From a candidate division Kazan bacterium GW2011_GWA1_50_15 (GTDB lineage: Bacteria; Patescibacteriota; Kazan-3B-28): 64,000 nucleotides of DNA. The notes below the pieces were generated by a model. That model worked only from the letters and a program-made list of their open reading frames with translations. It did no database searches and was not told the origin of the DNA. How positions within the stretch are numbered: position 1 is the stretch's first letter; the number at the start of each line of letters is the position of its first letter. Positions 1-64,000 of this stretch are shown one piece after another. The position numbers and the translations under genes are program-made. The stretch is from the NCBI GenBank assembly GCA_001029795.1, contig CP011216.1, positions 6,903 to 70,902 on the forward strand, written 5' to 3'.

Positions 1-2
1 AC

Positions 3-197
3 GATATCCGTGACCGTCGGGAGAACATCCGGTGTATGGCCGAACTGATGGCTTTTGCTCTGCACGAGCGGGGGTATAGTGTGGAACGAGCGTTAGGGTG
101 GTACAATACCGGCCAATCTTGTGAGAATGATTACGCCCGACTCGTTGCTCGGCGGTATCGGCGGTGGGCTAAACAGGATGGCGTGAAGTCGATTTAA
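3..197 (+). CDS. 3' end of a CDS truncated by the window edge; hypothetical protein (C-terminus ...GWYNTGQSCENDYARLVARRYRRWAKQDGVKSI)
   Basis: Open frame 3 from the window start to TAA at 195-197; no start codon in window. Weak resemblance to SLT/lysozyme-like C-termini (WYN.G), not relied upon. Confidence 0.35.
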   Translation, partial: DIRDRRENIRCMAELMAFALHERGYSVERALGWYNTGQSCENDYARLVARRYRRWAKQDGVKSI

Positions 198-295
198 ACG
201 GCTCTCAGTGCCGACTAGGGCTAGTTAGATGGGGTTGCCTGTCTGACTAGCCCTTTATAGTATCCGGAGTGTATAATTGCTCCGTAAGTCATCAT

Positions 296-342
296 TCCCG
301 TGTAGCTCTCCGCCAGCTGGCGGAGGTAGAGCAATCGCCTGT
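296..342 (+). repeat. Duplicated 5' half of tRNA-Asn (acceptor/D-arm/anticodon stem to nt ~35) with a 16-nt perfect palindrome (tccgccagctggcgga, 309-324) replacing the D-loop
   Basis: Runs cattcccgtgtagctc and ggtagagcaatcgcctgt are identical to 588-603 and 608-625 of the intact tRNA-Asn at 591-665. Similarity stops inside the anticodon loop, exactly where the GIY-YIG ORF begins. Confidence 0.7.
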
Positions 343-346
343 GGAC

Positions 347-601
347 ATGTATACCGTTTATGTTATTTATAACCAGCAGCACGACAAGATTTATATCGGT
401 CAAACAGAAAGTCTGGCGGAGAGGTTGGTTCAACACAAAAATAAACTCCTTGGAGATAAGAGTTACACGGCTCGGTTTGATGGGGGGTGGGCGGTTATTT
501 ATACTGAACAGGTGGCTAGTAGGGTATTAGCAATACAGCGAGAGCGCCAGTTGAAAAGTTACAGAGGACGGCAGTTTGTCAGAGAATTCATTCCCGTGTA
601 G
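347..601 (+). CDS. Small GIY-YIG (URI-domain) nuclease family protein, 84 aa
   Basis: Motifs VYVIYNQQHDKIYIGQTESLAERLVQH (GIY...YIG) plus R and E downstream. The listed ORF (269-601) reads through the tRNA fragment; the likely start is ATG at 347 (MYTVYVIY...). The stop TAG lies inside the first nucleotides of tRNA-Asn. Confidence 0.6.
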   Translation: MYTVYVIYNQQHDKIYIGQTESLAERLVQHKNKLLGDKSYTARFDGGWAVIYTEQVASRVLAIQRERQLKSYRGRQFVREFIPV

Positions 602-665
602 CTCAGCGGTAGAGCAATCGCCTGTTAAGCGATGGGTCGCTGGTTCGAATCCAGCCGCGGGAGCC
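591..665 (+). tRNA. tRNA-Asn (anticodon GTT)
   Basis: Cloverleaf: acceptor tcccgtg/cgcggga, D-arm gctc/gagc, anticodon stem atcgc/gcgat with loop ctGTTaa, T-arm ctggttcgaatccag, CCA encoded. Resembles E. coli tRNA-Asn (UCC... CUGUUAA loop). Confidence 0.8.
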
Positions 666-756
666 ACATAAAAACGAGTCAAATGACCGAGGTGTCTATC
701 TTGGTTGATTTGGCGTTTGTTTATTAAAGCCTGTAAATCTGGTAAAATAAGTCGTC

Positions 757-1785
757 ATGAGCACAACTGATTTAATTAAAAAAATTGAGGAATTGCGAGG
801 ATCAAAGGTGGTAACCTATATCACTAGCGATCGCCCAGGTCCAGTCAGCGCAAAGGTTGCTATGGATGTCGTTCCAATTATTAGTCGCCAACTACGGGCA
901 ATCGGTAAAGTTGAAAAGATTGACCTGTTTTTATATAGTTCGGGTGGAGATACTTTGGTCCCGTGGCGGTTAGTGTCCATGATAAGAGAATATTGTGATC
1001 ATTTTTCTGTACTGATTCCATATAAAGCTCATAGTGCAGCCACTATGATTGCTTTGGGTGCTGATGAAATCGTAATGACTGACTTATCAGAGCTTTCTCC
1101 AATTGATCCATCAACTGCTAATGTCTTTAATCCAGTAGATCCGCAAAATCCTCAAGGGCGAATCCCAATTTCAGTAGAGGATGTAATGGCTTATTTCGAT
1201 TTAGTGAAGAATAAGTTTGGCATCAAGAATGATCCAGATCTAGCGGCCATGTTTGCCAAATTTACCGAGGCCAATCCACAGATTCATCCGTTAGCATTAG
1301 GGAATATTAATCGCATTCACAATCTTATTCGGATGATTGCCCGACGGCTGTTAAAAAGCCACCGAAACCCAATGGAGGAAGAAAACATCACTAAAGTGGT
1401 TGACGATTTGACTGAAAAGCTCTATTCACATCAGTACTTCATTGGCAGGAAAGAGGCGAAGGATGATATCGGCATTAAATCAGTATCAGAGGCGGGCGAT
1501 GATTTGGCCAAGGCGATTACTGATCTGTATGAAAATTATGAAGTCGAGGTTGGACTGGGAATTTCTCAATGGAATCCAGAAGAAGAACTTGGCGTTGGTA
1601 ATCCTCAGGGCCAAAAGGACTACACTATTGCAGTGATAGAGAGCATTTCTAACAGTCGGAAGTTTCATATAAATATGGAGTTTAAACGACAGGTGACTCC
1701 AGCTGTTCAGCAAACTCCGCAAGGTCCTATACAAATTCAACAAGAGCAGATCAGTTTTCGAGTTATTAATCAAGGGTGGAAGTAA
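757..1785 (+). CDS. ClpP/crotonase-fold serine protease of the SDH (serine dehydrogenase proteinase, S49-like) family
   Basis: N-terminal 120 aa match the family pattern: VVTYITSDRPG, DLFLYSSGGD, SAATMIALGADEIVM, SELSPIDP (catalytic Ser in the GxSAAT-type motif). A long C-terminal extension is present. Confidence 0.6.
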   Translation: MSTTDLIKKIEELRGSKVVTYITSDRPGPVSAKVAMDVVPIISRQLRAIGKVEKIDLFLYSSGGDTLVPWRLVSMIREYCDHFSVLIPYKAHSAATMIALGADEIVMTDLSELSPIDPSTANVFNPVDPQNPQGRIPISVEDVMAYFDLVKNKFGIKNDPDLAAMFAKFTEANPQIHPLALGNINRIHNLIRMIARRLLKSHRNPMEEENITKVVDDLTEKLYSHQYFIGRKEAKDDIGIKSVSEAGDDLAKAITDLYENYEVEVGLGISQWNPEEELGVGNPQGQKDYTIAVIESISNSRKFHINMEFKRQVTPAVQQTPQGPIQIQQEQISFRVINQGWK

Positions 1786-1791
1786 GGTATT

Positions 1792-2379
1792 ATGATTGTT
1801 AATTTTTTGAAGTGGATTCAAGAGTTTCTTAACAGCAATATAGGATTGGTGACTTTTGTAGTCAGCTTTTTGGTCATTTATCTTTATGCGAAACAAAAAG
1901 CTGATAAAAAACGTGATGCCGCGAGTTTGATATTACAAGAAATTAGATTCGCCGAGCAGTGCATTAGGACTTATTTAGAGAAATATCAATACCAATTGTC
2001 TGATAGGCTATTGCCAACGAATAGTTGGAATGATAATGTTCATATTTTTATTAATAATCTCGATCAAACAGAATTAGACTTGATTAATCGGTTCTATTCC
2101 AAAACCGCTTACATAGATGTTTTGATTGGTAAAATCTCTGATTTTAAAAATGCTCCTATTCAAATGGGCCAAACCGTCACACCTTCTCAATCAGTGGTAA
2201 TTGGGTCTCCTCCAATGTCGGGTGGCCAGCCTGCACCGATGGTTGTACCTTTTGACCCCCTATTTAATACACAAAATACTCTTGCGAGTGTTTCTCAGAG
2301 TGTAGAACAAATCTACAATACTCCGGCAGGGGAAAAACTTAAGAGAATAGCTAAGAGAAAATGGTACCAGTTAGTTTGA
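1792..2379 (+). CDS. Hypothetical single-pass membrane protein (N-terminal TM helix; Gly/Pro-rich C-terminal segment)
   Basis: Starts 7 nt after the protease stop, forming an operon. Hydrophobic segment IGLVTFVVSFLVIYLY. No recognisable domain. Confidence 0.45.
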   Translation: MIVNFLKWIQEFLNSNIGLVTFVVSFLVIYLYAKQKADKKRDAASLILQEIRFAEQCIRTYLEKYQYQLSDRLLPTNSWNDNVHIFINNLDQTELDLINRFYSKTAYIDVLIGKISDFKNAPIQMGQTVTPSQSVVIGSPPMSGGQPAPMVVPFDPLFNTQNTLASVSQSVEQIYNTPAGEKLKRIAKRKWYQLV

Positions 2380-3654
2380 GTCGGTATTTTTGAGATGTCC
2401 ATTTTGTAAGATTAATCGGTTGGCGATATTTGATAATATTTCTCTTTTTTCTTCCGGCTTGCCTTCTCGGAGGATGTATTTGGCATAAAGCTTGAGGTCA
2501 ACTCTTGGCAATTTTGTTTCTTCTGATGTCAGCCCAAGTATTCCTTGGGTGAATTTATGGTAGCGATCAATTTCTTCTTGGAGTTTTTCTTTCATTCCGA
2601 TTTGATCCAGTTCCAACTTGTCGATTAGTCCAACAAATTGCTCAATTAGATCGGCTTCTCGGGTATATGGCTGGTTACATCCAATTCTTTTACTATCAGT
2701 GCAGTGGTAATAGATATGGCGTTTCATATCACCATTTTTAAGTCGCTTGAATTTCTCCTCGGCAGTTATTCCTGCCCCGCAAGCTCCGCAAACCATTAGT
2801 TTGGTAAAAGCGAAACACTTTTCGCCATGCCGACCATGGGCTGGTCTGGACATTCTAATCTGCACCTCATCGAACAACTCTTTGGTAATAAGCGGTTCGT
2901 GCTTGCCTTGATAGCTTTCTTTACCATAAGTATAGTCGCCATAGTAAAAGGGATTTTTTAGTATCAGGAAGATTGAACTTAAGACTACTTTCTTGCCACT
3001 TCTAGTCGTGAAGTTAGTTTCGGTATTCAGCCAATTGAAAATATCTCTGCCAGAATAGCCCTGCTTGGCCACTTTATTGAACATTTCTTTAATAAGTGGG
3101 GCCCTATCGGGATCAACTTTAATAGTATTGTCTTCCTTAATGTTTAAATATCCCAGTGGAGCTACGCCTGGTCGCCAACCCATCTCGCATTTGGTTCGCA
3201 TACCTCGTTTGACATTGACGCCTTTGTTGTCGTTCTCTAGTTTGGCTTGACTACATAGAATCATTAAGAGGAACTTCTCGTTAGGGGAGTTACGGAATAT
3301 CTGCCCATGGGTACGGATCTCTTGCAGCAGTCCTTGATCCATTAAATCCACTAAAGAACCAAGATCACCAGCATTTCTGCTTAAACGGTCAGGAGCCCAA
3401 GTTAGAATACCATTGAATTCTCCAGAGCGGATTCTCTGCAAAAGATCCATATAGGCAGGCCGTTGGCCAGAATCTTTGGCCGAATGACTTTCTTTGATGG
3501 TTTCTACTACTTCCACTCCATCTCTCTCGGCAGCAGCCATCATCTCCTTGATTTGGGAATCAATGGAAAGGGCTTGTCTTTCGTCCTGTTCGGATGACTT
3601 CCTGGCATATAGACAGTACTTCACGGGCTCCTCTAAAATCTCTTCTTGCGTCAT
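2371..3654 (-). CDS. Large serine recombinase (resolvase/invertase N-domain + recombinase domain + zinc ribbon)
   Basis: YCLYARKSSEQDE...SIDSQ catalytic-Ser region, a recombinase domain and CGACGAG...HIYYHC Zn-ribbon. The ORF extends to 3759; I prefer the ATG at 3654 (MTQEE...) preceded by aaggagaagaat. Confidence 0.75.
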   Translation of the reverse strand: MTQEEILEEPVKYCLYARKSSEQDERQALSIDSQIKEMMAAAERDGVEVVETIKESHSAKDSGQRPAYMDLLQRIRSGEFNGILTWAPDRLSRNAGDLGSLVDLMDQGLLQEIRTHGQIFRNSPNEKFLLMILCSQAKLENDNKGVNVKRGMRTKCEMGWRPGVAPLGYLNIKEDNTIKVDPDRAPLIKEMFNKVAKQGYSGRDIFNWLNTETNFTTRSGKKVVLSSIFLILKNPFYYGDYTYGKESYQGKHEPLITKELFDEVQIRMSRPAHGRHGEKCFAFTKLMVCGACGAGITAEEKFKRLKNGDMKRHIYYHCTDSKRIGCNQPYTREADLIEQFVGLIDKLELDQIGMKEKLQEEIDRYHKFTQGILGLTSEETKLPRVDLKLYAKYILREGKPEEKREILSNIANRLILQNGHLKNTDSN

Positions 3655-3801
3655 ATTCTTCTCCTTTTGTCCATAGGGGTATATTAAGGGTAAGGATGCC
3701 CGAAAGAGGCCTAAAGTCCAGCTATTTTCAGATTTGGAAAAAGCTTCGCAAAGGGCCATAATGGAGTTAAGGTTAAGGCATATTTTATCTACTCATAGGC
3801 C

Positions 3802-4566
3802 ATGAAGAAGCTCAAATATCCTACAGATTTTCTCAATAAAATAATCTGCGGTGATGCCGTAGAGGTTATGAAACAGATTCCCGATGGATCTGTAGATTTG
3901 ATCGTTACATCGCCGCCTTATAATTTAAAAAATTCAACTGGCAATGGAATGAAAGATGGTCGTGGTGGAAAATGGGCCAACGCTGCTTTGCAGAATGGTT
4001 ACACTCATCACGATGACTGTATGCCCCATGATGAGTATGTGAAGTGGCAAAGGGACTGTCTCGCTCAAATGTTAAGGATAATTCCGGAAGAAGGGGCAAT
4101 TTTTTATAACCATAAATGGAGAGTCCAAGATGGTTTGCTCCAAGACAGACAGGATATTGTTAGTGGTTTTCCGGTCAGGCAAATTATTATTTGGAAACGA
4201 AAGGGTGGGCTGAACTTTAACGCCGGGTATTTCCTACCCACTTACGAAGTAATTTACTTAATAGCCAAGTCTAAGTTTAAGTTAGCTGATAAAGCCAATG
4301 CCCAAGGTGATGTATGGGAATTTACACAAGAAATGGGGAATGACCACCCCGCTGCTTTCCCAGTCACTTTAATTAATCGTATAATTTCATCTACCAATGC
4401 CAAGATGATCCTAGATCCCTTTATGGGATCAGGTACCACGGCAATTTCAGCCATAAATTATAATCGTAATTATATTGGGATAGACCTATCGCCAGAATAC
4501 TGCAAGATGGCAGAGAGAAGGATCGAGCTTCGTAAAAAACAAGTAAAATTATTAATAGAAGTATGA
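3802..4566 (+). CDS. Beta-class amino-DNA methyltransferase (N4-cytosine or N6-adenine); motif IV SPPY precedes motif I DPFMGSGTT
   Basis: DLIVTSPPYNL early and DPFMGSGTTAISA late, the same order as M.PvuII/M.MvaI/M.BcnI-type enzymes. Confidence 0.8.
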   Translation: MKKLKYPTDFLNKIICGDAVEVMKQIPDGSVDLIVTSPPYNLKNSTGNGMKDGRGGKWANAALQNGYTHHDDCMPHDEYVKWQRDCLAQMLRIIPEEGAIFYNHKWRVQDGLLQDRQDIVSGFPVRQIIIWKRKGGLNFNAGYFLPTYEVIYLIAKSKFKLADKANAQGDVWEFTQEMGNDHPAAFPVTLINRIISSTNAKMILDPFMGSGTTAISAINYNRNYIGIDLSPEYCKMAERRIELRKKQVKLLIEV

Positions 4567-5357
4567 AAAAACCGATTATTTACACTAAACCGTTGTTGAT
4601 CAAGAAGCTCAAGGAAATTTCCGAATTGGGCTGGATTCCCAATGCAAGAAAAGGCAACGCTGGCGGGATTGGGAACACCCTGGAGGATTTATTGGGGATA
4701 ACAGAAAATAACTTGCCAATACCTAATGCTGCCGAGTGGGAATTAAAAACCCAACGATTAGGTACTAGCTCGTTGACAACACTGTTTCATACAGAGCCGT
4801 CACCCCGTGCGATTAAATTTGTGCCCCAAATTTTGTTACCCAAGTATGGTTGGGCCCATCAGGAAGCAGGGGAACAATATCCTAAGGGCGAAATGAGTTT
4901 TCGTCAGACCATTCATGGGCAATCGAGAAGTGACAGAGGTTTTAATGTGGTGATAGATCGTGCAGAGAAGAAAGTACTAATCTCATTTGATGCCAAGAGT
5001 GTGGATATACGCCACAAAAGATGGCTAGAGTCAGTTAAAAAGAGGGTAGGGCTTAAAGAGCTCGATCCGCAACCGTATTGGGGATTTGACGATCTTGAGC
5101 ATAAGGCAGGCACGAAATTACTTAATACTTTTTATGTACAAGCAGAGACAAAGATTGAACGCAAAAAAGAATACTATCATTACACAAAAATAATGATGCT
5201 TCAGAAGTTCAGTTTCGAGGGATTTCTCAAAGCGCTTGAAGAGGGGTATATTTTAGTGGATTTTGATGCTAGAACGGGCCACAACCACGGAACAAAGTTT
5301 AGGATGCGCCAAGATGCTTTACCAATGCTGTACGAAAAAGTTACTACTATTTTGTAG
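4563..5357 (+). CDS. Type II restriction endonuclease, MvaI/BcnI-like family (putative)
   Basis: Start overlaps the MTase stop (ATGA). N-terminal region GNTLEDLLGITENN...AEWELKTQRL...LTTLFHTEP parallels the BcnI/MvaI pattern GQILERQFG.QENN...GEFELKG...LTLFHKKP (from memory of BcnI). Confidence 0.55.
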   Translation: MKKPIIYTKPLLIKKLKEISELGWIPNARKGNAGGIGNTLEDLLGITENNLPIPNAAEWELKTQRLGTSSLTTLFHTEPSPRAIKFVPQILLPKYGWAHQEAGEQYPKGEMSFRQTIHGQSRSDRGFNVVIDRAEKKVLISFDAKSVDIRHKRWLESVKKRVGLKELDPQPYWGFDDLEHKAGTKLLNTFYVQAETKIERKKEYYHYTKIMMLQKFSFEGFLKALEEGYILVDFDARTGHNHGTKFRMRQDALPMLYEKVTTIL

Positions 5358-5362
5358 AGGAT

Positions 5363-5956
5363 ATGGCAGTAGATAGCATTGCAGATAAACTGGGCAAATA
5401 TCTTGCGAAGGATATCCCTATCAATAACGAGGCCGAAGTCTTATATTTTTTAATTGAGATCGGAAAAATTCTGGAACGAGATGAGAATATAAAATTTCCA
5501 CTCATAAAATTTTATAGGGATTGGGCTTGTCATCCTCGTAAGGACGGAATGATTCAGGAGATGTTAGATATTGTTCAGAAGATATATCAAGACGCTAAAA
5601 ACCACATGCAATCTCCACATGGATTAGGTAAACCTGTGGCTATACTAGATTTTACAAGTGGCGACCATCTTAAGAAGCAGATGAAGATGTTTTTGGCGGA
5701 ATATGGTTTATCGGACGATAATTTACTGTCCGATAAGAATTGGAAGTGGTTTGCCTCGATGCTATGTAATGTCTTAGCCGAACAGCCTCTATATCCTAAG
5801 TCAGAAGGAGTGGATCATGTTGAGTTTTTGCCAGTTGTTCAGGGTGCAGTTGGAGTAAAAGTGATATTCACTGGTGTTGAGAAAGGATGGGACGATAAGG
5901 ATTATGAGTATTATCAATTTCTGAACTATTTAGGCTCTCTGTCAGATGATTCATAA
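5363..5956 (+). CDS. Hypothetical protein, 197 aa; third gene of the RM operon
   Basis: Starts 6 nt after the REase gene on the same strand. No recognisable motifs. Confidence 0.4.
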   Translation: MAVDSIADKLGKYLAKDIPINNEAEVLYFLIEIGKILERDENIKFPLIKFYRDWACHPRKDGMIQEMLDIVQKIYQDAKNHMQSPHGLGKPVAILDFTSGDHLKKQMKMFLAEYGLSDDNLLSDKNWKWFASMLCNVLAEQPLYPKSEGVDHVEFLPVVQGAVGVKVIFTGVEKGWDDKDYEYYQFLNYLGSLSDDS

Positions 5957-5980
5957 ATGAAACATTTTGTGCCCTGGTTG

Positions 5981-6173
5981 CCACTGTCTCATTTGTCTCA
6001 TTTTCAGGTATGGGGGATAGCGCTTAGTACTGTCGCATTTGTCGCATTTTCTCCTATGGTTCTACAACTGACCGAGCCAGGTTGTCTCATTCCTAAAATC
6101 CCCAGATTATCTCCTTGGGAATCCAATCTGAACCGACCTGTTGAGCCATTTAGGACAGTTAGCTACTTCAGCC
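5981..6173. repeat. Repeat copy 1: degenerate tRNA-Asn 3'-end-like (T-arm/acceptor) segment preceded by tandem ctgtc(t/g)cattt motifs; att-remnant-like
   Basis: Shares ctgtcgcatttgtcgcattttctcctatgg...attatctcct.tgg...ctgaacc.a.ctgttgagcca with copies at 15187-15343 and 17450-17596. The 3' flank taggac.gttag.ta.ttcagc is shared with copy 3. Overlaps the 3' end of the recombinase gene 6107-7606. Confidence 0.6.
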
Positions 6174-7606
6174 AGTAGATTGAAAGGAGAACTAAGCTCG
6201 TAGAGCAGGTTTTTCCCTTGTAATCGGCAGTTCCGAAGTAAAAGACTCAAAAGTTGCCGTTTTTCAGGCACTTCCGAACTTTCAAATATCTCGCAAGCCC
6301 GTTTTGCCAGATTGAATACCATATTTGCCGTTAAATAAAACTCTTCGTCAGCCTGACTGTGGGTATTCATTTCAGCCAATAACTCTGACTGTCTACCTTT
6401 CCACTCTCTCAGCTTTTTGTCGTATTCTTCCTGTGTAATACTACCGTCGAGCTTGTCCACATACATTTTGGATATGCGATTTTCAAGGCGGTCATACTCA
6501 GCCTTAAGGCTATCCATACTATCACGATGGTAGTGAGATTCGCTTTGCCCGATGGCTTTGAGCTCCCTTGTTAGCCCGTCTATGGTGTCTTGGGGCAGTT
6601 GAATGGCTCTCAGGGCATCGTAGACAGGCTTCAAGAGCTCCTTCTCGGGTATCCAAGCCCTTTCGCAGAGCCCCTTATAGTTAGTGCAACTGTAGTAGAT
6701 ATACTTGCCCTTCTTAAGCTCTGGGGTGATTAAACATCCGCACTTGTCGCATCTTATGAGACCTCTAAAGATAAAGGGTTTAGCTTTGGATTTAAATGAC
6801 TTCTTGTTGTAGCCCGCCATTATGGTTTGGCACTTATCAAATAGCCACTTGGGAATCAGTGGCTCGTATTTGTGAGGATATTCCTTACCCTTAACGACCA
6901 TAACTCCGTGGTAAAAGGGATTTTTCAGATTCTTATGAACAAGACTGTTAGGGATTTGTTTCCCGTTTCTGGTCATCAACCCCGTCTTGTCTAACTCTTG
7001 TTTAATAGTTTTGACTGAATGCTGACCTGTCGCATAAAGCTCAAACATTCTTCTTATTGAATGGGCTCTTTCTGGGTCTGGGATGATTGTCTTTTTACCA
7101 TCAGGCAGGTCTTGGTTGATGTAGCCGATTGGAGCCATCCCTGCCCACTCCCTATTTAATATTTTTTGACTAAGGCTACGCTTCACATTGTCGCTTAGTT
7201 GCAAAACATAGCTTCGGGCAAACATTACTCCCATATCCCAACGAAGCAGGTCGGAGCTATTAGATTGGTCGTTGAGTATCAGGTTCTCTCGGATAAAGTG
7301 GATTTCTAATCTGCCATTCTTGCGGAACTCGTCCAATGTAACTGATTCCTTAAAACTGCGCTGTAGGCGGTCTATGGTTTCTACTACTAAAGTTACGGGT
7401 TCCTTGGAGGTGCTAATCTCGTTAATAACTAACTCAAACTTTTTGCGTTGGTCTTTAGTGGAAGACTCGTCAAATTGATATTCGCTCTGGACATCTAAAT
7501 TTCTGTCTTGGCACCATTGTCTTGAGCGGGCAAGTTGGGCGGGGATAGACTGTCCGTCCTGTATTTGTTCTTCTGTTGAAACTCGGGCTAAGATGACGGC
7601 TTTCAT
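6107..7606 (-). CDS. Large serine recombinase (second copy, distinct sequence)
   Basis: MKAVILARVSTEEQ...SIPAQ N-terminal resolvase motif, recombinase domain and Cys-rich zinc ribbon CDKCGC...YYSCTNY. Confidence 0.8.
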   Translation of the reverse strand: MKAVILARVSTEEQIQDGQSIPAQLARSRQWCQDRNLDVQSEYQFDESSTKDQRKKFELVINEISTSKEPVTLVVETIDRLQRSFKESVTLDEFRKNGRLEIHFIRENLILNDQSNSSDLLRWDMGVMFARSYVLQLSDNVKRSLSQKILNREWAGMAPIGYINQDLPDGKKTIIPDPERAHSIRRMFELYATGQHSVKTIKQELDKTGLMTRNGKQIPNSLVHKNLKNPFYHGVMVVKGKEYPHKYEPLIPKWLFDKCQTIMAGYNKKSFKSKAKPFIFRGLIRCDKCGCLITPELKKGKYIYYSCTNYKGLCERAWIPEKELLKPVYDALRAIQLPQDTIDGLTRELKAIGQSESHYHRDSMDSLKAEYDRLENRISKMYVDKLDGSITQEEYDKKLREWKGRQSELLAEMNTHSQADEEFYLTANMVFNLAKRACEIFESSEVPEKRQLLSLLLRNCRLQGKNLLYELSSPFNLLAEVANCPKWLNRSVQIGFPRR

Positions 7607-10600
7607 AGATTATTTTCTTTTGCAATTTGTAGGTATAAGCGGTTGACCTCTTTGTCCACATCACGCATTTTAGAATCATTCTTATAGCCAAGATGAGCTT
7701 CCTTCGATAGGTTAACAAGTGCTTTGTGCGCACTATTGTTAGGGTCATACTTGGGGATATATACAGGGGGTCGAATCTTAAAGGTCCGACTGTCTGAGGA
7801 TAATAACACAAATTTTTGTGTGATAGGGGCATTTAGGATGGCACAAATGAAGTGGGCTTCGTCGATTGTGATAAAGCCTCCCTTGGCATCTTCGCAGATA
7901 GATACGGCGTGGTTCTGAAAGAGCGGATGTCTTACCCCGCCCCATTCAGTATCCACGTCGGACACGACCACAGCCTGCCATTTTGTGTTGTCTCGAAAAC
8001 AGACATAATTTCTTGCAAAGCTATAAGCCCCCACCCTTGCTAAGGCGTAAAACTCCTGCTCTTTTTTGCCAATAATCTTTGCATTGTATTCTGTTTGATT
8101 CTCAAACATCTTTTTGTAGTTTACGAAATAGGTGGCGAGTAAGGGACTTTTTTCTTTTAATATTTTGAGATTCAAAGGGACACGAGTGCTAACCTCCTTA
8201 TCGTATGGAAATGGAACAACATAATTGTCGTCTGTGTTGAGATGATATCTTTCAATATCGACACCCTTGATTAGGGGGTGTAGATATTCTTTCTCTACTA
8301 AAATAGTTTGCTGACCTATCTTATACTTTGACTTTTGATTTTGATAATTGTTAAGATATACCTTCCCAGTTAGGGCTTTTATCTCTAAATCGGCTTTGAA
8401 CAGAAGGAGCTCCTGTGGATAGAATTCGATGCCCTCTCTACCTAAATAATAAGAGCTACCCGAGATTGAATTGAAATCTTGTATGTCAGATTTATTATTA
8501 GCATAAGTAAAAGCCGTGTTTTCATCATTGCACTGACCAAGATACCCCTCTTTTTTAATAAAGAATTCTTTTACATTCTCAAACTTAGAGTAATGATTGA
8601 TTTCCTCAATCGGCTTTTTAGTGTTTTTCTTGTAAATCTCTAAGTTAATGCCTTTCTTGTAGTCAGTTTTGTTGCTTGATATAAAGTAGGTTAAAAACTT
8701 ATGCTGGACAGGTTTGAAAGGATGACCCGCTCCTGTCCAATCAACAATTTTTTGGAAGTAAAATCTTGTGCCATCTGAAATATAAAAATTCCTAAAACCC
8801 TCATAAGTCTGTTGGAATAGGAGATTCTGTGGCATCAGGAAAGAAAGCACCCCGTCTTTTTTTAGCCAGTTATCAACAGCGACATTCGCAATAAGAGCAC
8901 AGATATTGAGATTAATACCCCCAGTAATACCATCGCCTGAGAATAGGTGTCTTTCGATGCAGAGAGATTTCACCCTTTCTCGATAACCCTCAGGTAGGCT
9001 TTTCCAGTCAATCCAGGGCGGATTGCCGACTATCAGGTCAAATTTGCCGAGATTGGCAGTGGTAAGAAAATTCGTAACAATACGAGCCCAGATACCATTC
9101 CACTCGTTTTTCTCGAGTTCAACGAATCTGCTGGACAAGTCCTGGATATTTGAAATTATATCGTTGTTAATGTCTGCCTTGTTTACTAAAGCAACTATCT
9201 TATTAAAAACCGCCTTTTCATCTAATGCTTTGATATCTTGTTCGATTGCAGTCATTGTCCTTGAAAATAGACCAGAATCAGCCACTGCACTTTTGGGTAA
9301 GGTAACGTCGAGGTATCCTTTAAGGGTTTTGATTTTGTAGTTTAAGCAATCAACACCTGAGACCTTGGTTTCTTCTGGAACATATGAAGAATCGCCCAGG
9401 TAAACTGGGATTTCTATGTCTCCATCGTCAGTAATCAAATGAGCGATATTGATAAAGTAGTTTATTCTACAAGTCAGCACTGCTAACGGGTTCAGGTCAA
9501 TTGCCTTAACACGATTCAATATGCTCTTTAAGCGATTCTCTTTGCTGTTATCAGATGCTTCTTCGTTGATAATTTTCTCAATCAGAACAGTTATAAATGT
9601 TCCAGACCCAGCACAAGGGTCTAATCCTCTCCAATTTGGCTTATTATCCAACATTTCGATTGTCTCTGTAACAAGGTGGTCGGCAAGCCAAGCTGGTGTA
9701 TAGAATTCACCTAAGCTATGCCTAACTTTTAATGGGATTATTTGCTCGTATAGTTCTTTAAATAAATCTTGAGCACGGGTCTCTTCCTGAGATAAAATCT
9801 TGTCTTCATATTTTGTAAGAGTATGAAAGGTTTCCTTAACTATTTCATAAATGTCGTCGCTCCATTGACCAGGTGATGCATACCAAGAGAAAAAGTCTCC
9901 CTCAAGGAGATTAGTGATACCCAGAGACCTAAAGACAGCTCCATCTTCAAGTGCCTCCATTTGCTTCTGAATGACGGAACTGTTGCTGACAGCCAGCTCG
10001 TTGAATTGGATGATATTTTTCTTGAACTTAATTTTACTTGTAACCTTATAGGCAATTATTTTGATAATTATTGCATAAGCCGTTTGTAGAGAATATAGGG
10101 CTAAATATTCCTCTGCATTGGTTTTGATTTTGATACCCAAACTCCTCCCCAGTGCATGTCTTCTTTCTTCAATAGCCAATTGTTTAGACTTGTCGTTATG
10201 TGCAAGTCTAAACAATTCTCGCCACTCTTCAAAGAGCATCAGAGTTTTGCCAGTAGCTTTATTGTTAAGGGTGTCAAAAAGAATTTTTGCCAACCTTTTT
10301 GATAGAGAGCAATCAAGAGGTTCACAAAAATCTTTGACAAGGTTTTTTGAGTTAAGGGCTACTAAGTCAAGGATTAGTATCGACCTAATTATTCTGTCCA
10401 AATATCTATCCGAGATATCTCCCCAAGCTTCCTCATAAATTTTACCGTGTTCACATCTTATAAACTTTAAAATAATCCCGTCTGTAACAAGACCAAGATA
10501 GTCGTTCTGATTTTTTGCATATAAACCAGAAAGATAGTCAGTTAATTGTTGGTCCGCACTATCCTTATGTGCTTTTGTTTTTAGTTTACTCGGGTGCTTG

Positions 10601-10863
10601 AATTCAATAATGAATCCACCATACTTGCTGTCTATCCTTCCTTTGGTTATGTGCCGTTCAGTATTGACCAACTTTTCCTTCTGGGGATAGTATTTAATTC
10701 CTAAGTGGTCAGACAAAAAGGCAAATAAGTTGATTTCAAAAACACTTACAACAGTAGCTTCATTTTCTGCCGTCTCTGAGCCTCGGCGTATAGACAAAGC
10801 CAAGTCGACAAGCTTTTCTCTGTATTCAGTAGTGTCTAAAAAACTAAGGTTTTTGCTTTCCAT
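7603..10863 (-). CDS. Type IIG/IIL-like fused restriction-modification enzyme (N-terminal PD-(D/E)xK nuclease + gamma-class N6-adenine MTase + C-terminal target-recognition region), 1086 aa
   Basis: IDSKYGGFIIEFK (D...ExK) near the N-terminus. MTase motif I LDPCAGSGTF and motif IV IVGNPPWIDW. Size and layout resemble MmeI/BpuSI-type enzymes. Start overlaps the recombinase stop (ATGA). Confidence 0.6.
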   Translation of the reverse strand: MESKNLSFLDTTEYREKLVDLALSIRRGSETAENEATVVSVFEINLFAFLSDHLGIKYYPQKEKLVNTERHITKGRIDSKYGGFIIEFKHPSKLKTKAHKDSADQQLTDYLSGLYAKNQNDYLGLVTDGIILKFIRCEHGKIYEEAWGDISDRYLDRIIRSILILDLVALNSKNLVKDFCEPLDCSLSKRLAKILFDTLNNKATGKTLMLFEEWRELFRLAHNDKSKQLAIEERRHALGRSLGIKIKTNAEEYLALYSLQTAYAIIIKIIAYKVTSKIKFKKNIIQFNELAVSNSSVIQKQMEALEDGAVFRSLGITNLLEGDFFSWYASPGQWSDDIYEIVKETFHTLTKYEDKILSQEETRAQDLFKELYEQIIPLKVRHSLGEFYTPAWLADHLVTETIEMLDNKPNWRGLDPCAGSGTFITVLIEKIINEEASDNSKENRLKSILNRVKAIDLNPLAVLTCRINYFINIAHLITDDGDIEIPVYLGDSSYVPEETKVSGVDCLNYKIKTLKGYLDVTLPKSAVADSGLFSRTMTAIEQDIKALDEKAVFNKIVALVNKADINNDIISNIQDLSSRFVELEKNEWNGIWARIVTNFLTTANLGKFDLIVGNPPWIDWKSLPEGYRERVKSLCIERHLFSGDGITGGINLNICALIANVAVDNWLKKDGVLSFLMPQNLLFQQTYEGFRNFYISDGTRFYFQKIVDWTGAGHPFKPVQHKFLTYFISSNKTDYKKGINLEIYKKNTKKPIEEINHYSKFENVKEFFIKKEGYLGQCNDENTAFTYANNKSDIQDFNSISGSSYYLGREGIEFYPQELLLFKADLEIKALTGKVYLNNYQNQKSKYKIGQQTILVEKEYLHPLIKGVDIERYHLNTDDNYVVPFPYDKEVSTRVPLNLKILKEKSPLLATYFVNYKKMFENQTEYNAKIIGKKEQEFYALARVGAYSFARNYVCFRDNTKWQAVVVSDVDTEWGGVRHPLFQNHAVSICEDAKGGFITIDEAHFICAILNAPITQKFVLLSSDSRTFKIRPPVYIPKYDPNNSAHKALVNLSKEAHLGYKNDSKMRDVDKEVNRLYLQIAKENNL

Positions 10864-11041
10864 AAGTGTTCTGATGCAAGAATTGGCTAAAAGTTTTTTT
10901 GTCGATTCTATATTCTTTGCCGAATTTATAGACCTTTAACTTGCCAGCTTTTATATAGCGGTAAATCGTCATTATGTTGACCTGCAGTTTCTCGGCTAAC
11001 TCCTGGGCTGTATAGAAATCTTTTTCCATAGTAATCCTCAT
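10844..11041 (-). CDS. Excisionase-family helix-turn-helix DNA-binding protein (AlpA/Xis-like)
   Basis: YTAQELAEKLQVNIMTIYRYIKAGKLKVYKFGKEYRI matches the excisionase-family HTH pattern. 3' end overlaps the start of the Type IIG gene. Confidence 0.6.
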   Translation of the reverse strand: MRITMEKDFYTAQELAEKLQVNIMTIYRYIKAGKLKVYKFGKEYRIDKKTFSQFLHQNTYGKQKP

Positions 11042-11068
11042 TACGTTAGTATTATACTTTACAATGCT

Positions 11069-12190
11069 TTACATCTCAAATCTGGGTTTGTAAGGTTGAA
11101 ATTCATCAATCTGAGCAATGACTTGCTTAACCCAGCCGTCATATTGGGCGGGGGATTTGTTGAGGTTTTTTAGCTCTTTTACGATTCGAGTCCAAGTGCG
11201 AGGGTTGGCTCTGTTGTTTAGCATTTGTCGTAATTCTCTTATGCCTGTTGCGTCTTTAGCCAAGAGATATAAGCCCGTAAGAAAGATGGCTTGTTTGTGT
11301 TTGATTTTAGGGTGGTTAATCAGGATGGTATTAAGAATTTGCTTGGGCTTAATGTCGCTGGTAAAGATAAATAAGTTGTGGTTGGCTATGAGCTCTTGCC
11401 AGTAGTAGCTCACTACCTTTTGCGAGGTGCCGCTACAGAAAACATCTTTAAATGTGGGATTCTTGGGGTATCCGAGTTTCTGGAGTAAAGAATTGAGTTT
11501 ACGCCTGTCAGCAATGCGTATTTCCACTCTAAGAATTTCAAGTTTTTGTTCTTGGGCTTGTTCAAATAAAGAGCGTTGAATATAGTTTTGGTCTTTGTCT
11601 ATGGAACGGTTTTTGGTCTTCTGGATGTCTTGGATTTTGTCATAAAAGACAAGGGAATTCGAGGTGGCATAGTATTGCAGGGATTGCCCATCGTTCTGAA
11701 ACCCGTGCCGTGTAATATCCAGTTTTTTAGATATGTTTACCTTCATTAGCTCTTTGATTACGAAGCTTGGGGTGTAGCCATCCTCAAGTTCAATATTTTT
11801 GGAGTAGTGGACTGCGGATACCTGTGCAGTGGCTAACAGGGGTTTTAGTATGTTAACCCCAATATCCCTAAGACTGTTGGTTAGTCTTTCAAGCACGGCA
11901 TCAAAGTCGCTATCGGTCAGTTCTTCCAGATTGTTGCCGTATAGCAGTTTAGGGGCTGAAAACTGGATAGTTAGCTCCTGTGCTATCTGACCATCTTTTG
12001 TCCATCTTTTCGTAAGGGTTAGGCAGGGTCTGTAGTGATGCAACCGTCTTTCTTCGGCAGTCGGGTTGTTTGTGATTTTGCTTATGGGTTTTTCATACTT
12101 AGTGAAATCATCAGCATTTTTGCTGAATTTATCGGGTTTTGAGATGTAATATTGCCCCTTAGGAATTTTTAGGACGATTGTGTCTATCAT
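11069..12190 (-). CDS. Hypothetical protein, 373 aa; possibly a replication/mobilisation initiator of the integrated element
   Basis: No firm motif. Position within a recombinase-bearing element and basic/Tyr-containing segments suggest a Rep-like role; this is an unverified guess. Confidence 0.3.
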   Translation of the reverse strand: MIDTIVLKIPKGQYYISKPDKFSKNADDFTKYEKPISKITNNPTAEERRLHHYRPCLTLTKRWTKDGQIAQELTIQFSAPKLLYGNNLEELTDSDFDAVLERLTNSLRDIGVNILKPLLATAQVSAVHYSKNIELEDGYTPSFVIKELMKVNISKKLDITRHGFQNDGQSLQYYATSNSLVFYDKIQDIQKTKNRSIDKDQNYIQRSLFEQAQEQKLEILRVEIRIADRRKLNSLLQKLGYPKNPTFKDVFCSGTSQKVVSYYWQELIANHNLFIFTSDIKPKQILNTILINHPKIKHKQAIFLTGLYLLAKDATGIRELRQMLNNRANPRTWTRIVKELKNLNKSPAQYDGWVKQVIAQIDEFQPYKPRFEM

Positions 12191-12399
12191 TGCGTTTATA
12201 TTTTTGGGGATTATTACGCTGGTCTACTTTAAAGAGAATTGCCATAAATTGGACGAGTTTACCCCAGTCCTCTTGAGAGAGATTTTTCAGGGTCGGATTA
12301 CCGAGGCTGGATTGTTGGTTGTTTGCAGACATAAAAATAACCTCTGTTTTGAGGTTACAAAATGCTGTGTTTGCAGAACTCTGCGAGGTAGTCTGCAGA

Positions 12400-13551
12400 C
12401 TATTCGAGGTATTTTTTGTTGAGCTGGAGCGTAGTTTTTTTCATAATTACAAAATCCCTAATCCTGGTTTGCTTGGCTATCTCCTCGTTGAGGTCATAGG
12501 TGGCATTGTAGAGCTTCTTCCAATGCTTGCGAGGGTTATACTCAATGCTCTTGCCAAAGAGTTTTTCCCAAAGTTCATCGACATCCCAGACTTTTGTGGG
12601 GGCTTTGAATACTGCTTTGAGTAGATAGTGGGGGTTGCTGTCGAGAGTTTTAGAGATGATAGCTCTGTGAACCTGAAATACCAACTCGCTTGTTTTGGGG
12701 TTGAAGGCGGTTGGGCATTTTGTCAGCACTTTGGTTGGCTGGTTTTCTTCTTGGAGAGTTTTGTTTTTTAGCGTAACCCTGACCTTATAAGTCATTGTTT
12801 CCTTCTCGGGAGGGACATCCCAGTCCGTTACCCAGATTGCATTAACATCAAAATATCCCTGCTTTTCCAAGGCAATCAGGGTATGTATGAACAGACCCTG
12901 TCTCTCTGCCAAGATATAACTTGGGAATGGATTGGGGGTATTTTGACCAGGGTTTTGCACCACAAAGGTGTTGCCAAGGTCTCTGCTCTCCATTTTGAGC
13001 TCCCGTAACATCCGCTCCTTTTGTCTATCGAATTTGTAGTAATTATCTTTTTCTACAGCCAGGTTATCAGATATAAATGCTTCAATGTAAGATGTCAGAA
13101 AACTATCCAGCCTATCCTGGGTTTTCTTGCTGAGTATAGTTGGGAACTCAAACCACTCTGCCAACTTGTATTTTTCGGATATCATTCCTATCGCTATAAA
13201 GTCTTGATAGGTAAACTCATTTTTCTTCAGGGCTTCTATCGAGTTTGCTATTCCTTCGCTAACACCATCTTCAATGTGCTGGCTCCACTCATCATCATTG
13301 GTGTAGGTGTAATATCCTTTAGAGTTGAAAGAGAGACCATCTATCTCGATACCCATATTTTTCATATGGAGGCTTAGTAATGCCAAGCACACGCCCAAGG
13401 TCGAGAAGTCGGGAGCAGCGAGGTCTTCAAATCCTATGGGGTTTTTGGTGGTCAACCTGTGCGCATTAGCATACTTCCAGAGTCCATATAGGATTTTCTC
13501 TGGCAGATAGGGGCACTGCTTCAATTTTTGGGGGTTGGACGCTTGCTTCAT
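12400..13551 (-). CDS. Hypothetical protein, 383 aa
   Basis: Long ORF in the AT-rich island with no recognisable domain. Confidence 0.35.
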   Translation of the reverse strand: MKQASNPQKLKQCPYLPEKILYGLWKYANAHRLTTKNPIGFEDLAAPDFSTLGVCLALLSLHMKNMGIEIDGLSFNSKGYYTYTNDDEWSQHIEDGVSEGIANSIEALKKNEFTYQDFIAIGMISEKYKLAEWFEFPTILSKKTQDRLDSFLTSYIEAFISDNLAVEKDNYYKFDRQKERMLRELKMESRDLGNTFVVQNPGQNTPNPFPSYILAERQGLFIHTLIALEKQGYFDVNAIWVTDWDVPPEKETMTYKVRVTLKNKTLQEENQPTKVLTKCPTAFNPKTSELVFQVHRAIISKTLDSNPHYLLKAVFKAPTKVWDVDELWEKLFGKSIEYNPRKHWKKLYNATYDLNEEIAKQTRIRDFVIMKKTTLQLNKKYLE

Positions 13552-13652
13552 ACTCTCTTTACTTTAGTTTACAACAGTATGATAGTCGACCTATGATGTA
13601 GGGGATGTATAAGCGAAGAAGACAGCCAGCACTAAAACTGAGGCAATCACTT

Positions 13653-13728
13653 GCCTCTGTAGCTCAATGGACAGAGCAACTGTCTTCTGAACAGTAGGTT
13701 GAGGGTTCAAATCCCTCCAGAGACACCA
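13653..13728 (+). tRNA. tRNA-Arg (anticodon TCT), embedded at the right end of the island
   Basis: D-arm gctc/gagc, anticodon stem actgt/acagt with loop ctTCTga, T-arm gagggttcaaatccctc, CCA encoded. One C-A mismatch at acceptor pair 2:71. Confidence 0.6.
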
Positions 13729-13787
13729 AGGGCAATGACGGCACTTTCTGATTGTGCTTTTTCTGCTTGTCCTGCTACGATGTAGGC

Positions 13788-14294
13788 ATGACGATGAAGA
13801 CTACCAAGCTACCCCCGAAGGCACTCAAAGCAGTTGATGTGGGGCGGTATTTTATACATCTCTCCAATGAGGCAGGGAAGCCAATAACCAACAAAAAGCT
13901 ACAAAAGCTGGTCTATTACTCTCAGGCTTGGTCATTGGTGCTTAACGATAAAAAGCTCTTTGGTGAGCCTATTGAAGCGTGGGTTCACGGACCTGCTGTG
14001 CGAAGCCTGTATGTTCAATACAAGCCATTTGGCTTTGGTCCAATACGGGAAACGATAAGCGTTCAGGATGTCAAAAAAATATCTGGCAAGGTCAAGAAAC
14101 TCCTTGATGACATCTGGCAGGTTTATGGCAAGTTAGATGCCAGTTATCTTGAAATGCTGACCCATTCTGAACAGCCTTGGCTGACTGCTCGGGATGGACT
14201 ACAGGGGCACGAGAACTCTGAGAAGGAAATATCTTTAGACAGTATGAAGAGCTTCTATACCGACAAGCTCCAAAAGTCTAAAGGTAGAAAATGA
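13788..14294 (+). CDS. Panacea-domain (DUF4065, SocA-like) antitoxin-type protein
   Basis: KLQKLVYYSQAWSLVLNDKKLFGEPIEAWVHGPAVRSLY matches the DUF4065/Panacea core. The ORF is listed from 13752; internal Met preferred. Confidence 0.55.
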   Translation: MTMKTTKLPPKALKAVDVGRYFIHLSNEAGKPITNKKLQKLVYYSQAWSLVLNDKKLFGEPIEAWVHGPAVRSLYVQYKPFGFGPIRETISVQDVKKISGKVKKLLDDIWQVYGKLDASYLEMLTHSEQPWLTARDGLQGHENSEKEISLDSMKSFYTDKLQKSKGRK

Positions 14295-14737
14295 CAGATA
14301 TTCCCAAAGGTGTAGTTCAGCCCTCTGAAGAGGGGGGTATAGAGATAACCCAATCGGTTGCTGAACTGCCCGAGGAAAGCGAAGCTCCAGAGGCGAGCCC
14401 TTATTTGATTTCTTTTGCGAAGTATAACGAGAGAGAGTGCCAGATTGCTGATTTGCAGGGGAATATGGGTAAAAAGGCGTTGTTAATACTAAAGGCAATA
14501 GGCACTAAGATAAAGTGCATTGCAGACTTTGCTACTCATAATGTTGAAAGGCGTCCCATAAGGCGGGAGGGGGACTATTTGAAACTGTATAGGGGTCTCA
14601 GTGATGATATTGACCTTCACGAAGCCAACCTACAAAGCACGGGTAGGATTTTCTATTTTGATGTGGAGCCAGACAGGTTGCTCTATGTGGTCGCAATTAC
14701 CAATCGCCATTTTGAGACGGGCAAGGTTAGGCGGTAG
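14291..14737 (+). CDS. Putative RelE/ParE-fold toxin partner, 148 aa
   Basis: 4-nt overlap with the upstream Panacea gene. C-terminal RIFYFDVEPDRLLYVVAITNRHFE resembles the RelE/ParE C-terminal motif (R.YY....L.v..I.H). Confidence 0.4.
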   Translation: MTDIPKGVVQPSEEGGIEITQSVAELPEESEAPEASPYLISFAKYNERECQIADLQGNMGKKALLILKAIGTKIKCIADFATHNVERRPIRREGDYLKLYRGLSDDIDLHEANLQSTGRIFYFDVEPDRLLYVVAITNRHFETGKVRR

Positions 14738-14857
14738 CCAGCCCCCGTTCCAATAACGGCAGGATGCCCGAATACCCCAATTCCTGTTTGATAACCTTCC
14801 AGTCAACTGTTCTAAACTTGTCCAATAGGGGGAGCCAACCAGTGCGCGAGCAAAGCG

Positions 14858-14890
14858 ACCCAGATGCGTTAAATCAGTCCAGTAGCCCAA
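14858..14890. repeat. Partial copy of the tRNA-3'-end-like repeat (gacccagatgcgtt ... cagtagccc)
   Basis: Matches the central block of copies 2 and 3 and the leader of copy 2. Confidence 0.4.
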
Positions 14891-14992
14891 AACCCCTTCC
14901 CGGAGGGCTGTTTTGTGCTACTATCTAAGTGTTCACCCACAACTTAAAAATCCGAAGGATTTCTCTATTTTGGAAGAGATTCGTCATGGGTA

Positions 14993-15190
14993 AAGGCGGG
15001 CAGATGCTCGAATAACTGACAAAGAAATAGCTAAGTTCCAGCAGATTTACGAGAAGGAGTTTGGAGTCAAAATCAGCAAGAAGGACGCCCTGGAACAGGG
15101 CACTAAGCTGTTGGTTTTAATGAAAGCCATTTGCCAGCCCATTCCATCACGAGGCCACGAAGATAGTCCAAAGTCCAGCCCAAGACAGTA
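14993..15190 (+). pseudogene. Gene remnant without start codon (…KEIAKFQQIYEKEFGVKISKKDALEQGTKLLVLMKAI…) in a degenerate, ORF-poor zone
   Basis: Open frame with no ATG. Lies in 14740-15190, which carries repeat fragments. Confidence 0.25.
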
Positions 15191-15343
15191 GCCCTTGCCA
15201 CTGTCTCATTTGTCTCATTTCCTCCTAAGGTTCTATAACTGACCCAGATGCGTTCGGGCCCATCCAAAACCTCCGAATTATCTCCTTTGGTGGGGGTTCT
15301 GAACCCAGCTGTTGAGCCAAACAAAAACGAGTCAAATGACCGA
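15187..15343. repeat. Repeat copy 2: tRNA-Asn 3'-end-like segment followed by a 21-nt flank identical to the flank of the intact tRNA-Asn
   Basis: ggttctgaacccagctgttgagcca mimics ctggttcgaatccagccgcgggagcca. aaaaacgagtcaaatgaccga (15323-15343) is identical to 669-689 immediately 3' of tRNA-Asn. Confidence 0.65.
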
Positions 15344-15392
15344 CCCCCTAAGGGACGGGCATTTGGCGGTTCTCAGAAAAAGTCGCTTCCAG

Positions 15393-15421
15393 TTGACTTA
15401 AGAGGTAATTTATGATATAAT
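15393..15421 (+). promoter_or_regulatory. Consensus sigma70-type promoter (TTGACT - 17 nt - TATAAT)
   Basis: ttgact at 15393-15398 and tataat at 15416-15421 with 17-nt spacer, 28 nt upstream of the 15449 ORF. Confidence 0.55.
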
Positions 15422-15448
15422 AAACAAGCTTTTAAAAACCAAAATAAA

Positions 15449-15778
15449 ATGGCCGAGAAATCACTTGAGTCCCCTCTGGAAGAAGAAGTCATCAAACGCT
15501 TCAAGCTGTTTAGGGATTTGCGTGATAATGAGGAAGACGAGAGAATATTGAATCTGGTGGAAGAGGGGTTGCGGGAAGAGGCATTGCGAGCTGTCGCGGA
15601 GATGATACCCGCGGGCCAGGCTGAGTCAGTCAAAAAGAAACTAGCTCAGGCAACTACAGCGGATGAAGCCATGGGAGTACTGGCTAGTTTTGCGCAGGAC
15701 GATTTGACTCGTTGGCAATTGAGAAATCGACTGATGGCTTATCTGGACAACCTATTAGTGAAAAGTAAAGCAATGTAA
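15449..15778 (+). CDS. Small acidic hypothetical protein, 109 aa
   Basis: ORF preceded by the consensus promoter. Stop overlaps the start of the next gene (TAATG). Confidence 0.45.
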   Translation: MAEKSLESPLEEEVIKRFKLFRDLRDNEEDERILNLVEEGLREEALRAVAEMIPAGQAESVKKKLAQATTADEAMGVLASFAQDDLTRWQLRNRLMAYLDNLLVKSKAM

Positions 15779-17391
15779 TGGTAGAACGATTCGGGGGATA
15801 TACTCAGGAGCCTATGCCCGACGATGAACAGTCCGGGCTTGGGCACGAACACGGGAAAAGTTTCCTCCTGGATACACTTGCCGAAGAGCAGGTGGAGAGT
15901 CTTCTCGCGGATAAGCACTTGTCGAAAGAGGGCAAAGAGTTTGCCCGAGATTTTTGTGCCAAGGTAATGGAGCAAGTGCCCGAAGAGGCAAGCTTGTCTG
16001 AGATTAGAGAAATTTTCGCGCAAGTTACAGACACCTTTCCGCAAGAAGGGCGAGAGGGCAAGCTCTACAATCTGCTAGAAAAGTCGATCGAATTTCGTTT
16101 GCGCAATCTCGAGGAGGCTAAGGATGTGGCAGGGCTGCAATCATTGAACTCGCCACTGCTAGCAATGGTGGGCGAAATCAAGGAGCGCTATGCCAGTCTT
16201 CCGGATCAACCTGCAAACAACTCCATTATTACATCGGTGGTGAGCGCTAAGCGATTTCTATCGAGGATGGCGGAGGAGGTGCCGGAGCGCAACCTGTCTT
16301 TTCCCGATCCGACAGTGTCGGGAATATTCAAGGCCTTTCTTGAGGAGAAGTTTTCGATTCGGTTGCGGGAAGAATTGGCAACTAATCCTGAAGCAAGCCT
16401 AAAAAAACTAATGCAGTCGGTCGAGGCACGCATGAATCCGGAAGCGCTGACAGGCGAGTTTGCCGACTTTCTTAAGCAGGTGCCTTCAGTGAGGGCGGTA
16501 GAGCAAGCAGTACAAGATATAGTGACGGAACAGTCTCCTGCCGAGCGGTCGACCGAACGCAGGAGGAGAGGATGGCTCGGCGATGCGGTGAAAAAGTTGA
16601 GGTTAGGCGTAACTAAGACGGCTGTATTAGGTACTTTGCTCATAGGGATGGCCGCAGGTAGTCCGGGGGTTGAGCCGCAGGGACGCATGGTTGGGGACCA
16701 GGACGTAGCAAAAATTACTTTTACCCTGCCGGAGTGGACATCAACAGTAGAGTCAGCTCCAATTTACGAAGCTGGGGTAGTAAAAAATGAAAAAGATTTA
16801 GCGGTCGAAGTCGACCGCAGAGTCAATGAGGCTGCTGAGTTACTAGGTGAACCTTACGCCAGCCATATAAAGCAGTTTCTGGAAGACTCTAAGTGTTCTG
16901 TGGAGATTCTCCCAGAGGGCGATGCTTGGGGGGATCTTATTACACCCGATGATCCCGAGATTGAACTGCCCGATGGACACTTCATTATGCGTGTTAACGC
17001 TCAAGCTTTCAGCTCTCCAGAACGACTCGCGTCAGTGGTATTGCATGAAACGACTCACTGGCGTAATCATGAAGTTTTCGACCAAATGCTTCATAGTGAC
17101 GACTCTCAGATGAGCCTCTCAGAAAATTGGGAGCACTCGGTTTTAGTACATACTGCTGATGAAATGGCATCGTATGCGACTCAAATCCGGTGGTCGGATG
17201 AGCATCCGGAATTCGCTATCGGAATTGATGATTTACCTCAAAGTATCGTCGATGGTTACCGAGAATCGGACGAAGCCTTTGCCAGAGCAATTATGCTCAG
17301 CTATGGATTTTCCAGTAGATGCGTCATTAGCCATGAAAAAGCTCCGGAGAAAGTCGTACCTATTTATAGGTCCCTTGCTACAATTCGATAA
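15778..17391 (+). CDS. Hypothetical membrane-anchored protein with HExxH zinc-metallopeptidase-like motif (LHETTHW), 537 aa
   Basis: Acidic N-terminal half, one TM segment (TAVLGTLLIGMAAG), C-terminal domain with HETTH. Translationally coupled to the upstream ORF. Confidence 0.45.
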   Translation: MVERFGGYTQEPMPDDEQSGLGHEHGKSFLLDTLAEEQVESLLADKHLSKEGKEFARDFCAKVMEQVPEEASLSEIREIFAQVTDTFPQEGREGKLYNLLEKSIEFRLRNLEEAKDVAGLQSLNSPLLAMVGEIKERYASLPDQPANNSIITSVVSAKRFLSRMAEEVPERNLSFPDPTVSGIFKAFLEEKFSIRLREELATNPEASLKKLMQSVEARMNPEALTGEFADFLKQVPSVRAVEQAVQDIVTEQSPAERSTERRRRGWLGDAVKKLRLGVTKTAVLGTLLIGMAAGSPGVEPQGRMVGDQDVAKITFTLPEWTSTVESAPIYEAGVVKNEKDLAVEVDRRVNEAAELLGEPYASHIKQFLEDSKCSVEILPEGDAWGDLITPDDPEIELPDGHFIMRVNAQAFSSPERLASVVLHETTHWRNHEVFDQMLHSDDSQMSLSENWEHSVLVHTADEMASYATQIRWSDEHPEFAIGIDDLPQSIVDGYRESDEAFARAIMLSYGFSSRCVISHEKAPEKVVPIYRSLATIR

Positions 17392-17449
17392 TCGATCCCG
17401 ACCAGTCATACAATTGCGAGCTACAGCTAGCCTAAATCCCTAGCCTCTG

Positions 17450-17596
17450 CCACTGTCGCATTTGTCGCATTTTCTCCTATGGGTTCTTCAACTGACCCAG
17501 ATGCGTTCGGGCCCATCCAAAACCTCCGAATTATCTCCTTTGGAGTGGGTACTGAACCGAGCTGTTGAGCCAACTAGGACGATTAGTTATTTCAGC
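17450..17596. repeat. Repeat copy 3: tRNA-Asn 3'-end-like att-remnant repeat
   Basis: About 90% identical to copy 2 over the central 110 nt. 3' flank matches that of copy 1. Confidence 0.65.
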
Positions 17597-17843
17597 GGTG
17601 GGTGCAGCCGGCCCAACAGCAGGGGCGGCGCATACCGGATTTAAGCTTCGACAGCGTTTTTTCGATTCTGATGCCTCTGGTCTCAGATTTTTTGCCCGAG
17701 GTCACCCAACAGATCCATTCGTTGCGAGCCAACGGGGTAATGTCCTCCCAGGCGGCTAACGCCGCCGGGGCAGAGATGAGGGCTTGGCGTAAATCGGGCG
17801 GCAGCTTGTGAACTACGCCATCGGCAACTTCCGGTTTGGTCAT
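17592..17843 (-). CDS. YdeI/OmpD-associated (OmdA) family small protein
   Basis: ITPLARNEWICWVTSGKK.ETR..RI and the C-terminal RRPCCWAGCTH fit the YdeI/OmdA family pattern. Confidence 0.5.
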   Translation of the reverse strand: MTKPEVADGVVHKLPPDLRQALISAPAALAAWEDITPLARNEWICWVTSGKKSETRGIRIEKTLSKLKSGMRRPCCWAGCTHR

Positions 17844-17919
17844 AGATTTATACTATCGCAAGTAGAGTACCGTGTGTCTAATTTGCATAGATGAAGATAC
17901 TTGGTGCTAAAATACCCGT

Positions 17920-18894
17920 ATGCCACAAGGATTTTGGGGAAAATTGAAGCGGCCGATTTTGGCGCTAGCGCCGATGGCGGATGTGACTGACGCGGCTTCT
18001 CGGCGGATTATTGCCAAATACGGCAAGCCGGATGTGATGTGGACCGAGTTTGTTTCGTGTGACGGATTGTGTTCGGCGAAGGGGCGGAAGGCGTTGTTGG
18101 TGGACCTAAAATATAGCGAGGCCGAGCGGCCGATAGTGGCGCAGATTTTTGGGAGTACTCCAGCGCATTTTTATGAATGTGCTAGATTACTGAAAAAACT
18201 AAAGTTTGATGGGATTGATATCAATATGGGCTGTCCTGACCGCAAGGTAGAAAAACAAGGCGGTGGGGCCAAGTTGATGTTAAATCCCCAGTTAGCCCAA
18301 GAAATTATCCGCGAGACCAAGCGCGGGGCCGGGGGTCTGCCGGTGTCGGTCAAAACCCGCATCGGCTATAACCAGCGCGATGTTGCCAAATGGATAGGGA
18401 CGTTGATCGAGGCCGAGCCGGCGGCGATCACTATTCACGCTCGGACGCGTAAGGAAATGTCGAAAGTGCCGGCGGACTGGCAGGCGATCGCCGAAGTGGT
18501 GAGGTTGGTGCGGGCGTCGGGCAAAGACATTCTGGTCATCGGTAATGGGGATGTGAAGAATTTGGCTGACGCCAAGCGGAGGGCGAAGGAATCCGGGGCT
18601 GACGGGGTGATGATCGGTCGGGGGATATTCGGCAACCCCTGGTTGTTTAGTCGATCAAAAAAACGGATAACACTGGCAGATAAACTAGCCGTGCTGGCAG
18701 AACACGCCAGATTATTTGAGCGGCTGACGCCCAAAAAGAACTTTTCCGTTATGAAAAAACACTTCAAGGCCTATGTATCCGGTTTTGAGGGTGCAGCCGA
18801 GTTAAGAGCCCGATTGATGGCGGCGAATAGTGCCGTGGAGGTGGCCAAATTGGTACGAAGTGTCGGCCCGGCCCGCCGACATGGAGGACTTTAG
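17920..18894 (+). CDS. tRNA-dihydrouridine synthase
   Basis: LAPMADVTDAASRRI N-terminus and the TIM-barrel FMN-binding pattern of Dus proteins. Confidence 0.8.
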   Translation: MPQGFWGKLKRPILALAPMADVTDAASRRIIAKYGKPDVMWTEFVSCDGLCSAKGRKALLVDLKYSEAERPIVAQIFGSTPAHFYECARLLKKLKFDGIDINMGCPDRKVEKQGGGAKLMLNPQLAQEIIRETKRGAGGLPVSVKTRIGYNQRDVAKWIGTLIEAEPAAITIHARTRKEMSKVPADWQAIAEVVRLVRASGKDILVIGNGDVKNLADAKRRAKESGADGVMIGRGIFGNPWLFSRSKKRITLADKLAVLAEHARLFERLTPKKNFSVMKKHFKAYVSGFEGAAELRARLMAANSAVEVAKLVRSVGPARRHGGL

Positions 18895-18977
18895 GGACTT
18901 ATCCACACTTTCTTGTATTTACTTTTGACGCAAAAGTCCAATAATTAATTTGATATCATTAATCATTGGGGAGCTCC

Positions 18978-19016
18978 AATGCCAGCAAAGAAGAAGAAGA
19001 AGAAAGCAAAGAAGTA
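18978..19016 (+). CDS. 12-codon poly-lysine mini-ORF (MPAKKKKKKAKK)
   Basis: ATG preceded by gggga; followed by hairpin agcgggg...cccgct + T-run at about 19040-19078. Coding status uncertain. Confidence 0.25.
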
Positions 19017-19152
19017 GTCTTTATTTGCAATGATAATGAGCGGGGTCTCTAGGTTCGTCTGGCGGTCCCGCTTTTTGATACCGGCCCAGGCAGTGGTAAA
19101 ATATGGCTAGGGTCGAGAGACTATAACAGTTTTATCAAGGGCATTATTCATT

Positions 19153-19344
19153 ATGAAGTGGTTAATCTTTATTCTGGTGGTGATCGGGGCCTTGAACTGG
19201 GGATTGTACGGCTTCTTCGGTTTTGATCTGGTTGCCGCCTTGTTCGGCGCTACCGGTATTCTGTCCCGGGTCATCTATGACTTGGTTGGTTTAGCCGGTC
19301 TGTACATGCTGTTCACTTATGGCATGTGGATGGGTAAGAAGTAG
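19153..19344 (+). CDS. DUF378-family small membrane protein
   Basis: WLIFILVVIGALNWGLYGFFGFDLVAALFG is the DUF378 signature. Confidence 0.6.
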   Translation: MKWLIFILVVIGALNWGLYGFFGFDLVAALFGATGILSRVIYDLVGLAGLYMLFTYGMWMGKK

Positions 19345-19368
19345 TCTTTTTATCGACCGATAAAATAA

Positions 19369-19399
19369 AGGCACCCCGCCTGCGGCGGGGTGCCTTTGC
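19369..19399 (+). terminator. Rho-independent terminator
   Basis: ggcaccccgcc-tgc-ggcggggtgcc hairpin followed by tttg. Confidence 0.6.
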
Positions 19400-19420
19400 A
19401 GAATGATATACTGATGACCG

Positions 19421-20113
19421 ATGGCTACTGAACGTCTACATAAGTTTCTGGCTCGGGCGGGGATAGCAAGCCGACGATTAGCCGAGGATATGATCCGACA
19501 TGGCCGTGTCAATGTGAACGGAGTGGAAGCGACTCTGGGCATGTCGATAAACCCTGACATTGACAAGGTAACTTGTGACGGCAAATCTGTGGAGCAGGCG
19601 GAGGCCGTTATTTACGCTTTCAATAAGCCGGTTGGGGTTACATCTACGGTCCGGGATCGATATGCGGCAAAAACAGTGGCAGAGTTCTTCCCTAAGAACC
19701 AACGGGTTTATCCCGCAGGACGGCTCGATAAGAATAGCTCTGGGTTATTGCTGATTACTAACGACGGCGAGTTGGCGAACCAGCTGATGCATCCCAGATA
19801 CAGCCACGAGAAGGAGTATGTGGTGGAGCTGAGCGGGGTTAGTTCCGATAACATTAAGAAGTTTACCCATCGATTTCGCTTGGATGGCGCGCAGACTCAG
19901 CCGATGAGGGTTGCTAAGATCAAACGAGTGATGGTTGGCCGGTGGTTAGTGAACTTGGTTTTGAAAGAGGGGAAAAAGCGGCAGATCAGACGTGTTGCAA
20001 ACCTTCTAGGCTATACTGTGGAGCAGTTGGCTCGAGTGCGAGTGGGTAAGTTGCGGTTAGGCGATCTCCGGCCGGGTGAGTGGAGAATTGTTAAGCGGGA
20101 AGATATAATCTAG
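19421..20113 (+). CDS. Pseudouridine synthase, RsuA/RluB family (S4 domain + catalytic domain)
   Basis: N-terminal S4-like LHKFLARAGIASRR and GRLDKNSSGLLLITNDGELANQL catalytic motif. Confidence 0.75.
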   Translation: MATERLHKFLARAGIASRRLAEDMIRHGRVNVNGVEATLGMSINPDIDKVTCDGKSVEQAEAVIYAFNKPVGVTSTVRDRYAAKTVAEFFPKNQRVYPAGRLDKNSSGLLLITNDGELANQLMHPRYSHEKEYVVELSGVSSDNIKKFTHRFRLDGAQTQPMRVAKIKRVMVGRWLVNLVLKEGKKRQIRRVANLLGYTVEQLARVRVGKLRLGDLRPGEWRIVKREDII

Positions 20114-20115
20114 AC

Positions 20116-20190
20116 GGGTCCGTAGCTCAGTGGTAGAGCAGTCCCCTCATAAGGGATGGGTCGTAGGTTCGATCCCTACCGGACCCACCA
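20116..20190 (+). tRNA. tRNA-Met, elongator (anticodon CAT)
   Basis: Acceptor gggtccg/cggaccc fully paired (G1-C72), anticodon loop ctCATaa, T-arm gtaggttcgatccctac, CCA encoded. Confidence 0.75.
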
Positions 20191-20200
20191 ACAGATCAGA

Positions 20201-20932
20201 ATGTCAGAATTCACACAAGACGGGCTAACTTGGTCTATGTCTGGTATTGCGGACGGCAATATGTCTTTCTTGTGGGGTAGTCACGACGAAGTACTTGAGA
20301 GCCGGAATAAGTTTTTAGAATCGGTCGGGCTGAGTTTGGATGACTGTGTAGCAGTGCGGATCCAAGATGGTGATAAAATCGCTTTAGTGGGTCAGGATGA
20401 TCTAGCGAAGGGCGCGAGAGAGATTGACACGGCAATTCGGGCCGATGCGATGCTCACCGACAGAAATGGTTTAGGTTTGTTCTTGGTGGTCGCCGACTGC
20501 CTTCCGATTATTTATTGGGACTCGGCTAGGCGGGTATTGGGCTTGGCCCATCTAAGTTGGAAGACGAGCATGTTGGGTCTGGCGGGAAAAGTTGTGGCTC
20601 AGATGCAGCAGCAGTTTGATTGTAAGCCGGAAAATATACAGGTATTCATTGGCCCAGGAGCGAAACCAGAGTCCTATACTTTCTCTGACGCGATCCAAAG
20701 GGGTTTAAAGGAGTGGCAACCGTTCATCAGACAATTATCTGATGGGCAGACGGCGATAGATCTATTTGGTTATAACCAATTTATTTTGACGAAGTATGGG
20801 ATACCAGAATCAAATATCGTTGTAAGCCAAGTAGATACAATCGGGGATGAGAGATTTTTTTCTCACTATCGTGCCGAAACCAAGCAACGGGGGGATAATG
20901 GCCGCAACGCTGTCGTGGTTATGATGAAGTAG
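20201..20932 (+). CDS. pgeF: YfiH/PgeF (DUF152) purine-nucleoside phosphorylase / laccase-domain protein
   Basis: LFLVVADCLPIIYWD...LAHLSWKT and a C-terminal His motif typical of DUF152. The listed ORF starts inside the tRNA; start moved to Met at 20201. Confidence 0.65.
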   Translation: MSEFTQDGLTWSMSGIADGNMSFLWGSHDEVLESRNKFLESVGLSLDDCVAVRIQDGDKIALVGQDDLAKGAREIDTAIRADAMLTDRNGLGLFLVVADCLPIIYWDSARRVLGLAHLSWKTSMLGLAGKVVAQMQQQFDCKPENIQVFIGPGAKPESYTFSDAIQRGLKEWQPFIRQLSDGQTAIDLFGYNQFILTKYGIPESNIVVSQVDTIGDERFFSHYRAETKQRGDNGRNAVVVMMK

Positions 20933-21021
20933 AATAGGACGCCAACGCACGAACCCATGCTGCGCAGGGTTCTCGTCCATACCCCCAAAATTAAAATAGC
21001 CCCTAGGGGGCGATTTTAATT

Positions 21022-21096
21022 TGGATGCGGGGGTGGGATTCGAACCCACGACCTGAAGGTTATGAGCCTTCCGAGCTACCACTGCTCTACCCCGCG
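21022..21096 (-). tRNA. Initiator tRNA-fMet (anticodon CAT)
   Basis: Reverse complement cgcggggtagagcagtggtagctcggaaggctCATaaccttcaggtcgtgggttcgaatcccacccccgca-t-cca. C1 x A72 acceptor mismatch and near-identity to the E. coli tRNA-fMet acceptor/T arms. Confidence 0.75.
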
Positions 21097-21127
21097 GGTA
21101 GATATTAGCAGGTGATAGGTGATTTGT

Positions 21128-21541
21128 CTATCCAAAGAAGTAGCGCCACCACTTCTGTGGGTTGTTGGGGACGAGGGATCCATTCGTGTCGGGCTGTTCT
21201 TTGATGTTACCCTCTTGAAATCTGGCGGTGTCGTCATCTGGGATTATCAGAACGATCTCGCCGGGTTTTTGATAGTTGAGTTTAGCGCGCGCTTCCTTGT
21301 CTTTGAATGACTCTGTTTGGCGATAAGCGATCAGATTTTGCAGATAATTATTCTGCAGCTTCAGCTCAGCGTTCTCATCCCGCAGCCGGATCAGTTCTTT
21401 GTTGATCTGGTAGTTCTGCCACAGGGCTTGGATAGTGGAGACTATCATATAGACCGCTATCACCACCCCAATGGTCATGATCATGCGGACTCGCAGTTCG
21501 CGACCCTGAAGGAGTTGGATTTTTGGGAGTTTGCCCGACAT
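21128..21541 (-). CDS. ftsB: Septum formation initiator FtsB/DivIC family protein
   Basis: Single TM then coiled coil LWQNYQINKELIRLRDENAELKLQNNYLQNLI typical of FtsB. The true start may be an internal Met. Confidence 0.6.
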   Translation of the reverse strand: MSGKLPKIQLLQGRELRVRMIMTIGVVIAVYMIVSTIQALWQNYQINKELIRLRDENAELKLQNNYLQNLIAYRQTESFKDKEARAKLNYQKPGEIVLIIPDDDTARFQEGNIKEQPDTNGSLVPNNPQKWWRYFFG

Positions 21542-21599
21542 AGCAACATAAGTGTAACAAAAAGATACATCCTATCTGGTCTTGAGCTACAATTAGAAT

Positions 21600-21893
21600 A
21601 TGGAACTAGAGGATACGCATTTTAAGCCAGAAGGGGGGCCGGCTAATGTGGGGGGCTATGAGGGAGAGACTGAAGCCCAACGCAAGCTACGGCTGCACCC
21701 CGAAGAGGCCATCTTGGAGCAGACGATCGAGACATTGTGGGAGAAACTAGGGGCTGACGGCGTGGAGATGTTATTTAGAGTCCACAACTACGATCCGGAC
21801 AATCCCCAACAGCGGGACGAAGATAGGATCTACCGTGCTCTCCATGAAAGATTGGCCAAGGACCAGACTCAGCGCAAGAACAAGAAGCAGTAG
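21600..21893 (+). CDS. Hypothetical small charged protein
   Basis: ORF only. Confidence 0.3.
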   Translation: MELEDTHFKPEGGPANVGGYEGETEAQRKLRLHPEEAILEQTIETLWEKLGADGVEMLFRVHNYDPDNPQQRDEDRIYRALHERLAKDQTQRKNKKQ

Positions 21894-21960
21894 CGGTAAT
21901 GGTAGCCAGGCAATATTGCAACTAACCCGTCAATGGACAGGTTAGCCTTAAGTTCTATTT

Positions 21961-22035
21961 TGGTGCCAGCGACAGGATTCGCACCTGTGACCAACGGCTT
22001 ATGAGTCCGCTGCTCTACTGCTGAGCTACGCTGGC
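21961..22035 (-). tRNA. tRNA-Ile2 (anticodon CAT, presumed lysidine-modified) or a third tRNA-Met
   Basis: Reverse complement gccagcgtagctcagcagtagagcagcggactCATaagccgttggtcacaggtgcgaatcctgtcgctggcacca. It is the third CAU tRNA and lies next to tilS. Confidence 0.65.
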
Positions 22036-22192
22036 TCGTCGCAACAGCTTCGCGTGACGCACGAACAGGATGAACCTGTTCGGCTTTTGTCGCTCAGCGT
22101 TGCTCCTCTCCCCAACCTGTTCGCTTCGCTAGACCAGGTCGGGGACCCCCCACGGGATAAAACTGCAACTTTAGTATAGTAGAGTTGGACAA

Positions 22193-23176
22193 ATGAAAAA
22201 ACAAGACCTGTCACAATTGGCGCGTCTAGGACTGAGTAGTGCTGGCGTGAGGCGGGGCGAAGTGTTAGTGCTGGCCGTCTCGGGCGGACCAGATTCAATG
22301 GCGCTTCTGGAAGTGATGCGTAAGCTGGCCCCATCAGTTGGTTGGCGGCTGCAGATTGTCCACGTTAACCACGGTCTGCGTCCCGCATCGAAGCGGGAGG
22401 CTAAACTGGTGCAGGCTTACTGTGCAAAGTATAAGCTCGCATGCTCAGTCGAAACGCTCCGCTGGCCAGCCAGGCTGCGTCAGGCTAAGACGCGGGTCGA
22501 GGAGACGGCGCGGGAGTTGAGATATCAAGTTTTACGTAAGATGATTAGCCAACTGGGGGCCAGATGGATAGTTACCGCGCACAACGCGGACGATCAGGTT
22601 GAAACGGTGGTCTTTAATTTTCTGCGGGGTAGCGGGGTGAGAGGCCTCGGCGGGATGCGAACAGTGTCTGGTGACGTGATCCGGCCATGGTTAACCGTAC
22701 CGAAGACCGCCTTGCTGAAATACGTGAAACAGCATCGTGTACCATTCGCGGTTGACGAAACTAACCTTCAGCCACGGTTTACGCGGAATCGGATCCGTCA
22801 CCAACTACTACCGATTCTGCGATCGTATAATCCAAAAGTTGATGAGATCCTCCTCCAAAATAGCGGTCTGTTCCAGCAAGCTGATTGGGTGTTGCGAGAT
22901 CTGGCACGGCAATATATGAACTTGATAGGAACGGTAAAGAGTGATAAGGTGAACATCTCGATTTCGCGGCTGCGAGAACTAGTGCCGCTGATGCAGATGG
23001 AGGTGGTTAAGGTGGCGATCGAGAAGGTGGCTGGGCCGGCATACAACTGGCGGGGGAGTCATTTCCAAGAGGTAATGAAGCTGCTGGCTGGGCCGGGGAC
23101 TCAAGGTGAAAAGAGGCTGCCGGGTAAATTGTTGGTGGCCAGAAGCCGTGATACGATAACCATTAGTCGAGGATAG
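22193..23176 (+). CDS. tilS: tRNA(Ile)-lysidine synthetase TilS
   Basis: PP-loop [13 protein letters not shown] and overall TilS length/pattern. Confidence 0.8.
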
Positions 23177-23180
23177 GAGT

Positions 23181-24971
23181 ATGAGATCCAATTTTGTCAG
23201 AATAGTGGGGTACGCCCTGGTCGTGTTGGTGGTGATGGCCCTACTTTATAGTTTGTTTGGTTACAGTGGGACTGCACCGCAGTGGGTGCCAATTTCTGAT
23301 GTGGCAAGATTGATCGATGCTGGCAAGGTGGACAAACTTGAGATCAAAGGCAGTGAGATAACGGTCATTACGACCGATGGTAAGCAGTTTTTGGCTCGCA
23401 AAGAGGATAACGTGTCGCTCAAAGATAGCGGGATAGACACCTCTCGGGTAGAAGTCGAGGTGTTAGACGATCAAACGAGTGCTCTGTGGCTGGGGGTGTT
23501 ATCGTCGTTTCTTCCATTCCTGCTCATATTGGGATTTTTGTGGTTTATGTTCCGCCAGGCGCAAGGGTCAGGCAATCAAGCGTTGTCTTTTGGTAAATCC
23601 CGGGCGCGGCTCCAGGTCGGGACAAAAAATCGCATTACCTTCAAGGATGTAGCTGGATCGCACGAGGCTAAACAAGAATTAGTGGAGGTAGTCGAGTTTC
23701 TGAAATACCCAAGCAAATTTATTAATCTCGGCGCTAGGATCCCCAAAGGAGTATTACTAGTAGGCCCGCCTGGGACGGGGAAAACTCTCATGGCGCGCGC
23801 GGTGGCTGGCGAAGCCGGTGTCCCATTCTTTAATATTAGCGGTAGTGAGTTCGTGGAGATGTTTGTCGGCGTAGGCGCTTCGCGAGTGCGCGATTTGTTT
23901 ACTAAAGCCAAGCGCAATGCGCCGGCTATCGTCTTTATTGATGAGATCGACGCGGTCGGCCGCCAGCGGGGAGCGGGACTCGGCGGTGGCCATGATGAAC
24001 GCGAACAGACTCTCAACCAGATCCTGGTTGAGATGGATGGGTTCGAAACCGATACCAATGTTATCGTGATAGCAGCCACTAACCGGCCAGATGTATTGGA
24101 CCCAGCCCTACTTAGGCCGGGGCGGTTTGACCGGCGAGTAACACTGGAGCGGCCAGACATTAAAGATCGCGAAGATATTTTGGCGGTGCATACTAAAAAC
24201 AAGCCGCTTGATTCAACGGTTGATTTGCACCAGGTCGCCGCCCATACCCCAGGGTTCTCCGGTGCTGACTTGCAGAACTTGGTCAACGAAGGCGCTATTC
24301 TAGCGGCGCGGCATAATCAAAAGGTAATTACGCGCCAAGACCTCGATGAGGCGGTGGAGAAGGTGCTGCTGGGGCCGGAGCGTAAGAACAAGATTCTATC
24401 CGAACAAGAGAAAGAGATCACGGCCTACCACGAGGCTGGCCACGCTGTGGTAGCCCACATTCTGCCTCACACTGATCCAGTCCACAAAGTGTCGATCGTG
24501 AGCCGTGGGATGGCTCTAGGGTACACCTGGAGCATGCCAGAGCGGGATAGACATCTGCATAGTAAATCTCAGTTCATGGACGAGCTGGCACACATGTTGG
24601 GTGGCCGAGCGGCGGAGAAACTGATATTTAAAGAGGTGACTACGGGTGCCTCCAACGATCTGCAGCGGGCTACCGAGTTAGCCCGAGAGATGGTAACTCG
24701 ATTTGGGATGAGCGAGCGACTGGGTCCAATGACCTTTGGCCGACGTGAAGAGATGATATTTTTAGGCAGAGAGATCCACGAAGATAGGAACTATAGCGAC
24801 AAGATAGCGTCCATCATCGACGAAGAGGTGTCTAGTATTATCGATACGGCTGACAAGCGGGCAGAGAAGGTGTTGAAAGAATACACCAAAGAGTTGCGGG
24901 CTATCGCGGCTGAGTTGATCAAAAAAGAATCCCTGTCACGTGATGAGTTCGAAAGTTTTTTTGACGAGTAG
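23181..24971 (+). CDS. ftsH: ATP-dependent zinc metalloprotease FtsH
   Basis: N-terminal TMs, Walker [12 protein letters not shown] region, HEAGHAVV zinc site. Confidence 0.9.
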
Positions 24972-24974
24972 TGC

Positions 24975-26552
24975 ATGATCAAACATCTGATCACTAGAAA
25001 ATCCACTGTGTTGGAGGCAACAGCTATCTTGGCGGTTGCCTCTTTAGTTAGCCGGATTTTTGGGGTTGTCCGCGATAGCGTGATCGCAGCACGCTACGCG
25101 GGAGATGTCTCGGATGCCTATCTGGCCGCTTTTACTATCCCAGACTTTATTTTTAATCTACTAATTCTCGGGGCATTGTCGTCGGCCTTTATCCCGATCT
25201 TTACCGAATATCTACAGAAGAACGGATCAGATAAAGACGAGGCGTGGGGGATTGTTAACTCAATCGTGAATTTAGGGGTAATGGTGTTGGCGATTATTTT
25301 ATTGATTGTCGCGGTGTTCGCTCCAACTCTTGTCCATCTAGTAGCGCCAGGGTTCGAGAACGAGAAAAAAGAGATGGTGGCCAGTTTGATGCGGATAATG
25401 CTTCTGTCGCCATTGTTCTTTGGAGTCAGTAACCTGGCTGGCGGGATCCTCAACTCATTTAAAAATTTCTTTACCTATGCCATCGCGCCGATTTTATATA
25501 ATCTCGGAATTATTGTCGGAGCGATCTATTTGGTTCCGCAGTTTGGGTACATTGGGCTAGCTTACGGAGTGGTGTTGGGAGCGTGCTTACATATGTTGGT
25601 GCAGCTGCCGGGAGTGTTCGCGTTCGGATATCGCTATCGATTACATATGGATCTGCGTCATCCGGCTATCCGGCGGATGGCGGTTTTGATGGTCCCGCGG
25701 ACTCTTGGGATCGGAATAACCCAGATCAGTACCATTGTGAATACGGTTATCGCCTCGTTTTTGGCTGGCGGGGCAGTGTCGGTATTTAAGTGGGCGGATA
25801 ACCTGCAAAGTTTGCCGATCGGAATATTCGGGGTATCGTTCGCGGTGGCGGTGTTCCCGACTTTGGCCGAGAAATATAGCTTGCAGAAACTCGACGAGTT
25901 CAAAGATGATGTAGTGCAAGTTCTCCGCCAGGTGATATTTTTTATCATCCCATCGATGATGCTGTATTGGGTGCTAAGAGCCCAGATCGTTCGGTTAGTA
26001 TTTGGATATGGGTTGTTCGGCTGGGACTATACTCGATTTACTATATCGGCGCTAGCCTTTTTTACCTTTGGGATGCTCGGCCAATCAGTGATCCACCTGT
26101 TGGCTCGGTCTTTTTATGCTCTACACGACACCAAAACCCCATTGCTGGTGAGCGCCGGGTCATTGGTTTTGAACGTGGCCCTGGCTTTGGTCTTGGTTCA
26201 GTATCTCGATGTGGTAGGGTTGGCTGCGGCTATCTCTATTTCAGCGACAGCTAACGCGGGATTACTTTTGGTGATACTTGGACGGCGGCTGGGCGGGATG
26301 CCGTGGCGCGAGCTGGCAGGGTATCTGGGCAAGATCGGGTCAGCTAGTTTAGCGATGGCAGGAGTGGGCTACTTGATGTTGCGAGTGATGAACCTGATCG
26401 TTACTACTCATACAGTCTTAGGGTTATTCGCCCAAACGGCGGTAGCCGCCAGTGTCGCGGGGTTGACCTATTTGGCAGTAGCTAGACTGCTCAAAATCCC
26501 CGAGGTGAGTCAGATACTTCAGCCATTTAGGCGACTATTCAAATTTAGATAA
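24975..26552 (+). CDS. murJ: Lipid II flippase MurJ/MviN
   Basis: N-terminus ...LVSRIFGVVRDSVIAARYGAG..DAY..AF.IP and multi-pass topology. Confidence 0.8.
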   Translation: MIKHLITRKSTVLEATAILAVASLVSRIFGVVRDSVIAARYAGDVSDAYLAAFTIPDFIFNLLILGALSSAFIPIFTEYLQKNGSDKDEAWGIVNSIVNLGVMVLAIILLIVAVFAPTLVHLVAPGFENEKKEMVASLMRIMLLSPLFFGVSNLAGGILNSFKNFFTYAIAPILYNLGIIVGAIYLVPQFGYIGLAYGVVLGACLHMLVQLPGVFAFGYRYRLHMDLRHPAIRRMAVLMVPRTLGIGITQISTIVNTVIASFLAGGAVSVFKWADNLQSLPIGIFGVSFAVAVFPTLAEKYSLQKLDEFKDDVVQVLRQVIFFIIPSMMLYWVLRAQIVRLVFGYGLFGWDYTRFTISALAFFTFGMLGQSVIHLLARSFYALHDTKTPLLVSAGSLVLNVALALVLVQYLDVVGLAAAISISATANAGLLLVILGRRLGGMPWRELAGYLGKIGSASLAMAGVGYLMLRVMNLIVTTHTVLGLFAQTAVAASVAGLTYLAVARLLKIPEVSQILQPFRRLFKFR

Positions 26553-26558
26553 AAAAAT

Positions 26559-26619
26559 CCCGCCAATTTGGGGCTAGTCATTGAGGTGTATCCTCGCAGA
26601 CCAACGCTAAATTGGCGGG
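26559..26619. repeat. Hairpin with 13-nt arms cccgccaatttgg / ctaaattggcggg, the same arms that bound both 16S expansion segments; likely also a bidirectional terminator
   Basis: Inverted repeat 26559-26571 and 26607-26619 around a 35-nt loop, between convergent genes. Arms match 41038-41050/41123-41135 and 40859-40871/40945-40957. Confidence 0.6.
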
Positions 26620-26634
26620 ACGGCGGCGACGAGG

Positions 26635-26973
26635 TTAGTAGTGGGTCATCTCCGTATCTTCCCCGTAAAATCCGGGAAAGATTTTTGCGAGCAACCCACT
26701 GGCAGCGAATATCGCGAACAAAATACAAATGTCCAGCGATACGCCATTTTTTGGATTATCTAACGGTCCCGGTAGCATGACGAGAAGCCATACTACCACC
26801 GGGAAGACAATCCCAAAAGTAATTAGCCACATACCAATACGGCGTAAGCCGTAACGGAGTGGCGCCATCGGCTTGGTCAGCCAACTGGCGAGGATGGCGA
26901 GGACGCCAACGCTAGCCAGAATAGCGGCCCCCACGACGGGTCCGTTCCAAAAAATGTACCACATTGCCGACAT
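26635..26973 (-). CDS. Hypothetical small membrane protein
   Basis: Hydrophobic helices. The long ORF to 27291 has a non-coding-looking N-terminal extension, so it is trimmed to the internal Met. Confidence 0.35.
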   Translation of the reverse strand: MSAMWYIFWNGPVVGAAILASVGVLAILASWLTKPMAPLRYGLRRIGMWLITFGIVFPVVVWLLVMLPGPLDNPKNGVSLDICILFAIFAASGLLAKIFPGFYGEDTEMTHY

Positions 26974-27224
26974 TGCACCGGCCTCCTTCGCTAAATTTGG
27001 CGGCGAAAGGATAGGAAAGGATAGAACTTTTTCAAATGGCGTCCGGGGGCCTCCAACCCTAGCTTCTCGGTTCTCCTGGAGGAGAAAAGTGAGACCTAAG
27101 AGGGAAGCCCCGCGGATCATCTGGAATGTACTCTTTTCCGCCTGATTTGTCAAGAGGTTTCTTGCTCTGGGAGCGAAAAAGGGATAAGCTATGGATATCA
27201 GTTGGCCGACAGGAGGTGATAAGA

Positions 27225-27638
27225 ATGGCAGAGAAGTCGAAGCCAACACCTTGGTACTTTTTGTGTCCGGAGCAGGGTTGTCATGGTCCATTGGTTTATG
27301 CCGGAGAAGAGCATCACGATGATGAGGGTCTGTTAATCGTTCTGAGGTGCACAGAGTGCGGGCATGTGGTTAGACGGCGCCACACGCCATTGCTGGCGAT
27401 GATGGCTCCCTCGTCAGAGAAAAGACCTGGTCAAGACGAAGCAGTGGATCAAGCACTGACTCTGGGTGAGGAGATTAATTGTCCCGCGTGTAAAGCTGGG
27501 ATGCTGATTTCCGCCAAATCATTGCGCGATTGGCACGGACCGATCATCTGCGGTAGCTGCGGCTCTATCTACGAGCCAAAGGAGCGTGACGGCAAGATCG
27601 AACTGGAGGAGGCGTATGTCACCAGCTCTTGCGGCTAA
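27225..27638 (+). CDS. Zinc-ribbon protein (two CxxC...CxxC pairs), hypothetical
   Basis: Strong RBS aggaggtga before ATG 27225. CPEQGC...CTECGH and CPACK...CGSCGS. Confidence 0.5.
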   Translation: MAEKSKPTPWYFLCPEQGCHGPLVYAGEEHHDDEGLLIVLRCTECGHVVRRRHTPLLAMMAPSSEKRPGQDEAVDQALTLGEEINCPACKAGMLISAKSLRDWHGPIICGSCGSIYEPKERDGKIELEEAYVTSSCG

Positions 27639-27649
27639 GGACGCATAAT

Positions 27650-27690
27650 GAGGGCGACCTTTTTCGGCCGCCCTCTATTTTGTCTAGTAG
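27650..27690 (+). terminator. Rho-independent terminator (candidate)
   Basis: gagggcg...cgccctc hairpin followed by a T-rich tract. Confidence 0.4.
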
Positions 27691-27699
27691 AATAGATTT

Positions 27700-29508
27700 A
27701 TGGAGAAAATTAGAAACTTTTGTGTAATCGCGCATATTGATCATGGTAAGTCCACGCTGGCTGATCGGCTTTTGGAGTTGACCAACACCATCTCTTCTCG
27801 GGAGATGCGAGCGCAGTATTTAGATACGATGGATTTGGAACGGGAGCGGGGCATCACCATCAAATTGCAACCCGTGCGAATGACCCATAAAGGGTTTGAA
27901 TTAAATTTGATCGATACTCCCGGGCATGTGGATTTTTCCTATGAGGTCTCGCGGTCATTGGCGGCGGTGGAGGGGGCTCTACTGGTGGTGGACGCCAGCC
28001 AAGGTATCGAGGCCCAGACACTGGCCAATCTGCATTTGGCGAAAGAGCAAGGGCTGACGATTATCCCGGTCATTAACAAGATTGACTTGCCGGTGGCGGA
28101 TGTCCAGCGGGTGAGCGAGGAGATGAAGAAGATCTTGGAAGTGACGGATGCCGATATTCTAAAAGTATCGGCTAAGACCGGAGAAGGTGTGGAGAAAATT
28201 TTGGACGCCATCGTGGAACGGGTTCCAGCTCCAACCGGCAACATCAACGCACCTCTGCGGGCGTTGGTATTCGATTCTTATTTCGACGCATTCAAGGGCG
28301 TGGTGACTTATATCCGGGTGGTGGATGGCAGTGTGGGCGAGGGAAAGCAGGTGCGCATGATGGCATCTAACGCTACCGCAGAAACATTGGAAGTGGGTTT
28401 CTTTGCGCCTAAACTGACTAAACGCCCGGAGCTTGCGACGGGAGAGATTGGTTATTTGGCGACGGGGTTAAAGGATGTGCGGAGTGTGCGGGTGGGGGAT
28501 ACCGTAACGCTGGCGAAACCAGCGTTGAATGACAAATTAAAAATGACAAATGAAAAATTAAAAGAGGTGGAGGCATTGCCGGGGTATAAGCAGGTGATGC
28601 CGTTCGTTTATGCTGGCATCTTTACGGTGGACAATGCTGACTTCCCTGAACTGCGCGAGGCGTTAGATAAACTTCAGCTCAATGATTCCTCTCTGGCCTT
28701 CGAGCCGGAAAATTCGCCGGCGTTGGGGTTTGGGTTCCGCTGTGGATTTCTGGGCCTGTTGCATATGGACATTGTGCAGGAGCGGCTGGAACGAGAGTTT
28801 AATTTAAATTTGGTCACCACGACCCCCAGCGTGAGTTATGAGGTGGTGCTAACTAGCGGGCAGACCAAGATCATTCACAACCCAACGGAACTGCCGGCAG
28901 CTAATTTTTATAAAACCATTGCTGAACCGTGGATAAAGCTGGATCTGGTGATGCCGGTGCGGTATATGGGCGGGGTGATGCAGTTAGTGCAGGACTTGCA
29001 CGGAGTCCAGCAAAATGTGCAGTATCTGGATGCCGAACGCGTGCTGCTGACTTACGAGATCCCTTTGAGCAGTGTAGTTGTTAATTTCTATGACAAATTA
29101 AAGAGTGTGTCATCCGGCTACGCTTCGATGGCGTATGAGTTTATCGGGTTCAAGGTGGGAGAGTTAGTGAAAGTGGATATGTTGGTAAATGAGCGACCGG
29201 TAGATACGCTATCGGTAATCGTCCACAAAAAAGAAGCCCAAAAAATTGGTTGGGAAGTGGCAACTAAATTAAAAGATCTTATGCCGAAGCAAAATTTCAA
29301 AATTGTGATTCAAGCGGCGATTGGCGGGAAGGTGATCGCGCGGGAGGAGCTCTCGCCCTATCGCAAAGATGTCTTGGCGAAGTTGTACGGCGGAGATAGA
29401 ACGCGCAAAGATAAACTGTTGGCTAAGCAGGCCAAGGGTAAAAAGCGGATGAAGATGGTCGGACAAGTCGAATTACCCCAGTCGGTATTTAGAAATATTC
29501 TTTCCTAG
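27700..29508 (+). CDS. lepA: Elongation factor 4 (LepA)
   Basis: IRNFCVIAHIDHGKSTLADRLL G-domain and the LepA-specific C-terminal region. Confidence 0.9.
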   Translation: MEKIRNFCVIAHIDHGKSTLADRLLELTNTISSREMRAQYLDTMDLERERGITIKLQPVRMTHKGFELNLIDTPGHVDFSYEVSRSLAAVEGALLVVDASQGIEAQTLANLHLAKEQGLTIIPVINKIDLPVADVQRVSEEMKKILEVTDADILKVSAKTGEGVEKILDAIVERVPAPTGNINAPLRALVFDSYFDAFKGVVTYIRVVDGSVGEGKQVRMMASNATAETLEVGFFAPKLTKRPELATGEIGYLATGLKDVRSVRVGDTVTLAKPALNDKLKMTNEKLKEVEALPGYKQVMPFVYAGIFTVDNADFPELREALDKLQLNDSSLAFEPENSPALGFGFRCGFLGLLHMDIVQERLEREFNLNLVTTTPSVSYEVVLTSGQTKIIHNPTELPAANFYKTIAEPWIKLDLVMPVRYMGGVMQLVQDLHGVQQNVQYLDAERVLLTYEIPLSSVVVNFYDKLKSVSSGYASMAYEFIGFKVGELVKVDMLVNERPVDTLSVIVHKKEAQKIGWEVATKLKDLMPKQNFKIVIQAAIGGKVIAREELSPYRKDVLAKLYGGDRTRKDKLLAKQAKGKKRMKMVGQVELPQSVFRNILS

Positions 29509-29573
29509 AAACTTGCTCTGGGGGCAGGTTTGTGGTAGGGTAAAGGCATCTTATTAGCAGGAGGTGTACCTTA

Positions 29574-30053
29574 ATGTTGATCGCGGTCTCGATTGTGCTG
29601 GCAATTTTGGCTCTTGGCGCATGCATCGCAGGGTACGATTATTCGGAGAAGGGCGCAAAGGCCAGGATGGCTTTTGACGATGTTTTGTCAGACGATGCGG
29701 CTAAGTTCAGACATCAACTGTTCTGGTTCGTGTTCTGGGCGGCTGTACCAGCGCTGATGTCGCTCATAACTACGGGAGCGCTGCATAACGGCTGGCGAGC
29801 AATATTCGCCGTTGCTCCTTTGGTGGTGGGGGCAATATTCTGGCTGATGTCCGGTGAGGTGTTTCGGCTATGGCATTTGCTGGTCGGGGTTATTTCTGCT
29901 GTAGCCATGGTTTTCACCACCCTATCTTATCCTCTAGTCGTTGCGGGTATCTGGGGCGTGTACCTAATGATCGGATGTTTCTGGTTCCTCTCCGATATGA
30001 CGGCGGCGGCGTCAGCCAGCAAAGAGGTGCGCCGGTCGGTGCGAGAACCATGA
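29574..30053 (+). CDS. Hypothetical membrane protein (4 TM)
   Basis: Hydrophobic ORF, RBS aggaggtg upstream. Confidence 0.45.
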   Translation: MLIAVSIVLAILALGACIAGYDYSEKGAKARMAFDDVLSDDAAKFRHQLFWFVFWAAVPALMSLITTGALHNGWRAIFAVAPLVVGAIFWLMSGEVFRLWHLLVGVISAVAMVFTTLSYPLVVAGIWGVYLMIGCFWFLSDMTAAASASKEVRRSVREP

Positions 30054-30194
30054 ATGGATTTACATAGGGAGCTAAAGCCGGCTCCCTATTTTTAGCATCA
30101 TTAGCACTTACTTGACAGGACTGCTAACGGGGTGTAGAGTGGGCTGGCAGATAACTTTTGGGGGGTTGGTGGTTTTGTATTAAATACGACTGCG

Positions 30195-30878
30195 ATGACG
30201 AAGTTGAATGCCAGGCAAAAACAGGTCCTGAAGGGCGTAGTGGAGGAGTATGTCAAACATTCCGAGCCGGTCGGCTCTGCCCGCGTGGCGGAGATGTTAC
30301 CTTTTTCAGTTAGTTCGGCCACCATCCGGGGGGATATGGCCGAGTTAACCGATTCCGGTTATCTGGTCCAGCCGCATACTTCGGCGGGCCGTATCCCGAC
30401 CGAGGCCGGGTTCAAGGAGTACATTGAAACGATGATGAAAGAGCACAAAGAATTATCTCTGCGTCAGCAGGAGGTGCTGTCGGCGCACTTTAAGCGGTTG
30501 AAGAATCTGCAGGAGCGGTTCAAAGAAGCGGCGCGGATGCTGTCCGAACTGTCCGGCAGTGTGGGTCTCTTAATGGATGATGCTAACCAGGTGTATATGT
30601 CAGGTCTTAGTAAACTGCCGCAGTTGCCGGAGTTCCGCGATGAAGAGTTCGGCGCTGACTTTATGGAGATGTTAGAAAATCCGGCGGAGAGTTTTAGATC
30701 GATTATGAAGCAGACGACAGGTCAACCGCAGGTGGTGCTGGGCAAGGCGAGTATGGTGGTGACCAAGTTCGGGCCGGGCGGGCGGCAGGTTATCTCGGTC
30801 ATCGGACCGATGCGGATGCATTACGGTAAGACACTGCCGGCGGTGGAATACATTGCTAAATTGCTTAACAATAAATAA
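30195..30878 (+). CDS. hrcA: Heat-inducible transcription repressor HrcA (short form)
   Basis: N-terminal winged helix LNARQKQVLKGVVEEYVKHSEPVGSARVAE...SSATIRGDMAEL...GYLVQPHTSAGRIPTE matches HrcA. Position upstream of grpE-dnaK. Confidence 0.7.
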   Translation: MTKLNARQKQVLKGVVEEYVKHSEPVGSARVAEMLPFSVSSATIRGDMAELTDSGYLVQPHTSAGRIPTEAGFKEYIETMMKEHKELSLRQQEVLSAHFKRLKNLQERFKEAARMLSELSGSVGLLMDDANQVYMSGLSKLPQLPEFRDEEFGADFMEMLENPAESFRSIMKQTTGQPQVVLGKASMVVTKFGPGGRQVISVIGPMRMHYGKTLPAVEYIAKLLNNK

Positions 30879-30930
30879 TCTTTGTCATGCTGAACTTGTT
30901 TCAGCATCTATATCCTGAAATAAATTCAGG

Positions 30931-31401
30931 ATGACGGAATGGGAAGTAATGGATAAAAAGCACGATAAAAAATCAGAGTCAGCCAAAGAACAGCTCGTCG
31001 ACTGGGAGGATGTGGCGAAAAGGGCGATGGCCGATCTGGATAACTACCGCAAAGATGCCGAGAAGCGGCAGATGGAGATGGTCCAGTTCCTGAAGGCGAA
31101 TTCTTTGATTAAGTTTTTGGAGATTTACGATGATTTGAATCGGGCAGTTGAGTTTGTGACAGATGAAAAAGCTAAGCAAGGTTTATTGGAAGTCCAGAAG
31201 AAGTTTAAAGATTATCTGCATCAAGATGGGCTGGATGAAATTGAATTTAAGGCGGGAGATGAGTTTAATCCTATTCTTGCCGAAGCGGTGAGTTATGAAG
31301 AAAACGAAGTCGGCGAGGGGAAGGTGATTGAAACTTTGGAAGTTGGTTTGAAATATAACGATAGGGTAATAAAGCCAGCCAGAGTTCGCGTTGCGAAATA
31401 G
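30931..31401 (+). CDS. grpE: Nucleotide exchange factor GrpE
   Basis: DNYRKDAEKRQMEM and the C-terminal beta-domain pattern. Confidence 0.75.
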   Translation: MTEWEVMDKKHDKKSESAKEQLVDWEDVAKRAMADLDNYRKDAEKRQMEMVQFLKANSLIKFLEIYDDLNRAVEFVTDEKAKQGLLEVQKKFKDYLHQDGLDEIEFKAGDEFNPILAEAVSYEENEVGEGKVIETLEVGLKYNDRVIKPARVRVAK

Positions 31402-31443
31402 CTGGCAATCTAATCAACTTCTCCAATCTAACCAATCTAATCA

Positions 31444-31767
31444 ATGAATGGAAACCAAGTAAAAATTGTTGTTTTTGTACCAGAATCTCATGCTGATGCC
31501 GTACGCAAGGCGATGAATGATGCAGGGGCTGGGAGGGTTGGTAATTACACCAACTGCAGTTTCTCGTCCAAGGGTGTGGGAAGATTCTTACCACAGGCTG
31601 GCGCTAACCCCGCGATTGGCGAGGTCGGTAAGCTCGAAGCCGTCGAAGAAGAGCGCATAGAAATGGTTTGCCCCAGAGAGGTTCTAACAAATGTAATTTC
31701 CGCGATGAAAAAAGCCCATCCATACGAAGAAGTTGCCTACGATATTTATCCGTTAGAGATTGAATAA
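31444..31767 (+). CDS. Conserved small protein, PII/Nif3-insert-like fold (hypothetical)
   Basis: VKIVVFVPESHADAVRKAMNDAGAGRVGNY..CSFSSKG.G.F.P..GANP.IGEVG pattern. Family assignment is tentative. Confidence 0.3.
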   Translation: MNGNQVKIVVFVPESHADAVRKAMNDAGAGRVGNYTNCSFSSKGVGRFLPQAGANPAIGEVGKLEAVEEERIEMVCPREVLTNVISAMKKAHPYEEVAYDIYPLEIE

Positions 31768-31792
31768 TTAATTTTTGATGTGAGGGAAGAAA

Positions 31793-32287
31793 ATGAATGA
31801 TCAAGAATTGGGTGTAATTTTTTCCAATCTTGTAAAGTTGGAAAAAGAATCGTTTCAGAATCTCAAGATTAACCGCAGACTTGGCGTGTCTGCGGCCCTA
31901 TCGGCAGCCACCATCGTGGCGACTTTGGTTGCAGCTGTCGGTCTAAGTAGGGGAGATTTAAGTGGTCTGAGTTCAACTTTAATAGTTGTATCTTTGGTGG
32001 CCCTAGCAGGCACAATATTGTTTGCTCTTTATATATTAAATGGGTTTGCCATAACAGAGCAGACCATGGCTGATGGGGCCAGGGAAGAGATAAAAAGGAT
32101 ACAAGATGACCTCCCGGGGTTTAAAAAGAAAACACTTATCGATGCCAGAATTGAGATTGAAAACGCAATAAATCCGAGTATTGATAAACAGTCTCGTACG
32201 GGCAAGGGGGCTTTCCGATGGTTCGTTTTGTCTATTCTCGCGACCGTAGTGATGACAGTGGCAACCTGTATATCGCTAGTGATTTAA
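31793..32287 (+). CDS. Hypothetical membrane protein
   Basis: Two hydrophobic helices, ORF only. Confidence 0.35.
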
Positions 32288-32313
32288 ATAAATTTTTTAA
32301 GAAAGGAAATACT

Positions 32314-34320
32314 ATGAATAAAATCATTGGAATCGATTTGGGGACAACGAACAGTGCCGCGGCTGTGATGCGCGGTGGGAAGCCGGAGATTATTCCCTCA
32401 TCTGAAGGGGGTAGAACGGTGCCGTCAGTGGTAGCACAGAATAAGACCGGTGAGATTTTGGTGGGGCAGGTGGCGAAGCGGCAGGCGGTGACGAATGCCG
32501 AGAATACGATCTATTCCGCCAAACGGTTTATCGGGCGGAGATTTTCTGACCAGTCGGTGCAGTCAGACATTAAACTAGTACCGTTCAAGGTGGCCGAGGG
32601 CAGTAACGGCGGAGTGGTGTTTGTGATGGGTGACCGTAACTGGCAGCCAGCCGAGATTTCGGCCAAGGTGTTGCAGAAGATCAAACGGGACGCCGAGGCG
32701 TTCTTGGGCGAGCCGGTCACCGAAGCAGTAATTACCGTGCCGGCCTACTTTGACGATTCCCAGCGCCAGGCCACTAAAGATGCTGGTAAGATCGCTGGGT
32801 TAGAGGTGAAGCGCATCATTAACGAACCAACAGCGGCCACGCTGGCTTATGGTTTGGCAAAAAGTCCGCCAGTTGGCGGAGAGAAAGTTGCCATCTATGA
32901 TTTGGGCGGCGGCACTTTCGACATCTCTATTTTAGAGATTGGCGATAGTGATGGAGAATCCGTGTTCGAAGTGAAAGCCACCAATGGTGATACGCACTTG
33001 GGCGGGGATGACTTTGACCAGAAAATTATCGATTGGATTATCGAAGGATTCAAGAAAGACCAAGGCGTGGATTTGAAAGAAGACAAATTGGCTATCCAAC
33101 GACTGAAGGAAGCGGGGGAGAAGGCCAAGATGGAGCTGTCCACCGCATCTGAAACGGAGATCAACATTCCATTTGTGACGGCGGACGCCTCTGGCCCAAA
33201 ACATCTGACAATGAAACTGACCCGGGCGCAATTGGAACAATTAGTGGCCGACTTGATCGGGCGGACGATCGAACCGATGAAGAAAGCTTTGCAAGATGCC
33301 GGTCTTTCGACGTCTGACATTAACGAAGTTATCTTGGTCGGCGGGATGACGCGCATGCCGGCGGTACAGGCATCAGTAAAAAACTTTTTTGACAAAGAAC
33401 CGAACCAGAGCGTTAACCCGGACGAGGCCGTGGCTTTAGGCGCGGCTATTCAAGCCGGCGTGCTGCAGGGTGATGTCAAAGATGTTCTGCTTCTGGATGT
33501 GACACCGTTGTCGTTGGGCCTGGAAACCTTGGGCGGGGTGGCGACCAAACTCATCACACGCAATACGACTATCCCGACGAGTAAATCACAGGTATTTTCC
33601 ACGGCGGCGGATAACCAGCCGAGCGTGGAGATCCATGTAGTGCAGGGTGAACGGGAGATGGCCGCGGATAATAAATCGCTGGGTCGCTTCGTATTGGACG
33701 GCATTGCCCCGGCCCCGCGTGGGATGCCCCAAGTAGAAGTCACTTTTGACATTGATGCCAACGGTATTCTAAATGTCAAAGCCACTGATAAAGGCACCGG
33801 CAAGGAACAGCACATCACTATTACCGGTTCTTCGGGTCTATCCAAAGACGAAGTGGAGCGGATGGCCAAAGAGGCCGAAGTCCACGCGGCGGAGGACCAG
33901 AAGAAGCGGGAGGCCATCGATGCCCGCAACCAGGCGGATAGCTTGGTCTACACCGCGGAGAAAGCCCTGAAGGATGCGGGGGATAAGGTGGATGCGGCCA
34001 CCAAAGGCCAGATCGAGGATCGAGTAAAAGCTCTTAAAGACGCATTGGAGAAAGATGATACAGAGGTCATTAAGAAAGCGACCGAAGAATTGTCGAGCGT
34101 AATTCAGAAGATCGGGCAGGCGATGTACGGAAACCAGAATCATGAATCAGGAAGTATGAATCATGAGGCAGAGCAGAAAGATGCCAAAGAAGCGGACTTT
34201 ACGCAAGAATCTAGTTCGGAAGAACCTTCATCCGACTCCGCTGAAGCTACGACGGACAAGTCCGACTCCGCTTCTGGCGAAGCTTCGACGGACAAGCAAC
34301 CCAACGACGAGGCACTTTAA
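32314..34320 (+). CDS. dnaK: Chaperone DnaK (Hsp70)
   Basis: [22 protein letters not shown], and a full Hsp70 signature set. Start set at [10 protein letters not shown] (the ORF is listed from 32218). Confidence 0.95.
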
Positions 34321-34383
34321 TAACCAATTGGTCTAAAACGACCAAATAGAATGTGCTATGATTTAGGGGAATTTGGGGGACCT

Positions 34384-35103
34384 ATGGGGAGATCAAAAGC
34401 AATACTGTTATTGGTTGGCATCTTTACCACCATATCGTTGGTGGGGATTAGTTGTAGTCGCGGTCCCAAAGCGGACAATACTGCCGTAGACAACACCATT
34501 ACTAACACTGCGATTGATAATACGGCCATTAATAACACAGCGGTGATCAATCCAACTGATCAAACTACTACCACGGTATCCGGTTCTGGTCTGCCGGACC
34601 CATCCAGCATCAAGACTAGTTTGGCGGCTGAAACCACCAACGCCGAGAGTGCGGTGAAGACGCTGCAGCCAGATGCGATATTACAGTTGGTATCGATCAA
34701 GTTTATTAACTCTTTGTCAGATCAGACCGGACTAGCGACCAACTACTACATCTATGCCTCGGCCAGCAACCCCAACTTCTACTATCTGGTGAATATGCCC
34801 AGGAATGGTGAGCGGTTGAAGCGGTTCCTGATGCCGGTAGAGGATTTGGATCTACCGTTTGATCTATTGCCCATCCCAGCTAAGTATTGGAAGTTATCGT
34901 ACGCTGACGCGCTCAAAGCAGCGGAACAGCGTGGCGGAAGTGACTTTCGGGCCAAGCACAAAACTTTTGAAGTATCAGCTATCCTAGCTATCCCGGCTGG
35001 TCAGTACTTGAGTTGGTTCGTGACTTACAGGGCAACGGATGGGACGGGCGATGTGCTGAAAGCGTCGGTGGATGCAAATTCTGGCGCAGTCTCACTCATA
35101 TAA
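34384..35103 (+). CDS. Hypothetical secreted/lipoprotein with DNTA(V/I) tandem peptide repeats
   Basis: Signal peptide and lipobox-like LVGISC. Repeats TAVDNTITNTAIDNTAINNTAV. Confidence 0.4.
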   Translation: MGRSKAILLLVGIFTTISLVGISCSRGPKADNTAVDNTITNTAIDNTAINNTAVINPTDQTTTTVSGSGLPDPSSIKTSLAAETTNAESAVKTLQPDAILQLVSIKFINSLSDQTGLATNYYIYASASNPNFYYLVNMPRNGERLKRFLMPVEDLDLPFDLLPIPAKYWKLSYADALKAAEQRGGSDFRAKHKTFEVSAILAIPAGQYLSWFVTYRATDGTGDVLKASVDANSGAVSLI

Positions 35104-35254
35104 GGGGAGCACGAGGTGTGTTCTCCCCTCATCGGCGGTTGGCAAAAGCCACCCCTCGCCTTTAGCTCGGGCTAGCCGCCTGCTCCCCACTCCACCTTTG
35201 GAGAATAAATGAAGCTAGCAGACCAGCTGATTCCATCGCTTGCGATTAAACAAT

Positions 35255-36331
35255 ATGTCCAAGGATTATTATCAAATCTTAGGCGTGGCAAAAGGTGCCA
35301 CGCCTGATGAAATTAAACGAGCTTATCGGAAGCTCGCTTTAAAATACCACCCCGACAAGGGGGAGAACGGCAACGCTGATAAGTTCAAAGAGGTGAATGA
35401 GGCCTATCAGGTGTTGGGTAATGCCGATAAGCGTCAGCAGTATGACCAGTTCGGGCACAGCTTCGAAGGCGCCGGCCCGGGTTTCGGCGGATTTGATTTT
35501 AGTGGGTTTAACACATCCGACTTCGGCGGGTTTGAAGATGTTTTTAGCACTTTTTTTGGAGGTCGCACTTCCACTCCTCGGCGTAGCCGTGAAGATATTA
35601 AGCGAGGCGAAGATCTAGAGATAGCTATTGAGATATCGTTTGAAACCGCGGTGTTTGGCGGTACACAGACTATTCATCTCGCGAAAGACACATTATGTGA
35701 ATCTTGCGGGGGGACTGGTTCTATTAACAAGCAAATGAAGCGTTGCGCAAAATGCAACGGCAGTGGTCATGTTGAACAGGTGCGTCAAACTATGTTAGGA
35801 GCGATCCGTCAGAGTAAGACCTGCTCCGAGTGTAAGGGTTTGGGCGAGATGCCAGAACAGACTTGCCGGCACTGCACAGGCACGGGACGCACTAAACAGC
35901 CAGTAGCGGTCAAAGTAGAGATCCCTGACGGGATAGACGACGGCCAGACCGTTCGTGTGCCAGGGGCTGGAGGAGCTGGCTTCCGGGGCGGTAAGCCCGG
36001 CGATCTATATGTTACGGTTCGAGTTATTCCTAGTCGCGAATATAGGCGCGATGAATTTAATTTGTACAAAGTCGTAACCGTACCGTTTACGGTTGCGGCG
36101 CTGGGTGGCGAAGTAAAGACTCAGACTTTGGATGGAACTATCAATTTAAAGATTCCACCAGCCAGCCAGCCGGGTGACGTGTTGCGCGTGAAGGGTCACG
36201 GGGTACCAAAGATCAGCGCTACCGGCCGCGGCGACTTGTATTTAACAATAGAGATCCAAGTTCCAAAAAGGTTAACCTTAAAGCAACGAAAGTTGTTGCA
36301 GGAATTGAATAAAGAGTGGGGCAAGGAATAA
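35255..36331 (+). CDS. dnaJ: Chaperone DnaJ
   Basis: J-domain YYQILGV...HPDK, G/F region, four CxxCxGxG zinc repeats. Confidence 0.9.
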   Translation: MSKDYYQILGVAKGATPDEIKRAYRKLALKYHPDKGENGNADKFKEVNEAYQVLGNADKRQQYDQFGHSFEGAGPGFGGFDFSGFNTSDFGGFEDVFSTFFGGRTSTPRRSREDIKRGEDLEIAIEISFETAVFGGTQTIHLAKDTLCESCGGTGSINKQMKRCAKCNGSGHVEQVRQTMLGAIRQSKTCSECKGLGEMPEQTCRHCTGTGRTKQPVAVKVEIPDGIDDGQTVRVPGAGGAGFRGGKPGDLYVTVRVIPSREYRRDEFNLYKVVTVPFTVAALGGEVKTQTLDGTINLKIPPASQPGDVLRVKGHGVPKISATGRGDLYLTIEIQVPKRLTLKQRKLLQELNKEWGKE

Positions 36332-36398
36332 CTTTACTTTTACCCCCTTTTTTGGCACACTGGGGGCGACATTTTTCTAGGGTTTATAACTAGTTTAG

Positions 36399-36914
36399 AT
36401 GGTTCCAACATGGGATTTAGTACTGCTGGTCTTTGGGGGCGCTTCGGTTGTCTATGGTTTAATGTTGCGCGAAAGGGTGGTGGTGACTCTTCTTGGTGCC
36501 TATGCGGCGATGATCGTAGCCGACCGCTGGGGTGAGGCTATTTATCAAATGGTGACCAATCAGAGCGGAGCGGTCTTAAACGAGCAGTTCGTTAATGGCA
36601 ATATCTCGGTTTTCACGGTGCAGGTAATCCTGTTTGCTGCGGTACTCTTGATAGTGGCGTTAAAGGGCGGGATTCTTATTCACCCGGAGTCTCTAGGCAG
36701 CGGATTTATGTCGTATGGTGTGCTGGGATTGTATGGGCTGCTCTCGGCTACCCTGATCGCTTCGGCCGTACTGAGCTTTTTGCCAGCGGATCAACTCCAA
36801 GCGATCTACGACCATTCCCGGTCGGCCAAGTACCTGGTCGACTACCAAACCTGGTTACTGATAGCTCCCTTGTTGGTGATGTTGGTATCGGGATGGGGGT
36901 ATAAGGCGGACTAG
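36399..36914 (+). CDS. Hypothetical membrane protein
   Basis: Multi-TM ORF. Confidence 0.35.
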   Translation: MVPTWDLVLLVFGGASVVYGLMLRERVVVTLLGAYAAMIVADRWGEAIYQMVTNQSGAVLNEQFVNGNISVFTVQVILFAAVLLIVALKGGILIHPESLGSGFMSYGVLGLYGLLSATLIASAVLSFLPADQLQAIYDHSRSAKYLVDYQTWLLIAPLLVMLVSGWGYKAD

Positions 36915-36993
36915 GCAGAGTAGCGGTTAGCATCTAGCGGCTAGCATCTAGGAGAGCCGCTTTCAAATACTAAATACTAGATACTTCTTCAGA

Positions 36994-37386
36994 ATGCAGA
37001 TCAAATTTCTGGGGTTAAAAGGAGAGAATGTGCCGTGGCTCCAATGGAGCCGGTTTAAACGTCAGGAAGATAGTCTATTTGTGTTTATCTGGAGCGCGGT
37101 GCTCTTGCACGTGATATTTTGGGTGTTGTGGTATTTCTTTATCGCTCCCTATCCGATAGCTCTGACCATCCCGCTGGCCGCTAACTTAGGCCAGTTCAAT
37201 TTTTTGTATGACTACTTCTGGCCGTTGGCTAACACCTGTATCCTGGCTCTGAATACGACTTTAGCTTTTAGGATATATCGGAAGGACATCTTCTCGGCCT
37301 GGCTCTTGATCGGGGCCAACATTTTTTTGCAGATAGTCGTACTGGCCATTACCCTGTTTCTTATATCTTTTAGCCGTCCCGTCTAA
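36994..37386 (+). CDS. Hypothetical membrane protein
   Basis: Multi-TM ORF abutting the GT2 gene. Confidence 0.35.
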   Translation: MQIKFLGLKGENVPWLQWSRFKRQEDSLFVFIWSAVLLHVIFWVLWYFFIAPYPIALTIPLAANLGQFNFLYDYFWPLANTCILALNTTLAFRIYRKDIFSAWLLIGANIFLQIVVLAITLFLISFSRPV

Positions 37387-39041
37387 TGTTAAGTCCTGCC
37401 GCTCGTCGGTTTTGGGAGATCTTGCCGGGTGCCATCAGTTGGACAGTTTTATTGGCTCCGTTCGCTATGTCGTTCTTGTGGCCGGCGGGGGTGGCCTATT
37501 TTATTATCGTGTTTGATGTCTATTGGCTAGTTAAAGCCCTGGTGATGGGCGGTCACCTGATATTTGGCTATGTCCATATGCAGAGGGCCATGCGCATCGA
37601 TTGGTTGGATCGGTTAACGCAAACCGAGGATATGGAGGCCTTTGGCGATGACCTGTTGCGCCGATTCCATTTGGCGCGAGGCTTTGAAGCCAGGCGTTTA
37701 AAGGAAGAGTGGGAGCAGGTTGAAGTGATACGGCGCAGTCCCGAGATACGCAAAGATTGGCGTCAAGTAACCCATGCGGTTATCTACGCCATCTACAAAG
37801 AAAGTTTCGAAGTGGTGGAGGGCAGTCTCCGTGCGTGTTTTGAGAGCAACTATCCGAAAAATAAAATGGTGATAGTGCTGGCGTTGGAGGAGCGGGCAGG
37901 AGCGCCAGCGTTGGCCGTGGCTAAACGGGTCCAGGAAACATTCACTGGCGTATTCCAAGATATCTTAGTGACGGTGCACCCTGATGGCATTGTGGGCGAG
38001 CTGAAGGCTAAGGGAGCCAACGTCTACCACGCTGGGCAAGAGCTGAAAAAATACGCGGACGGCAAACAGTGGCAATACGATGATGTGATGGTGTCCTGTT
38101 TCGATGCCGATACTCTGCCGAGCCGGCAGTATTTCGCCAACGTCACTTACAACTATATTTTGGCGCCGGAGCGGACATATCGCAGCTATCAGCCCATCCC
38201 GCTGTTTAACAACAACATCTGGGATGTGCCGGCGATCAATCGGTTAGTGGCGTTCGGTTCATCTTATTGGCAGATGATCGAATCTACGCGCCCGCATCGT
38301 TTAGTCAACTTCTCATCTCAAGCGATGAGCTTAAAGACATTGGTAGATATTGATTTCTGGGATCGGGCGGTGGTGAGTGAGGACTCCAAGCAGTTTTATC
38401 GGGCTTTCTACCAGTATCGCGGCAATCATCGCGCCATTCCTATCTTTACGCCGGTTTCAATGGACGCGGTGTTAGGACGGACTTATTGGGACACGTTAAA
38501 GGCGCAATACATTCAAAAACGCCGGTGGGCGTGGGGGATAGAGAACTTTCCCTATGCGATAGAGAAGTTTTTCACTATGCGCGGTCTGATGACCTTGCAG
38601 GATCGCATCATCCATCCCTTCCGGATGTTAGAAGGCCATGTATCGTGGGCGACCTCGTCTCTTTTGATCGCGCTGGGCGGGTGGCTGCCGATCCTGTTGA
38701 ACATGGACTTTCGGAGTTCGATCTTGGCCTATCACTTGCCGGTGTTGGCCAGAAATCTTTTAAGCTTAACGTGGCTGGGAATAATCATCTCTACAGTGAT
38801 AGCTTTTCAGCTGCTTCCGCCTCGGCCAGCCAAGTACGGTAAAGCTAAAGTAGCCGAGATGCTAGTGATGTGGGTGTTAGTTCCAATCTCTGGTATCTTC
38901 TTTGGTTCTGTTCCAGCCATCGACGCGGAGACGCGATTAATGTTGGGCAAATACTTAGGTTTCCACGTAACTGCCAAAGAACGCAAGACCGTGTTTGCGC
39001 CTGCTTCGGTGGATAAAACCGTGGCCTCCAGAGTGGCCTAA
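37386..39041 (+). CDS. Family 2 processive beta-glycosyltransferase (cellulose/chitin/hyaluronan-synthase-like membrane GT)
   Basis: CFDADT (DxD), QxxRW as IQKRRWAWG, N- and C-terminal TM clusters. Confidence 0.6.
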   Translation: MLSPAARRFWEILPGAISWTVLLAPFAMSFLWPAGVAYFIIVFDVYWLVKALVMGGHLIFGYVHMQRAMRIDWLDRLTQTEDMEAFGDDLLRRFHLARGFEARRLKEEWEQVEVIRRSPEIRKDWRQVTHAVIYAIYKESFEVVEGSLRACFESNYPKNKMVIVLALEERAGAPALAVAKRVQETFTGVFQDILVTVHPDGIVGELKAKGANVYHAGQELKKYADGKQWQYDDVMVSCFDADTLPSRQYFANVTYNYILAPERTYRSYQPIPLFNNNIWDVPAINRLVAFGSSYWQMIESTRPHRLVNFSSQAMSLKTLVDIDFWDRAVVSEDSKQFYRAFYQYRGNHRAIPIFTPVSMDAVLGRTYWDTLKAQYIQKRRWAWGIENFPYAIEKFFTMRGLMTLQDRIIHPFRMLEGHVSWATSSLLIALGGWLPILLNMDFRSSILAYHLPVLARNLLSLTWLGIIISTVIAFQLLPPRPAKYGKAKVAEMLVMWVLVPISGIFFGSVPAIDAETRLMLGKYLGFHVTAKERKTVFAPASVDKTVASRVA

Positions 39042-39045
39042 TAGT

Positions 39046-39711
39046 CTACATATCCAAGCGATACTCAGCCCAGAACTTTTGGCCGGGCCGATTTTTGCGA
39101 ATCAGCTGATAGATCTCCATAACCCCCGGCATCAACCGACCGCTCGTGATAGGCAGCTTGGACCAGAAACACTTACCCATGATAGTTTGCGGGCGTAGCG
39201 TGCCGGATAGATGGCTGGTAGTGAAGATGTGGCAGAGCATATGGGCCAGTAACTCGCCTTGATCGTTGATGACTAAATAAACATCACCGCGATGAGTTAG
39301 TCTTGCGACCAAGTCGGTTTTTTCCATTAACTCGCGAGTAGCGGCCGTAGTGAGAGTTTCGCCCAAATGAGTTTTGCCGTAAGGGAATCCGCACATACCA
39401 TAGAACGGTTGGTGATGACGTTTATAGAGAAGATATTCCCCCTTGGCGTTTTTGCAAACTATTAGAGTAACTATCTTTGGCTGCACTCGCGGCCGAAAAT
39501 GCTTCAAGCTAAGTTTGTCGACATAACGGCGGCCGCGCGCGGACAAGTCGTAGAGATGTTCGCTGGTTTTAGTTACCAACCCTTGTTTGATCAAAAGATT
39601 TAAGTGGTAGGTAAATAAATTACCTTCCACTTCGCGAGGCTTGATCTCGGAGTATTTTAATCCCGGGTTAAAGGTCAGCCGGGCCAAGATCTGCTTTTCG
39701 AGGATATGCAT
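39046..39711 (-). CDS. NUDIX hydrolase with N-terminal winged-HTH
   Basis: Nudix box GKTHLGETLTTAATRELMEKT. N-terminal LARLTFNPGLKYSEI...LIKQGLV wHTH. Start set at the internal Met. Confidence 0.5.
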   Translation of the reverse strand: MHILEKQILARLTFNPGLKYSEIKPREVEGNLFTYHLNLLIKQGLVTKTSEHLYDLSARGRRYVDKLSLKHFRPRVQPKIVTLIVCKNAKGEYLLYKRHHQPFYGMCGFPYGKTHLGETLTTAATRELMEKTDLVARLTHRGDVYLVINDQGELLAHMLCHIFTTSHLSGTLRPQTIMGKCFWSKLPITSGRLMPGVMEIYQLIRKNRPGQKFWAEYRLDM

Positions 39712-39853
39712 ACCTCCATCATGGCACAGGTCGGCAGGGGGCTGACAAGTCAAATTAATTTGAGTCAAAAATGCTTGGCTAGACGCTATTTCTGCGCTTG
39801 CCTACGCTTAAGAGGGAAGCGTTCTTTACCAATTAGATCGAAGGAGAGTAGAG

Positions 39854-40483
39854 ATGATCATGTCTGAAAGCAGCATTCTGGAGTTGTTGAACGGCCTAGG
39901 CCATAGAGCGATGGATCTGACCCGCCAGCGTGACGACTTGCGTGTGGAGGCAGAGCCGATCGTGGACGTGGCCGATCAGCTGAGACAGAAGCTGACCAAT
40001 GCCGAAACGAGTTTGCTGGTGGCCCAAGACACTCTGCAGGAGTGGAAGGTACTCTTGCTGACAGCGAAGCTGGCTGACCGAGGATTGGGTTGGTGCAGCC
40101 AGTGTCTTCGGGTGGTGGAGAGCCCTAACTTTATGTGGGTGGAAGTGATTTACAAGGGCACTTCGCATCACCACGAAAGCTGGGATGGCGAGCGGACTGA
40201 GTACAGCCTGAAACATCTATGTGCGGCTTGCCAGGCGGCCGTGAAAGAGCAGTACAAGCGGTTCTATCCGTCGGAGGTAGAGGTGATAGATGGTCGCTGG
40301 GGAGTACGCTGCGGGGGGACTAATATGTGGATCCCGGCAGCTGAGGCGTGCGCTGGACGGCTGTTCAATCTGACCGCCACCCACCCCCAAAAGGCGTTTC
40401 TGCCCCAGAGCCATATCTTTAAGGAGCTTTGGGCTGAGCACTGCTCATCTTTGCTCTGGTTGGACCAGTCGGTCCCAGCCTAG
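39854..40483 (+). CDS. Hypothetical Cys-rich protein
   Basis: ORF with CSQC...CAAC pairs, followed by a terminator. Confidence 0.35.
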   Translation: MIMSESSILELLNGLGHRAMDLTRQRDDLRVEAEPIVDVADQLRQKLTNAETSLLVAQDTLQEWKVLLLTAKLADRGLGWCSQCLRVVESPNFMWVEVIYKGTSHHHESWDGERTEYSLKHLCAACQAAVKEQYKRFYPSEVEVIDGRWGVRCGGTNMWIPAAEACAGRLFNLTATHPQKAFLPQSHIFKELWAEHCSSLLWLDQSVPA

Positions 40484-40500
40484 TACCTTGCTGCGGCTCA

Positions 40501-40535
40501 GCCGCCTCGTTATGCGACGAGGCGGCTTTTTCTTG
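40501..40535 (+). terminator. Rho-independent terminator
   Basis: gccgcctcgttatgcgacgaggcggc hairpin + ttttt. Confidence 0.6.
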
Positions 40536-40792
40536 TTGCCTAGCCGTCTATTGACAGAGGTAAGAGATGGGCGTATCTTACCTCTTGGTATACAAGTAAT
40601 CTTTTAAAAGGAGTCTAAACAGGGTTTCTAACCCCGACTTGTCGGGGTGATAGAGGTCCACCGGTTCCTGAAAGTCAGGAGCTGCGTTTTGTTTGTTCGT
40701 CCTAGATTACTTGGCAACGTACTTTTCCAACCAGAGAGCACTCAGTGAGCTTTAGTTTTGTTGGTTAACTTGTCCGTTTAATAACGGACACA

Positions 40793-42675
<1,883 letters not shown>

Positions 42676-43153
42676 CTAGGGAGACAAATCCAATGTTTGG
42701 TGATCTTGCACAAAGAAAATCGAACATTCATTTCTTCCAAGAAATTGGTCGGCCCTGCCTTCGGGCAGGGGATAGATAGTTCGCTGAGTGCTCTCTGTGT
42801 GGAAGGGTTTTCTATAGAGATTCCGGCGAAAGCAGGGGTTTCTTTATGTTGTTTATTTTTCAAGCGTTCTCACCGCGCTTGACCCGGTGGCAACTTTTCT
42901 AGAAAAGTTGCACAAAAGTTCCCGCCAGTCGCTTTCGCTATTCAGCACAAACAATCCGTTCATCTGCTTATCACCAAACTCGCTACGCTCAAACATGGGC
43001 ACGCAGATTTGAACGATTGTTTGACTTCAGGACGCTCAAGCCCCAATGGCGGATGGAGATATGCTAACCCAATTTGCTCGATGGGTCCCAATAAGAAAGG
43101 ACGACCTTATACCAAAGGGCCGGATAGGGAATAGACAATTTGCTTAACAGGGG

Positions 43154-43774
43154 TTAACTAATGGCCGACTTGATCGCTTCTAAAAAGATATTGGCATTGT
43201 CGGTAGCATTTTCTTTGCCACTGAAGTGTCCAGCATGGTTGTAGGTAATAAGCCTGGCTCCTAATTCTTTACTTATATCTACCGCCTGTTGATAATCGAT
43301 GGTGTCGTCATCTTTTGAATGGATGACAATGAAGTGATTGGCTAAATTTTTAATTTTCTTGATATCTAACTTATATTCAAAGAAGCTAGCATAGTGCTGA
43401 TCTTTTCTATCGCGATTTGTTTCAATATCATTATTGAAAGTGGCTATCAGAATAACCGTGTCTACGACTACGTTGTATTGGTCGAGATATAAAAGAATAG
43501 CTCTAGTTCCCAAACTATGGCCGACTAGGACAATTGGCAGGTTGGTATTTTTAATTTCTCGGTTAATAGTTTCTAACCACTCTTTGGCCTGTGGGTCTTC
43601 GTCGCCCGGTAGAGCGGGGATAGCATATTCAATGCCTAAGCGGTTGAGTTCCTCGGCAATGATTTGGTACCTCTGTTTACTGGGGGAAGAAGTATATCCA
43701 TGGACTAGAACAACTTTTTCATAGCGTTTTTTGGTGGACCCGGGCGGACTTCCGCCGGCGTTCACTCTCATCAC
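43154..43774 (-). CDS. Alpha/beta serine hydrolase, YdeN/RBBP9-like family
   Basis: VVLVHGYTSSP...VLVGHSLGT nucleophile elbow GHSLG, with Asp/His downstream. Confidence 0.55.
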   Translation of the reverse strand: MMRVNAGGSPPGSTKKRYEKVVLVHGYTSSPSKQRYQIIAEELNRLGIEYAIPALPGDEDPQAKEWLETINREIKNTNLPIVLVGHSLGTRAILLYLDQYNVVVDTVILIATFNNDIETNRDRKDQHYASFFEYKLDIKKIKNLANHFIVIHSKDDDTIDYQQAVDISKELGARLITYNHAGHFSGKENATDNANIFLEAIKSAIS

Positions 43775-43882
43775 AAATAGGTCATTTGCCTCTTATGATA
43801 TAGATATCACTTTGGCGGACCTTGCTTCTCGTCCGTCCATATTCATAATAACAAAACAGAGCCAGACAGCTCGGTTTCGTTA

Positions 43883-43958
43883 TGGTGGACCCGGGCGGAC
43901 TCGAACCGCCTACCTCCGCATTGCAAATGCGATGTTCTACCGGGTGAACTACGGGCCC
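43883..43958 (-). tRNA. tRNA-Ala (anticodon TGC)
   Basis: Reverse complement gggcccgtagttcacccggtagaacatcgcatttTGCaatgcggaggtaggcggttcgagtccgcccgggtccacca. G3-U70 identity pair present. Confidence 0.8.
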
Positions 43959-44179
43959 TAAATCCCAAAGAAGCCAAGCGTAACGCGGTCAAATCCTATC
44001 AGAAAACCCAGAGCTATGGCAATCAGACCGAACAAGATGTAGGCGGTGTAGGTCCCGCCGCCGCCCAGATAACGCTCTGCCCAGCCGATTTTGAAACCGA
44101 TCAGTTCCGCTACCTTGCGGTGATAGATGACGAGAAGGATGCCGCCGAATACGCCCAGTACAAAGAAGAAAAATCTCAT
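43958..44179 (-). CDS. Small hypothetical membrane protein
   Basis: Two TM helices. The long ORF extends into the tRNA-Ala, so it is trimmed to MRFFFF.... Confidence 0.35.
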   Translation of the reverse strand: MRFFFFVLGVFGGILLVIYHRKVAELIGFKIGWAERYLGGGGTYTAYILFGLIAIALGFLIGFDRVTLGFFGI

Positions 44180-44243
44180 ATAGGCATTATAGCAACTTCG
44201 TTGCTGGACGTTGGTTTTTCTGCTAATCTGGCTGGTGTTGACG

Positions 44244-44320
44244 GGCGTGTAGCTCAGTTGGTTAGAGCGCTGTCCTGATAAGACAGAGGTCCCTGGTTCG
44301 AATCCAGGCACGCCCACCAG
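44244..44320 (+). tRNA. tRNA-Ile (anticodon GAT)
   Basis: gggcgtgtagctcagttggttagagcgctgtcctGATaagacagaggtccctggttcgaatccaggcacgcccacca. Confidence 0.85.
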
Positions 44321-44348
44321 ATATTCCGCTCCCAGAGCGGGTTTTTGC

Positions 44349-44377
44349 TTGACTTGAATCCGATTTTGCGATATAAT
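44349..44377 (+). promoter_or_regulatory. Consensus sigma70-type promoter (TTGACT-17-TATAAT) followed by a hairpin (44388-44410)
   Basis: ttgact 44349-44354, tataat 44372-44377. ggtgcccgttacgggcggcacc hairpin lies downstream, before the 44464 ORF. Confidence 0.5.
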
Positions 44378-44463
44378 GAAAATGATTGGTGCCCGTTACG
44401 GGCGGCACCTTGATACTCTAAATTCCGGGACCATGGGGTCCATCGTAAAGGATGTGATGAACA

Positions 44464-45465
44464 GTGGGGAAGAGCAACAAGCGGCGGGGTGCCGTGCCGA
44501 TTAATGTGGTCACGATGCACGAGCGGCCACATCTGGATGAGATCTGCGCGCTGTGGATGCTGCAACGCTTTGGGGAAAAGTTGTTCCCTGGAGTTGGTGA
44601 GGCTAAACTGGTTTTTACTACCAACGGAGCACGTTGCCAAAAAACTCCTGAGCAGTTGGAGTCAGAGGGTATTCTGTTGCTGGGCTGCGGGGGAGGCCGC
44701 TTCGACGATCACCGTGAGATGCCAGAGATCGGACAAGTGAGGCAACGCTGTACCGCCGATCTGGTAGCTGAGTATCTAGGGGTGGATCAAGTTCCGGAAC
44801 TTACGCCATTGCTTGATTTTGTCCGGAGAACGGATTTGGGCAAAGCACAACCGTTCGATTTATCGTCGCTAGTTAAGATGTATCATGCTGAGCCCAGTCT
44901 CTCGGGTGGCGATGTTGTGGATCTTGTAATGATCGCTCTGAACGCCAACTACATCAGTCAGCAAGCTTTCCACGACGGTGCCAGACGGGATCTGGAATCG
45001 GCTAAACGCCGGGAAGTACAAGATCCACGGACAGGAAAGACTTGGTTGATTATCTATGGTCAGTCGAATGACGAGAGATTCGCCAAGTCGGCGAGATTCT
45101 ACATCAAGAACACGGCTCTTGTTGTCCAGCAAACTACCAAGGGCAATATCCAAATCTTTGGGAGCGATAAGTTGAAGTTCAAGCTGTTCGGGTTGGCTGG
45201 AGCACTGCGGAAGCTCGAGGAGGAAATTCGGCTGGGCGAGGTTCAGGAGATTGACCCCAAGAAGCGGATGGTAGCTGGCAAAATGCATGAACTGGATGTC
45301 TGGTATATGCACGAGTCCGGCACCTTGCTCTTGAATGGGTCGTTGACGACGCCCGATGTCGATCCGACCAAGATCGATCTAGAGGCGATCGCCGACACGG
45401 CGGTCAAAAGTCTGCAGATTTTCTTTGGCCCAGACAAGACGAACCCAAAGAAGCCTCGAAGTTGA
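44464..45465 (+). CDS. Metal-dependent hydrolase, possibly MYG1/UPF0160-like
   Basis: N-terminal TMHERPHLDEICALWML resembles the MYG1 H....H.DE..A..LL motif, and the size (333 aa) fits. Weak. Confidence 0.35.
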   Translation: MGKSNKRRGAVPINVVTMHERPHLDEICALWMLQRFGEKLFPGVGEAKLVFTTNGARCQKTPEQLESEGILLLGCGGGRFDDHREMPEIGQVRQRCTADLVAEYLGVDQVPELTPLLDFVRRTDLGKAQPFDLSSLVKMYHAEPSLSGGDVVDLVMIALNANYISQQAFHDGARRDLESAKRREVQDPRTGKTWLIIYGQSNDERFAKSARFYIKNTALVVQQTTKGNIQIFGSDKLKFKLFGLAGALRKLEEEIRLGEVQEIDPKKRMVAGKMHELDVWYMHESGTLLLNGSLTTPDVDPTKIDLEAIADTAVKSLQIFFGPDKTNPKKPRS

Positions 45466-45473
45466 ACATTGAA

Positions 45474-45503
45474 AAAGGGGGCGGCAACGGCCGCCCCCTT
45501 AAT
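45474..45503. terminator. Bidirectional rho-independent terminator between convergent genes
   Basis: gggggcggcaacggccgccccc hairpin flanked by A- and T-runs. Confidence 0.6.
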
Positions 45504-45514
45504 TTATCTACAAC

Positions 45515-46075
45515 CTATTTCTCCCAGTATTTTTCCTCAATATGTCCGGCAAAGTATTCGTGGCGTTCTAGGGTAAAAAGTAAGTCCGATAGCCGGTTGA
45601 AAAATTTGCGGATGGCTGGGTCGACATCTTCGATCTCGGATAACGCTACTATCATGCGTTCGGTCCGGCGGCAGGTGGTGCGGGCGACTGACAAAAACGC
45701 GCCGGCCTTGTTCTGTCCGGGGACAATGAAGGTGGAAATGGGCGGCAGGTCTTGGGCAAAATAGTCGATGCATTTTTCTAACCCCGTGACATCCGCTTCG
45801 GTCATCACTGGTAGACGAGCGGGGTCGGTGTTGTTTAAGGGACTGGCCAGAATCGAGGCCGTGTTCATCAGTTTATGCTGGAGGCGTTCCAGCAGTTTTT
45901 TAATGTCCGATACATTGGAAAAAACTTTGGCCACTCCGATAGCGGCATTGAGTTCGTCGATGGTGCCGTAGGTCTGAACCCGGAGCGAGGTTTTGCTAAC
46001 CCTGGGTCCCCCAAATAGGCCGGTAGTGCCATCGTCGCCTTTGCGGGTATAGATCTTAGGTAGGTCCATGACCAA
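45515..46075 (-). CDS. PduO-type ATP:cob(I)alamin adenosyltransferase family protein
   Basis: IYTRKGDDGTTGLFGGPRVSKTSLRVQTYGTIDELNAAIG matches the PduO/MMAB N-terminal signature. Confidence 0.7.
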   Translation of the reverse strand: MVMDLPKIYTRKGDDGTTGLFGGPRVSKTSLRVQTYGTIDELNAAIGVAKVFSNVSDIKKLLERLQHKLMNTASILASPLNNTDPARLPVMTEADVTGLEKCIDYFAQDLPPISTFIVPGQNKAGAFLSVARTTCRRTERMIVALSEIEDVDPAIRKFFNRLSDLLFTLERHEYFAGHIEEKYWEK

Positions 46076-46107
46076 TCATTCTACCAGGCCTCTGTTAGAA
46101 TTAAAAT

Positions 46108-46860
46108 ATGGCGACTATCAAAACATCAGGGATAGTTATCCGCAAACTTAACTTGGGCGAGGCAGATAAGATCCTGACCGTGCTGACCCGAGACCGGGGC
46201 AAGATTCGGGTGCTGGCTAAGGGGGTTCGGCGGCCAAAGGCCAAATTGACCGGGTTTGCAGATTTGTTCCAGCACAATGATTTTATTCTCGCCGAAGGCC
46301 GCAACTGGGATATTGTCACCGCCGCGACTACAGTTGAGCGGCTCGTTGGTGACGACACCGATTTGGGGCAGATCGGTTTGATGTACTATGTTTGTGAGCT
46401 GGTTGACAAATTAATCGAAGAAACCCAGACAGTAGCAGGCAGTTTTGAACTACTTCGCGAAACGTTGGCTTATATTAAACATCATCCGGAGTCCAATGCG
46501 GTGCGGGCGTATTTTGAAATGAAGCTACTGACGATGCTGGGTTTTGCGCCGGAGTTGGGACATTGTATCATCAGTCGTTCGTCGCTTAACGAAGATCAGC
46601 CAATTTATTTCAGTGCGCATCTGGGAGGACTAGTATCAGAGGCGCACAGATCGGCGGATGATTTTGCCAGACCGATATCGGTCAATGGGGTGAAATGGCT
46701 GCGGTTGCTGCAGCGGTATCCTCTGGGAGGGATAGATAAAATAACGATTGAACCGGGCGTGGCCAAGGGAGCCAATCAATTATTGGCGGACTTTGTCGAG
46801 TACGCGACGGAGGTCAAGACCAAATCACTATCAGTTTTAGCGGAGCTGGAAAGCGACTAG
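46108..46860 (+). CDS. recO: DNA repair protein RecO
   Basis: N-terminal OB-fold pattern GIVIRKLNLGEADKILTVLTRDRGKIRVLAKGVRR and a C-terminal zinc/helical region. Confidence 0.75.
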   Translation: MATIKTSGIVIRKLNLGEADKILTVLTRDRGKIRVLAKGVRRPKAKLTGFADLFQHNDFILAEGRNWDIVTAATTVERLVGDDTDLGQIGLMYYVCELVDKLIEETQTVAGSFELLRETLAYIKHHPESNAVRAYFEMKLLTMLGFAPELGHCIISRSSLNEDQPIYFSAHLGGLVSEAHRSADDFARPISVNGVKWLRLLQRYPLGGIDKITIEPGVAKGANQLLADFVEYATEVKTKSLSVLAELESD

Positions 46861-47822
46861 CGCCGTCTTCGGTTATGGAATGCACTATGCACCTCTCTAA
46901 GCTGTTTGTTGGTGATGTGGGTGTAAACCTGCGTAGTGGTGATAGAGGCGTGACCGAGGAGGGCTTGGACCGAACGGATGTCGGCGCCGTTGATCAGAAG
47001 ATCGGTGGCATAGGAGTGACGCAGAGTGTGGGGTGTCACTTTTTTAACGATACCGGCCTTGGTGGCATATTTTTGGATAATGCGCTGAACCGAGCGAGGA
47101 GTCAGATTTTCAGCGTTGGTGTTAGTGCCGTGTGAGATAAAGACAAATTCGTTATTGTCTTTGCGTTTGTCCAGATAGCGATGCAGGGCGGCTTTGGCGT
47201 CGTTGGAGAGGAAGACCACCCGTGGTTTGTCGCCTTTGCCCCGCACCATAAACTCGCCGCGGTCGAGATTGATCTTGTCGCGGGTGAGGGAGGTAAGTTC
47301 GGATACCCGCAAGCCGGTGGAGAAGAGGGTTTCGAGAATAGCCGTGTCGCGCAGATTTTGTAGGCGGTCAGTTTGCGGAACAGCAGCCAAAATATCTTCT
47401 ACCTCTCGCGCGTCCAAAAACTCGACCGTCCGCTCAGGGATCTTGCTCAATTCGATCTTTTCAGCTGATAGAGTTTTAATATCCTGTTTGGCCAAAAACT
47501 TGAGGAAGGCCCGCAAGGCGATGACATGATAGTTTTGAGTGACTAGTTTTAATGGTCGGCCGTCGCCATCAGTGGTGCGATTTAAATACAACCGGTATTT
47601 GCGTACCAGGGGCAGGGTGATATGGGCAGGAGAGGGGACACCGCCGGACTCTTTGGCAAATTCTAAAAACCGCCGCAGGTAGTGATCATAGTTGCGTAGG
47701 GTCTTGGGACTGCGGTTTTTCTCGATCTCCAAATAGTCGAGAAAATCAGTCAGATGATCTTTTAATGTCACCACAATTATTATTGTACGACATTTCCAAG
47801 CAACGCCTCCGCCGCGTTGCAT
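46857..47822 (-). CDS. Tyrosine site-specific recombinase, XerC/XerD family
   Basis: R...HTLRHSYATDLL...LLGHASITTTQVYTH catalytic box. The listed ORF may include a spurious N-terminal extension. Confidence 0.8.
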   Translation of the reverse strand: MQRGGGVAWKCRTIIIVVTLKDHLTDFLDYLEIEKNRSPKTLRNYDHYLRRFLEFAKESGGVPSPAHITLPLVRKYRLYLNRTTDGDGRPLKLVTQNYHVIALRAFLKFLAKQDIKTLSAEKIELSKIPERTVEFLDAREVEDILAAVPQTDRLQNLRDTAILETLFSTGLRVSELTSLTRDKINLDRGEFMVRGKGDKPRVVFLSNDAKAALHRYLDKRKDNNEFVFISHGTNTNAENLTPRSVQRIIQKYATKAGIVKKVTPHTLRHSYATDLLINGADIRSVQALLGHASITTTQVYTHITNKQLREVHSAFHNRRRR

Positions 47823-47824
47823 CG

Positions 47825-47995
47825 GCGGTTACTTTCCTCTTGGGGAAAGTAACCAAAGCCGTGGCCCTGTTCGCTCGGTCTAAATAAAGAGCCAAATCTC
47901 CTTGGCGTTCTCGCCGAACTCGCCTTCGGCTCAAACATGCGGCTCCACCCCAGGAGATTTGGCTATTCATGAACGACCTCGCTCCAAAGGGCCGA
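47825..47995. repeat. Intergenic structured repeat, copy B (partner at 53978-54155); candidate ncRNA
   Basis: About 75% identical to copy A in the same orientation. Hairpin ggttactttcc/ggaaagtaacc, then inverted repeat gccaaatctcc (47891-47901) / ggagatttggc (47953-47963). Copy A has compensatory changes. Confidence 0.5.
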
Positions 47996-48006
47996 GTGGG
48001 GAATAC

Positions 48007-49062
48007 TTATCGGGGGAGGTAGGAGAGTGGGTTGAGGGGAGTGCCGTTGTAGCGTATCTCGAAGTGGAGATGAGGGCCAGTCGAGCGGCCGGTGGAGCCC
48101 ATAATCCCGATAAGCTGACCTTGTTGGACATAGTCGCCCGAGTTGACTTTGAATTGGCTTAAGTGGGCATAGCGGGTGACCCAACCATTGCCGTGGTTGA
48201 TGTCGATATAGTTGCCGTACCCGCCGCGGACCGAGTAAGTGCGGACGATGCCAGCCGCTGAAGCGTAGATACCCCAGCCGTTCAGCCGGTTTAAGTCGAG
48301 CGCCTTGTGATAGGCCCGATAACCTTGGGAGATAAAGTGAGTCGGGGATTCAAGCGGCCAGATGAACTGCCCGGTTCCAGAGGTAGGATTGAAGTTAGGC
48401 AAACCTTGAATGTTGCCCGACGGTACGTATTGGCTGCCGCCGGAGGATTTGGGCGCTACCATGCCGGGGATCAAAAGTTCCTGACCGGAAAAGATGGGCG
48501 CATTTTGATCAATGGCATTGTATTTGACAATGTCGGCCACGTTGACTTTGTACCGCTTGGCGATGGTACTCAAGGTATCATTTTTGTTGACGGTGATATA
48601 GATACCGTCAATCGGAGGGATCTTTAGTTTTTGTTCAGCGGTGAGGCCGTTGCCGGTGAGCTTGTTAGCATACCGCAGGGTATCGGGGCCAAGACCGAAG
48701 TCACGGGCGACAGAGGAGACCGATTCGCCGGGCTTAACTTCGTAGACGATAGTTTCATGACGCGAGTTGCGAGAGATGATGGTTTCAGTGGCACCAGTTT
48801 TGAAGATGTAGTCACCGTTGTCGCCAACTGTGGTAATCACTTCGTCGTAAACGACGTCTTCATTGAAATATTCGGTCGAGGCCAACTCGGCTACGGTGCG
48901 ATAACGAACCCGTTCCTGGCCAACCTCGCCACCGACTGCTACGGCGGCAGGGCGAGGGATCAGACCAGAGAAGATGACCGTAATGGCCAGCGTAACAATA
49001 GCCCAGTGACTGCCAAAACTGTTGAGTGAACGGTAGATGGGCTTGAACGAGAGGCGAGGCAT
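48007..49062 (-). CDS. M23 family metallopeptidase with two LysM domains
   Basis: LysM motifs YEVKPGESVSSVARDFG and ITVNKNDTLSTIAKRY. M23 motifs HGNGWVTRYAHL and GPHLHFEIR. Confidence 0.75.
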   Translation of the reverse strand: MPRLSFKPIYRSLNSFGSHWAIVTLAITVIFSGLIPRPAAVAVGGEVGQERVRYRTVAELASTEYFNEDVVYDEVITTVGDNGDYIFKTGATETIISRNSRHETIVYEVKPGESVSSVARDFGLGPDTLRYANKLTGNGLTAEQKLKIPPIDGIYITVNKNDTLSTIAKRYKVNVADIVKYNAIDQNAPIFSGQELLIPGMVAPKSSGGSQYVPSGNIQGLPNFNPTSGTGQFIWPLESPTHFISQGYRAYHKALDLNRLNGWGIYASAAGIVRTYSVRGGYGNYIDINHGNGWVTRYAHLSQFKVNSGDYVQQGQLIGIMGSTGRSTGPHLHFEIRYNGTPLNPLSYLPR

Positions 49063-49375
49063 CGGAATGTGTTTCAGGGTCGATAAATCCAGGCCGCGGA
49101 GCGACCTGGTGAGTTTGGCACGAGTTGCCTTGGCGAGACCGGTATGAGTTGGGGTCTGACGCCTAGTTGTATCTCGTCTGGTCTTTAGGCGGTCTGACAG
49201 CTTGGTGAAACGAGATGGTTTGTCGGTACTAATGACGGTGTCATTTAGTGGTATGACGGGGTTTATGTAACCCCCCTGAAACCAAAAAGAGCTCCTACGA
49301 TAAGCGCTCTAGAACCTTTATAATCCTACCAAAAACCCCACATTTGTCAAGGTGGAGGAGGACCGCACGAATGGT

Positions 49376-50377
49376 CTACGCCGAGACCACGGTGAGCCTA
49401 ATTAATCTGTCAAATCGGCTGGTATTGCCGGCCAGGTCAGTAGCTGTTAGCGAGATGGAGTATGTTCCGGGTTGTTCTGGGGCTGGCAGGGTGCCGGTGA
49501 ATATACTGGAGTCATTATGGTCAAATAGTTCGAACGATCTACCTTCCAGCTCGGCTACCACTTTGGCGGTGTTGAGAGAGCTAGGTACGAACAGACCGAA
49601 ACTTTCTCCAGCGATGGGACGGCTGGGGACCAGACGAATGTTAGCGGTATCTAGTTTGACGGGGGCGGTCTGGACCGTGATGGTGACCAAGTTGCTTACT
49701 GGACTACTTATCCCTAGGTCGCTTACAGCTACGGCTGAGAGGGTATGCTGACCATTGTAGAGAGGCTCATCGAGATGAACTCTGAACTGACCGTTAGCGT
49801 CGGTATGGGTAGTGGTGTTAACGGTTCCGTTATTAGTAATAATGATCTTTATGTTAGGCAGCCCGGTACCTACAACCTCTGGTTTAGGAGTATCAATGGC
49901 GACGCCGTCGGGCGGGCTGGTGAGAACTGGGGTAGCTGGGATGGTTGCTTCTGCTAACGTGATAGTGACGGTTTGCTCGATCGAACCTGACTTGATCAAG
50001 ATCAGGGTCTTGCCAGTTGTTGTACCTGCGGTGTAGGTAAAGATATAGGGTTGGTCAGCCGAGGGAGTGCGGGCGATATTTCCATCTCCCTGGATCAGGC
50101 TAGCGGTAACGGTTTGACGAGAACGGGTGGGCGTAACGGTGATCACGGCTTGGCTTTGGCCATCGGCCGGGAGCGTGTCGCGATCCACTTTGACCACTAG
50201 ATTCCAGCCCAAGACTCGAGTAAGAGTCTGGTTGATCTGGGAGAATACTTGGCGTCCGCTAATCCCACTTTGAGCAACGGCCACGATCGATCCAACGATA
50301 ACTATGACCACTGCCAAAGCGATGGCGGAGTAAAGTATGGGGCTGGGCTGAAACCGCGGAGGTTTAATTATCGGCAT
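49376..50377 (-). CDS. Hypothetical secreted/anchored protein with Ig-like repeats
   Basis: N-terminal TM/signal, Thr/Val-rich beta-strand repeats (TVTITL, VTITV). Confidence 0.4.
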   Translation of the reverse strand: MPIIKPPRFQPSPILYSAIALAVVIVIVGSIVAVAQSGISGRQVFSQINQTLTRVLGWNLVVKVDRDTLPADGQSQAVITVTPTRSRQTVTASLIQGDGNIARTPSADQPYIFTYTAGTTTGKTLILIKSGSIEQTVTITLAEATIPATPVLTSPPDGVAIDTPKPEVVGTGLPNIKIIITNNGTVNTTTHTDANGQFRVHLDEPLYNGQHTLSAVAVSDLGISSPVSNLVTITVQTAPVKLDTANIRLVPSRPIAGESFGLFVPSSLNTAKVVAELEGRSFELFDHNDSSIFTGTLPAPEQPGTYSISLTATDLAGNTSRFDRLIRLTVVSA

Positions 50378-50482
50378 GCGTCCATATTGTAGCGGTATCG
50401 TAAGCCTGTGAGCAATTGTATTTGCTCCATCTGTTTTGTGCTATATTATGGATACGTATAACAAGCACTAATTATTTTTGAT

Positions 50483-51907
50483 ATGGTCAGGATCAAAGAG
50501 GATTCACCCGGTCGATCGGTAAAGGTAACTAAACCAGAAATGGCACGCAAGTCTCAGCCAGCCGAGCCAGAGGTGTCGGCGGGAGCTAGCCGGTTGCGGC
50601 GATCACAACGGGGGCGGTCAGCCCGCCGGGGGATTTTTGCCACTATTTTGATCATTCTGTTATTGGGAGTAGGTTGGTTTACTGCTCGGGCCGCATTGGT
50701 CTGGCTCAATATTGATACCGGCAGCGGTTTCCTGGCCACCCTATTTAATATCAAAAGCACTAAGTTGATCGGCGAAGAAGATGGCAGGGTTAACTTCTTG
50801 TTGATGGGGAACCCCGGAGGCATGGATAACGACGGTCCGAACCTGACCGATACGATCATGTTGGCCAGCTACAACTCAACCGATAAGTACCTGCATCTAT
50901 TTTCGATCCCACGCGATCTCTACACTAATCTTGATGGCTACGGGATGACCAAAGCCAACGCGGTCTACGAGTTGGGTGATTCCAAGTTCAGTGATGGTTC
51001 AGGTACGGCTTTGAAGACGTTCGGAGATCTACTGGGTGTAACGATACCGTACTACGTCAAAATTGATTTTGACGGCTTTAAACAAGCAGTTGACGAGTTG
51101 GGTGGTGTGACGGTTGAGGTTAAGAAGGATCTTCTGGATACGCAGTACCCTGACGGGAATAAGGGTTATGTTACGGTTGATATCAAGGCCGGGACATACA
51201 CTATGGATGGCGAGATGGCATTAAAGTATGCCAGATCGCGCCAGAGTACTTCGGACTTTGATCGGGCCCGGCGGCAGCAGCAGATCCTGGTGGCGCTCAG
51301 AGATAAGGCCAAGGAGCTTGATCTGCTCACTTCTCCGACTAAGCTACTGGATATCGCCGGGATAGTCCAAGACCACTTCTCGACCAATCTGACCAACCCG
51401 GAGATGGGGCGTCTGTTGCAGCTATTGTCGGACTTTGACAGCACTCAGATCACGAACAAGGTCTTTGACGACAGTCCGGCCGGCGGGTTATACGGGACCA
51501 AAGTTGACGGTCTGTTCGTACTGAAGCCGGTTGGTGACGACTACAACAAACTGAAAGAGATGGTTGAGGCAGCTCTAGCGACTACCATGCCGGGTACAGA
51601 ACAGCCGGTTGAGGACGCAGTGACAACTCCGTTAAAAGTTGAGGTGCTCAATGGTACTAACGTTACTGGTTTGGCTGGCAAGATAGCAGCGACCTTAAAG
51701 ACGGGTGGATTCGATGTGGTCAAGACGGGTAACAACGCGACCAAAGGATTTACCGACTCCATTATTTATGACGGCACGGGGGGCACGCGGCCTAACGCGA
51801 TCCGGCAATTAGTAGAACTGACCGGCGCGACCTTGAGCACGGAAACGGTTACCCTGTCGGCCGGCGCTGAGGTGCGGTTGGTCGTGGGTGAATCGGCCAA
51901 CAAGTAA
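50483..51907 (+). CDS. LytR-CpsA-Psr (LCP) family protein with C-terminal LytR_C domain
   Basis: RVNFLLMGNPGGMDNDGPNLTDTIMLASYN...FSIPRDLY is the LCP core. N-terminal TM. Confidence 0.7.
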   Translation: MVRIKEDSPGRSVKVTKPEMARKSQPAEPEVSAGASRLRRSQRGRSARRGIFATILIILLLGVGWFTARAALVWLNIDTGSGFLATLFNIKSTKLIGEEDGRVNFLLMGNPGGMDNDGPNLTDTIMLASYNSTDKYLHLFSIPRDLYTNLDGYGMTKANAVYELGDSKFSDGSGTALKTFGDLLGVTIPYYVKIDFDGFKQAVDELGGVTVEVKKDLLDTQYPDGNKGYVTVDIKAGTYTMDGEMALKYARSRQSTSDFDRARRQQQILVALRDKAKELDLLTSPTKLLDIAGIVQDHFSTNLTNPEMGRLLQLLSDFDSTQITNKVFDDSPAGGLYGTKVDGLFVLKPVGDDYNKLKEMVEAALATTMPGTEQPVEDAVTTPLKVEVLNGTNVTGLAGKIAATLKTGGFDVVKTGNNATKGFTDSIIYDGTGGTRPNAIRQLVELTGATLSTETVTLSAGAEVRLVVGESANK

Positions 51908-51916
51908 CCCCTGCAC

Positions 51917-52702
51917 ATGCAAACAATCGGTGCTTGGCTCTGGGACAATCGTAAAAGCTTAATTACCACGGCGCTCTTCGGGGCGCTGTTGGAGTTGTTG
52001 TTTTTCTTCCCGGTTTATCTCACCTGGTGGTTGGTTGGCTTAACGATAATTTTATTAGTGGGAGTATGGTGGCTGGCTAGTTTTACCAGAGCCTGGCGAC
52101 GTTGGTGGTGGCTGTGGGCGGAGGCTATCTGGGTGGTGGTCGGCGGGTTGGGTTTGGTGGTGTTTAGTCTGCTGAATATGTGGCAGTTCCAAGCGATCAC
52201 ACTGGGGATAGTGTTGGTGCTGTTGGCTTTACTGCATACCTATGATAAATATCTCCAGACGGGGAGTTGGTCAGTAAAATCTTTCTCGCTTTTGAGTTTT
52301 CTTGATCTGGTGGCGTTCTTCGCCGCTGGAGCTGCCATATTAACGGCTACCGACTTCTATAATTTAGACCCGGCCTGGCTCATGCTGGCTTATCTGGGAC
52401 AGGTGATCTTGGCAGCTAACTTACGATTCTGGCGGGAGGAGGTGGTGAGTGTCCGGAAATGGTTTTATGTGCTAGTGACGGCCGTAGTGGTAGAAGAATT
52501 GCTTTGGGTTATCGCTTCGTGGCATCGGGGGGTCTACCTGAAATCATTCTTGCTGGCCATGATCTTCTACGTGTTCCTGGACTTTATTTTGCACTACAGC
52601 CGAGGGACGCTGACGATTAAGGTGGTAGTTGAGTATGCCAGTCTGGTCGCGTTCCTGCTGGTGGCTATCTTTGTTTTTGACTGGCTGCTGATCTTGCAGT
52701 AA
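51917..52702 (+). CDS. Hypothetical polytopic membrane protein
   Basis: Multi-TM ORF. Confidence 0.35.
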   Translation: MQTIGAWLWDNRKSLITTALFGALLELLFFFPVYLTWWLVGLTIILLVGVWWLASFTRAWRRWWWLWAEAIWVVVGGLGLVVFSLLNMWQFQAITLGIVLVLLALLHTYDKYLQTGSWSVKSFSLLSFLDLVAFFAAGAAILTATDFYNLDPAWLMLAYLGQVILAANLRFWREEVVSVRKWFYVLVTAVVVEELLWVIASWHRGVYLKSFLLAMIFYVFLDFILHYSRGTLTIKVVVEYASLVAFLLVAIFVFDWLLILQ

Positions 52703-52763
52703 TACTTATACGGTAATTGCGGATACATAGTAATATAGCGATATGCCTAATTGAGGTATTTTT

Positions 52764-53939
52764 ATGGACTTAAATCAATTTGATCGGGCGAACCTGGGCC
52801 TGAAGGTAAAGCGGTTCGACTGGAAACAACTGGGGATGTTGGTAGTAGCTGGGGCGGTCGGAGGGGTGATGACTTTATCTGGCTGGCTCTGGTTGGGGCC
52901 CGAAACCACTGTGCCAGGGAATAATACGGCTGCGGCGGACAGTACGATCCAGCCAGGCGGCGGCAGTACATTAGTCCAAAATTCGCCTACGGTTGAGAGC
53001 GCGGTCAAACAAGTTTTGCCGGCTGTGGTTGCTATTACTAGTAAAGACAAAGTGCAGAGCTTCTTTGGCGGAACCTACACCCAGACGGGCGGCGGGTCCG
53101 GGTTCGTTGTCAGGCAGGACGGTCTGGTAGTAACTAATAAACACGTGGTGAGTTCGACTACCGCGACCTATACAGTGACGACATCGGCTGGCAAAACCTA
53201 TTCGGCTTCGGTAGTGTCGCGCGACCCGGCGGCTGACTTGGCGTTGATCAAAATCAATGCCAGCAATCTGACTGTGGCGAGTTTGGGCGACTCCAGCAAA
53301 CTATCACTGGGCCAAGATGTGATTGCGATCGGTAACACTTTGGGCGAATATCAGAACACGGTGACTACCGGAGTGATTAGCGGGCTGAACCGGAGTATCA
53401 CGGCAGGAAACGGTTATGGCAGCAGCGAAAGCTTAACCGGGATGATCCAGACCGATGCGGCCATCAACCCAGGCAACTCGGGCGGGCCGTTGATCAATTT
53501 GAGCGGTGAAGTAGTTGGGATTAACACGGCCATCGACGCGCAGGGGCAATCGGTAGGGTTCGCTATCCCTATCAACAGCGTCCGCAGTCAGATCCAAATC
53601 GTGGCGGCGGGTGGGACTATCTCCCGTCCGCAACTGGGCGTTCGGTATGTGCCGGTCACGGCCGATTTGGCCACCGCTAATAAATTAAGCGCTAAAACCG
53701 GCGCTCTGGTAGTGCACGGGAGTGGGATAGGGGATGTGGCGGTAACGGCCGGTGGTCCGGCGGACTTAGCCGGGATTAAAGAAGGGGATATTATTGTTTC
53801 GATCAATGGTGAGAAAATCATCGAGACCAACGACCTGGGCACGGTAATTCAAAAGTATAAACCAGGCGATAGCGTGGCGGTAGTTTTAAATCGGCAGGGG
53901 CAAGTTAAGACGGTGAGTGTAAGGTTGGGGACAATGTAA
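52764..53939 (+). CDS. htrA: HtrA/DegP-family trypsin-like serine protease with PDZ domain
   Basis: Catalytic triad context VVTNKHVV...DLALIKI...GNSGGPL and a C-terminal PDZ. Confidence 0.85.
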   Translation: MDLNQFDRANLGLKVKRFDWKQLGMLVVAGAVGGVMTLSGWLWLGPETTVPGNNTAAADSTIQPGGGSTLVQNSPTVESAVKQVLPAVVAITSKDKVQSFFGGTYTQTGGGSGFVVRQDGLVVTNKHVVSSTTATYTVTTSAGKTYSASVVSRDPAADLALIKINASNLTVASLGDSSKLSLGQDVIAIGNTLGEYQNTVTTGVISGLNRSITAGNGYGSSESLTGMIQTDAAINPGNSGGPLINLSGEVVGINTAIDAQGQSVGFAIPINSVRSQIQIVAAGGTISRPQLGVRYVPVTADLATANKLSAKTGALVVHGSGIGDVAVTAGGPADLAGIKEGDIIVSINGEKIIETNDLGTVIQKYKPGDSVAVVLNRQGQVKTVSVRLGTM

Positions 53940-53977
53940 TTATTTTTTCAAGCGCCAAATTGCGCTTAACCAATTGC

Positions 53978-54155
53978 TACTTTTGTCTTGCCAAAAGTAG
54001 CCAAAAGCGTGGCCCTGGCGGCTCCGGTTCTATTTATTGGCTAAATCCACTTTCCGTTAATGGTCGAAACTCGTCGGCCTAAAGTCCTCCTCAAACATCT
54101 CCCCGCAGCGAGGATTTAGCTCAATTCAGAACGAACCTACGCCGAAGGGCCGGCT
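53978..54155. repeat. Intergenic structured repeat, copy A (partner at 47825-47995); candidate ncRNA
   Basis: Hairpin ctacttttg/caaaagtag, inverted repeat gctaaatcc (54040-54048) / ggatttagc (54112-54120), shared blocks gtggccctg, ctcaaacat, aagggccg. Confidence 0.5.
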
Positions 54156-54210
54156 AAGAGCAAGAAAAAGACCCCCGGAGGGGTCTTAGTCGAGTCGGTC
54201 AACCTTGTTG

Positions 54211-54585
54211 CTATGAGAGAATTCCAATGGTGCAGAAGCTGTTTCTGGTTTCTCCGCTGCGGATATTAGTCCAATGACCTTCCCAGTCCCACTCAGAGTT
54301 ATTGAGCTTCTTGTGATACTCGTACTGGTAACCAACATCGGATAGCCCGAACCAGAATTTCATTGTCGTGGAAACGGAATCTGATGAGTAGGCCTTTTTG
54401 AAGCTTAACTTGTCTGCCCCAACATTTCCCTGAATAGCAGAGGCACCATAGCGATCACTGATCGTGCCACTGAATTCGCCGGTGTCTTCTGTGATTGTGA
54501 TTTCTCCAACAAAATCACTTCCTCCCAAACAGTCCTCATAGATGCCACGGATTTGGTAGCGCCTATGACATGTTGCGCCTTCCAT
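54211..54585 (-). CDS. Hypothetical protein, 124 aa (low-GC orphan)
   Basis: ORF in a locally AT-rich patch. Trp/Tyr/Gly-rich, possibly beta-rich. Confidence 0.3.
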   Translation of the reverse strand: MEGATCHRRYQIRGIYEDCLGGSDFVGEITITEDTGEFSGTISDRYGASAIQGNVGADKLSFKKAYSSDSVSTTMKFWFGLSDVGYQYEYHKKLNNSEWDWEGHWTNIRSGETRNSFCTIGILS

Positions 54586-54681
54586 CGCCAGTACCTCCTT
54601 TAAGGTTCAATTGGACGTTTCAGTGTATCATCTAAAACCCCACTTGTAAAAGTGGGGTTTTAGTGATAACCAAAAGTTTGA

Positions 54682-55377
54682 TTACTTCTTGTGGCCGACT
54701 TCTTTGCGAAGATCGTCCAACGTCTCAGAGGCGGTTTTCTGTCCACCCAAACCGAAGGCCAGACCACCAGCCAAAGCGATCATAAAGAAGATGGCAGTGA
54801 TCAACCGGTCAATGATGGAAGCCGCGATACCGAGCTGATTCAAGGCAACCAAGATAGTGAAGACATAGATCACCCACTTGGTCATCGCTCCCAAGAACTG
54901 GGCAGCCCGCACGCGGGCGGCGCCGATGGTGCCACGGACCACTCCAGCAAAGAAGTGAGCCGCCAACACGCCGATCAGTAGGATGGCGATAGCCACGAAC
55001 ACGTTCGGGATGTAAACCAAGATCTGATTTAAGAAATCAGTTACCCTGGACAGGCCCAAGATATCAGACGCAGCTAGGAAGGCGATCAACAAAATGGTCC
55101 ATCTTACTAGGTTGCCGATGACCTCAGATACTTCCAGGTCAACGCCGGACTTGTCGAAGAAAGTCTTGGCGCCGATCTTGTTCAGGGCCCCGTCGATTTT
55201 AAGTTGCTTGAAGATCTGGGTAACTAACCGGTCTAAGCCGGCGGCTACGATCCAACCGATTAGCAGGATGACGATTGCGCCAACCAGAGCCGGGAGGAAG
55301 AGCAAGAAGCGCCCCCAAATATCTTGCAACGGGTTCAGGACGGCATTGCCCCAAACTGTGAAAAGATTATCCGTCAT
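54682..55377 (-). CDS. TM-helix-repeat membrane protein (MscS-associated conserved TM helix family)
   Basis: Repeated ...I.LL.IG...A..L...V hydrophobic units, Lys-rich C-terminus. Confidence 0.45.
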   Translation of the reverse strand: MTDNLFTVWGNAVLNPLQDIWGRFLLFLPALVGAIVILLIGWIVAAGLDRLVTQIFKQLKIDGALNKIGAKTFFDKSGVDLEVSEVIGNLVRWTILLIAFLAASDILGLSRVTDFLNQILVYIPNVFVAIAILLIGVLAAHFFAGVVRGTIGAARVRAAQFLGAMTKWVIYVFTILVALNQLGIAASIIDRLITAIFFMIALAGGLAFGLGGQKTASETLDDLRKEVGHKK

Positions 55378-55528
55378 TACGATTCCTTTTGTTTAATTTA
55401 TATATACGCGTATAGATAAATCCGATTTGTTTTTCGACCCTATGTGCCAAGGGCTGCCGCCCAATTGACGACAACATTATAACCAAAAACTGTCCAAATC
55501 TCAACTTTGGAAGAGAGGATATCTGGTT

Positions 55529-55612
55529 TGGTGGGCGAGAGAGGAGTCGAACCTCCATGGGTTGCCCCGCTAGCTCCTAAAGCTAGTGCGTCTGCCGTTT
55601 CGCCACTCGCCC
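55529..55612 (-). tRNA. tRNA-Leu (anticodon TAG), class II with long variable arm
   Basis: Reverse complement gggcgagtggcgaaacggcagacgcactagctttTAGgagctagcggggcaacccatggaggttcgactcctctctcgcccacca. Confidence 0.8.
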
Positions 55613-55616
55613 GTTT

Positions 55617-56291
55617 TTAAACGTCGACTAGATTTTTCAATTGTTCGAATAACTTGTCGCCGATGCCCGGAACTTCTTGCAGTTCATCAATACTCTTATA
55701 GGGGCCGATTTGCAAGCGGTAATCCACGATGCGCTGGGCCAGCACCGGGCCGATGCCGGGCAGGAGCTCCAGTTCGGCGTTGTTGGCGGAGTTGATATTC
55801 ACCTTAGTTCCGCTCTCTGGCGTGAGATTGGTGGCCGGGACATAGACACTACCCGTCGGCACATAACTTTCACCGATTTTAGGAATGTATATTTTGCCGT
55901 GATTGGTTAGCTCCTGTGCTCGATTGATGGAGTGAGCGATGGTGTCCATGTCGGCACGCCGGTTAAATCCGCCGGCTGAGTTGATTGCGTCCTCGACGAT
56001 CTTTCCCGCGTCTAACCAATATACACCGGGTTTGACTACCGCGCCCGCAATGTCTACGACCAGTTTTCCGTTGGTTGTGGCGGCGGCCTCTGGCGCAGCA
56101 GTCGCGTCAGCGCTGCCAGCAGGTTTCACATCCGGTCCAGCCAAGGTACTTTTGGGAGGTGTAAGAATTAGATATACTCCCAAACTCAATACCAGTAACA
56201 AACCGCCAAAGATGTAGTAGCGGTATCTTTCGAACCAATCGGGCGGGTTATCCTCGGGCGTGGGTGTAAAAGGTGAGAGCAGTGTCTCCAT
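55617..56291 (-). CDS. comEA: Competence protein ComEA (tandem helix-hairpin-helix DNA-binding)
   Basis: C-terminal INSANNAELELLPGIGPVLAQRIVDYR...ELQEVPGIGDKLFEQLK HhH motifs, N-terminal TM. Start uncertain (the ORF is listed to 56345); it overlaps the rsmD 3' end. Confidence 0.7.
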   Translation of the reverse strand: METLLSPFTPTPEDNPPDWFERYRYYIFGGLLLVLSLGVYLILTPPKSTLAGPDVKPAGSADATAAPEAAATTNGKLVVDIAGAVVKPGVYWLDAGKIVEDAINSAGGFNRRADMDTIAHSINRAQELTNHGKIYIPKIGESYVPTGSVYVPATNLTPESGTKVNINSANNAELELLPGIGPVLAQRIVDYRLQIGPYKSIDELQEVPGIGDKLFEQLKNLVDV

Positions 56292-56778
56292 AGCGTTTGT
56301 TATTCCAAATGCGCAAATTAGGATTGGCCGGCGGCGGTTTGGCACTACTGTGTTCGATGACTAAAATGCCACCCTCGGCCAATAGGTTTTCCCAGCCGAT
56401 GATAGTAAGCTCATCTTCGTACCACGGGTCGGCAAAAATAATGTCGTATGGGTACTGGTTGGCGGGAATAAAATCTTCTACTAACATCATCCGCACAGCC
56501 GCCTTGTCTGCGATGCCGAGTTTGTTTAGATTTTGTTTGATCAGATTATAGTGGGCGCGGTCTTTTTCTATGAAGACGACGCGCGCCGCACCGCGGCTTA
56601 AGGCCTCGATACCGATTGCGCCGCTTCCGGCATAGAGCTCCAGAAAGTTGGCTCCAACGATTTTATCGCCCAGCACATCAAACACGGCCTTGCGCACCAT
56701 CTCCATCGCCGGTCGCAAGGTTGGCAGCGTATTGATGAGATGACCTTTAAATTGTCCGCTGGTAATTCGTAATTGCAC
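56248..56778 (-). CDS. rsmD: 16S rRNA (guanine966-N2)-methyltransferase RsmD
   Basis: LELYAGSGAIGIEALSRGA SAM motif and FADPWY (DPPY-like) motif. Confidence 0.7.
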   Translation of the reverse strand: MQLRITSGQFKGHLINTLPTLRPAMEMVRKAVFDVLGDKIVGANFLELYAGSGAIGIEALSRGAARVVFIEKDRAHYNLIKQNLNKLGIADKAAVRMMLVEDFIPANQYPYDIIFADPWYEDELTIIGWENLLAEGGILVIEHSSAKPPPANPNLRIWNNKRYGDTALTFYTHARG

Positions 56779-56844
56779 GATTGAATTATGAATTAGGAAT
56801 CATGAATTATGGGGTAAAATCTTCATACTTGATAATTCCTGTTT

Positions 56845-58869
56845 CTATTCTGAGTGGGCGGTGATAGTTTCTAGGTCAATTCGTCTAGCCAATTCGGGGT
56901 ATTTTTCTAAAGTGGCATCCTCGTCCAATATAGCATTGGCGGCGTCTTGGGCTTGTTTGATAGCCCGGGTATCAGTCCAGTCGGCCAACCGATAACGCAA
57001 AAATCCAGATTGAGAGTGACCGAACAACGCGCCGGGACCTCTAAGCTGCAAGTCCAGTTCGGCTAGTTTAAATCCATCGTCAGTTTTAGAAAACATCCCT
57101 AACCGCTCCATAATTTCTGGATTCGCCTCGCTTGGTGCGATGAAACAATACGACTGCAAGTCACTCCGGCCGACCCGGCCGCGGAGCTGATGCAGTTGCG
57201 AGAGGCCGAATCGCTCGGCGCCTTCAATTAACATCACGGTGGCGTTAGGGATGTCGATGCCAACCTCGATGACGGTAGTGGCCACCAAGATCTGCAATTT
57301 ACCGGCCTTGAAGTCAGCCATCACATTGGTTTTTTGCTCCGAGGTTAACCGGCCGTGCAGGAGGCCCACCGTAAAATGCGGGAAAAGTTTTTGGATATTC
57401 TTGTACTCGGCTTCGGCGGACTTGGCCGATAACTTGGCGCTGGTTTCGATCAAGGGCGTGATGACGAACACTTGATGGCCACTCTCCAGTTCGCTCATCA
57501 TTCGTTTGTAGGCCAACTGTCGCTGGTCGGGTTCGAGGGCTTGGGTCAAAATCGGTTTGCGGTTTAAGGGTTTATGGGGAATAACCGAAATATCCAAGTC
57601 GCCGAACGCGGTTAACGCGAGCGAGCGGGGGATAGGGGTGGCGGTCAGTGAGATGAAGTGAGGAGTATGGCCTTTGGTTTTGAGCGCTTCTCGTTGTTTA
57701 ACGCCAAAACGATGTTGTTCATCAATAATGACCAAATTCAGGTTTTTAAATTTTACAGTTGATTGGATAAGCGCATGCGTACCAATGAACGCATTGGCCG
57801 TGTCAGACCCCTCTTGGTAGGCCTGCGTGCGCAAAGCGCAGTTAACGCCAAACTCTTTTAAGAGCGGGGCGACGGATAGATAATGCTGGCGAGCCAGTAC
57901 CTCGGTCGGCGCCATCAGTGCCGATTGAAAGCCTTGTTTGGCGGCTTGAATCATAATAATTGCCGCTAAAATGGTTTTGCCGGAGCCGACATCACCCTGC
58001 AGCAGGCGATTGGTCGGCTTGCCGTCGGCAAGATCTTGTAGAAGTTCCCATAGGGCCCGCTTCTGGCCGTTGGTTAAAGTAAAGGGCAGTTTGGCTAAAA
58101 TTTGTTTGACCAACTCCACATCAGCCGCGATCGGACGGGCAGATTCTTGTTTCAGAAATCTTTTGACACTCTGGACGGCGAGTTGGGTCAAAAGCAGTTC
58201 GTCAAAACCCAGCCGGTCTTTCGCGGACTGCAAGAGCTCGAGCGAGGCAGGGAAGTGGATCCCTTCCAGTGCGGTCGCTAGGTCGACTAGTTGGTACTTT
58301 TGGCGGATGCCGTCTGGGAGATAGTCGGGGATAGCGCGGATGGTCGGAAGCAGGACTTTGATCAATCGCCGGAAGATCTTAGTGGTAACTCCCAAGCTTT
58401 CCGGATAGACCGGAACGATACGGCCGCTATGGAGGGGAGTTCGCTCCTCGCCGGACGCCAAAGCTGGTTCCAAGCTGGGGCTGACTAGGGTCAGGCCTTT
58501 GGCGTTCTTTTCCACTCGCCCGGTCAGGTAGTACTCGGCTCCTTTTTTGAGAGTGGTGCGGAGGTAGGGCTGGTTGAACCAGACCACGGTGATGGAACCG
58601 GTGCCGTCGCTCAATACTCCCTGGGTCAGCATCATCCGTTTGTGGGGAGTGCGGAAGGCCGAAAAGGTCGTGAGAACGGCCCTGATGGTGTACTTAGACC
58701 CGTCTGCCTGGAGGCCGGAAATGGGGGTCAGGTGGGTGAGGTCCTCCCAAGTCCGGGGGAGGTAGTAGAGGAGGTCAGAAGCCGTTTCCAGGCCCAAATA
58801 GCCCAGCTTTTGGGCTATAGCGGGGCCGACCCCGGGGAGGTGGCTTAAGGAGGAGGCGGGGGAGAGCAT
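56845..58869 (-). CDS. recG: ATP-dependent DNA helicase RecG
   Basis: Wedge/OB N-terminus, Walker A GDVGSGKT, DEQHRFG, and the helicase C-terminal QLRGRVGR motif. Confidence 0.9.
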   Translation of the reverse strand: MLSPASSLSHLPGVGPAIAQKLGYLGLETASDLLYYLPRTWEDLTHLTPISGLQADGSKYTIRAVLTTFSAFRTPHKRMMLTQGVLSDGTGSITVVWFNQPYLRTTLKKGAEYYLTGRVEKNAKGLTLVSPSLEPALASGEERTPLHSGRIVPVYPESLGVTTKIFRRLIKVLLPTIRAIPDYLPDGIRQKYQLVDLATALEGIHFPASLELLQSAKDRLGFDELLLTQLAVQSVKRFLKQESARPIAADVELVKQILAKLPFTLTNGQKRALWELLQDLADGKPTNRLLQGDVGSGKTILAAIIMIQAAKQGFQSALMAPTEVLARQHYLSVAPLLKEFGVNCALRTQAYQEGSDTANAFIGTHALIQSTVKFKNLNLVIIDEQHRFGVKQREALKTKGHTPHFISLTATPIPRSLALTAFGDLDISVIPHKPLNRKPILTQALEPDQRQLAYKRMMSELESGHQVFVITPLIETSAKLSAKSAEAEYKNIQKLFPHFTVGLLHGRLTSEQKTNVMADFKAGKLQILVATTVIEVGIDIPNATVMLIEGAERFGLSQLHQLRGRVGRSDLQSYCFIAPSEANPEIMERLGMFSKTDDGFKLAELDLQLRGPGALFGHSQSGFLRYRLADWTDTRAIKQAQDAANAILDEDATLEKYPELARRIDLETITAHSE

Positions 58870-59635
58870 AGAGGATAGTTAAAAGTGGTAAGTGATAGGT
58901 GAAAAGTTAAAGAGGGGGAGGGGAGCCATAGGAGGGAAAGTGGCATAAAGTGGCTCTGGGAGCGATAAAACTCTTGACCAAACCCGATAAAAGGAGTATA
59001 CTTAAAGGATACCAGATGACGGGTAAGGAGGGTGGTCATATCAGATAAGAAGAACCACCTTTAAATGCAGAAGTCACCAAAGATAATCGATTTTTCTGGG
59101 ATGCAGTTTGATGTTAATAGGCGTCCGGGTTGGCGGTTGCGCCGCCGGGCCTGGGCTTTGAAATCTCGTAACTATGTCGCTCACAATGTCCGCACTATTT
59201 TCCAAAATCTATTTGGTGTCTAAATTGGCCTTGACCCGTTCGAGCATTTGGGTCAAAGATCAGTTTGAAAGTTTAGTGGTGGCGATGGAGTCGTTTGCCG
59301 CGGGACTTGGTTTGTAATTTTTTTCTGTCATGCTGAGTTTGTCGAAGCATCTAGGTCGAAAGGCCGTTTTTTTGTTTTATTTCCAAGGGTTTACACCACC
59401 CTTGATGGGAGTTCTTTTTGCCACCATTTTGCTCACCCAAAACGGTGGCGCCAAAAGGGTGCCCCACTCCCAAACTGCTATCCGAAAGGCAAAATCTTCT
59501 TTCTGGCTTTCGGCGAACTCCTCCTCGCCGACTCGTCGTTAGACAACGCCTTCGCTGCGAAGATTTTGCTATCGGAGAACGCAGTTCGCTCGATGGGTCC
59601 CAAGCAGATAGGATGGGCCCACGCCAAAGGGCCAA

Positions 59636-60829
59636 TTATTTGAGTTGGATAAATCTCCGTTTACCGACTTGGATGATGGTGCCTTTGACTGGTTCCACCA
59701 TAAAGTTGATGTCGGAGATGATGTGGTGGTCCACCCGCACACCGCGCTGTTCGATCAATCGCTTAGCCTCGGATTTAGAATTAGCCAAGCCGCTGTCCGC
59801 TAACAAATCAGTTAGTCCCCTGGCTTTTTTCAAATTGTAGGATTCCATCTCGTCCGGCTCGCCTTTCGTTCTAAAGACCCGGATGAAATTTTCTTCGGCC
59901 TTTTTAGCCGCCGCTTCGCCGTGGTACATTTCAGCGATGGCAAACGCCAACCGCATTTTAATATCGCGCGGGTTGGTTTTGGCAGACTTGAGTTCCTTTT
60001 TGATGGCGGCGATTTCTGTGGCTGGCAGATTGGTGACCATTTCAAAATAAGTCGCGATGACGGAATCCGGCAGAGACATAATTTTGCCGTACTGACTGCC
60101 GGCATCCTCAGTGACGCCGATGTCATTACCCAAACTCTGGCTCATCTTTTGTTTACCATCAGTGCCAACCAGTAAGGGTACGGCCAAGATGGCCTGCGGG
60201 GCCTGGCCAAAATCAACCTGCAGGTCACGGCCGCGCATCTCGTTGAAGATCTGGTCGGTGCCGATGACGGTGGCGTCCGATTCAATAGCGACCGAGTCAT
60301 AGCCCTGCAGCATCGGATAGACCGGTTCGTGAAAACCGATCTCTTGATGGGCCTTCATCCTACGCTGGAACATATCCCGCTCGATCATTTGAGCATAAGT
60401 AAAATGTCCCATCAGGCGGATGAGGTCTTCGGCCGACAGCTTATCGAGCCACTCGCCGTTGTAGCGGATCTCGGTTTTTTTGGGGTCTAAAATCGTTAGG
60501 GCCTGGCGGATGTAATGTTCGGCCATCTTTTTCACCTCCCGGGCATCACGGAGTTGGCGAGTTTTTTCCTTACCGGTCGGGTCGCCGAAGCGGGCGGTAA
60601 AATCGCCAATGACATAGACCACCGTGTGGCCGAGTTCCTGGAATTCGCGGAGTTTATGGTAGACCACCGAGTAGCCCAAGTGCAGGTCGGGTGTGGTTGG
60701 GTCCACCCCGTGTTTGATGCGGAGTTTCCGGCCGGAGGTCAGTTTGGCTCGCAGTTCCTTCTCGCCGATGATTTTGTCCACTCGGCGGGTCAAGAGGTCT
60801 TTCAGCTGGGTTTGACTAGGTTTTAGCAT
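59636..60829 (-). CDS. tyrS: Tyrosyl-tRNA synthetase (class I, with C-terminal S4 domain)
   Basis: HIGH-type HLGY, KMSQS (KMSKS), C-terminal S4-like LANSKSEAKRLIEQRGVRV. Confidence 0.8.
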   Translation of the reverse strand: MLKPSQTQLKDLLTRRVDKIIGEKELRAKLTSGRKLRIKHGVDPTTPDLHLGYSVVYHKLREFQELGHTVVYVIGDFTARFGDPTGKEKTRQLRDAREVKKMAEHYIRQALTILDPKKTEIRYNGEWLDKLSAEDLIRLMGHFTYAQMIERDMFQRRMKAHQEIGFHEPVYPMLQGYDSVAIESDATVIGTDQIFNEMRGRDLQVDFGQAPQAILAVPLLVGTDGKQKMSQSLGNDIGVTEDAGSQYGKIMSLPDSVIATYFEMVTNLPATEIAAIKKELKSAKTNPRDIKMRLAFAIAEMYHGEAAAKKAEENFIRVFRTKGEPDEMESYNLKKARGLTDLLADSGLANSKSEAKRLIEQRGVRVDHHIISDINFMVEPVKGTIIQVGKRRFIQLK

Positions 60830-60950
60830 ACCTGTATTGTATCAGAACGACAGGTGGGACGGATGGTATAATAGGAGACGTTCTCCCCTGTCATCCTGAA
60901 TTCATTTCAGGATCTGGATTCTGAAACTAGTTCAGAATGACGATACTTAT

Positions 60951-63491
60951 ATGAGCGAGTTAATGCCCTTTGGGCCCAATTACGACAAGATTAGGCAAAA
61001 AATGCTGGGACGCAAGGTGGCCCGCCGCACCCGCCGCTGGTTGTTTTCATATTTGGGCAATATCGGCATCGACACCACTCCCCGGCTAATTTTAGCTATC
61101 GGTATTGCGGTGTTGTTCGTTTTTAGCTTTTTTACGGCAGCCTTTTCGATCGGACTCCCCAACCCGGCTCGGCTGACCATCTACACCGCGACTGAATCGA
61201 CTAAGGTCTATGACCGCAACGGCGAGGTACTATATGACATCTTTAATCAAAAGAATCGGACAACGGTGGCCTATGATGACATTCCGGAGGTGGTCAAGCA
61301 AGCGACGATCGCCATTGAGGACAAGGATTTTTATCATCACAAAGGATTCGATATCAAAGGACTGTTGCGCGGGTTGATATTAAAACCATTAACCGGCAGC
61401 GGGTTCCAGGGTGGTTCAACTATCACTCAACAGTTTGTTAAGAACGCTTTGCTCACTTCTAGCCGGACCATCGCGCGCAAGACCCGAGAACTGATTCTTG
61501 CCTTTGAGATCGAGCAGATCTACTCCAAAGATAAAATTTTGGAGTTGTATCTAAATGAGATTCCTTACGGCAATTCAGCCTACGGTATCGAAGCCGCGGC
61601 TCAGACATATTTTGGTAAGGATATCAAAGATATTGCCTTGCCGGAGGCTGCGCTGTTGGCGGCTCTGCCGCAAGCTCCCAGCCGGTACTCTCCTTATGGC
61701 CAGAATCCGGATTTGTTGATGGCCAGAAAAGATCTGGTCTTAACCCAGATGCAGAAGCAGGGCTACATTACCGCTAAGGAGATGGATGAGGCTAAGACTG
61801 CGGAGATAGTTATCCAGCCGCGGAAGGACTCCATCCGCGCGCCGCACTTTGTCATGTATGTTAAAGAACTTTTGGCCGACAAGTATGGCGAAAAAGCGGT
61901 TGAGGAGGGCGGTTGGAAGATTACCACAACGTTAGATTGGGATAAACAAAAAGCAGCCGAAGACGCCATCACTACTTACGGCGAATCAAATATGACACGG
62001 TATAAAGCCAGTAACGAATCATTGGTGTCGATCGATCCCAACACCGGCGAGATCCTCGCCATGGTGGGAAGCCGCGACTATTTGAATATGGAAATTGATG
62101 GTCAGTTGAATGTCGCGCTGAGGCCGCGCCAGCCAGGTTCAGCTATCAAACCCATCGTCTATGCGACTGCGTTTAAAAAAGGTTATGGTCCAGCTACGAT
62201 GCTGACGGATGTGTCGACCGATTTTGGGCAAGGGTATCAGCCGCGTAATTTTGACGGGACATTCCAGGGACCGCTGCCTTTGCGTGAGGCATTGGCTAAC
62301 TCAATTAACATCCCAGCGGTCAAAACTTTGGCCTATGCCGGTATTCAAGATGTGATCGATACCGCTCATGATATGGGGATAACGACTCTTAACGACGGGC
62401 CGGATCGGTACGGCTTGTCGCTAACCTTGGGTGGTGGCGAAGTGACCTTACTTGATCTAACCTCCGCCTACGGCGTGTTCGCCACGGGCGGGATGTATAG
62501 CCCACCAATGGCGATATTGAAAGTGGAAGATAAGAACGGTAGGACCATTGAAGAGTTTACGCCGGCCAAACCCAAACGGGTATTGGACGCACAAGTGGCA
62601 TATCTCATCAATAATATCTTGTCTGATGACAGCGCTCGGGCGCGTATCTTTGGGATGGGAGGCCCCTTAACATTGCCAGGACGAACCGTGGCGGCCAAGA
62701 CAGGTACTACTAACGATTTTAAGGACGGTTGGACTCTTGGGTATACACCTGACCTGGTGGCGGGGGTGTGGGCTGGGAACAATCGTAATGCCGAGATGAC
62801 GGCGGCATCGGGGCTAGTGGCCGCACCGACCTGGAACCGGTATATGAGGACGGTATTGAGCGGTGTCGGCAATAAATCGTTCCCCCGCCCGGATGGAATT
62901 CGCGATGTAGAGGTAGACGCACTGTCCGGGAAATTGCCAACCGACGCTTCTCCGTCCAGAAAGACAGAAATCTTTACTAGTTGGGGTGTGCCGACTGAAA
63001 GTGATGGCATTCATATAAAGGTAAAGGTTATGGCGGCTGACCCAACTAAATTGGCACCCGCGAATGCGCCAGATAGTTTGGTGGTAGAAAAAATATTTAG
63101 CGTTATTCACTCCGAACGACCGGATAATTCTAATTGGGAGAACCCGGTTATCGCTTGGGCCAAGGCGCACGAGATGAATAATGTCCCCACCGAAACTTAT
63201 TCTGGGCCATTGGACGGCAGTGTCCTGCCGGGGATTAGCATTGTTTCCCCTACCTCCGGACAAAAAATTACCGGGGATTTCGCGGTGACAGCGACCGTGG
63301 GTGACGCTGGGAGTGTTAAACGAGTGGACTTTTTGTATGACAACACGCTGATGGGGCAAGTCAGCGCGCCGGGGCCGTTCATATACACTATTAAACCGCC
63401 GAAGTTGGATGGGAAGGCACACACGGTGATGGTGCGGCTAGTCCGGAACGATACAACCACAGCCGAGGCTAGCACTCAGGTGGGCGCTTAG
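60951..63491 (+). CDS. Class A penicillin-binding protein (PBP1A-type: transglycosylase + transpeptidase)
   Basis: GT51 motifs ATIAIEDKDFYHH and RKTRELILA. Transpeptidase SxxK context PGSAIKP, SxN, KTGT. Confidence 0.9.
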   Translation: MSELMPFGPNYDKIRQKMLGRKVARRTRRWLFSYLGNIGIDTTPRLILAIGIAVLFVFSFFTAAFSIGLPNPARLTIYTATESTKVYDRNGEVLYDIFNQKNRTTVAYDDIPEVVKQATIAIEDKDFYHHKGFDIKGLLRGLILKPLTGSGFQGGSTITQQFVKNALLTSSRTIARKTRELILAFEIEQIYSKDKILELYLNEIPYGNSAYGIEAAAQTYFGKDIKDIALPEAALLAALPQAPSRYSPYGQNPDLLMARKDLVLTQMQKQGYITAKEMDEAKTAEIVIQPRKDSIRAPHFVMYVKELLADKYGEKAVEEGGWKITTTLDWDKQKAAEDAITTYGESNMTRYKASNESLVSIDPNTGEILAMVGSRDYLNMEIDGQLNVALRPRQPGSAIKPIVYATAFKKGYGPATMLTDVSTDFGQGYQPRNFDGTFQGPLPLREALANSINIPAVKTLAYAGIQDVIDTAHDMGITTLNDGPDRYGLSLTLGGGEVTLLDLTSAYGVFATGGMYSPPMAILKVEDKNGRTIEEFTPAKPKRVLDAQVAYLINNILSDDSARARIFGMGGPLTLPGRTVAAKTGTTNDFKDGWTLGYTPDLVAGVWAGNNRNAEMTAASGLVAAPTWNRYMRTVLSGVGNKSFPRPDGIRDVEVDALSGKLPTDASPSRKTEIFTSWGVPTESDGIHIKVKVMAADPTKLAPANAPDSLVVEKIFSVIHSERPDNSNWENPVIAWAKAHEMNNVPTETYSGPLDGSVLPGISIVSPTSGQKITGDFAVTATVGDAGSVKRVDFLYDNTLMGQVSAPGPFIYTIKPPKLDGKAHTVMVRLVRNDTTTAEASTQVGA

Positions 63492-63718
63492 GGGTTCTTT
63501 TCTTGCTCTGGGAGAGTTTTTGCAGTACAAGATAAGCGCCTATCTTTTCGGGTAAAGTTACTTTCTCCGCGCCGACCAGCGCGGAGTTTTCTTAAATAGG
63601 AGAATAGGTGAGATAAGATTAGGGTTGTCATCTCGGATGAGGCGTGTTAAGGTGGGTGCGCACAACCTGATCCAGGTCGTGTTATCCGTTATATCAGGTT
63701 AAGCGAGGGAGATCTCAC

Positions 63719-63913
63719 ATGAACGACGAAATGAATGTGAACCCGGCTGACGACCAAGCCACTCCGGCCGTTTCCGCTGACGCGGAGATGGAGACCGAGG
63801 TAGCGGAAGAGGAAGCCGAAGCCGAGGCCCCCATGGCCGAAGCGACCGAAGCCGATGATTCGGCTGAGGCCAAGGAAGCCTCTGAAGAGGGTTCCGACGA
63901 GATGGCTGCCTAA
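63719..63913 (+). CDS. Small highly acidic hypothetical protein (Ala/Glu/Asp-rich)
   Basis: ORF with low-complexity acidic composition, followed by a terminator. Coding status uncertain. Confidence 0.3.
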   Translation: MNDEMNVNPADDQATPAVSADAEMETEVAEEEAEAEAPMAEATEADDSAEAKEASEEGSDEMAA

Positions 63914-63934
63914 TTAGGGAGTCGTTTATCGTAA

Positions 63935-63962
63935 AAAAGGCGGCCGTGAGGCCGCCTTTTGA
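63935..63962 (+). terminator. Rho-independent terminator
   Basis: aaaaaaggcggccgtgaggccgcctttt. Confidence 0.6.
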
Positions 63963-64000
63963 AGTTTTGACGCCAATGTTTAACCCCCGAGCCGTTAGGC

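Follow-up and report, generated by a model that had tools for sequence, protein, structure and literature searches.

Selfish nuclease genes are known to inhabit essential genes in two ways, within self-splicing introns and within inteins. I-TevI and the Seg enzymes obtain their specificity from a DNA-binding domain, and Slx1 is a structure-specific nuclease that acts on branched or hairpin DNA. Among the Seg proteins, which are free-standing GIY-YIG homing endonucleases of the T-even phages, SegB is found in association with tRNA genes, within which it cleaves, and it drives tandem segmental amplification via homologous recombination (PMC13096335; PMC2330249). Intronless homing has been described as well, and so has collaborative homing, by a free-standing endonuclease together with an ORF-less intron (PMC3984707). 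We analyzed a stretch of 64,000 nucleotides from a candidate division Kazan bacterium, hereafter the window, in which a GIY-YIG nuclease gene lies between a partial copy of tRNA-Asn and the intact tRNA-Asn gene. As with SegB and the other Seg proteins, the nuclease gene is located beside a tRNA gene and outside introns, and the tandem amplification by SegB mirrors the tandem units and the concerted evolution described below. However, SegB is a phage-encoded protein of about 220 aa with a DNA-binding domain, and its gene carries a stop codon of its own and comes without a duplicated target segment, whereas the gene studied here is chromosomal, encodes a bare 84-aa domain, is fused to the 5' end of the tRNA and is always found with a hairpin-disrupted copy of the tRNA 5' part. 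The sequence similarity to the Seg proteins is confined to the GIY-YIG motif. The arrangement of half-tRNA, hairpin, GIY-YIG ORF and full tRNA was not found described in the searchable literature. We favor, with a probability of roughly 55%, the reading that the locus is a long-lived selfish cassette resembling a homing endonuclease gene, in which an active, minimal DNA nuclease of the predicted Slx1/UPF0213 type has colonized tRNA-Asn in many CPR bacteria.

The features of the locus are summarized in Table 1. A repeat search found two 100% direct repeats, one of 17 nt (292-308 = 588-604, TCATTCCCGTGTAGCTC) and one of 18 nt (325-342 = 608-625, GGTAGAGCAATCGCCTGT), and within the first 3 kb of the window no further perfect repeat exceeded 12 nt. 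Segment A of the upstream copy contains the acceptor 5' strand, nt 8-9 and the D-stem 5' strand of tRNA-Asn, and segment B contains the D-loop GG, the D-stem 3' strand, the anticodon stem 5' strand and the loop up to T35. An earlier note on this DNA had described a duplicated tRNA-Asn 5' part with a 16-nt perfect palindrome in place of the D-loop, which breaks off at about nt 35 and is followed four nucleotides later by an 84-aa GIY-YIG ORF ending within the start of the tRNA. All of this was reproduced: the duplication as the two exact repeats, the palindrome at the position of AGC (605-607), the break after CTGT (anticodon-loop nt 35), then GGAC and ATG, and the stop codon TAG at tRNA nt 8-10. 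The tRNA coordinates in that note, 591-665, were off by one from the ARAGORN call. This tRNA is the sole tRNA-Asn detected within the window, and the upstream copy was called as a tRNA by neither ARAGORN nor Rfam.

Table 1. Coordinates of the features at the tRNA-Asn locus, in positions of the window.
Feature	Position	Strand	Remarks
Candidate promoter TATAAT box, TG at 270-271	272..277	+	Read from the sequence; about 18 nt 5' of the pseudo-tRNA start
Upstream copy, segment A	292..308	+	4-nt leader TCAT and tRNA-Asn nt 1-13; 100% identity to 588-604
Perfect palindrome/hairpin of 16 nt, TCCGCCAGCTGGCGGA (TCCGCC-AGCT-GGCGGA)	309..324	.	In place of D-loop nt 14-16 (AGC; 605-607)
Upstream copy, segment B	325..342	+	tRNA-Asn nt 18-35; 100% identity to 608-625
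Spacer GGAC, 4 nt, from pseudo-tRNA to start codon	343..346	+	Read from the sequence
Single-domain GIY-YIG nuclease ORF, 84 aa	347..601	+	Pfam PF01541; stop TAG 599-601 = tRNA nt 8-10
Intact tRNA-Asn(GTT) with encoded CCA	592..666	+	ARAGORN; Rfam RF00005, 70.9 bits

The ORF matched the Pfam GIY-YIG family with an E-value of 1.1e-12 and 48.5 bits (cut-off 22.6), and the residues Y5, Y16, G18, R26, H30 and E66 were invariant across 33 homologues. The 84-aa protein thus has the features that define the GIY-YIG superfamily, the GIY and YIG motifs together with a catalytic Arg, His/Tyr and Glu in a domain of about 80-100 aa. The AlphaFold2 model (pLDDT 94.5) contains strands at 2-9, 14-20 and 48-56 and three helices, and it predicts the alpha/beta fold with a three-stranded sheet that this superfamily requires. 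A Foldseek search with the model gave UPF0213, Slx1 (TM 0.61-0.69), I-TevI and UvrC-N as the top matches, of which UPF0213 and Slx1 were the best. The profile comparison with PDB sequences pointed weakly to UPF0213 (1zg2, E = 9e-4; 1ywl, E = 5e-3). The UPF0213/COG2827 proteins (YhbQ-like; BH0048, PDB 1zg2; EF2693, PDB 1ywl) are likewise single-domain GIY-YIG proteins of about 90 aa and gave the best profile and fold matches, although the similarity is marginal (E about 1e-3), and neither a tRNA linkage nor a function was reported for them in the searchable literature. The specificity of the Slx1 nuclease domain for branched or hairpin DNA would, by analogy, suit an enzyme associated with a hairpin. 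One Pfam domain spans residues 1-71 of the 84 aa, and the 147 homologues are all about 82-84 aa long. Two domains are fused in some family members. A separate DNA-binding domain, as in the Seg/Mob homing endonucleases, is absent from the protein. The group I intron endonuclease family TIGR01453 was matched weakly (E = 3.7e-5, below the cut-off), and the searches of PHROGs, PADLOC and NCBIfam with the nuclease gave matches at the level of the motif only.

Relatives of the nuclease are encoded by at least 526 GTDB species genomes. We compared 80 related loci in detail, all from CPR genomes, which came from different studies. In all 80, the 5' end of a tRNA directly follows the ORF (Asn in 78, Thr in one, Lys in one); ARAGORN called it as tRNA-Asn in 65 loci, tRNA-Thr in one and tRNA-Lys in one, and the remaining 13 have the 5' part of tRNA-Asn, split by an intron or truncated by the contig end. 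In 69 of the 80 loci the ORF ends on a stop codon supplied by the tRNA, and in 57 of these that codon is tRNA nt 8-10. A hairpin-bearing copy of the locus's own tRNA 5' part precedes the ORF in 80/80 loci, so in these loci the nuclease is not an ordinary free-standing gene lacking a tRNA duplicate, which the earlier note had named as an outcome against its reading. The acceptor 9-mer of the upstream copy was identical to that of the local tRNA in 60/78 loci and differed by one base in 13/78, while between loci it showed a mean of 2.2 mismatches and 26 acceptor types. The identity between copy and tRNA often reaches 4-12 nt into the leader. These unpaired leader bases disfavor the idea that the copy is kept for RNA pairing with the tRNA 3' half. 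At the ectopic tRNA-Thr and tRNA-Lys loci, the 5' copies match their own target tRNA. In most loci, the upstream copy resembles the tRNA only as far as nt 25-29 and not up to nt 35. The junction of CTGT followed by ATG is recurrent, even at the Lys locus, and several loci have their start codon at or close to the anticodon-loop position. Four loci (L008, L001, L064 and L141) have a non-local B segment (TTGGCTGT).

The palindrome, with the consensus TCCGCC-N4-GGCGGA, was found 5' of the ORF in 80/80 loci; it is a component with a conserved sequence and not the product of incidental D-loop decay. About 77 of 82 instances have the conserved stem sequence, with a loop that varies; there was a weak trend for the first three loop bases to come from the local D-loop, with AACT loops mostly where the D-loop starts with AA. 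Besides the D-loop of the pseudo-tRNA, the palindrome occurs in the acceptor stem, in the anticodon stem and in its own loop (self-nesting), often at the tips of existing stems, and elsewhere in dnaK and in group I introns of tRNA-Asn and 16S rRNA. The window contains three copies against 0.01 expected. Outside the cassette, 388 kb of cassette-bearing loci contained seven copies, and low-GC loci without the cassette, 205 kb in total, contained none (Poisson P = 0.025). Viral contigs gave 55 matches, mostly high-GC and probably due to chance, and none of them resembled a D-arm or had a linked GIY-YIG gene. This apparent dispersal, with tolerance in a protein gene (dnaK), in introns and in a tRNA-like sequence, recalls the REP and Rickettsia palindromic elements, the latter of which insert in frame into genes and RNAs. 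However, the palindrome is far shorter (16 nt), self-nesting and tightly linked to one nuclease gene, and we know of no transposase, of the RAYT type or any other, that belongs to it. A Shine-Dalgarno role for the GGAGG in the 3' arm of the hairpin was rejected, as GGAGG lies anywhere from about 9 to more than 40 nt from the ATG and is absent from a variant in which the hairpin replaces nt 9-11. Folding of the RNA from 285 to 360 predicted an extended D-arm hairpin, which was no more stable than those of shuffled sequences (z = -0.5).

Pairs of nuclease homologues gave dN/dS values of 0.09-0.16 at dS values of 0.56-2.2, and on these rates the ORF is judged to be under purifying selection. These dN/dS values and the invariant catalytic residues together indicate that the nuclease is functional and that the pseudo-copy is not in neutral drift; the upstream copy stays matched to the local tRNA despite saturated synonymous sites. 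In close pairs, the values for the ORF and the flanks were 76 vs 75%, 78 vs 78% and 70 vs 80%. Because the ORF diverges about as much as its flanks, inheritance appears to be largely vertical, and none of the pairs of close relatives showed a recent transfer. The correlation between ORF and tRNA distances, intended to tell vertical from horizontal descent, gave no information (r = 0.08), and protein identity was saturated at about 60%. The cassette occupies the same rpoD-linked site in many CPR phyla. In a sample of eight rpoD-linked tRNA-Asn loci picked regardless of the cassette, it was absent from six. The loci without it include L148, L145, L155, L171, L181 and L199. Among these, L148 is syntenic with the window genome (90% aa identity in the rpoD C-terminus) and has rpoD, 42 nt and tRNA-Asn in succession without the cassette. 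Another locus, L173, is a remnant with segment A, hairpin and segment B but no ORF, and L062 has a perfect 300-nt tandem unit; the copy numbers of tandem units, in L062 and L053, come from metagenome assemblies, in which mis-assembly is possible. The comparison with related tRNA-Asn loci that the earlier note had proposed thus yielded both an empty site and a hairpin-bearing remnant. Such presence/absence polymorphism at a conserved site, together with degenerate remnants, is what would be expected of a free-standing homing endonuclease gene. As to the proposal in that note of a mobile insertion that duplicated its target, the comparison bears out a cassette of the insertion type, whose half-tRNA is derived from the local target (the acceptor 9-mers and the Thr and Lys loci), but the insertion is neither recent nor private, given the CPR-wide layout, the purifying selection and the similar divergence of ORF and flanks.

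In the mechanism that we propose for a selfish cassette, the observed order of promoter and leader, tRNA nt 1-13, palindrome, tRNA nt 18-35, ORF and full tRNA would be transcribed as a whole from the tRNA promoter. The TATAAT box is presumably the original tRNA-Asn promoter, which would now drive the pseudo-tRNA, the ORF and the tRNA. TATAAT-like boxes occur 10-30 nt 5' of the pseudo-tRNA in many related loci; the consensus scan for promoters and terminators gave nothing useful and left the box uncalled, because it has no -35 match. Ribosomes would translate the ORF and halt at the UAG made by tRNA nt 8-10, and RNase P would free the normal tRNA and simultaneously sever the stop codon from the mRNA. 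Because of this removal of the stop codon, nuclease levels should stay low, and with the tRNA released, the cassette would be nearly harmless and would need no ribozyme. The first insertion may have taken place in the anticodon loop of a tRNA-Asn gene, at nt 35/36. Thereafter, the nuclease would cut tRNA-type DNA at or near the locus, and recombinational repair among the repeated tRNA segments would copy the cassette into empty alleles, prevent the upstream copy from diverging from the local tRNA, produce occasional tandem units and remnants without ORF, and occasionally lead to insertion into other tRNAs with a common D-arm. In the upstream copy, the palindrome would break up the 35-nt direct repeat and also a cleavage site or a fold like that of a tRNA, if present, and could in this way shield the cassette from deletion or cutting. 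The host gene would be regenerated by duplication of its 5' segment, an outcome that a group I intron with a homing endonuclease achieves by splicing. Such introns in tRNA anticodon loops are likewise selfish elements that spare tRNA function, and the nt 35/36 site is common to both; in contrast, the cassette is without ribozyme or splicing, and its tRNA is restored in the DNA and presumably released by RNase P.

Several observations speak against a selfish cassette. The protein is a bare 84-aa catalytic domain without the DNA-binding domain that confers specificity on I-TevI and the Seg enzymes; the ORF diverges in step with its flanks; the intact tRNA-Asn adjoins the nuclease gene in most loci and would be cut if the tRNA gene were the target; a gene beneficial to the host would equally show long-term purifying selection; and mere breaking of a repeat does not explain the strict conservation of the palindrome sequence. 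We tentatively suggest that the nuclease may act together with the palindrome as a mobile system of two parts, of a kind so far undescribed, in which the bare Slx1-like domain would recognize or create the hairpin. It is possible, with the same reserve, that hairpin insertion at stem tips is a by-product or a step of the nuclease activity. A similarly tentative suggestion is that the system has persisted across the CPR inside an essential tRNA unit restored by 5'-segment duplication, a DNA-level alternative to splicing.

The purifying selection, the divergence of the ORF in step with its flanks and the occupation of the same rpoD-linked site in many phyla would also be expected if the locus were a domesticated operon, in which an accessory housekeeping nuclease of the UPF0213/Slx1 kind, for repair or structure-specific, benefits the host and has its expression tied to tRNA-Asn. 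We regard this as rather doubtful. To the same degree we doubt the associated ideas that the pseudo-tRNA and hairpin are a cis-regulatory 5' leader acting in stability, processing or autoregulation, and that the gene descends vertically from an early CPR ancestor with repeated losses. The conserved hairpin sequence would fit an operator recognized by a protein or an RNA, and the closest folds are those of UPF0213 and Slx1, not I-TevI; however, the cassette is missing from most sampled rpoD-linked CPR tRNA-Asn loci and from the closest relative, L148, the tandem duplications, the ORF-less remnant and the ectopic Thr and Lys copies resemble selfish dynamics, the ORF is without a stop codon of its own, and concerted evolution extends to non-functional leader bases. 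An unlikely origin, in our estimation, is an ORF that once resided in a group I intron at tRNA-Asn nt 35/36, lost its ribozyme and was saved when recombination put a copy of a spliced or precursor tRNA behind it; it is equally unlikely that the cassette is, as this would have it, now essentially immobile. Rfam confirmed group I introns (59-84 bits) that split tRNA-Asn after nt 35 in six loci (L003, L006, L019, L035, L044 and L055), and the upstream copy in the window ends, with CTGT, at this same nt 35/36 site. The weak TIGR01453 match and the loci in which the ORF starts at or near the anticodon-loop position point the same way. However, several loci hold both the cassette and a tRNA-Asn intron, and in these the intron lies in the downstream real tRNA and is ORF-less or has a different, HNH-like ORF, never the GIY-YIG gene. 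Over positions 1-3000 of the window, Rfam detected only the tRNA and no Intron_gpI even at E <= 1, and hence no ribozyme or remnant of one in 343-591. The ORF therefore does not appear to lie inside a ribozyme as that of an intron-encoded endonuclease does; it starts 4 nt after the pseudo-tRNA and runs into the tRNA. For the resolved-intron alternative of the earlier note, this leaves the position of the break in its favor and the lack of ribozyme sequence here against it. The end of copy similarity at nt 25-29 in most loci also argues against an intron relic, which would account for the origin but would leave the hairpin, the tandem units and the concerted evolution unexplained.

Islands and prophages that target tRNA genes resemble the selfish cassette in that they, too, occupy a tRNA gene whose function is preserved by a partial copy at one end of the element, but they have integrases and duplicate the tRNA 3' part, whereas in the cassette it is the 5' part that is duplicated and no recombinase is encoded; it thus does not appear to be an integrase-mediated island. 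The layout can be written as a small circle (hairpin, segment B, ORF, leader, segment A) with a tRNA-5'-like attP and a crossover within nt 1-13, so that the tRNA duplicates would be attL and attR, and a B segment brought in by such an element would agree with the non-local ones in L008, L001 and L064. We consider this very improbable, since the single ORF of the unit encodes an 84-aa, predicted hydrolytic nuclease and no recombinase, and in most cases segments A and B, as well as the leader, agree with the local tRNA. The serine recombinase encoded at 2371-3759 is part of another island, broadly of the tRNA-targeting kind, that lies 3' of the tRNA (window about 680-17900). The sources are metagenome assemblies, but chance similarity or an assembly artefact has a negligible probability, as the repeats are exact 17- and 18-mers and the same layout was present in four independent assemblies of the window strain and in the 80 genomes from different studies.

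If the reading as a selfish cassette is correct, it would represent a third way for selfish nuclease genes to inhabit essential genes, in which the interrupted gene is rebuilt by duplication of its 5' segment and the promoter, the RNase P processing and the stop codon are borrowed from the tRNA. The CPR (Patescibacteria), which account for a large and little-understood share of bacterial diversity, carry the cassette widely, and it affects what appears to be their sole tRNA-Asn gene. The combination of an 84-aa nuclease and a conserved 16-nt hairpin would also be an attractively small system for studies of minimal target recognition by GIY-YIG enzymes. There are consequences for annotation and assembly as well. 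The public annotation of the ORF in the window (P0001) is an overcall, as it gives 110 aa from a GTG at 269 and runs across the pseudo-tRNA. In addition, contigs end at the tRNA: at least 11 of the 80 contigs terminate at the cassette-linked tRNA.

A repeat search of the window gave two perfect direct repeats, one of 17 nt (292-308 and 588-604) and one of 18 nt (325-342 and 608-625). With these exact repeats, the half-tRNA copy, palindrome, GIY-YIG ORF and stop codon within the tRNA that the earlier note had described are present in the sequence, while its tRNA-Asn coordinates were off by one and are corrected here by ARAGORN. The upstream copy (pseudo-tRNA), which ends after CTGT in the anticodon loop, forms the cassette together with its palindrome and the ORF. 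The same layout was obtained from four independent assemblies of the window strain. Public databases list the identical protein, at 110 aa, under the name 'GIY-YIG catalytic domain protein' for candidate division Kazan bacterium GW2011_GWB1_52_7; this is an overcall, because the start was placed at GTG 269 and translation runs through the pseudo-tRNA.

Features of the cassette, its surroundings and the other palindrome copies in the window
Feature	Position	Strand	Remarks
Upstream copy of tRNA-Asn			in order: 4 nt leader, tRNA nt 1-13, palindrome replacing nt 14-16, nt 18-35
Palindrome TCCGCCAGCTGGCGGA	309-324		perfect; parts the two repeat blocks in the upstream copy
Spacer GGAC			4 nt, from the upstream copy to ATG
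GIY-YIG ORF	347-601		84 codons; Pfam GIY-YIG E = 1.1e-12
ORF stop TAG	599-601		tRNA nt 8-10
tRNA-Asn(GTT), downstream copy	592-666		normal; ARAGORN; Rfam 70.9 bits
AGC	605-607		parts the two repeat blocks in the downstream copy
SDH-type ClpP-like protease	757-1785		within ~17-kb stretch
Large serine recombinase	2371-3759	minus	within ~17-kb stretch
tRNA-Met(CAT), three genes	20116-20190, 21022-21096, 21961-22035	one plus, two minus	within 2 kb
Palindrome TCCGCCAGTTGGCGGA	32865-32880		in frame in dnaK (ORF 32218-34320); encodes SPPVGG
16S rRNA intron, group-I-like	42351-42678 region		RF00028 30.3 bits, E = 2e-5, below gathering score
Palindrome	42438-42453		in the group-I-like intron near the 16S rRNA 3' end

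A protein search recovered 147 homologues from Patescibacteria (CPR), nearly all of 82-84 aa. In their alignment, overcalled N-termini such as 'GVALRQLAEVE' are translated half-tRNA and palindrome, and C-termini such as 'IPV*' or 'SPVAQW*' are the translated 5' end of the tRNA. Scanning one genome per GTDB species gave at least 526 loci with relatives, and the best 80, from many CPR lineages, were examined (L001-L080). The acceptor 5' strand of a tRNA and a hairpin-bearing D-arm lay upstream of the ORF in all 80. Downstream, ARAGORN found tRNA-Asn(GTT) in 65, starting within 8 nt of the end of the ORF match in 54 of them; one locus each had tRNA-Thr(CGT) (L059) and tRNA-Lys(TTT) (L075), and in the other 13 the tRNA-Asn 5' part directly followed the ORF and was broken after CTGT (nt 35) or by the contig end. 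Of the 80 ORFs, 69 take their stop codon from the tRNA: TAG at nt 8-10 (57 loci), TAG at nt 19-21 (six) or a stop at nt 35-42 (six, five of these being the anticodon-loop TAA). In the further compared loci L141, L200 and L216, a subfamily that has diverged (about 40-44% identity) shows the upstream layout, with the pseudo-tRNA disrupted by different GC-rich hairpins. Small GIY-YIG genes of more distant kinship (37-52% identity) were seen just 3' of tRNA-Asn, not upstream, at L163:5795-5956 and L179:1570-1740. A TATAAT-like box was observed 0-12 nt ahead of the start codon, in the spacer between pseudo-tRNA and ATG, in seven loci (L002, L010, L013, L022, L066, L074 and L079), where the ORF may be transcribed from a promoter of its own, possibly as a leaderless mRNA; the window spacer is only the 4 nt GGAC.

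The 84-aa protein is a bare catalytic domain without a DNA-binding module. Y5, Y16, G18, R26, H30 and E66 were invariant in the homologue alignment, and dN/dS was 0.09-0.16 in six homologue pairs, indicating that the catalytic domain is intact and kept so by purifying selection. AlphaFold2 gave a confident GIY-YIG fold (pLDDT 94.5), for which the nearest solved structures were UPF0213 proteins (1zg2, 1ywl) and the Slx1 nuclease domain (TM 0.61-0.69), followed by I-TevI and UvrC-N. Motifs and fold place the protein in the GIY-YIG superfamily, and it is predicted to be a functional nuclease. The family comprises 804 clusters (50% identity, E <= 1e-10), and a few members have two fused domains.

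The tRNA-Asn acceptor 5' strand occurred in 26 forms across the loci. When the 9-mer of acceptor strand plus nt 8-9 was compared between upstream copy and real tRNA within each locus, it was identical in 60 of 78 and had one mismatch in 13, against a mean of 2.2 mismatches for the best match between loci. Unusual D-stems were copied too (GCGC/GCGC in L001, GCTT/AAGC in L053), and the identity often ran 4-12 nt into the leader (e.g., L005, L014, L063, L071 and L080). The duplicated segment has evolved in concert with the local tRNA. Because synonymous sites of the ORF were saturated (dS 0.56-2.2) between genomes with identical tRNAs, the upstream copy would be either homogenised with the real tRNA or constrained; since unpaired leader bases are included, homogenisation at the DNA level is more likely than a constraint from RNA pairing.

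About 77 of 82 palindrome instances had the stems TCCGCC/GGCGGA, with compensatory changes in only three variants (L032, L036 and L067), and the 4-nt centre was AGCT in 54, AGCC in 9, AACT in 7, AGTT in 3 and GGCT in 2. The palindrome usually replaces the 3 nt ahead of G18 in the pseudo-tRNA. It replaces nt 9-11 in six loci, a second copy occupies the acceptor stem in L028 and L060, and the hairpin of L141 is placed in the anticodon stem. Nested palindromes, one within the loop of another, occurred in at least seven loci. Away from the cassette, longer stems were capped by the palindrome at L011:730 and L036:2159. Conservation of the palindrome where synonymous sites saturate points to trans-acting recognition or continual re-creation, for which the linked GIY-YIG nuclease is the obvious candidate factor. 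We know of no mechanism for the insertion of such a palindrome. The window has three copies, two of them outside the cassette, against 0.01 expected by chance. The dnaK copy falls in the variable loop preceding a motif of 12 residues; at the other, the 16S rRNA is broken after GGGTGAAGT near its 3' end, and its terminal part picks up again at about 42629. A copy is also present in the tRNA-Asn intron of L016, at 'ATCGGTGAA...', a position similar to that in the 16S intron. Outside the cassette zone, seven palindromes were found in 388 kb of cassette-bearing loci versus none in 205 kb of low-GC loci lacking the cassette (Poisson P = 0.025), an excess that is suggestive only. A further copy was seen just after the real tRNA-Asn at L066:3345-3420, followed by an apparent tRNA 3' fragment (CGAATCCTACTCCCGGAGCC).

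For a cassette-independent sample, metagenomes were scanned with an intron-less tRNA-Asn pattern, which yielded 31 low-GC loci. A GIY-YIG ORF was directly upstream of the tRNA in five, downstream in two and absent in 24. About 21 of the 80 related loci had rpoD immediately 5' of the cassette, and rpoD-linked tRNA-Asn loci without the cassette were present in the independent sample (L145, L148, L155, L171, L181 and L199). In L148, to which the window genome is most closely related (90% aa identity in the rpoD C-terminus, 70-76% nt identity over 10 kb of syntenic genes), the rpoD stop codon is followed by 42 nt and tRNA-Asn, with no cassette. A remnant was observed in L173, where leader, segment A (to tRNA nt 13), hairpin and segment B (nt 18-35) abut the tRNA and the ORF is lost. 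In L062 a 300-nt unit (A, hairpin, B and ORF) is perfectly duplicated in tandem and an older decayed copy is also present, and five loci (L053, L076, L001, L055 and L068) have additional hairpin-bearing copies between ORF and tRNA. The upstream copies at the ectopic loci L059 and L075 match the acceptor and D-arm of their own tRNA-Thr or tRNA-Lys, which indicates that the cassette entered other tRNA genes and that the 5' duplication is target-derived. In close pairs the ORF was about as diverged as the flanks (ORF versus flank identity, 76 vs 75% for L028/L060, 78 vs 78% for L015/L071 and 70 vs 80% for L040/L071), suggesting mainly vertical inheritance on short time scales, and no recent cassette transfer was found in these pairs.

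Nt 35 is the endpoint of the upstream copy in the window, L079, L008, L016, L054, L015 and the divergent-subfamily locus L141. In most loci, ungapped similarity to the local tRNA already stops at nt 25-29, consistent with a decayed or deleted distal part and short conversion tracts near the D-arm. The distal segment is TTGGCTGT in L008, L001, L064 and L141; in the first three, which belong to the main family, it mismatches the local anticodon stem. Even the tRNA-Lys locus L075 has a 'CTGT-CAT-ATG' junction, so the stretch as far as nt 35 seems to be carried along with the cassette. Group I introns were detected at tRNA-Asn nt 35, after CTGT, in L003, L006, L019, L035, L044 and L055 (Rfam, 59-84 bits). 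The endpoint of the window copy, nt 35/36, is thus the intron site in relatives' tRNA-Asn, and probably the site of the first cassette insertion. The tRNA-Asn intron at L044:3304-3636, and those after CTGT in L019 and L022, contain a 110-aa ORF with CxxC...HH...CxxCH motifs, HNH-like in look (Pfam AI2M-like_HNH E = 0.006, below cut-off), which would be a second, different selfish element sharing the tRNA gene with the upstream GIY-YIG cassette.

We consider it somewhat better than even (probability about 0.55) that the cassette is a selfish element of the homing type. The tRNA promoter (TATAAT at 272-277, as read from the sequence) would transcribe pseudo-tRNA, ORF and tRNA, translation would end within the tRNA, and RNase P would release the tRNA, leaving the mRNA without its stop codon. 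The nuclease would break tRNA-type DNA at the locus, and repair between the repeated segments would lead to spread and homogenisation of the cassette. The palindrome might block recombination of the upstream copy with the real tRNA, its cutting, or its tRNA-like folding. By analogy, a direct precedent for such a mechanism is SegB of T-even phages, a free-standing, tRNA-gene-associated GIY-YIG homing endonuclease that cuts within tRNA genes and drives tandem amplification of its own locus via homologous recombination (PMC13096335); intronless and collaborative homing are established concepts (PMC3984707). A selfish cassette is harder to reconcile with a protein that has no DNA-binding domain, with an intact tRNA gene surviving beside the nuclease gene and with mostly vertical inheritance, and together these points keep alive the reading of a domesticated gene in a host-beneficial operon, which we regard as rather unlikely. 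An immobile relic of an intron is the least probable of the three.

The cassette resembles Seg-type free-standing endonuclease genes but departs from them in four ways: its nuclease is a bare domain, its ORF runs into the tRNA 5' end, it is invariably accompanied by a duplicated target segment that a hairpin disrupts, and it resides in chromosomes across the CPR. Its membership of the classical homing endonucleases is not established, the protein being a bare domain of predicted activity. Intron-encoded status was rejected because no ribozyme is present, and the cassette is not an integrase-type island. The arrangement was undescribed in the full-text literature searched, where the sole related remark was that CPR tRNAs can harbour group I introns (PMC8172020).

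The ~17 kb directly 3' of tRNA-Asn (about 680-17900 in the window) is missing in the syntenic L148, with synteny returning at 17901, and is probably a genomic island adjoining the tRNA. A large serine recombinase also abuts the tRNA-Asn 3' end in L044. In at least 11 of the 80 loci (e.g., L021, L025, L036, L052, L054, L063, L067 and L071), the contig ends within about 80 nt past the ORF, at the tRNA-Asn 3' end, which suggests that strain-variable DNA downstream of the tRNA breaks the assemblies. Two of the three tRNA-Met(CAT) genes of the window are conserved in L148.

Follow-up and report, generated by a model that had tools for sequence, protein, structure and literature searches.

A ClpP-fold serine protease and an adjacent membrane protein as a candidate proteolysis-based conflict module on a mobile island of a Kazan bacterium

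The described systems that come closest to the gene pair examined here each resemble it in a different respect. In NfeD/stomatin pairs (STOPP; P. horikoshii 1510-N), the gene of a ClpP-class protease lies beside that of a membrane-anchored partner, and the NfeD protease cuts the C-terminal region of this partner; NfeD itself is membrane-bound with a C-terminal OB domain, and its partner carries an SPFH domain. In the bacterial gasdermin systems, which are found in defence islands, interchangeable proteases (caspase-like, CHAT or subtilase) stand beside one membrane effector that is activated by removal of a short C-terminal segment. Lit, encoded by the E. coli e14 prophage, is a lone exclusion (abortive-infection) protease, a zinc metalloprotease that cleaves EF-Tu upon encountering the T4 Gol peptide. 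In the type VI toxin-antitoxin (TA) system SocAB a partner protein, the toxin, is controlled by proteolysis, with SocA acting as a ClpXP adaptor and not as a protease, and in systems with the promiscuous Panacea antitoxins one conserved component is combined with many unrelated partners. Proteases also serve as defence modules in retron type XI, Lamassu (LmuA-protease) and Avs1b, where trypsin-like domains are fused to sensors. The protease-based immune repertoire so far consists of caspase-like, CHAT, trypsin, subtilase, Lon-like and metalloproteases. The Patescibacteria (CPR), mostly uncultured epibionts whose genomes are tiny, account for a huge share of the diversity of bacteria, and to our knowledge only a small number of defence or addiction systems has been described from them. 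Two Patescibacteria defences are LdgA and Dallas (PMC12366544).

The gene pair described here is found in a 64,000-nt stretch of DNA (the window, to which all coordinates refer) from a candidate division Kazan bacterium, at the edge of a low-GC island that extends from a tRNA-Asn(GTT) gene (592–666, + strand, detected by ARAGORN) to approximately position 13,650. The GC content of the island is 0.36–0.44 as against ~0.50, and it drops from 0.48 to 0.39 directly past the tRNA gene, which forms the left border. Downstream of the pair, the island encodes a large serine recombinase with Resolvase, Recombinase and Zn_ribbon_recom domains (2371–3759, − strand), convergent with the second gene of the pair and overlapping it by 9 nt; a type II restriction-modification cassette consisting of an N6_N4 methyltransferase and an MvaI/BcnI endonuclease (3802–5357, +; Pfam E 6e-38 and 8e-69); a second large serine recombinase recognised by Pfam (6107–7606, −); and a type IIG restriction-modification enzyme (7603–10863, −; PADLOC REase_MTase_IIG, E 3e-161). 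A rolling-circle Rep-like gene is also carried, while the island proteins at 5363–5956 and 12400–13551 had no matches to anything. The location on a mobile island beside restriction-modification systems, proposed in a first-pass annotation made from the sequence alone, is thus borne out, as is the statement that capsid, portal and terminase genes are missing nearby: none was matched among the island proteins scanned. We found the island at 99–100% identity in four metagenomic contigs, with no empty site or island variant among them. No common word of at least 11 nt was detected between the tRNA-Asn flank and five candidate island junction regions, and this lack of att direct repeats is expected because the recombinases are of the serine type. 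The arrangement recurs elsewhere: in locus L085 a homologous pair likewise abuts a serine recombinase at an island edge, and in loci L263 and L264 the protease faces the recombinase as a lone gene. The mobile context, rich in restriction-modification and TA genes, suggests a conflict role.

The first gene, ORF1 (757–1785, +), encodes a 342-aa protein that is predicted to be cytoplasmic and that had been annotated as an SDH/ClpP-class, S49-like serine protease. Indeed, the HMM search that had been recommended to verify this gave 56.6 bits against Pfam PF01972 (SDH_protease, MEROPS S49-related; gathering cut-off 31.3; E 2.6e-15), with a match confined to residues 4–123 and profile positions 38–162 of 286, and ORF1 also matched phrog_11747 over residues 5–262 (E 9e-40). 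PF00574 was not matched in the Pfam scan. The score against the NCBIfam equivalog NF047768 ('SDH family Clp fold serine proteinase') is 61.1 bits and lies under the 250-bit cut-off; by this sequence measure the window protease is a divergent branch relative to NF047768. The AlphaFold2 model (pLDDT 95) comprises a ClpP-like core, a helical domain and a C-terminal beta domain only, and resembles SppA and ClpP structures (Foldseek, E ~1e-5); giant-virus SDH proteinases match it with a TMq of 0.56. When a profile of the protease family was compared with solved structures, NfeD 1510-N was the best match (E 1.8e-4, residues 48–121), by a slight margin over ClpP (7e-4).

In an alignment of 65 diverse homologs, no variation is seen at G63, G64, S93 and H225, and at least 90% of the sequences keep D117 and D142. 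Ser93 (codon AGT, 1033–1035, +), within the motif AHSAATM and in a stretch that aligns with the active-site region of ClpP, is the predicted nucleophile, and Gly63-Gly64 (943–948, +) form a candidate oxyanion-hole motif, SSGGD, the counterpart of the ClpP SPGG motif. The predicted catalytic histidine, His225 (codon CAT, 1429–1431, +), falls into what had been described as a long C-terminal extension. This part of the protein further holds E141, D142, G182, R186, E233 and W341, all invariant or nearly so, and the family can be aligned over its full length across 436 clusters (50% identity) at E<1e-30; the supposed add-on is therefore an integral part of the family. ORF1 shares its core fold and the position of its nucleophile with SppA (MEROPS S49) and ClpP (S14), but SppA, a membrane-bound or secreted enzyme, relies on a Ser-Lys dyad, and ClpP partners with AAA+ unfoldases, whereas the ORF1 family has its invariant His in a family-specific helical domain and an extra C-terminal beta domain. 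Judging by the conservation of the predicted catalytic residues and the confident ClpP/SppA-fold model, ORF1 looks catalytically intact.

The second gene, ORF2 (1792–2379, +), encodes a 195-aa protein for which we collected 72 homologs, and which is modelled (AlphaFold2, pLDDT 88) as a single-pass membrane protein with a cytoplasmic helical bundle. Both reading frames are where they had been placed, with a 6-nt spacer (1786–1791, +) between them; counted from the final base of the ORF1 stop codon, the ORF2 ATG begins 7 nt downstream. A purine-rich, Shine-Dalgarno-like run, GGTGGAAGTAAGG (1775–1787), overlaps that stop codon, and no promoter-like or terminator-like site was seen between the two ORFs. 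The one N-terminal transmembrane helix noted before was recovered at approximately residues 17–33 (1840–1890, +) from the sequence and the family alignment, and in the model it belongs to a continuous helix of residues 17–64; since it is followed by the basic stretch KQKADKKRD, the positive-inside rule predicts an N-out, C-in topology. By contrast, the Gly/Pro-rich 'tail' turned out to be internal. It corresponds to a disordered, hypervariable linker rich in Pro, Gln, Ser and Gly (approximately residues 121–157; 2152–2262, +; pLDDT 56–68, devoid of secondary structure) that varies in length and sequence across the family alignment, and that we regard as the candidate cleavage region. Past the linker come two conserved C-terminal helices (2263–2376, +; pLDDT 94–97) with the motif IYNTPAGEKLKRIAKRKWY; in the family consensus YNTPxxEKLxxI..KW, N176 and L183 are invariant and Y175, T177, P178 and K182 nearly so. 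This anatomy as read from alignment and model, two conserved parts joined by a variable disordered linker, fits a cleavable switch. ORF2 had no match in Pfam, PADLOC, PHROGs or NCBIfam and none in 50,697 phage records, its all-helical model matched no PDB structure at E<0.5, and its profile found nothing among PDB sequences; in particular, Pfam, fold and profile searches revealed no SPFH domain or fold, and the fold search no similarity to known pore formers.

The main evidence for a relation between the two genes comes from the neighbours of ORF2. We recovered 80 metagenomic loci via ORF2 homologs, 34 of which were informative in having enough flanking DNA, and in 28 of these 34 a protease gene directly adjoins the ORF2 homolog. 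The 28 neighbours are not all of one kind: 19 are SDH proteases, four are canonical short CLP_proteases (PF00574, E 1.7e-22), four are a 308-aa protein considered below, and one is a Trypsin_2 protease (E 5e-12) that matches the PADLOC models of retron XI, Lamassu and Avs1b. All but the last (27/28) are at most ~30 nt away, and the Trypsin_2 gene ends 70 nt upstream. In a tree of the ORF2 family the SDH-partnered members form the background and the other protease types are found in separate derived clades, pointing to repeated displacement of the protease. An inhibitor would suit one fold only, while a substrate would not be so restricted, and the presence of several unrelated folds beside ORF2 therefore favours a substrate. 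If the reading is right, the pairing of a single client with several unrelated protease folds is, as arguments from comparative genomics go, an unusually clean one for a relation of protease and substrate. Moreover, the protease neighbour is kept in unrelated contexts, namely after rpoD with reversed gene order, in the gap between grpE and dnaK (L003), in serine-recombinase islands (the window and L085) and in the case of the trypsin-like gene. Exceptions are seven ORF2 homologs that are paired with DUF3892 and no protease, and a few that stand beside a Mod gene alone. In its genomic placement, the ORF2 family is strongly tied to an adjacent protease, which may be of any of several unrelated kinds.

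Seen from the protease, the picture is different. More than 3,155 homologs were found, and the protease is highly conserved (~77% mean pairwise identity), with a tight group of 61–98% identity spread across several phyla, copies of 66% identity on megabase-scale (2-Mb) deltaproteobacterial contigs, and three genomes with two copies each that have different neighbours. An ORF2-like gene was present in only about 17 of 80 protease loci (~20%), and approximately 39 families, housekeeping genes included, occupy the +1 position; nor does the protease tree show any clade structure by partner type, the types being scattered over it. The proposed 'two-gene module' thus holds from the side of ORF2, but not from that of the protease. 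Co-inheritance of the two is moderate (Mantel r 0.39), and the partner evolves faster (mean distance 0.53, vs 0.26 for the protease). Other neighbours include type III Mod in 20/80 loci and Res in 11/80, mostly downstream, as well as PADLOC candidate families, restriction endonucleases, PIN and HEPN-like proteins and Phd/ParE. Thirteen of the 80 loci lie within the hrcA-grpE-dnaK-dnaJ heat-shock operon, where the variable content of the grpE/dnaK gap indicates an insertion hotspot. In E. coli, a relative with the accessions WP_044064371 and WP_086714419, named 'SDH family Clp fold serine proteinase' (NF047768) in RefSeq, is a lone antisense prophage moron between Q and the holin gene, found in 47 of 5,426 genomes; as a lone gene, it shows that the protease is evidently able to work in the absence of ORF2. 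Its stop codon is overlapped by a 59-aa ORF. Two general ideas about the protease partners were discarded. A Pro/Gln-rich disordered segment, as a shared degron, was not enriched (3/51 partner families vs 21/652 in the background, p 0.41), and transmembrane helices, which a general membrane-effector theme would call for, were no more frequent in +1 partners than in the background (31% vs 33%, p 0.78, by a crude hydropathy predictor).

ORF2 relatives are nearly always found beside some protease, and the two genes therefore probably form a proteolysis-controlled defence or addiction module. We lean towards the view that ORF1 and ORF2 function together as protease and client in some form of conflict, and give a probability of roughly 0.4 to the more specific reading in which the pair is horizontally mobile, is a conflict module of abortive-infection or TA type, and works by cleavage of the ORF2 linker or tail. 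Also in favour of this reading, relatives in phages and prophages are placed as morons, as in E. coli and Gordonia phage BeeGee. As our leading hypothesis, the pair would be a protease-gated membrane effector, one of the two possibilities raised in the first-pass annotation. ORF1 would act in the cytoplasm on ORF2 as its dedicated client, and ORF2 would be anchored by its one N-terminal helix with the helical bundle towards the cytoplasm. In the model, the C-terminal helices probably pack against the N-terminal domain, tethered by the exposed linker; the protease would cut this linker or the tail and thereby release the C-terminal helices, and their release would switch the membrane-anchored domain, for instance into a membrane-damaging effector that halts the infected cell. 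Here we infer the role of ORF2 as a substrate, the cleavage site, activation rather than neutralisation, the trigger and the defence phenotype.

Several observations speak against a module of this kind. The protease has no obvious sensor domain, and an identity of 77% is atypical for a phage-recognising component; short intergenic gaps are weak evidence for linkage in the dense, co-directional genomes of Patescibacteria; the partner is not conserved from the side of the protease; the E. coli relative is alone; some ORF2 homologs are paired with DUF3892 in place of a protease or stand beside only a Mod gene; the Mantel correlation is moderate; and ORF2 has a single transmembrane helix and, by fold, no similarity to known pore formers. 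The known systems offer partial parallels only. Gasdermins share the interchangeable proteases beside one membrane effector, but ORF2 is all-helical and single-pass, and its neighbours are ClpP-like, proteasome-like and trypsin-like; membership in the gasdermin systems is not borne out, the ORF2 model being a helical bundle with no PDB match. SocAB and the Panacea systems differ from the window pair in gene order and conservation patterns, and ORF1, unlike the trypsin-like domains of retron XI, Lamassu and Avs1b, has a ClpP fold and is encoded by a separate gene. Neither ORF1 nor ORF2 matched a PADLOC-DB v2.0.0 family at E<=0.01, and our reading of the literature turned up no link of defence with PF01972, 'serine dehydrogenase proteinase', DUF6941/TIGR04255 or ClpP-like proteases, in agreement with the earlier remark that the pair is not a named defence system.

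A first alternative, unlikely in our view but to be taken seriously, would reverse the roles as in a TA system: the conserved protease would be the effector or toxin, acting on a conserved cellular or phage target, and the partner a regulator, tether, bait substrate or labile antitoxin, whose loss or change would free the protease. The conservation of the protease beside diverse and faster-evolving partners is what such an arrangement would produce, and the lone E. coli gene is consistent with it, as are the trypsin-like domains that act as effectors in the retron XI, Lamassu and Avs1b models; effector swapping is, moreover, the rule in defence systems. Relatives of the protease in viral contigs point in the same direction: the small proteins encoded after them fall into 19 unrelated families and tend to be acidic and S/T/N/Q-rich (p 5e-6 and 1e-6, respectively, vs other small ORFs, a background set that includes spurious ORFs), and in two of these families the protein closes with an acidic tail that contains Trp, EWNTPEEDEAWANL, and that may resemble the C-termini of antitoxins. 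However, an inhibitor or tether is hardly transferable between unrelated protease folds, yet ORF2 has moved between them repeatedly, and its folded domains are strongly conserved and membrane-anchored, which is more than a bait peptide needs.

Less likely again is the absence of any direct biochemical link, such that an autonomous accessory protease, for example in a Lit-like exclusion role, habitually takes the 5'-most place in arrays of variable gene content and ORF2 is common cargo of the next slot. Lit would be a precedent for a lone prophage-borne protease such as the E. coli SDH-family gene, although it is not homologous to the window protease. The approximately 39 families that follow the protease, the unstructured protease tree and the lone genes in E. 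coli and in L263 and L264 would all be accounted for, and so would the slot that the SDH protease and the 308-aa protein share in one type of island. Conversely, adjacency in 28/34 loci is far above chance, and the ORF2 homologs retain their protease neighbour in contexts that are otherwise unrelated.

We consider it improbable that the pair serves housekeeping quality control of membrane proteins in the manner of NfeD/stomatin or SppA, with the protease trimming a membrane scaffold or clearing membrane peptides. The nearest solved matches are NfeD 1510-N by profile, marginally ahead of ClpP, and SppA by fold, the partner is membrane-anchored, and the loci within the heat-shock operon would suit such a function. 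Yet ORF1 has no NfeD family match, its model has neither membrane segments nor an NfeD-type OB module, and ORF2 is devoid of SPFH, so that the suggestion of an NfeD/stomatin-like pair falls. Nor would housekeeping account for a sporadic distribution with a 61–98% identity group over several phyla, for two copies with different neighbours in some genomes, or for the position of the window pair on a low-GC mobile island, and the gap between grpE and dnaK is an insertion hotspot of variable content.

Lastly, we looked at phage relatives of the protease. Only six of 50,697 phage records were matched, and the two contexts inspected were both outside capsid genes; in Gordonia phage BeeGee, for example, the relative lies between tail/lysis genes and the integrase. 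In four of 44 viral contigs a distant relative (33–37% identity) is found between the large terminase and portal genes, whereas none of ~120 loci of the >65%-identity subfamily is in a head module. Homologs embedded in phage structural operons, which had been named as evidence against the first-pass interpretation, thus exist among distant relatives and not in the close subfamily, for which a prohead-protease role is, as had been proposed, unlikely. We regard it as very improbable that the pair belongs to, or remains from, a phage head module in which ORF1 would mature proheads and ORF2 would resemble a scaffold: ORF1 does weakly match ClpP-type head maturation proteases (PHROG E 1e-8, residues 42–112 only; NCBIfam NF045542) and the 36–37% identical relatives between large terminase and portal are followed by a 70-aa ORF, but the NCBIfam score of 34.5 bits is far under the cut-off of 120, no structural gene was matched among the scanned island proteins or seen in the close-subfamily loci, and in E. 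coli the copy is found in antisense orientation between Q and the holin gene.

On a more tentative level, the protease-client pair may belong to an extensive modular family, so far unrecognised, whose members are built around a protease, serve immunity or addiction and would dominate the accessory regions of Patescibacteria. Such modules would combine interchangeable proteases with a shared pool of small partners, would often lie just upstream of type III restriction-modification genes, and would have a distant member in the lone moron of E. coli lambdoid prophages. The proteases, self-compartmentalising or trypsin-like, would be the SDH ClpP-fold type, the short canonical ClpP, the proteasome-like 308-aa protein and Trypsin_2, and the partners would be the ORF2 family, the c49 family, DUF6941, TIGR04255-like proteins and DUF3892. 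If the protease-client reading is right, ClpP-fold and possibly proteasome-like proteases are portable conflict modules and a new enzyme class for protease-based immunity, and the ORF2 family represents membrane effectors or regulators of a new type, under proteolytic control. Through the E. coli prophage homolog, which 47 complete genomes carry, the protease family can be tested directly in a model organism. Even if the reading is wrong, the data describe, at the level of the family, a very abundant and highly conserved protease that is uncharacterised and comprises more than 3,000 sequence clusters.

The interchange of proteases is also seen with the 308-aa 'PRS' protein, which occupies the same genomic slots and draws on the same partner pool as the SDH protease; in one island type, RadC-Phd/ParE-[protease]-[X]-Mod-Res, the two replace each other. 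PADLOC gave only marginal matches for the 308-aa protein (E ~7e-4), and none for the alternative ClpP-like protease and six recurrent partner families. The 308-aa protein is no more than a possible proteasome homolog. Its comparison with E. coli HslV by hhalign, using a hand-entered HslV sequence, gave no match, and neither did its profile against PDB sequences. Its score against Pfam Proteasome is 19.8 bits, under the threshold of 22.4, but many members of its family have precomputed PF00227 matches, and its N-terminus, MSLAINTTTPEGMILAADSR, resembles the start of HslV or of a proteasome beta subunit.

Both genes lie where the first-pass annotation had placed them: ORF1, an SDH-type serine protease, at 757-1785 (+; 342 aa), and ORF2, a single-pass membrane protein, at 1792-2379 (+; 195 aa). 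The spacer is 6 nt, the stop codon of ORF1 is overlapped by a purine-rich Shine-Dalgarno-like run, and a search of the interval gave no promoter-like or terminator-like site. Linkage was assessed from the ORF2 side in 80 metagenomic loci fetched via ORF2 homologs; genes in fetched loci were longest-ORF calls from our own scripts. A protease adjoins the ORF2 homolog in 28 of the 34 informative loci (82%; at least 1 kb of upstream and 0.6 kb of downstream sequence). It is an SDH protease, upstream, in 19 of the 34, a member of PRS (a 308-aa proteasome-like family), also upstream, in 4, a short canonical ClpP just downstream (PF00574, E 1.7e-22) in 4, and an upstream Trypsin_2 protease in 1. Over all loci, ORF2 homologs with no visible protease go with DUF3892 (7), DUF6941 (2) or the type III modification gene Mod (2), the rest having short flanks. 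Some protease, whatever its fold, is thus almost always adjacent to ORF2 family members.

In the ORF2 tree, SDH-partnered members form a paraphyletic background, and the PRS-, ClpP- (twice), trypsin- and DUF3892-partnered members are derived clades; the adjacent protease has therefore been replaced repeatedly by unrelated ones. SDH and ORF2 distances are moderately correlated (Mantel r 0.39, p 0.006, 35 pairs), with ORF2 evolving about twice as fast as the protease. Gaps between the two genes fall between -34 and +26 nt in 38 of the 41 cases measured over all loci, an argument weakened by the dense, co-directional packing of genes in these genomes. Adjacency to proteases of any fold argues that ORF2 needs proteolysis and not a particular protein surface, and hence that it would be a substrate and not an inhibitor tied to one fold. 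In the mechanism we propose, ORF2 would be a membrane effector controlled through proteolysis by the neighbouring protease, a reading to which we give a probability of roughly 0.4. The closest analogies are gasdermin with its protease, and NfeD, which cuts the C-terminal region of stomatin. The broader claim, that the pair is a functional protease-client conflict module, we put at slightly better than even odds.

PRS has 2,476 matches, with 67-92% identity to the query among the 120 matches listed, where the members with names are almost all Patescibacteria. Its loci are L085 (4072-4998), L104, L111, L115, L121, L132 and L252-L257. It shares two slots with the SDH protease (hrcA-grpE-x-trypsin-PRS-partner-dnaK-dnaJ and RadC-Phd-ParE-PRS-x-Mod-x-Res, Res being the type III restriction gene), and both draw partners from a common pool, the ORF2 family and c49, a recurrent partner family. 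A relationship to proteasome subunits is hinted at, though unproven, by a Proteasome (PF00227) match below threshold and by an N-terminus like that of HslV (MSLAINTTTPEGMILAADSR).

ORF2 itself matched nothing in any of the family libraries searched; it has 72 homologs (~40-58% identity). From the alignment and the model, it begins with an amphipathic helix, followed by the one transmembrane helix that had been claimed (~residues 17-33), which runs on as a long stalk (motif KRDAASLILQEIRYAEQ), and by two further helices with the motifs LLPTNSWN and FYSKAxYID. What had been described as a Gly/Pro-rich tail is a disordered linker of ~37 residues, variable in length and sequence, after which come two conserved C-terminal helices (IYNTPxxEKLxxI..KW, pLDDT 94-97). 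In the model the linker looks exposed and cleavable, between two conserved parts of the putative client. Because a basic cluster follows the transmembrane helix, the positive-inside rule would place the bundle in the cytoplasm, in the same compartment as the protease. A Foldseek search of the model against the PDB (best E 0.57) and a profile search against PDB sequences were both negative, which rules out ORF2 as an SPFH/stomatin protein or a gasdermin; the suggested NfeD/stomatin-like pair accordingly lacks its stomatin.

The SDH/ClpP-class assignment of ORF1 stands, with a Pfam SDH_protease match above threshold, limited to residues 4-123 and the only family in the Pfam scan, and a ClpP-like core in the model; the score lies far under the NCBI equivalog cut-off. 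Among 1.8 billion representative proteins, scanned in full, 436 clusters matched at E<1e-30. Most of those listed align over nearly the whole length and invariant residues lie in the C-terminal part, so that the long C-terminal extension proposed earlier is no add-on. In a 65-sequence alignment G63, G64, S93, T96, E141, G182, H225 and W341 are invariant, and D117, D142, R186 and E233 nearly so. Ser93 (AHSAATM) corresponds to the ClpP nucleophile motif and Gly63-Gly64 to its oxyanion motif, and with His225, in a family-specific helical domain, a Ser/His/acid triad is predicted. In the AlphaFold2 model (pLDDT 95) residues 1-135 form a ClpP-like core, 140-278 the helical domain and 284-341 a beta domain of three strands. 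Among solved structures the nearest by fold are SppA and ClpP, and the nearest by sequence profile 1510-N, an archaeal NfeD protease, then ClpP. ORF1 is an intact and conserved cytoplasmic protease, able to exist alone.

Seen from the protease, the proposed two-gene linkage holds only in part: against the 28 of 34 above, an ORF2-like gene is present in only ~17 of 80 loci of ORF1 homologs at 65-72% identity. The +1 position, directly downstream, is taken by ~39 different families, including DUF6941 (9 loci), a TIGR04255 protein, a Zn-ribbon protein, GNAT plus isochorismatase in Smithella, Bro-N/PDC-S13 and several other membrane proteins, and partner types are scattered across a protease tree with no clear clade structure. 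These proteases share a mean of 77% identity in pairwise comparison, and each of three genomes has two copies. Conserved genes usually lie 5' (RadC, GrpE, a small GIY-YIG, at times with Phd/ParE intervening) and a variable co-directional array 3', often ending in type III Mod (20 of the 80 loci) and Res (11). In 13 loci the protease is within or beside the hrcA-grpE-dnaK-dnaJ operon, several times in the grpE-dnaK gap. This gap is a recurrent insertion hotspot of Patescibacteria (L002-L004, L007, L032, L034, L036, L038, L049, L050, L060, L061, L070, L252), with protease-led cassettes of 1-4 variable genes and no recombinase. An island order of RadC-(Phd/ParE)-protease-small partner(s)-type III Mod-(small gene)-type III Res also recurs, whole or partial (L047, L064, L026, L068, L016, L058, L069, L253/L254); the small gene between Mod and Res is possibly DUF3800-like, by eye. 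The protease cassette may have a functional tie to type III restriction-modification systems.

Hosts include many Patescibacteria lineages, Smithella and other deltaproteobacteria, Nitrospirae, Omnitrophota, Bacteroidota and Ratteibacteria. Many loci are from metagenome-assembled genomes, whose labels may include mis-binned contigs; two megabase-scale deltaproteobacterial contigs (2.1 and 2.8 Mb) carry the protease, which argues that the inter-phylum spread is real.

An E. coli relative (38.8% identical to ORF1; L259 4001-4996, NZ_CP032426.1 3842171-3843166), named "SDH family Clp fold serine proteinase" by PGAP, occurs in 47 of the 5,426 complete genomes at no less than 99% identity. In the four records inspected, one plasmid and three chromosomes, it stands alone as an antisense moron that separates antiterminator Q from the lambda-type holin of a lambdoid prophage; in Stx phages this locus carries stx. 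Its sole candidate partner is an unannotated 59-aa S/T/N-rich ORF (L259 4989-5168) overlapping its stop codon. Two 42% relatives (L263, near a contig end, and L264) likewise stand alone, opposite a large serine recombinase, a layout shared with the window and L085.

The main rival to ORF2 as effector reverses the roles: the protease would act as effector or toxin, with the partner as its regulator, bait or antitoxin. The conservation of the protease, its many partners and the solitary E. coli gene all favour it. A null model of positional co-occurrence, with no biochemical link, is possible from the protease side but fits the behaviour of ORF2 poorly. A housekeeping role of the protease is unlikely.

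A phage prohead-protease role is also unlikely, as had been judged earlier. Of 50,697 phage genomes, just six have a relative, whose position is accessory in Gordonia phage BeeGee (between tail/lysis genes and the integrase region) and in Porphyromonas phages (adjoining a HicAB pair). IMG/VR contigs hold relatives at 33-48% identity only; four lie between large terminase and portal, three adjoin an integrase and the remainder are in mixed contexts. Directly 3' of the IMG/VR relatives (L169-L210) are 19 unrelated small-ORF families (60-130 aa), acidic and S/T/N/Q-rich against a background of other small ORFs that may include spurious ones. In two of these families the C-terminus is an acidic tail containing Trp (EWNTPEEDEAWANL), which may resemble those of antitoxins. 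In BFVD, the best viral structure matches of the ORF1 model are not tailed-phage prohead proteases; they are multiple paralogous "serine dehydrogenase proteinases" of giant viruses (Marseillevirus, Mimivirus, Klosneuvirus and Hyperionvirus).

Neither protein matches PADLOC-DB v2, in line with the view that the pair is not a named defence system. That database also recognises neither the ClpP-like alternative protease nor the recurring partner families; PRS has only marginal matches (E ~7e-4), and a likeness to known protease domains of defence systems is confined to the trypsin-like neighbour. In the literature searched, no link to defence came up for DUF6941, TIGR04255 or the protease family itself. 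Patescibacteria-specific defence genes are reported to include LdgA and the Dallas system with DdgA (PMC12366544), with which the present genes may overlap. We class the pair as a putative addition to protease-based two-gene conflict modules. A wider reading, an unrecognised modular family of such modules in Patescibacteria, is possible.

The surroundings are mobile and rich in RM and TA genes, the spread is across phyla, and the neighbour genes show an apparent defence-island enrichment. In the window, whose host is a Patescibacteria (CPR) bacterium to judge by homolog names and flanking genes, ORF1 and ORF2 are the first genes past tRNA-Asn (592-666), in a low-GC island of ~13 kb (GC 0.36-0.44 vs ~0.50) that four contigs from groundwater metagenomes share at 99-100% identity. 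The mobile island beside RM systems was correctly recognised: the same stretch holds two large serine recombinases (2371-3759 and 6107-7606, both -) and two RM systems, a MTase and MvaI/BcnI endonuclease pair (within 3802-5956, +) between the recombinases and a type IIG enzyme. A Phage_CRI/G2P-like rolling-circle Rep-like protein (11069-12190, -; E 1.9e-5) and a 383-aa protein of no family (12400-13551, -) follow, and the excised island may replicate. On L249, one of the groundwater contigs, gene calls show the type IIG enzyme and Rep separated by an HTH_17 gene that resembles an excisionase. Besides the RM cassette, the recombinases bracket a 197-aa ORF (5363-5956, +) with no match in any library, and this bracketing suggests nested or composite recombinase-borne cassettes.

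Directly 5' of the island, a small GIY-YIG gene (PF01541, E 2.4e-12; 269-601, +) overlaps the tRNA-Asn start at 592; of 80 related loci, 5 have a similar GIY-YIG gene of ~90 aa immediately before the protease, and the PRS-ORF2 pair of L085 has one nearby. Just past tRNA-Arg (13653-13728), a SocA/Panacea-domain gene (PF13274, E 7.5e-19; 13752-14294, +) shares 4 nt with a 148-aa ORF of no family (14291-14737, +), and the two (13752-14737) look like a PanA-type antitoxin and toxin pair at the right border. Further along are three tRNA-Met(CAT) genes inside 2 kb in mixed orientation (20116-20190, +; 21022-21096, -; 21961-22035, -) and a divergent tRNA-Ala(TGC)/tRNA-Ile(GAT) pair (43883-43958, -; 44243-44319, +).

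Follow-up and report, generated by a model that had tools for sequence, protein, structure and literature searches.

Tyrosine recombinases are found in 910 of 937 tycheposons of Prochlorococcus (Hackl et al., bioRxiv 10.1101/2020.12.28.424599). Like classical tRNA-linked islands, and like the islands in the 64-kb stretch of a candidate division Kazan genome analysed here (the window), tycheposons are inserted at tRNA 3' ends with new arrivals stacked beside older ones. In all of these, partial-tRNA-like repeats, degenerate elements and recombinase-less remnants punctuate the islands, and the cargo is rich in defence genes (restriction-modification and toxin-antitoxin-like genes). The islands of the window differ in carrying large serine recombinases and in having bacteria of the candidate phyla radiation (CPR) as hosts. 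They also differ in that the repeat at their boundaries, termed R, appears to be an element-borne mimic with a family-specific core behind a conserved 9-bp tandem repeat, rather than a copy of the host tRNA end.

Phage-type large serine integrases (phiC31, Bxb1, TP901-1, A118) mostly target protein-coding or intergenic sequence, and sites of 40-50 bp suffice without accessory sequences. The two recombinases of the window, LSR1 and LSR2, share their Resolvase, Recombinase and Zn ribbon domains, a gene position at the element end, precise insertion, and partner sites with few identical bases. In contrast, the targets here are tRNA 3' ends or mimics of them, and 0-146 bp separate a conserved motif from the putative crossover, around which a crude test revealed no clear dyad symmetry. 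SGI1 reportedly makes use of a secondary attB. R resembles such secondary or pseudo attachment sites in being a lookalike of the primary target that is apparently used for further integration, giving tandem arrays, but here the element's own end module would systematically provide the surrogate, and the recombinase that uses it would come from a different family. The res sites of small serine resolvases (Tn3/gamma-delta) are multi-subsite recombination sites. R shares with them a length of ~120-190 bp and several repeated short boxes beside a serine recombinase gene, but this is a resemblance only, as the recombinases here are large and the spacing of the boxes varies widely (0-146 nt).

Anatomy of R and its relation to tRNA

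R is a module of 130-170 nt, present in three full copies in the window, each consisting of a motif M, a poorly conserved middle and a 25-nt tail. M is a matched tandem pair of the 9-bp unit TGTC[T/G]CATT, often with a third, inverted copy. Motif counts and repeat alignment placed all three copies on the plus strand. Copy 1 (R1, 5976-6148) has two tandem M modules spaced 46 nt apart (T-type, 5983-6003; G-type, 6029-6049), followed by box 1 (6070-6083) and a tRNA-end mimic ending in GAGCCA (6124-6148). Copy 2 (R2, 15177-15319) contains a T-type M (15200-15220), box 1 (15241-15254) and the mimic (15295-15319), and copy 3 (R3, 17429-17572) a G-type M (17452-17472), box 1 (17494-17507) and the mimic (17548-17572). 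The original prediction had described degenerate repeats resembling the 3' end of tRNA-Asn, each preceded by a tandem motif, and all of them are present at, or a few bases from, the positions it gave. The 19-nt tandem motif TGTCKCATTTGTCKCATTT matched four times, at 5985, 6031, 15202 and 17454, all on the plus strand, against a chance expectation of 0.02 in 64 kb, and the 3' segment CTGAACCNAGCTGTTGAGCCA matched three times against 0.01 expected. Repeat alignment gave 93% identity over 92 nt between copies 2 and 3 and 67% between copies 1 and 2. The fragment at 14858-14890 contains a box, GACCCAGATGCGTT, identical over 14 nt to box 1 of copies 2 and 3, and is preceded by a degenerate tRNA-end mimic, ...gttctaaacttgtccaatagggggagcca (14809-14837). 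On direct reading, the latter belongs to a degenerate 3' half of R on the plus strand that lacks M (R0, 14770-14837, gttctaaac...gggggagcca). Its resemblance to the middle and tail of R is weak, and we tentatively consider it the right end of an island.

The tail reproduces the geometry of tRNA positions 52-76 exactly, with GGTTC-A--CC followed by 14 nt ending in GAGCCA, as in tRNA-Asn. The predicted mimicry of the T-arm and acceptor 3' strand thus holds for geometry, but the identity is modest (15/25 for the copy 2 tail) and R contains no 5' partner strand for either the T-stem or the acceptor stem.

An exact 21-mer was found in more than 117 genome contigs/species, nearly all CPR/Patescibacteria and from many CPR phyla, and ~100 of these contigs have the layout of M, variable middle and tRNA-like tail. 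Since the family was collected by exact 21-mer search, part of the apparent invariance of M stems from that search. The middle ranges from 0 to 146 nt across loci. R marks the distal boundary of islands that have inserted behind tRNA genes, with a tRNA upstream on the same strand in 16 of the 18 tRNA-holding loci. Most loci have a single copy, and copies within one locus are all on one strand. The earlier term 'att remnants' is apt as far as the relation to attachment sites goes, but 'remnants' understates a family of this breadth.

The tail matches its own upstream tRNA better than others, both over the last 8 nt (76 matches compared to 55.0 +/- 4.7; permutation p = 5e-5) and over 14 nt (p = 1e-4). 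It ends in GAGCCA behind Asn, CAGCCA behind Gln, CTACCA behind Glu and CAACA behind Met tRNAs. In L117 and L092 the tail does not match the tRNA, and the tRNA-to-R intervals there contain housekeeping-like genes. The family-specific core, GGTTCTAGACC, is kept whichever tRNA is targeted and is common to R copies from other phyla, where they follow Gln, Glu, Met and Ser tRNAs. Because this core is constant and the last 6-8 nt alone track the target, R is probably element-borne and not a displaced copy of a host tRNA end; the suggestion of a tRNA-end-mimicking mobile repeat came close to the truth.

A stack of islands between tRNA-Asn and Dus

The putative primary integration target is the intact tRNA-Asn(GTT) at 592-666 on the plus strand (ARAGORN; Rfam tRNA, 70.9 bits), which would have served as the left half of attB and now makes up the left part of attL. 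At the syntenic locus, the closest relative (L126) has RpoD, tRNA-Asn, a terminator and Dus (77% identical), with about 2.3-2.4 kb from tRNA-Asn to Dus, different genes in between and no R. This comparison suggests that the tRNA-Asn-to-Dus region of the window is inserted DNA. We read these 17 kb as a stack of four or five islands, in the order tRNA-Asn, flank a, island A with LSR1, R1, flank b, island B with LSR2, R0, flank a', island D, R2, flank a, island C, R3, flank b, and then Dus. In this reading, every R would be succeeded by the next element's left end (flank a if it is of LSR1 type, flank b if of LSR2 type), and the interleaved order of the repeats arises without rearrangement. The predicted repeated integrations at tRNA-Asn are thus supported, and the rearrangement invoked for the interleaved pairs is unneeded, as head-to-tail stacking gives the observed order directly.

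Island A (691-5975; Pfam) encodes an SDH-type protease (757-1785), orf195, LSR1 (2371-3759, minus strand; Pfam, and PHROG integrase phrog_95), an MvaI/BcnI restriction-modification pair (3802-5357) and orf197. In island B, LSR2 (6107-7606, minus strand; Pfam Resolvase, Recombinase and Zn_ribbon_recom) has a reading frame that spans the junction of R1 and flank b1. The rest of this island (7603-14769; Pfam, ARAGORN) holds an Eco57I-like type IIG enzyme, a small HTH_17 protein (about 10844-11029, minus strand; precomputed Pfam), a Phage_CRI-like Rep (11069-12190; Pfam), orf383, tRNA-Arg(TCT) (13653-13728; ARAGORN), a SocA/Panacea protein and orf148, and R0 would be its right end. Island C (15344-17428) has no recombinase, and its orf109 (15449-15778) and orf537 (15778-17391) had no family match in Pfam or PHROGs. 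No tyrosine recombinase was detected with Pfam and PHROGs among the island ORFs tested.

Flank a (aaaaacgAGTCAAATGACCga; 670-690, plus strand), the probable, conserved left-end site of LSR1-type elements and proposed P' arm of island A, is identical to the sequence after R2 (15323-15343, plus strand; repeat alignment), the proposed left end of island C. The same 21 nt, aaaaacgagtcaaatgaccga, had been noticed directly behind tRNA-Asn and copy 2, the former at 669-689, here corrected to 670-690; the two downstream flanks align as a 30-nt block with 93% identity. AGTCAAATGACC also occurs 11 nt past tRNA-Met in L062 and L088, two loci with an island of the same type. An a-like junction (gcaaagcGACCCAGATGCGTT; 14850-14870, plus strand), corresponding to the fragment with the 14-nt box, is the proposed left end of the decayed mini-island D (14871-15176). 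As predicted, copies 1 and 3 share a flank distinct from that of copy 2. Flank b1 (aggacagttagctacttcagcc; 6152-6173, plus strand), the probable left end of the LSR2-type island B, lies within the 3' end of the LSR2 reading frame. Flank b3 (aggacgattagttatttcagcg; 17576-17597, plus strand) runs into a short OmdA-like gene upstream of Dus (17592-17843, minus strand), overlapping its stop codon. Flanks b1 and b3 both start 3 nt past CCA and, counted by eye, are identical at 17/22 positions, although the element-side and host-side flanks of LSR2 insertions are unrelated in L017/L044 and L016/L079. A GGAAC/GGAC motif is found 3-8 nt past CCA in L016, L017 and the window. Flank b3 is either the host side of the array or the relic left end of a lost LSR2-type element. 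The alternating flanks are most likely the left ends of elements of LSR1 type (a) and LSR2 type (b).

Serine recombinases at tRNA and R ends

Homologues of LSR1 (48-66% identity) occupy the same position and orientation relative to the tRNA and/or R in L074, L109, L111, L115, L054, L062 and L019, and one adjoins tRNA-Gln in a viral contig (L206). In at least nine loci they lie upstream of R on the opposite strand. L111, L115 and L054 have the tRNA-Asn flank, LSR1 and R in common at ~80% nucleotide identity, with different cargo in between, and their homology ends at the last base of R. Likewise, L062 and L088 share the junction of tRNA-Met with a and the R junction around different cargo. These comparisons suggest that LSR1, R and the tRNA flank form a conserved backbone around variable cargo. 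In the window, island A ends on its right in R1, which also appears to have served island B as its docking site.

In L004, L014, L016 and L017, homologues of LSR2 adjoin R in the same convergent arrangement. L017 and L044 share 99.9% identity over 3226 nt before splitting right past ...GCTCAGCCA, where LSR2 is located in L017; the occupied L016 and the empty L079 show the same break, exactly after the CCA of R. A 51%-identical homologue adjoins a genuine tRNA-Asn in L160. By genome comparison, LSR2-type elements insert exactly after the CCA of R, or after a real tRNA-Asn. The idea that serine recombinases act on these sites, raised by the original prediction, gains comparative backing from the unit of LSR1, R and tRNA flank and from the presence or absence of LSR2 at the CCA. 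Most R copies have no recombinase within the available 5-8 kb, and many of these may be orphaned or serve another purpose.

Origin and role of R

R could be a small RNA gene resident in CPR bacteria whose 3' end resembles that of a tRNA, an integration hot spot like tRNA or tmRNA genes, with the window copies being replacements carried by elements. It is found in the 'empty' genomes L044 and L079 as well, occurs once in most loci, had no match in 2.9 million viral contigs, keeps an invariant 21-mer across many CPR phyla, and ends in CCA, often with a terminator-like hairpin downstream (16/79 loci compared to 3/79 control windows). The hairpins are also expected if R adjoins the tRNA's former downstream flank. 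However, R is not a structured RNA: RNAalifold gave 0 pairs in 31 homologues, folding energies are ordinary (z-scores -2.1 to +2.4), T-stem and acceptor partner strands are missing, Rfam had no match to R, and promoter prediction at the window copies found none. We regard this reading as unlikely, given also the variable middle (0-146 nt), a 3' end that differs by upstream tRNA, the absence of R from the syntenic locus of the closest relative, and its movement with LSR1 between unrelated flanks. Still less probable is that the copies are classical att remnants, native tRNA-Asn 3' ends displaced by tyrosine-integrase-type duplication and since decayed. Repeated integration at a tRNA is well known to produce tandem arrays with partial tRNA copies, as in tycheposons (bioRxiv 10.1101/2020.12.28.424599), and the copies are direct repeats in the orientation of the tRNA. 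Against this stand the lack of a detected tyrosine recombinase among the tested island ORFs, the 15/25 identity of tail and tRNA-Asn, the non-tRNA core shared with R copies of other phyla that follow tRNAs for Gln, Glu, Met and Ser, the >100 nt of conserved non-tRNA sequence, including M, ahead of the tail, and the equal sequence divergence from the tRNA of copies 2 and 3, which are 93% identical to each other.

The crossover might instead fall in a GACC-N6-GGTC-like box, present in a and just past M (box 1), M then being an arm of the element and the middle and tail host DNA. Island-flanking boxes are near-identical in L088 (15/16) and mini-island D (14/14), and in several loci (L034, L087) the box forms an imperfect palindrome. 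Across loci, however, matches numbered 11 compared to 9.0 with boxes swapped between loci, which is no excess. Such a crossover could not yield M, box 1, middle, tail and terminator in their usual order, LSR2 breakpoints are at CCA, and related elements in different hosts are homologous through the whole of R, to the last base; we give this possibility as little credence as decayed remnants. A self-spreading miniature non-autonomous repeat (MITE/REP-like), near recombinases by chance, would suit the size (130-190 nt), the several copies in one region and the many copies without a nearby recombinase. It is nonetheless very improbable, as terminal inverted repeats and target duplications are absent, copies of a locus are all on one strand and sit at island boundaries with tails that track the tRNA, and the motif matches only four times in 64 kb, always inside the island stack, and nowhere in ~1 Mb of related loci.

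With the anatomy of R, its family, its link to tRNAs and both recombinases, the LSR2 insertion point and the absence of RNA structure in place, we favour, at a probability of roughly 0.6, R being the DNA-level distal (right) end module of CPR islands that integrate at tRNA 3' ends via an LSR1-type large serine recombinase. In the free element, the last 25 nt of R would form the left half of attP, a tRNA-end mimic made of the GGTTCTAGACC core and a tail tuned to the last nucleotides of the target tRNA, and the right half would come from the short a site (AGTCAAATGACC...). LSR1 would recombine the joined R tail and a with the tRNA end, probably at or beside the tRNA CCA, leaving the tRNA joined to a, then the island, then R joined to the host flank. 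One pattern search for an empty site joining tRNA-Asn to b gave no match, and no excised circle or attP junction was found. M is most likely a protein-binding site, judging from its paired 9-bp units, often with an inverted third. We know of no large serine recombinase that depends on sequence 60-150 bp away from its crossover, so the LSR1-attP model does not account for the conserved M.

The distal boundary of each island would thereby be a fresh docking site, with stacking possible because R ends in a usable pseudo-tRNA end. The LSR2-type family inserts at R ends and also at genuine tRNA-Asn, and repeated insertions at tRNA and R ends, the order of which we infer, would have built the stack of the window. 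Together, these results suggest that the imitation of a tRNA 3' end by R is used as a docking site by serine recombinases. The stacking of tRNA-linked islands is already known; what differs here are the serine recombinases, the apparently element-borne tRNA-end mimic and the CPR hosts.

The interval between tRNA-Asn and Dus

The gene order in the window is DnaG, RpoD, (SLT, GIY-YIG), tRNA-Asn, islands and Dus. Accessory genes fill an interval of 17 kb that reaches from the tRNA-Asn(GTT) gene (592-666) to Dus (17920-18894). Two minus-strand genes within it, LSR1 (2371-3759) and LSR2 (6107-7606), were identified as large serine recombinases by domain search, and a PHROG search gave an integrase match. 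The further cargo comprises an MvaI/BcnI restriction-modification pair, an Eco57I-like enzyme, a Phage_CRI-like replication protein, a small HTH_17 protein of 61 aa, a SocA/Panacea protein, a tRNA-Arg and several ORFs without a family match. The closest relative found was L126 (labels of this kind denote comparison loci from other genomes), whose Dus is 77% identical. In L126, RpoD and tRNA-Asn are followed by a terminator, and the distance from tRNA-Asn to Dus is about 2.3 kb, compared to 17 kb in the window; the intervening genes are unrelated, and none of the repeat modules (R) described below was found among them. The 17 kb in the window are therefore DNA inserted at a tRNA-linked hot spot. 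When island-lacking strains were looked for, every contig with an identical Dus or LSR1 had the same stack of islands, so that no presence/absence polymorphism was found within the species itself.

The relatives come from groundwater metagenomes. The 16S gene is ~100 nt longer than the Rfam model, spanning 1633 nt against 1533 model positions, which suggests an insertion; 16S insertions and a groundwater habitat fit an organism of the candidate phyla radiation (CPR, Patescibacteria). In this region (40792-44319) the 16S gene is followed by divergent tRNA-Ala (minus strand) and tRNA-Ile (plus strand) genes, an unusual layout for an rRNA operon spacer. Three tRNA-Met(CAT) genes in mixed orientation lie within 2 kb (20116-22035), and L126 has the same cluster past Dus and RluB. 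Upstream of the islands, a partial duplicate of the tRNA-Asn 5' half (293-345) has a 16-nt insert in the D-loop region. A small GIY-YIG ORF lies directly behind the duplicate and extends into the intact tRNA-Asn. The arrangement (293-601) resembles an insertion of the homing-endonuclease type at the anticodon loop, with tRNA-Asn rebuilt in the process, and the tRNA-Asn of L115 appears to be similarly split by about 500 nt.

The repeat module R and its tRNA-end-like tail

R is a module of 130-170 nt composed of a tandem repeat (M), a variable middle and a tail, for which we took the last 25 nt; box 1 denotes an internal GACC box. The copies are R1 (5976-6148), R2 (15177-15319) and R3 (17429-17572), with a degenerate copy, R0, at 14770-14837. 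The original prediction had described three repeats ending like tRNA-Asn and preceded by tandem motifs, and motif counts and alignment across the 64-kb window bore this out with slightly refined coordinates. The tandem motif TGTCKCATTTGTCKCATTT was present four times, at 5985, 6031, 15202 and 17454, always on the plus strand (0.02 expected by chance), and the 3' segment CTGAACCNAGCTGTTGAGCCA three times (0.01 expected). Copies 2 and 3 are 93% identical across 92 nt and copies 1 and 2 are 67% identical; copy 1 has two motif modules spaced 46 nt apart. The predicted pairing of flanks was also found: the 21 nt aaaaacgagtcaaatgaccga are common to the 3' sides of the tRNA (670-690) and copy 2 (15323-15343), and copies 1 and 3 share a 22-nt flank of their own, aggacNNttagNtaNttcagc (17/22 identical, counted by eye). 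The predicted fragment at 14858-14890 holds GACCCAGATGCGTT, identical to the internal box of copies 2 and 3, and just 5' of it is a degenerate tRNA-end-like stretch ending in gggggagcca. The tRNA-Asn end reads GCGGGAGCCA and is followed by flank 'a' (CATAAAAACGAG); the R1 tail ends in TGTTGAGCCA and is followed by flank b1 (TTTAGGACAG).

The family was scanned in one genome per species using an exact 21-mer of the M pattern. The 21-mer was detected in at least 117 contigs, nearly all from Patescibacteria, and the matches listed include Peregrinibacteria/Peribacteria, Saccharibacteria, WWE3, Gracilibacteria, Levyibacteriota and Paceibacterota, among others. About 100 of the matches listed have a common layout, in which M is followed by 0-146 nt (median 62) of poorly conserved sequence and then by the tail, GGTTCTAGACC-like plus 14 nt and mostly with a (G)CCA end. 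No exact 21-mer match was found in the 2.9 million viral contigs of IMG/VR, and no DNA similar to R in plasmid and phage collections.

In length and in its conserved positions the tail is an exact match to tRNA residues 52-76; the tRNA strands that would pair with it are missing from R. In 16/18 of the tRNA-containing R loci among the matches listed, the tRNA precedes R by 0.5-5 kb and has the same orientation. Tail and tRNA share the end GAGCCA for tRNA-Asn (the window, L023 and L111), CAGCCA for tRNA-Gln (L005, L064 and L069), CTACCA (L063) or GGGTCAC (L028) for tRNA-Glu, and CAACA for tRNA-Met (L062 and L088). Over the last 8 nt, tails matched their own tRNA at 76 positions compared to 55.0 +/- 4.7 in shuffled pairings (permutation test, p = 5e-5), and the 14-nt tail gave p = 1e-4 in the same kind of test. 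The T-loop-like core is GGTTCTAGACC whatever the target, not the host's GGTTCGAATCC. Since the core is constant across targets, the tail is an imitation that the element brings along, fitted to the target only at its end, and no piece of host tRNA that was moved. At the distal boundary of the window's interval there is no exact direct repeat of the tRNA-Asn 3' end: the tail is identical at 15/25 positions, and the only exact stretch in common is GAGCCA (6 nt). Judged from its sequence, the window repeat is a mimic of the tRNA end, not a duplicate. In L044, a second pseudo-tRNA end (ggtctgcagaccctcctccccagcca) lies ~40 nt past the end of R. It shares its final 15 nt, without a mismatch, with the acceptor end of the genuine tRNA-Gln in L005; stacked pseudo-ends are thus present in further genomes.

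Each M is a pair of 9-bp units, TGTC[T/G]CATT. Among the matches listed, the units of a pair always had the same variable base (102 TT, 19 GG, 0 mixed), and an inverted GAGACA was present <=45 nt upstream of 52/100 T-type and 0/17 G-type loci. A second T-type M often precedes a G-type M, as in R1, and the distance from M to the tail is highly variable. As further variants, L104 has a CC pair and L051 has four units. The matched variants could have arisen by repeat slippage. M looks like a protein-binding site; no conserved neighbour gene able to bind it was found beyond the two recombinase families, and the use of distant accessory sites is not known for large serine recombinases. The apparent invariance of M is partly built in, because the family was found with an exact 21-mer, so that only the secondary M copies, which were not picked by the pattern and are still near-perfect, speak for a real constraint. 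Immediately past R in L063 (820-870), a perfect hairpin resembling a terminator is built from GAGACA/TGTCTC units. Together with the four units of L051, this suggests that slippage multiplies the 9-bp unit and that the unit can become part of hairpins. In L007 and L097, the 21-mer is followed by a conserved RHS-repeat toxin core end (…YDEENALQYYGARYMDNE…) without the R body; M may lie at junctions of toxin-tip cassettes too.

A CCA end, a single-copy look and nearby terminators had pointed to a tmRNA or two-piece tmRNA. ARAGORN, run on the window and on 110 loci, detected no tmRNA, and Rfam gave nothing relevant for R at gathering or E-value thresholds; moreover, R lacks acceptor and T stems, and conservation begins ~25 nt upstream of M. 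A structured RNA was rejected more generally after RNAalifold predicted 0 pairs across 31 diverse R copies, and single-sequence folding energies scattered around the shuffled mean (z -2.1 to +2.4). A more radical form of the docking-cassette reading given further below, and at best an unlikely one, would have the tail transcribed as a tRNA-3'-half-like RNA with a cellular role; the evidence is against a structured RNA, and a short, unstructured transcript is conceivable. Pairing of M with rRNA or tRNA was dismissed as well, duplex energies with the window's 16S and tRNAs being no better than those of shuffles. A promoter formed by M or by the 'cccTTATAAT' middle is not general: a perfect TTGACA-17-TATAAT is present in L062 and L088 only, and no promoter was predicted at the window's R copies. 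In both loci (3766-3797 in L088) this promoter lies inside R and is aimed at the downstream tRNA-Met, so that in these two loci R is predicted to supply or overlap the host tRNA promoter. A reverse-strand mini-ORF (MRQMRQ...) over M was dismissed too, as its lengths and stops, read by eye, disagree between loci. Finally, a dispersed repeat of the MITE/REP type does not account for the distribution of R, as all copies in the 64 kb lie on one strand and at island boundaries, with none elsewhere.

Recombinases at the two sides of R

In L074, L109, L111, L115, L054, L062, L019, L108 and L077, R is preceded by an LSR1 homologue (50-64% identical) in the opposite orientation, with 177-242 nt between the homologue and M in L074 and L109. 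Three of these loci (L111, L115 and L054) have the tRNA-Asn end with a 28-nt flank, LSR1 and R in common at ~80% nucleotide identity; the cargo from LSR1 to R differs, and homology ends with the last base of R. This comparison suggests a mobile unit that runs from flank 'a' through LSR1 and cargo to R. Similarly, L062 and L088 have the same junctions between tRNA-Met and 'a' and at R, with unlike cargo, the recombinase being lost in L088; the flank 'a' motif AGTCAAATGACC recurs 11 nt past tRNA-Met in both. One contig of a viral catalogue also has a 66%-identical LSR1, about 2 kb away from a tRNA-Gln.

Homologues of LSR2 are convergent to R and adjoin its tail (L004, L014, L016 and L017). L017 and L044 agree at 99.9% identity across 3226 nt and split directly after ...GCTCAGCCA, that is, directly after CAGCCA, with LSR2 on the L017 side. 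The L016/L079 pair (88.8% across 3473 nt) separates at this point as well. LSR2-type elements therefore integrate exactly behind the CCA of an R that is already in place. In L160, a 51%-identical LSR2 adjoins a genuine tRNA-Asn in the same manner. The LSR2 frame of the window overlaps the R tail and spans the island junction (6107-6175), its last ~14-22 codons coming from flank b1 and the R1 tail; excision would therefore alter the LSR2 C-terminus. Two features of large serine recombinase att sites were thus found, namely an adjoining recombinase with Resolvase, Recombinase and zinc-ribbon domains, and partner sites that share few identical bases at the crossover.

A proposed stack of islands and its meaning

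The proposed stack would begin with tRNA-Asn and 'a', island A (LSR1 and the restriction-modification genes), R1 and b1, and island B (LSR2, Eco57I-like, Rep, tRNA-Arg and SocA). It would continue with R0 and an 'a'-like flank, island D (~300 nt, decayed), R2 and 'a', island C (orf109 and orf537), R3 and b3, leading to an OmdA-like gene and Dus. Every R would then adjoin the left end of the element behind it. On our reading, 'a' putatively marks the left end of LSR1-type elements and 'b' that of LSR2-type ones, the latter because b1 lies within the LSR2 reading frame. As one of two options, the original prediction had invoked rearrangement after repeated integration to explain the interleaved repeat pairs, a step that is unnecessary if each R precedes the next element's left end. 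New islands may have entered at the tRNA, with older ones displaced outward, or at R tails, the route that L017/L044 and L016/L079 demonstrate for LSR2-type elements. In those two pairs the element-side and host-side LSR2 flanks are unrelated, so b3 may be either host flank or the relic of a lost LSR2-type element. No circular contigs were found among the small R-bearing contigs, and a pattern search of metagenomes gave no empty site joining tRNA-Asn to 'b'. Dyad symmetry at the junction of the R tail with 'a' gave best scores of 10-11/25, near chance level in our judgement (crude script, no control). A crossover in the GACC box was rejected, with no enrichment over control and a model that did not reproduce the observed order of parts.

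Island B has its own tRNA-Arg(TCT) (13653-13728) beside a 383-aa ORF (12400-13551) without a Pfam or PHROG match, a pair that looks like a further integration-type module. The two overlapping ORFs of island C (15449-17391; 109 and 537 aa) are kept in all strains seen and have no match in Pfam or PHROGs.

Insertion behind a tRNA in its orientation, a recombinase and, between genomes (L126 against the window, L017/L044 and L016/L079), presence/absence polymorphism were all found here, as for tRNA-targeting islands. Stacking of islands at a tRNA gene with partial-tRNA-like repeats between them is known from tycheposons, a minority of which carry large serine recombinases (bioRxiv 10.1101/2020.12.28.424599). 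The islands of the window resemble classical genomic islands in this arrangement. Unlike in tycheposons and classical islands, the recombinase class is different, the tRNA end is imitated rather than duplicated, the imitation is reused as a docking site by a second recombinase family, and a conserved M repeat is present.

We consider it possible but doubtful (roughly 15%) that R is a portable 'docking cassette' with a tunable pseudo-tRNA end and an M read by a conserved factor. If so, islands would re-create an attachment site at their far end onto which unrelated elements chain, a CPR-wide island-building device, and a host or small island-encoded DNA-binding protein would read TGTC[T/G/C]CATT x2, often with an inverted third copy, and control the use of junctions. 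CPR genomes are tiny, and to our knowledge their mobile DNA appears little described; we found nothing specific in the literature on serine-recombinase tRNA islands in this group. M, identical in >100 species by construction of the search, likewise had no record in the literature or in Rfam. The two serine-recombinase families would have tRNA 3' ends or their mimics as natural targets, and recombinases with such short, definable and apparently re-tunable target tails may serve genome engineering. For annotation, labels such as 'tRNA pseudogene' or 'RNA gene' would be wrong for R copies. The M repeat and pseudo-tRNA end together would provide a recognisable signature for island boundaries and insertion hot spots in CPR genomes.
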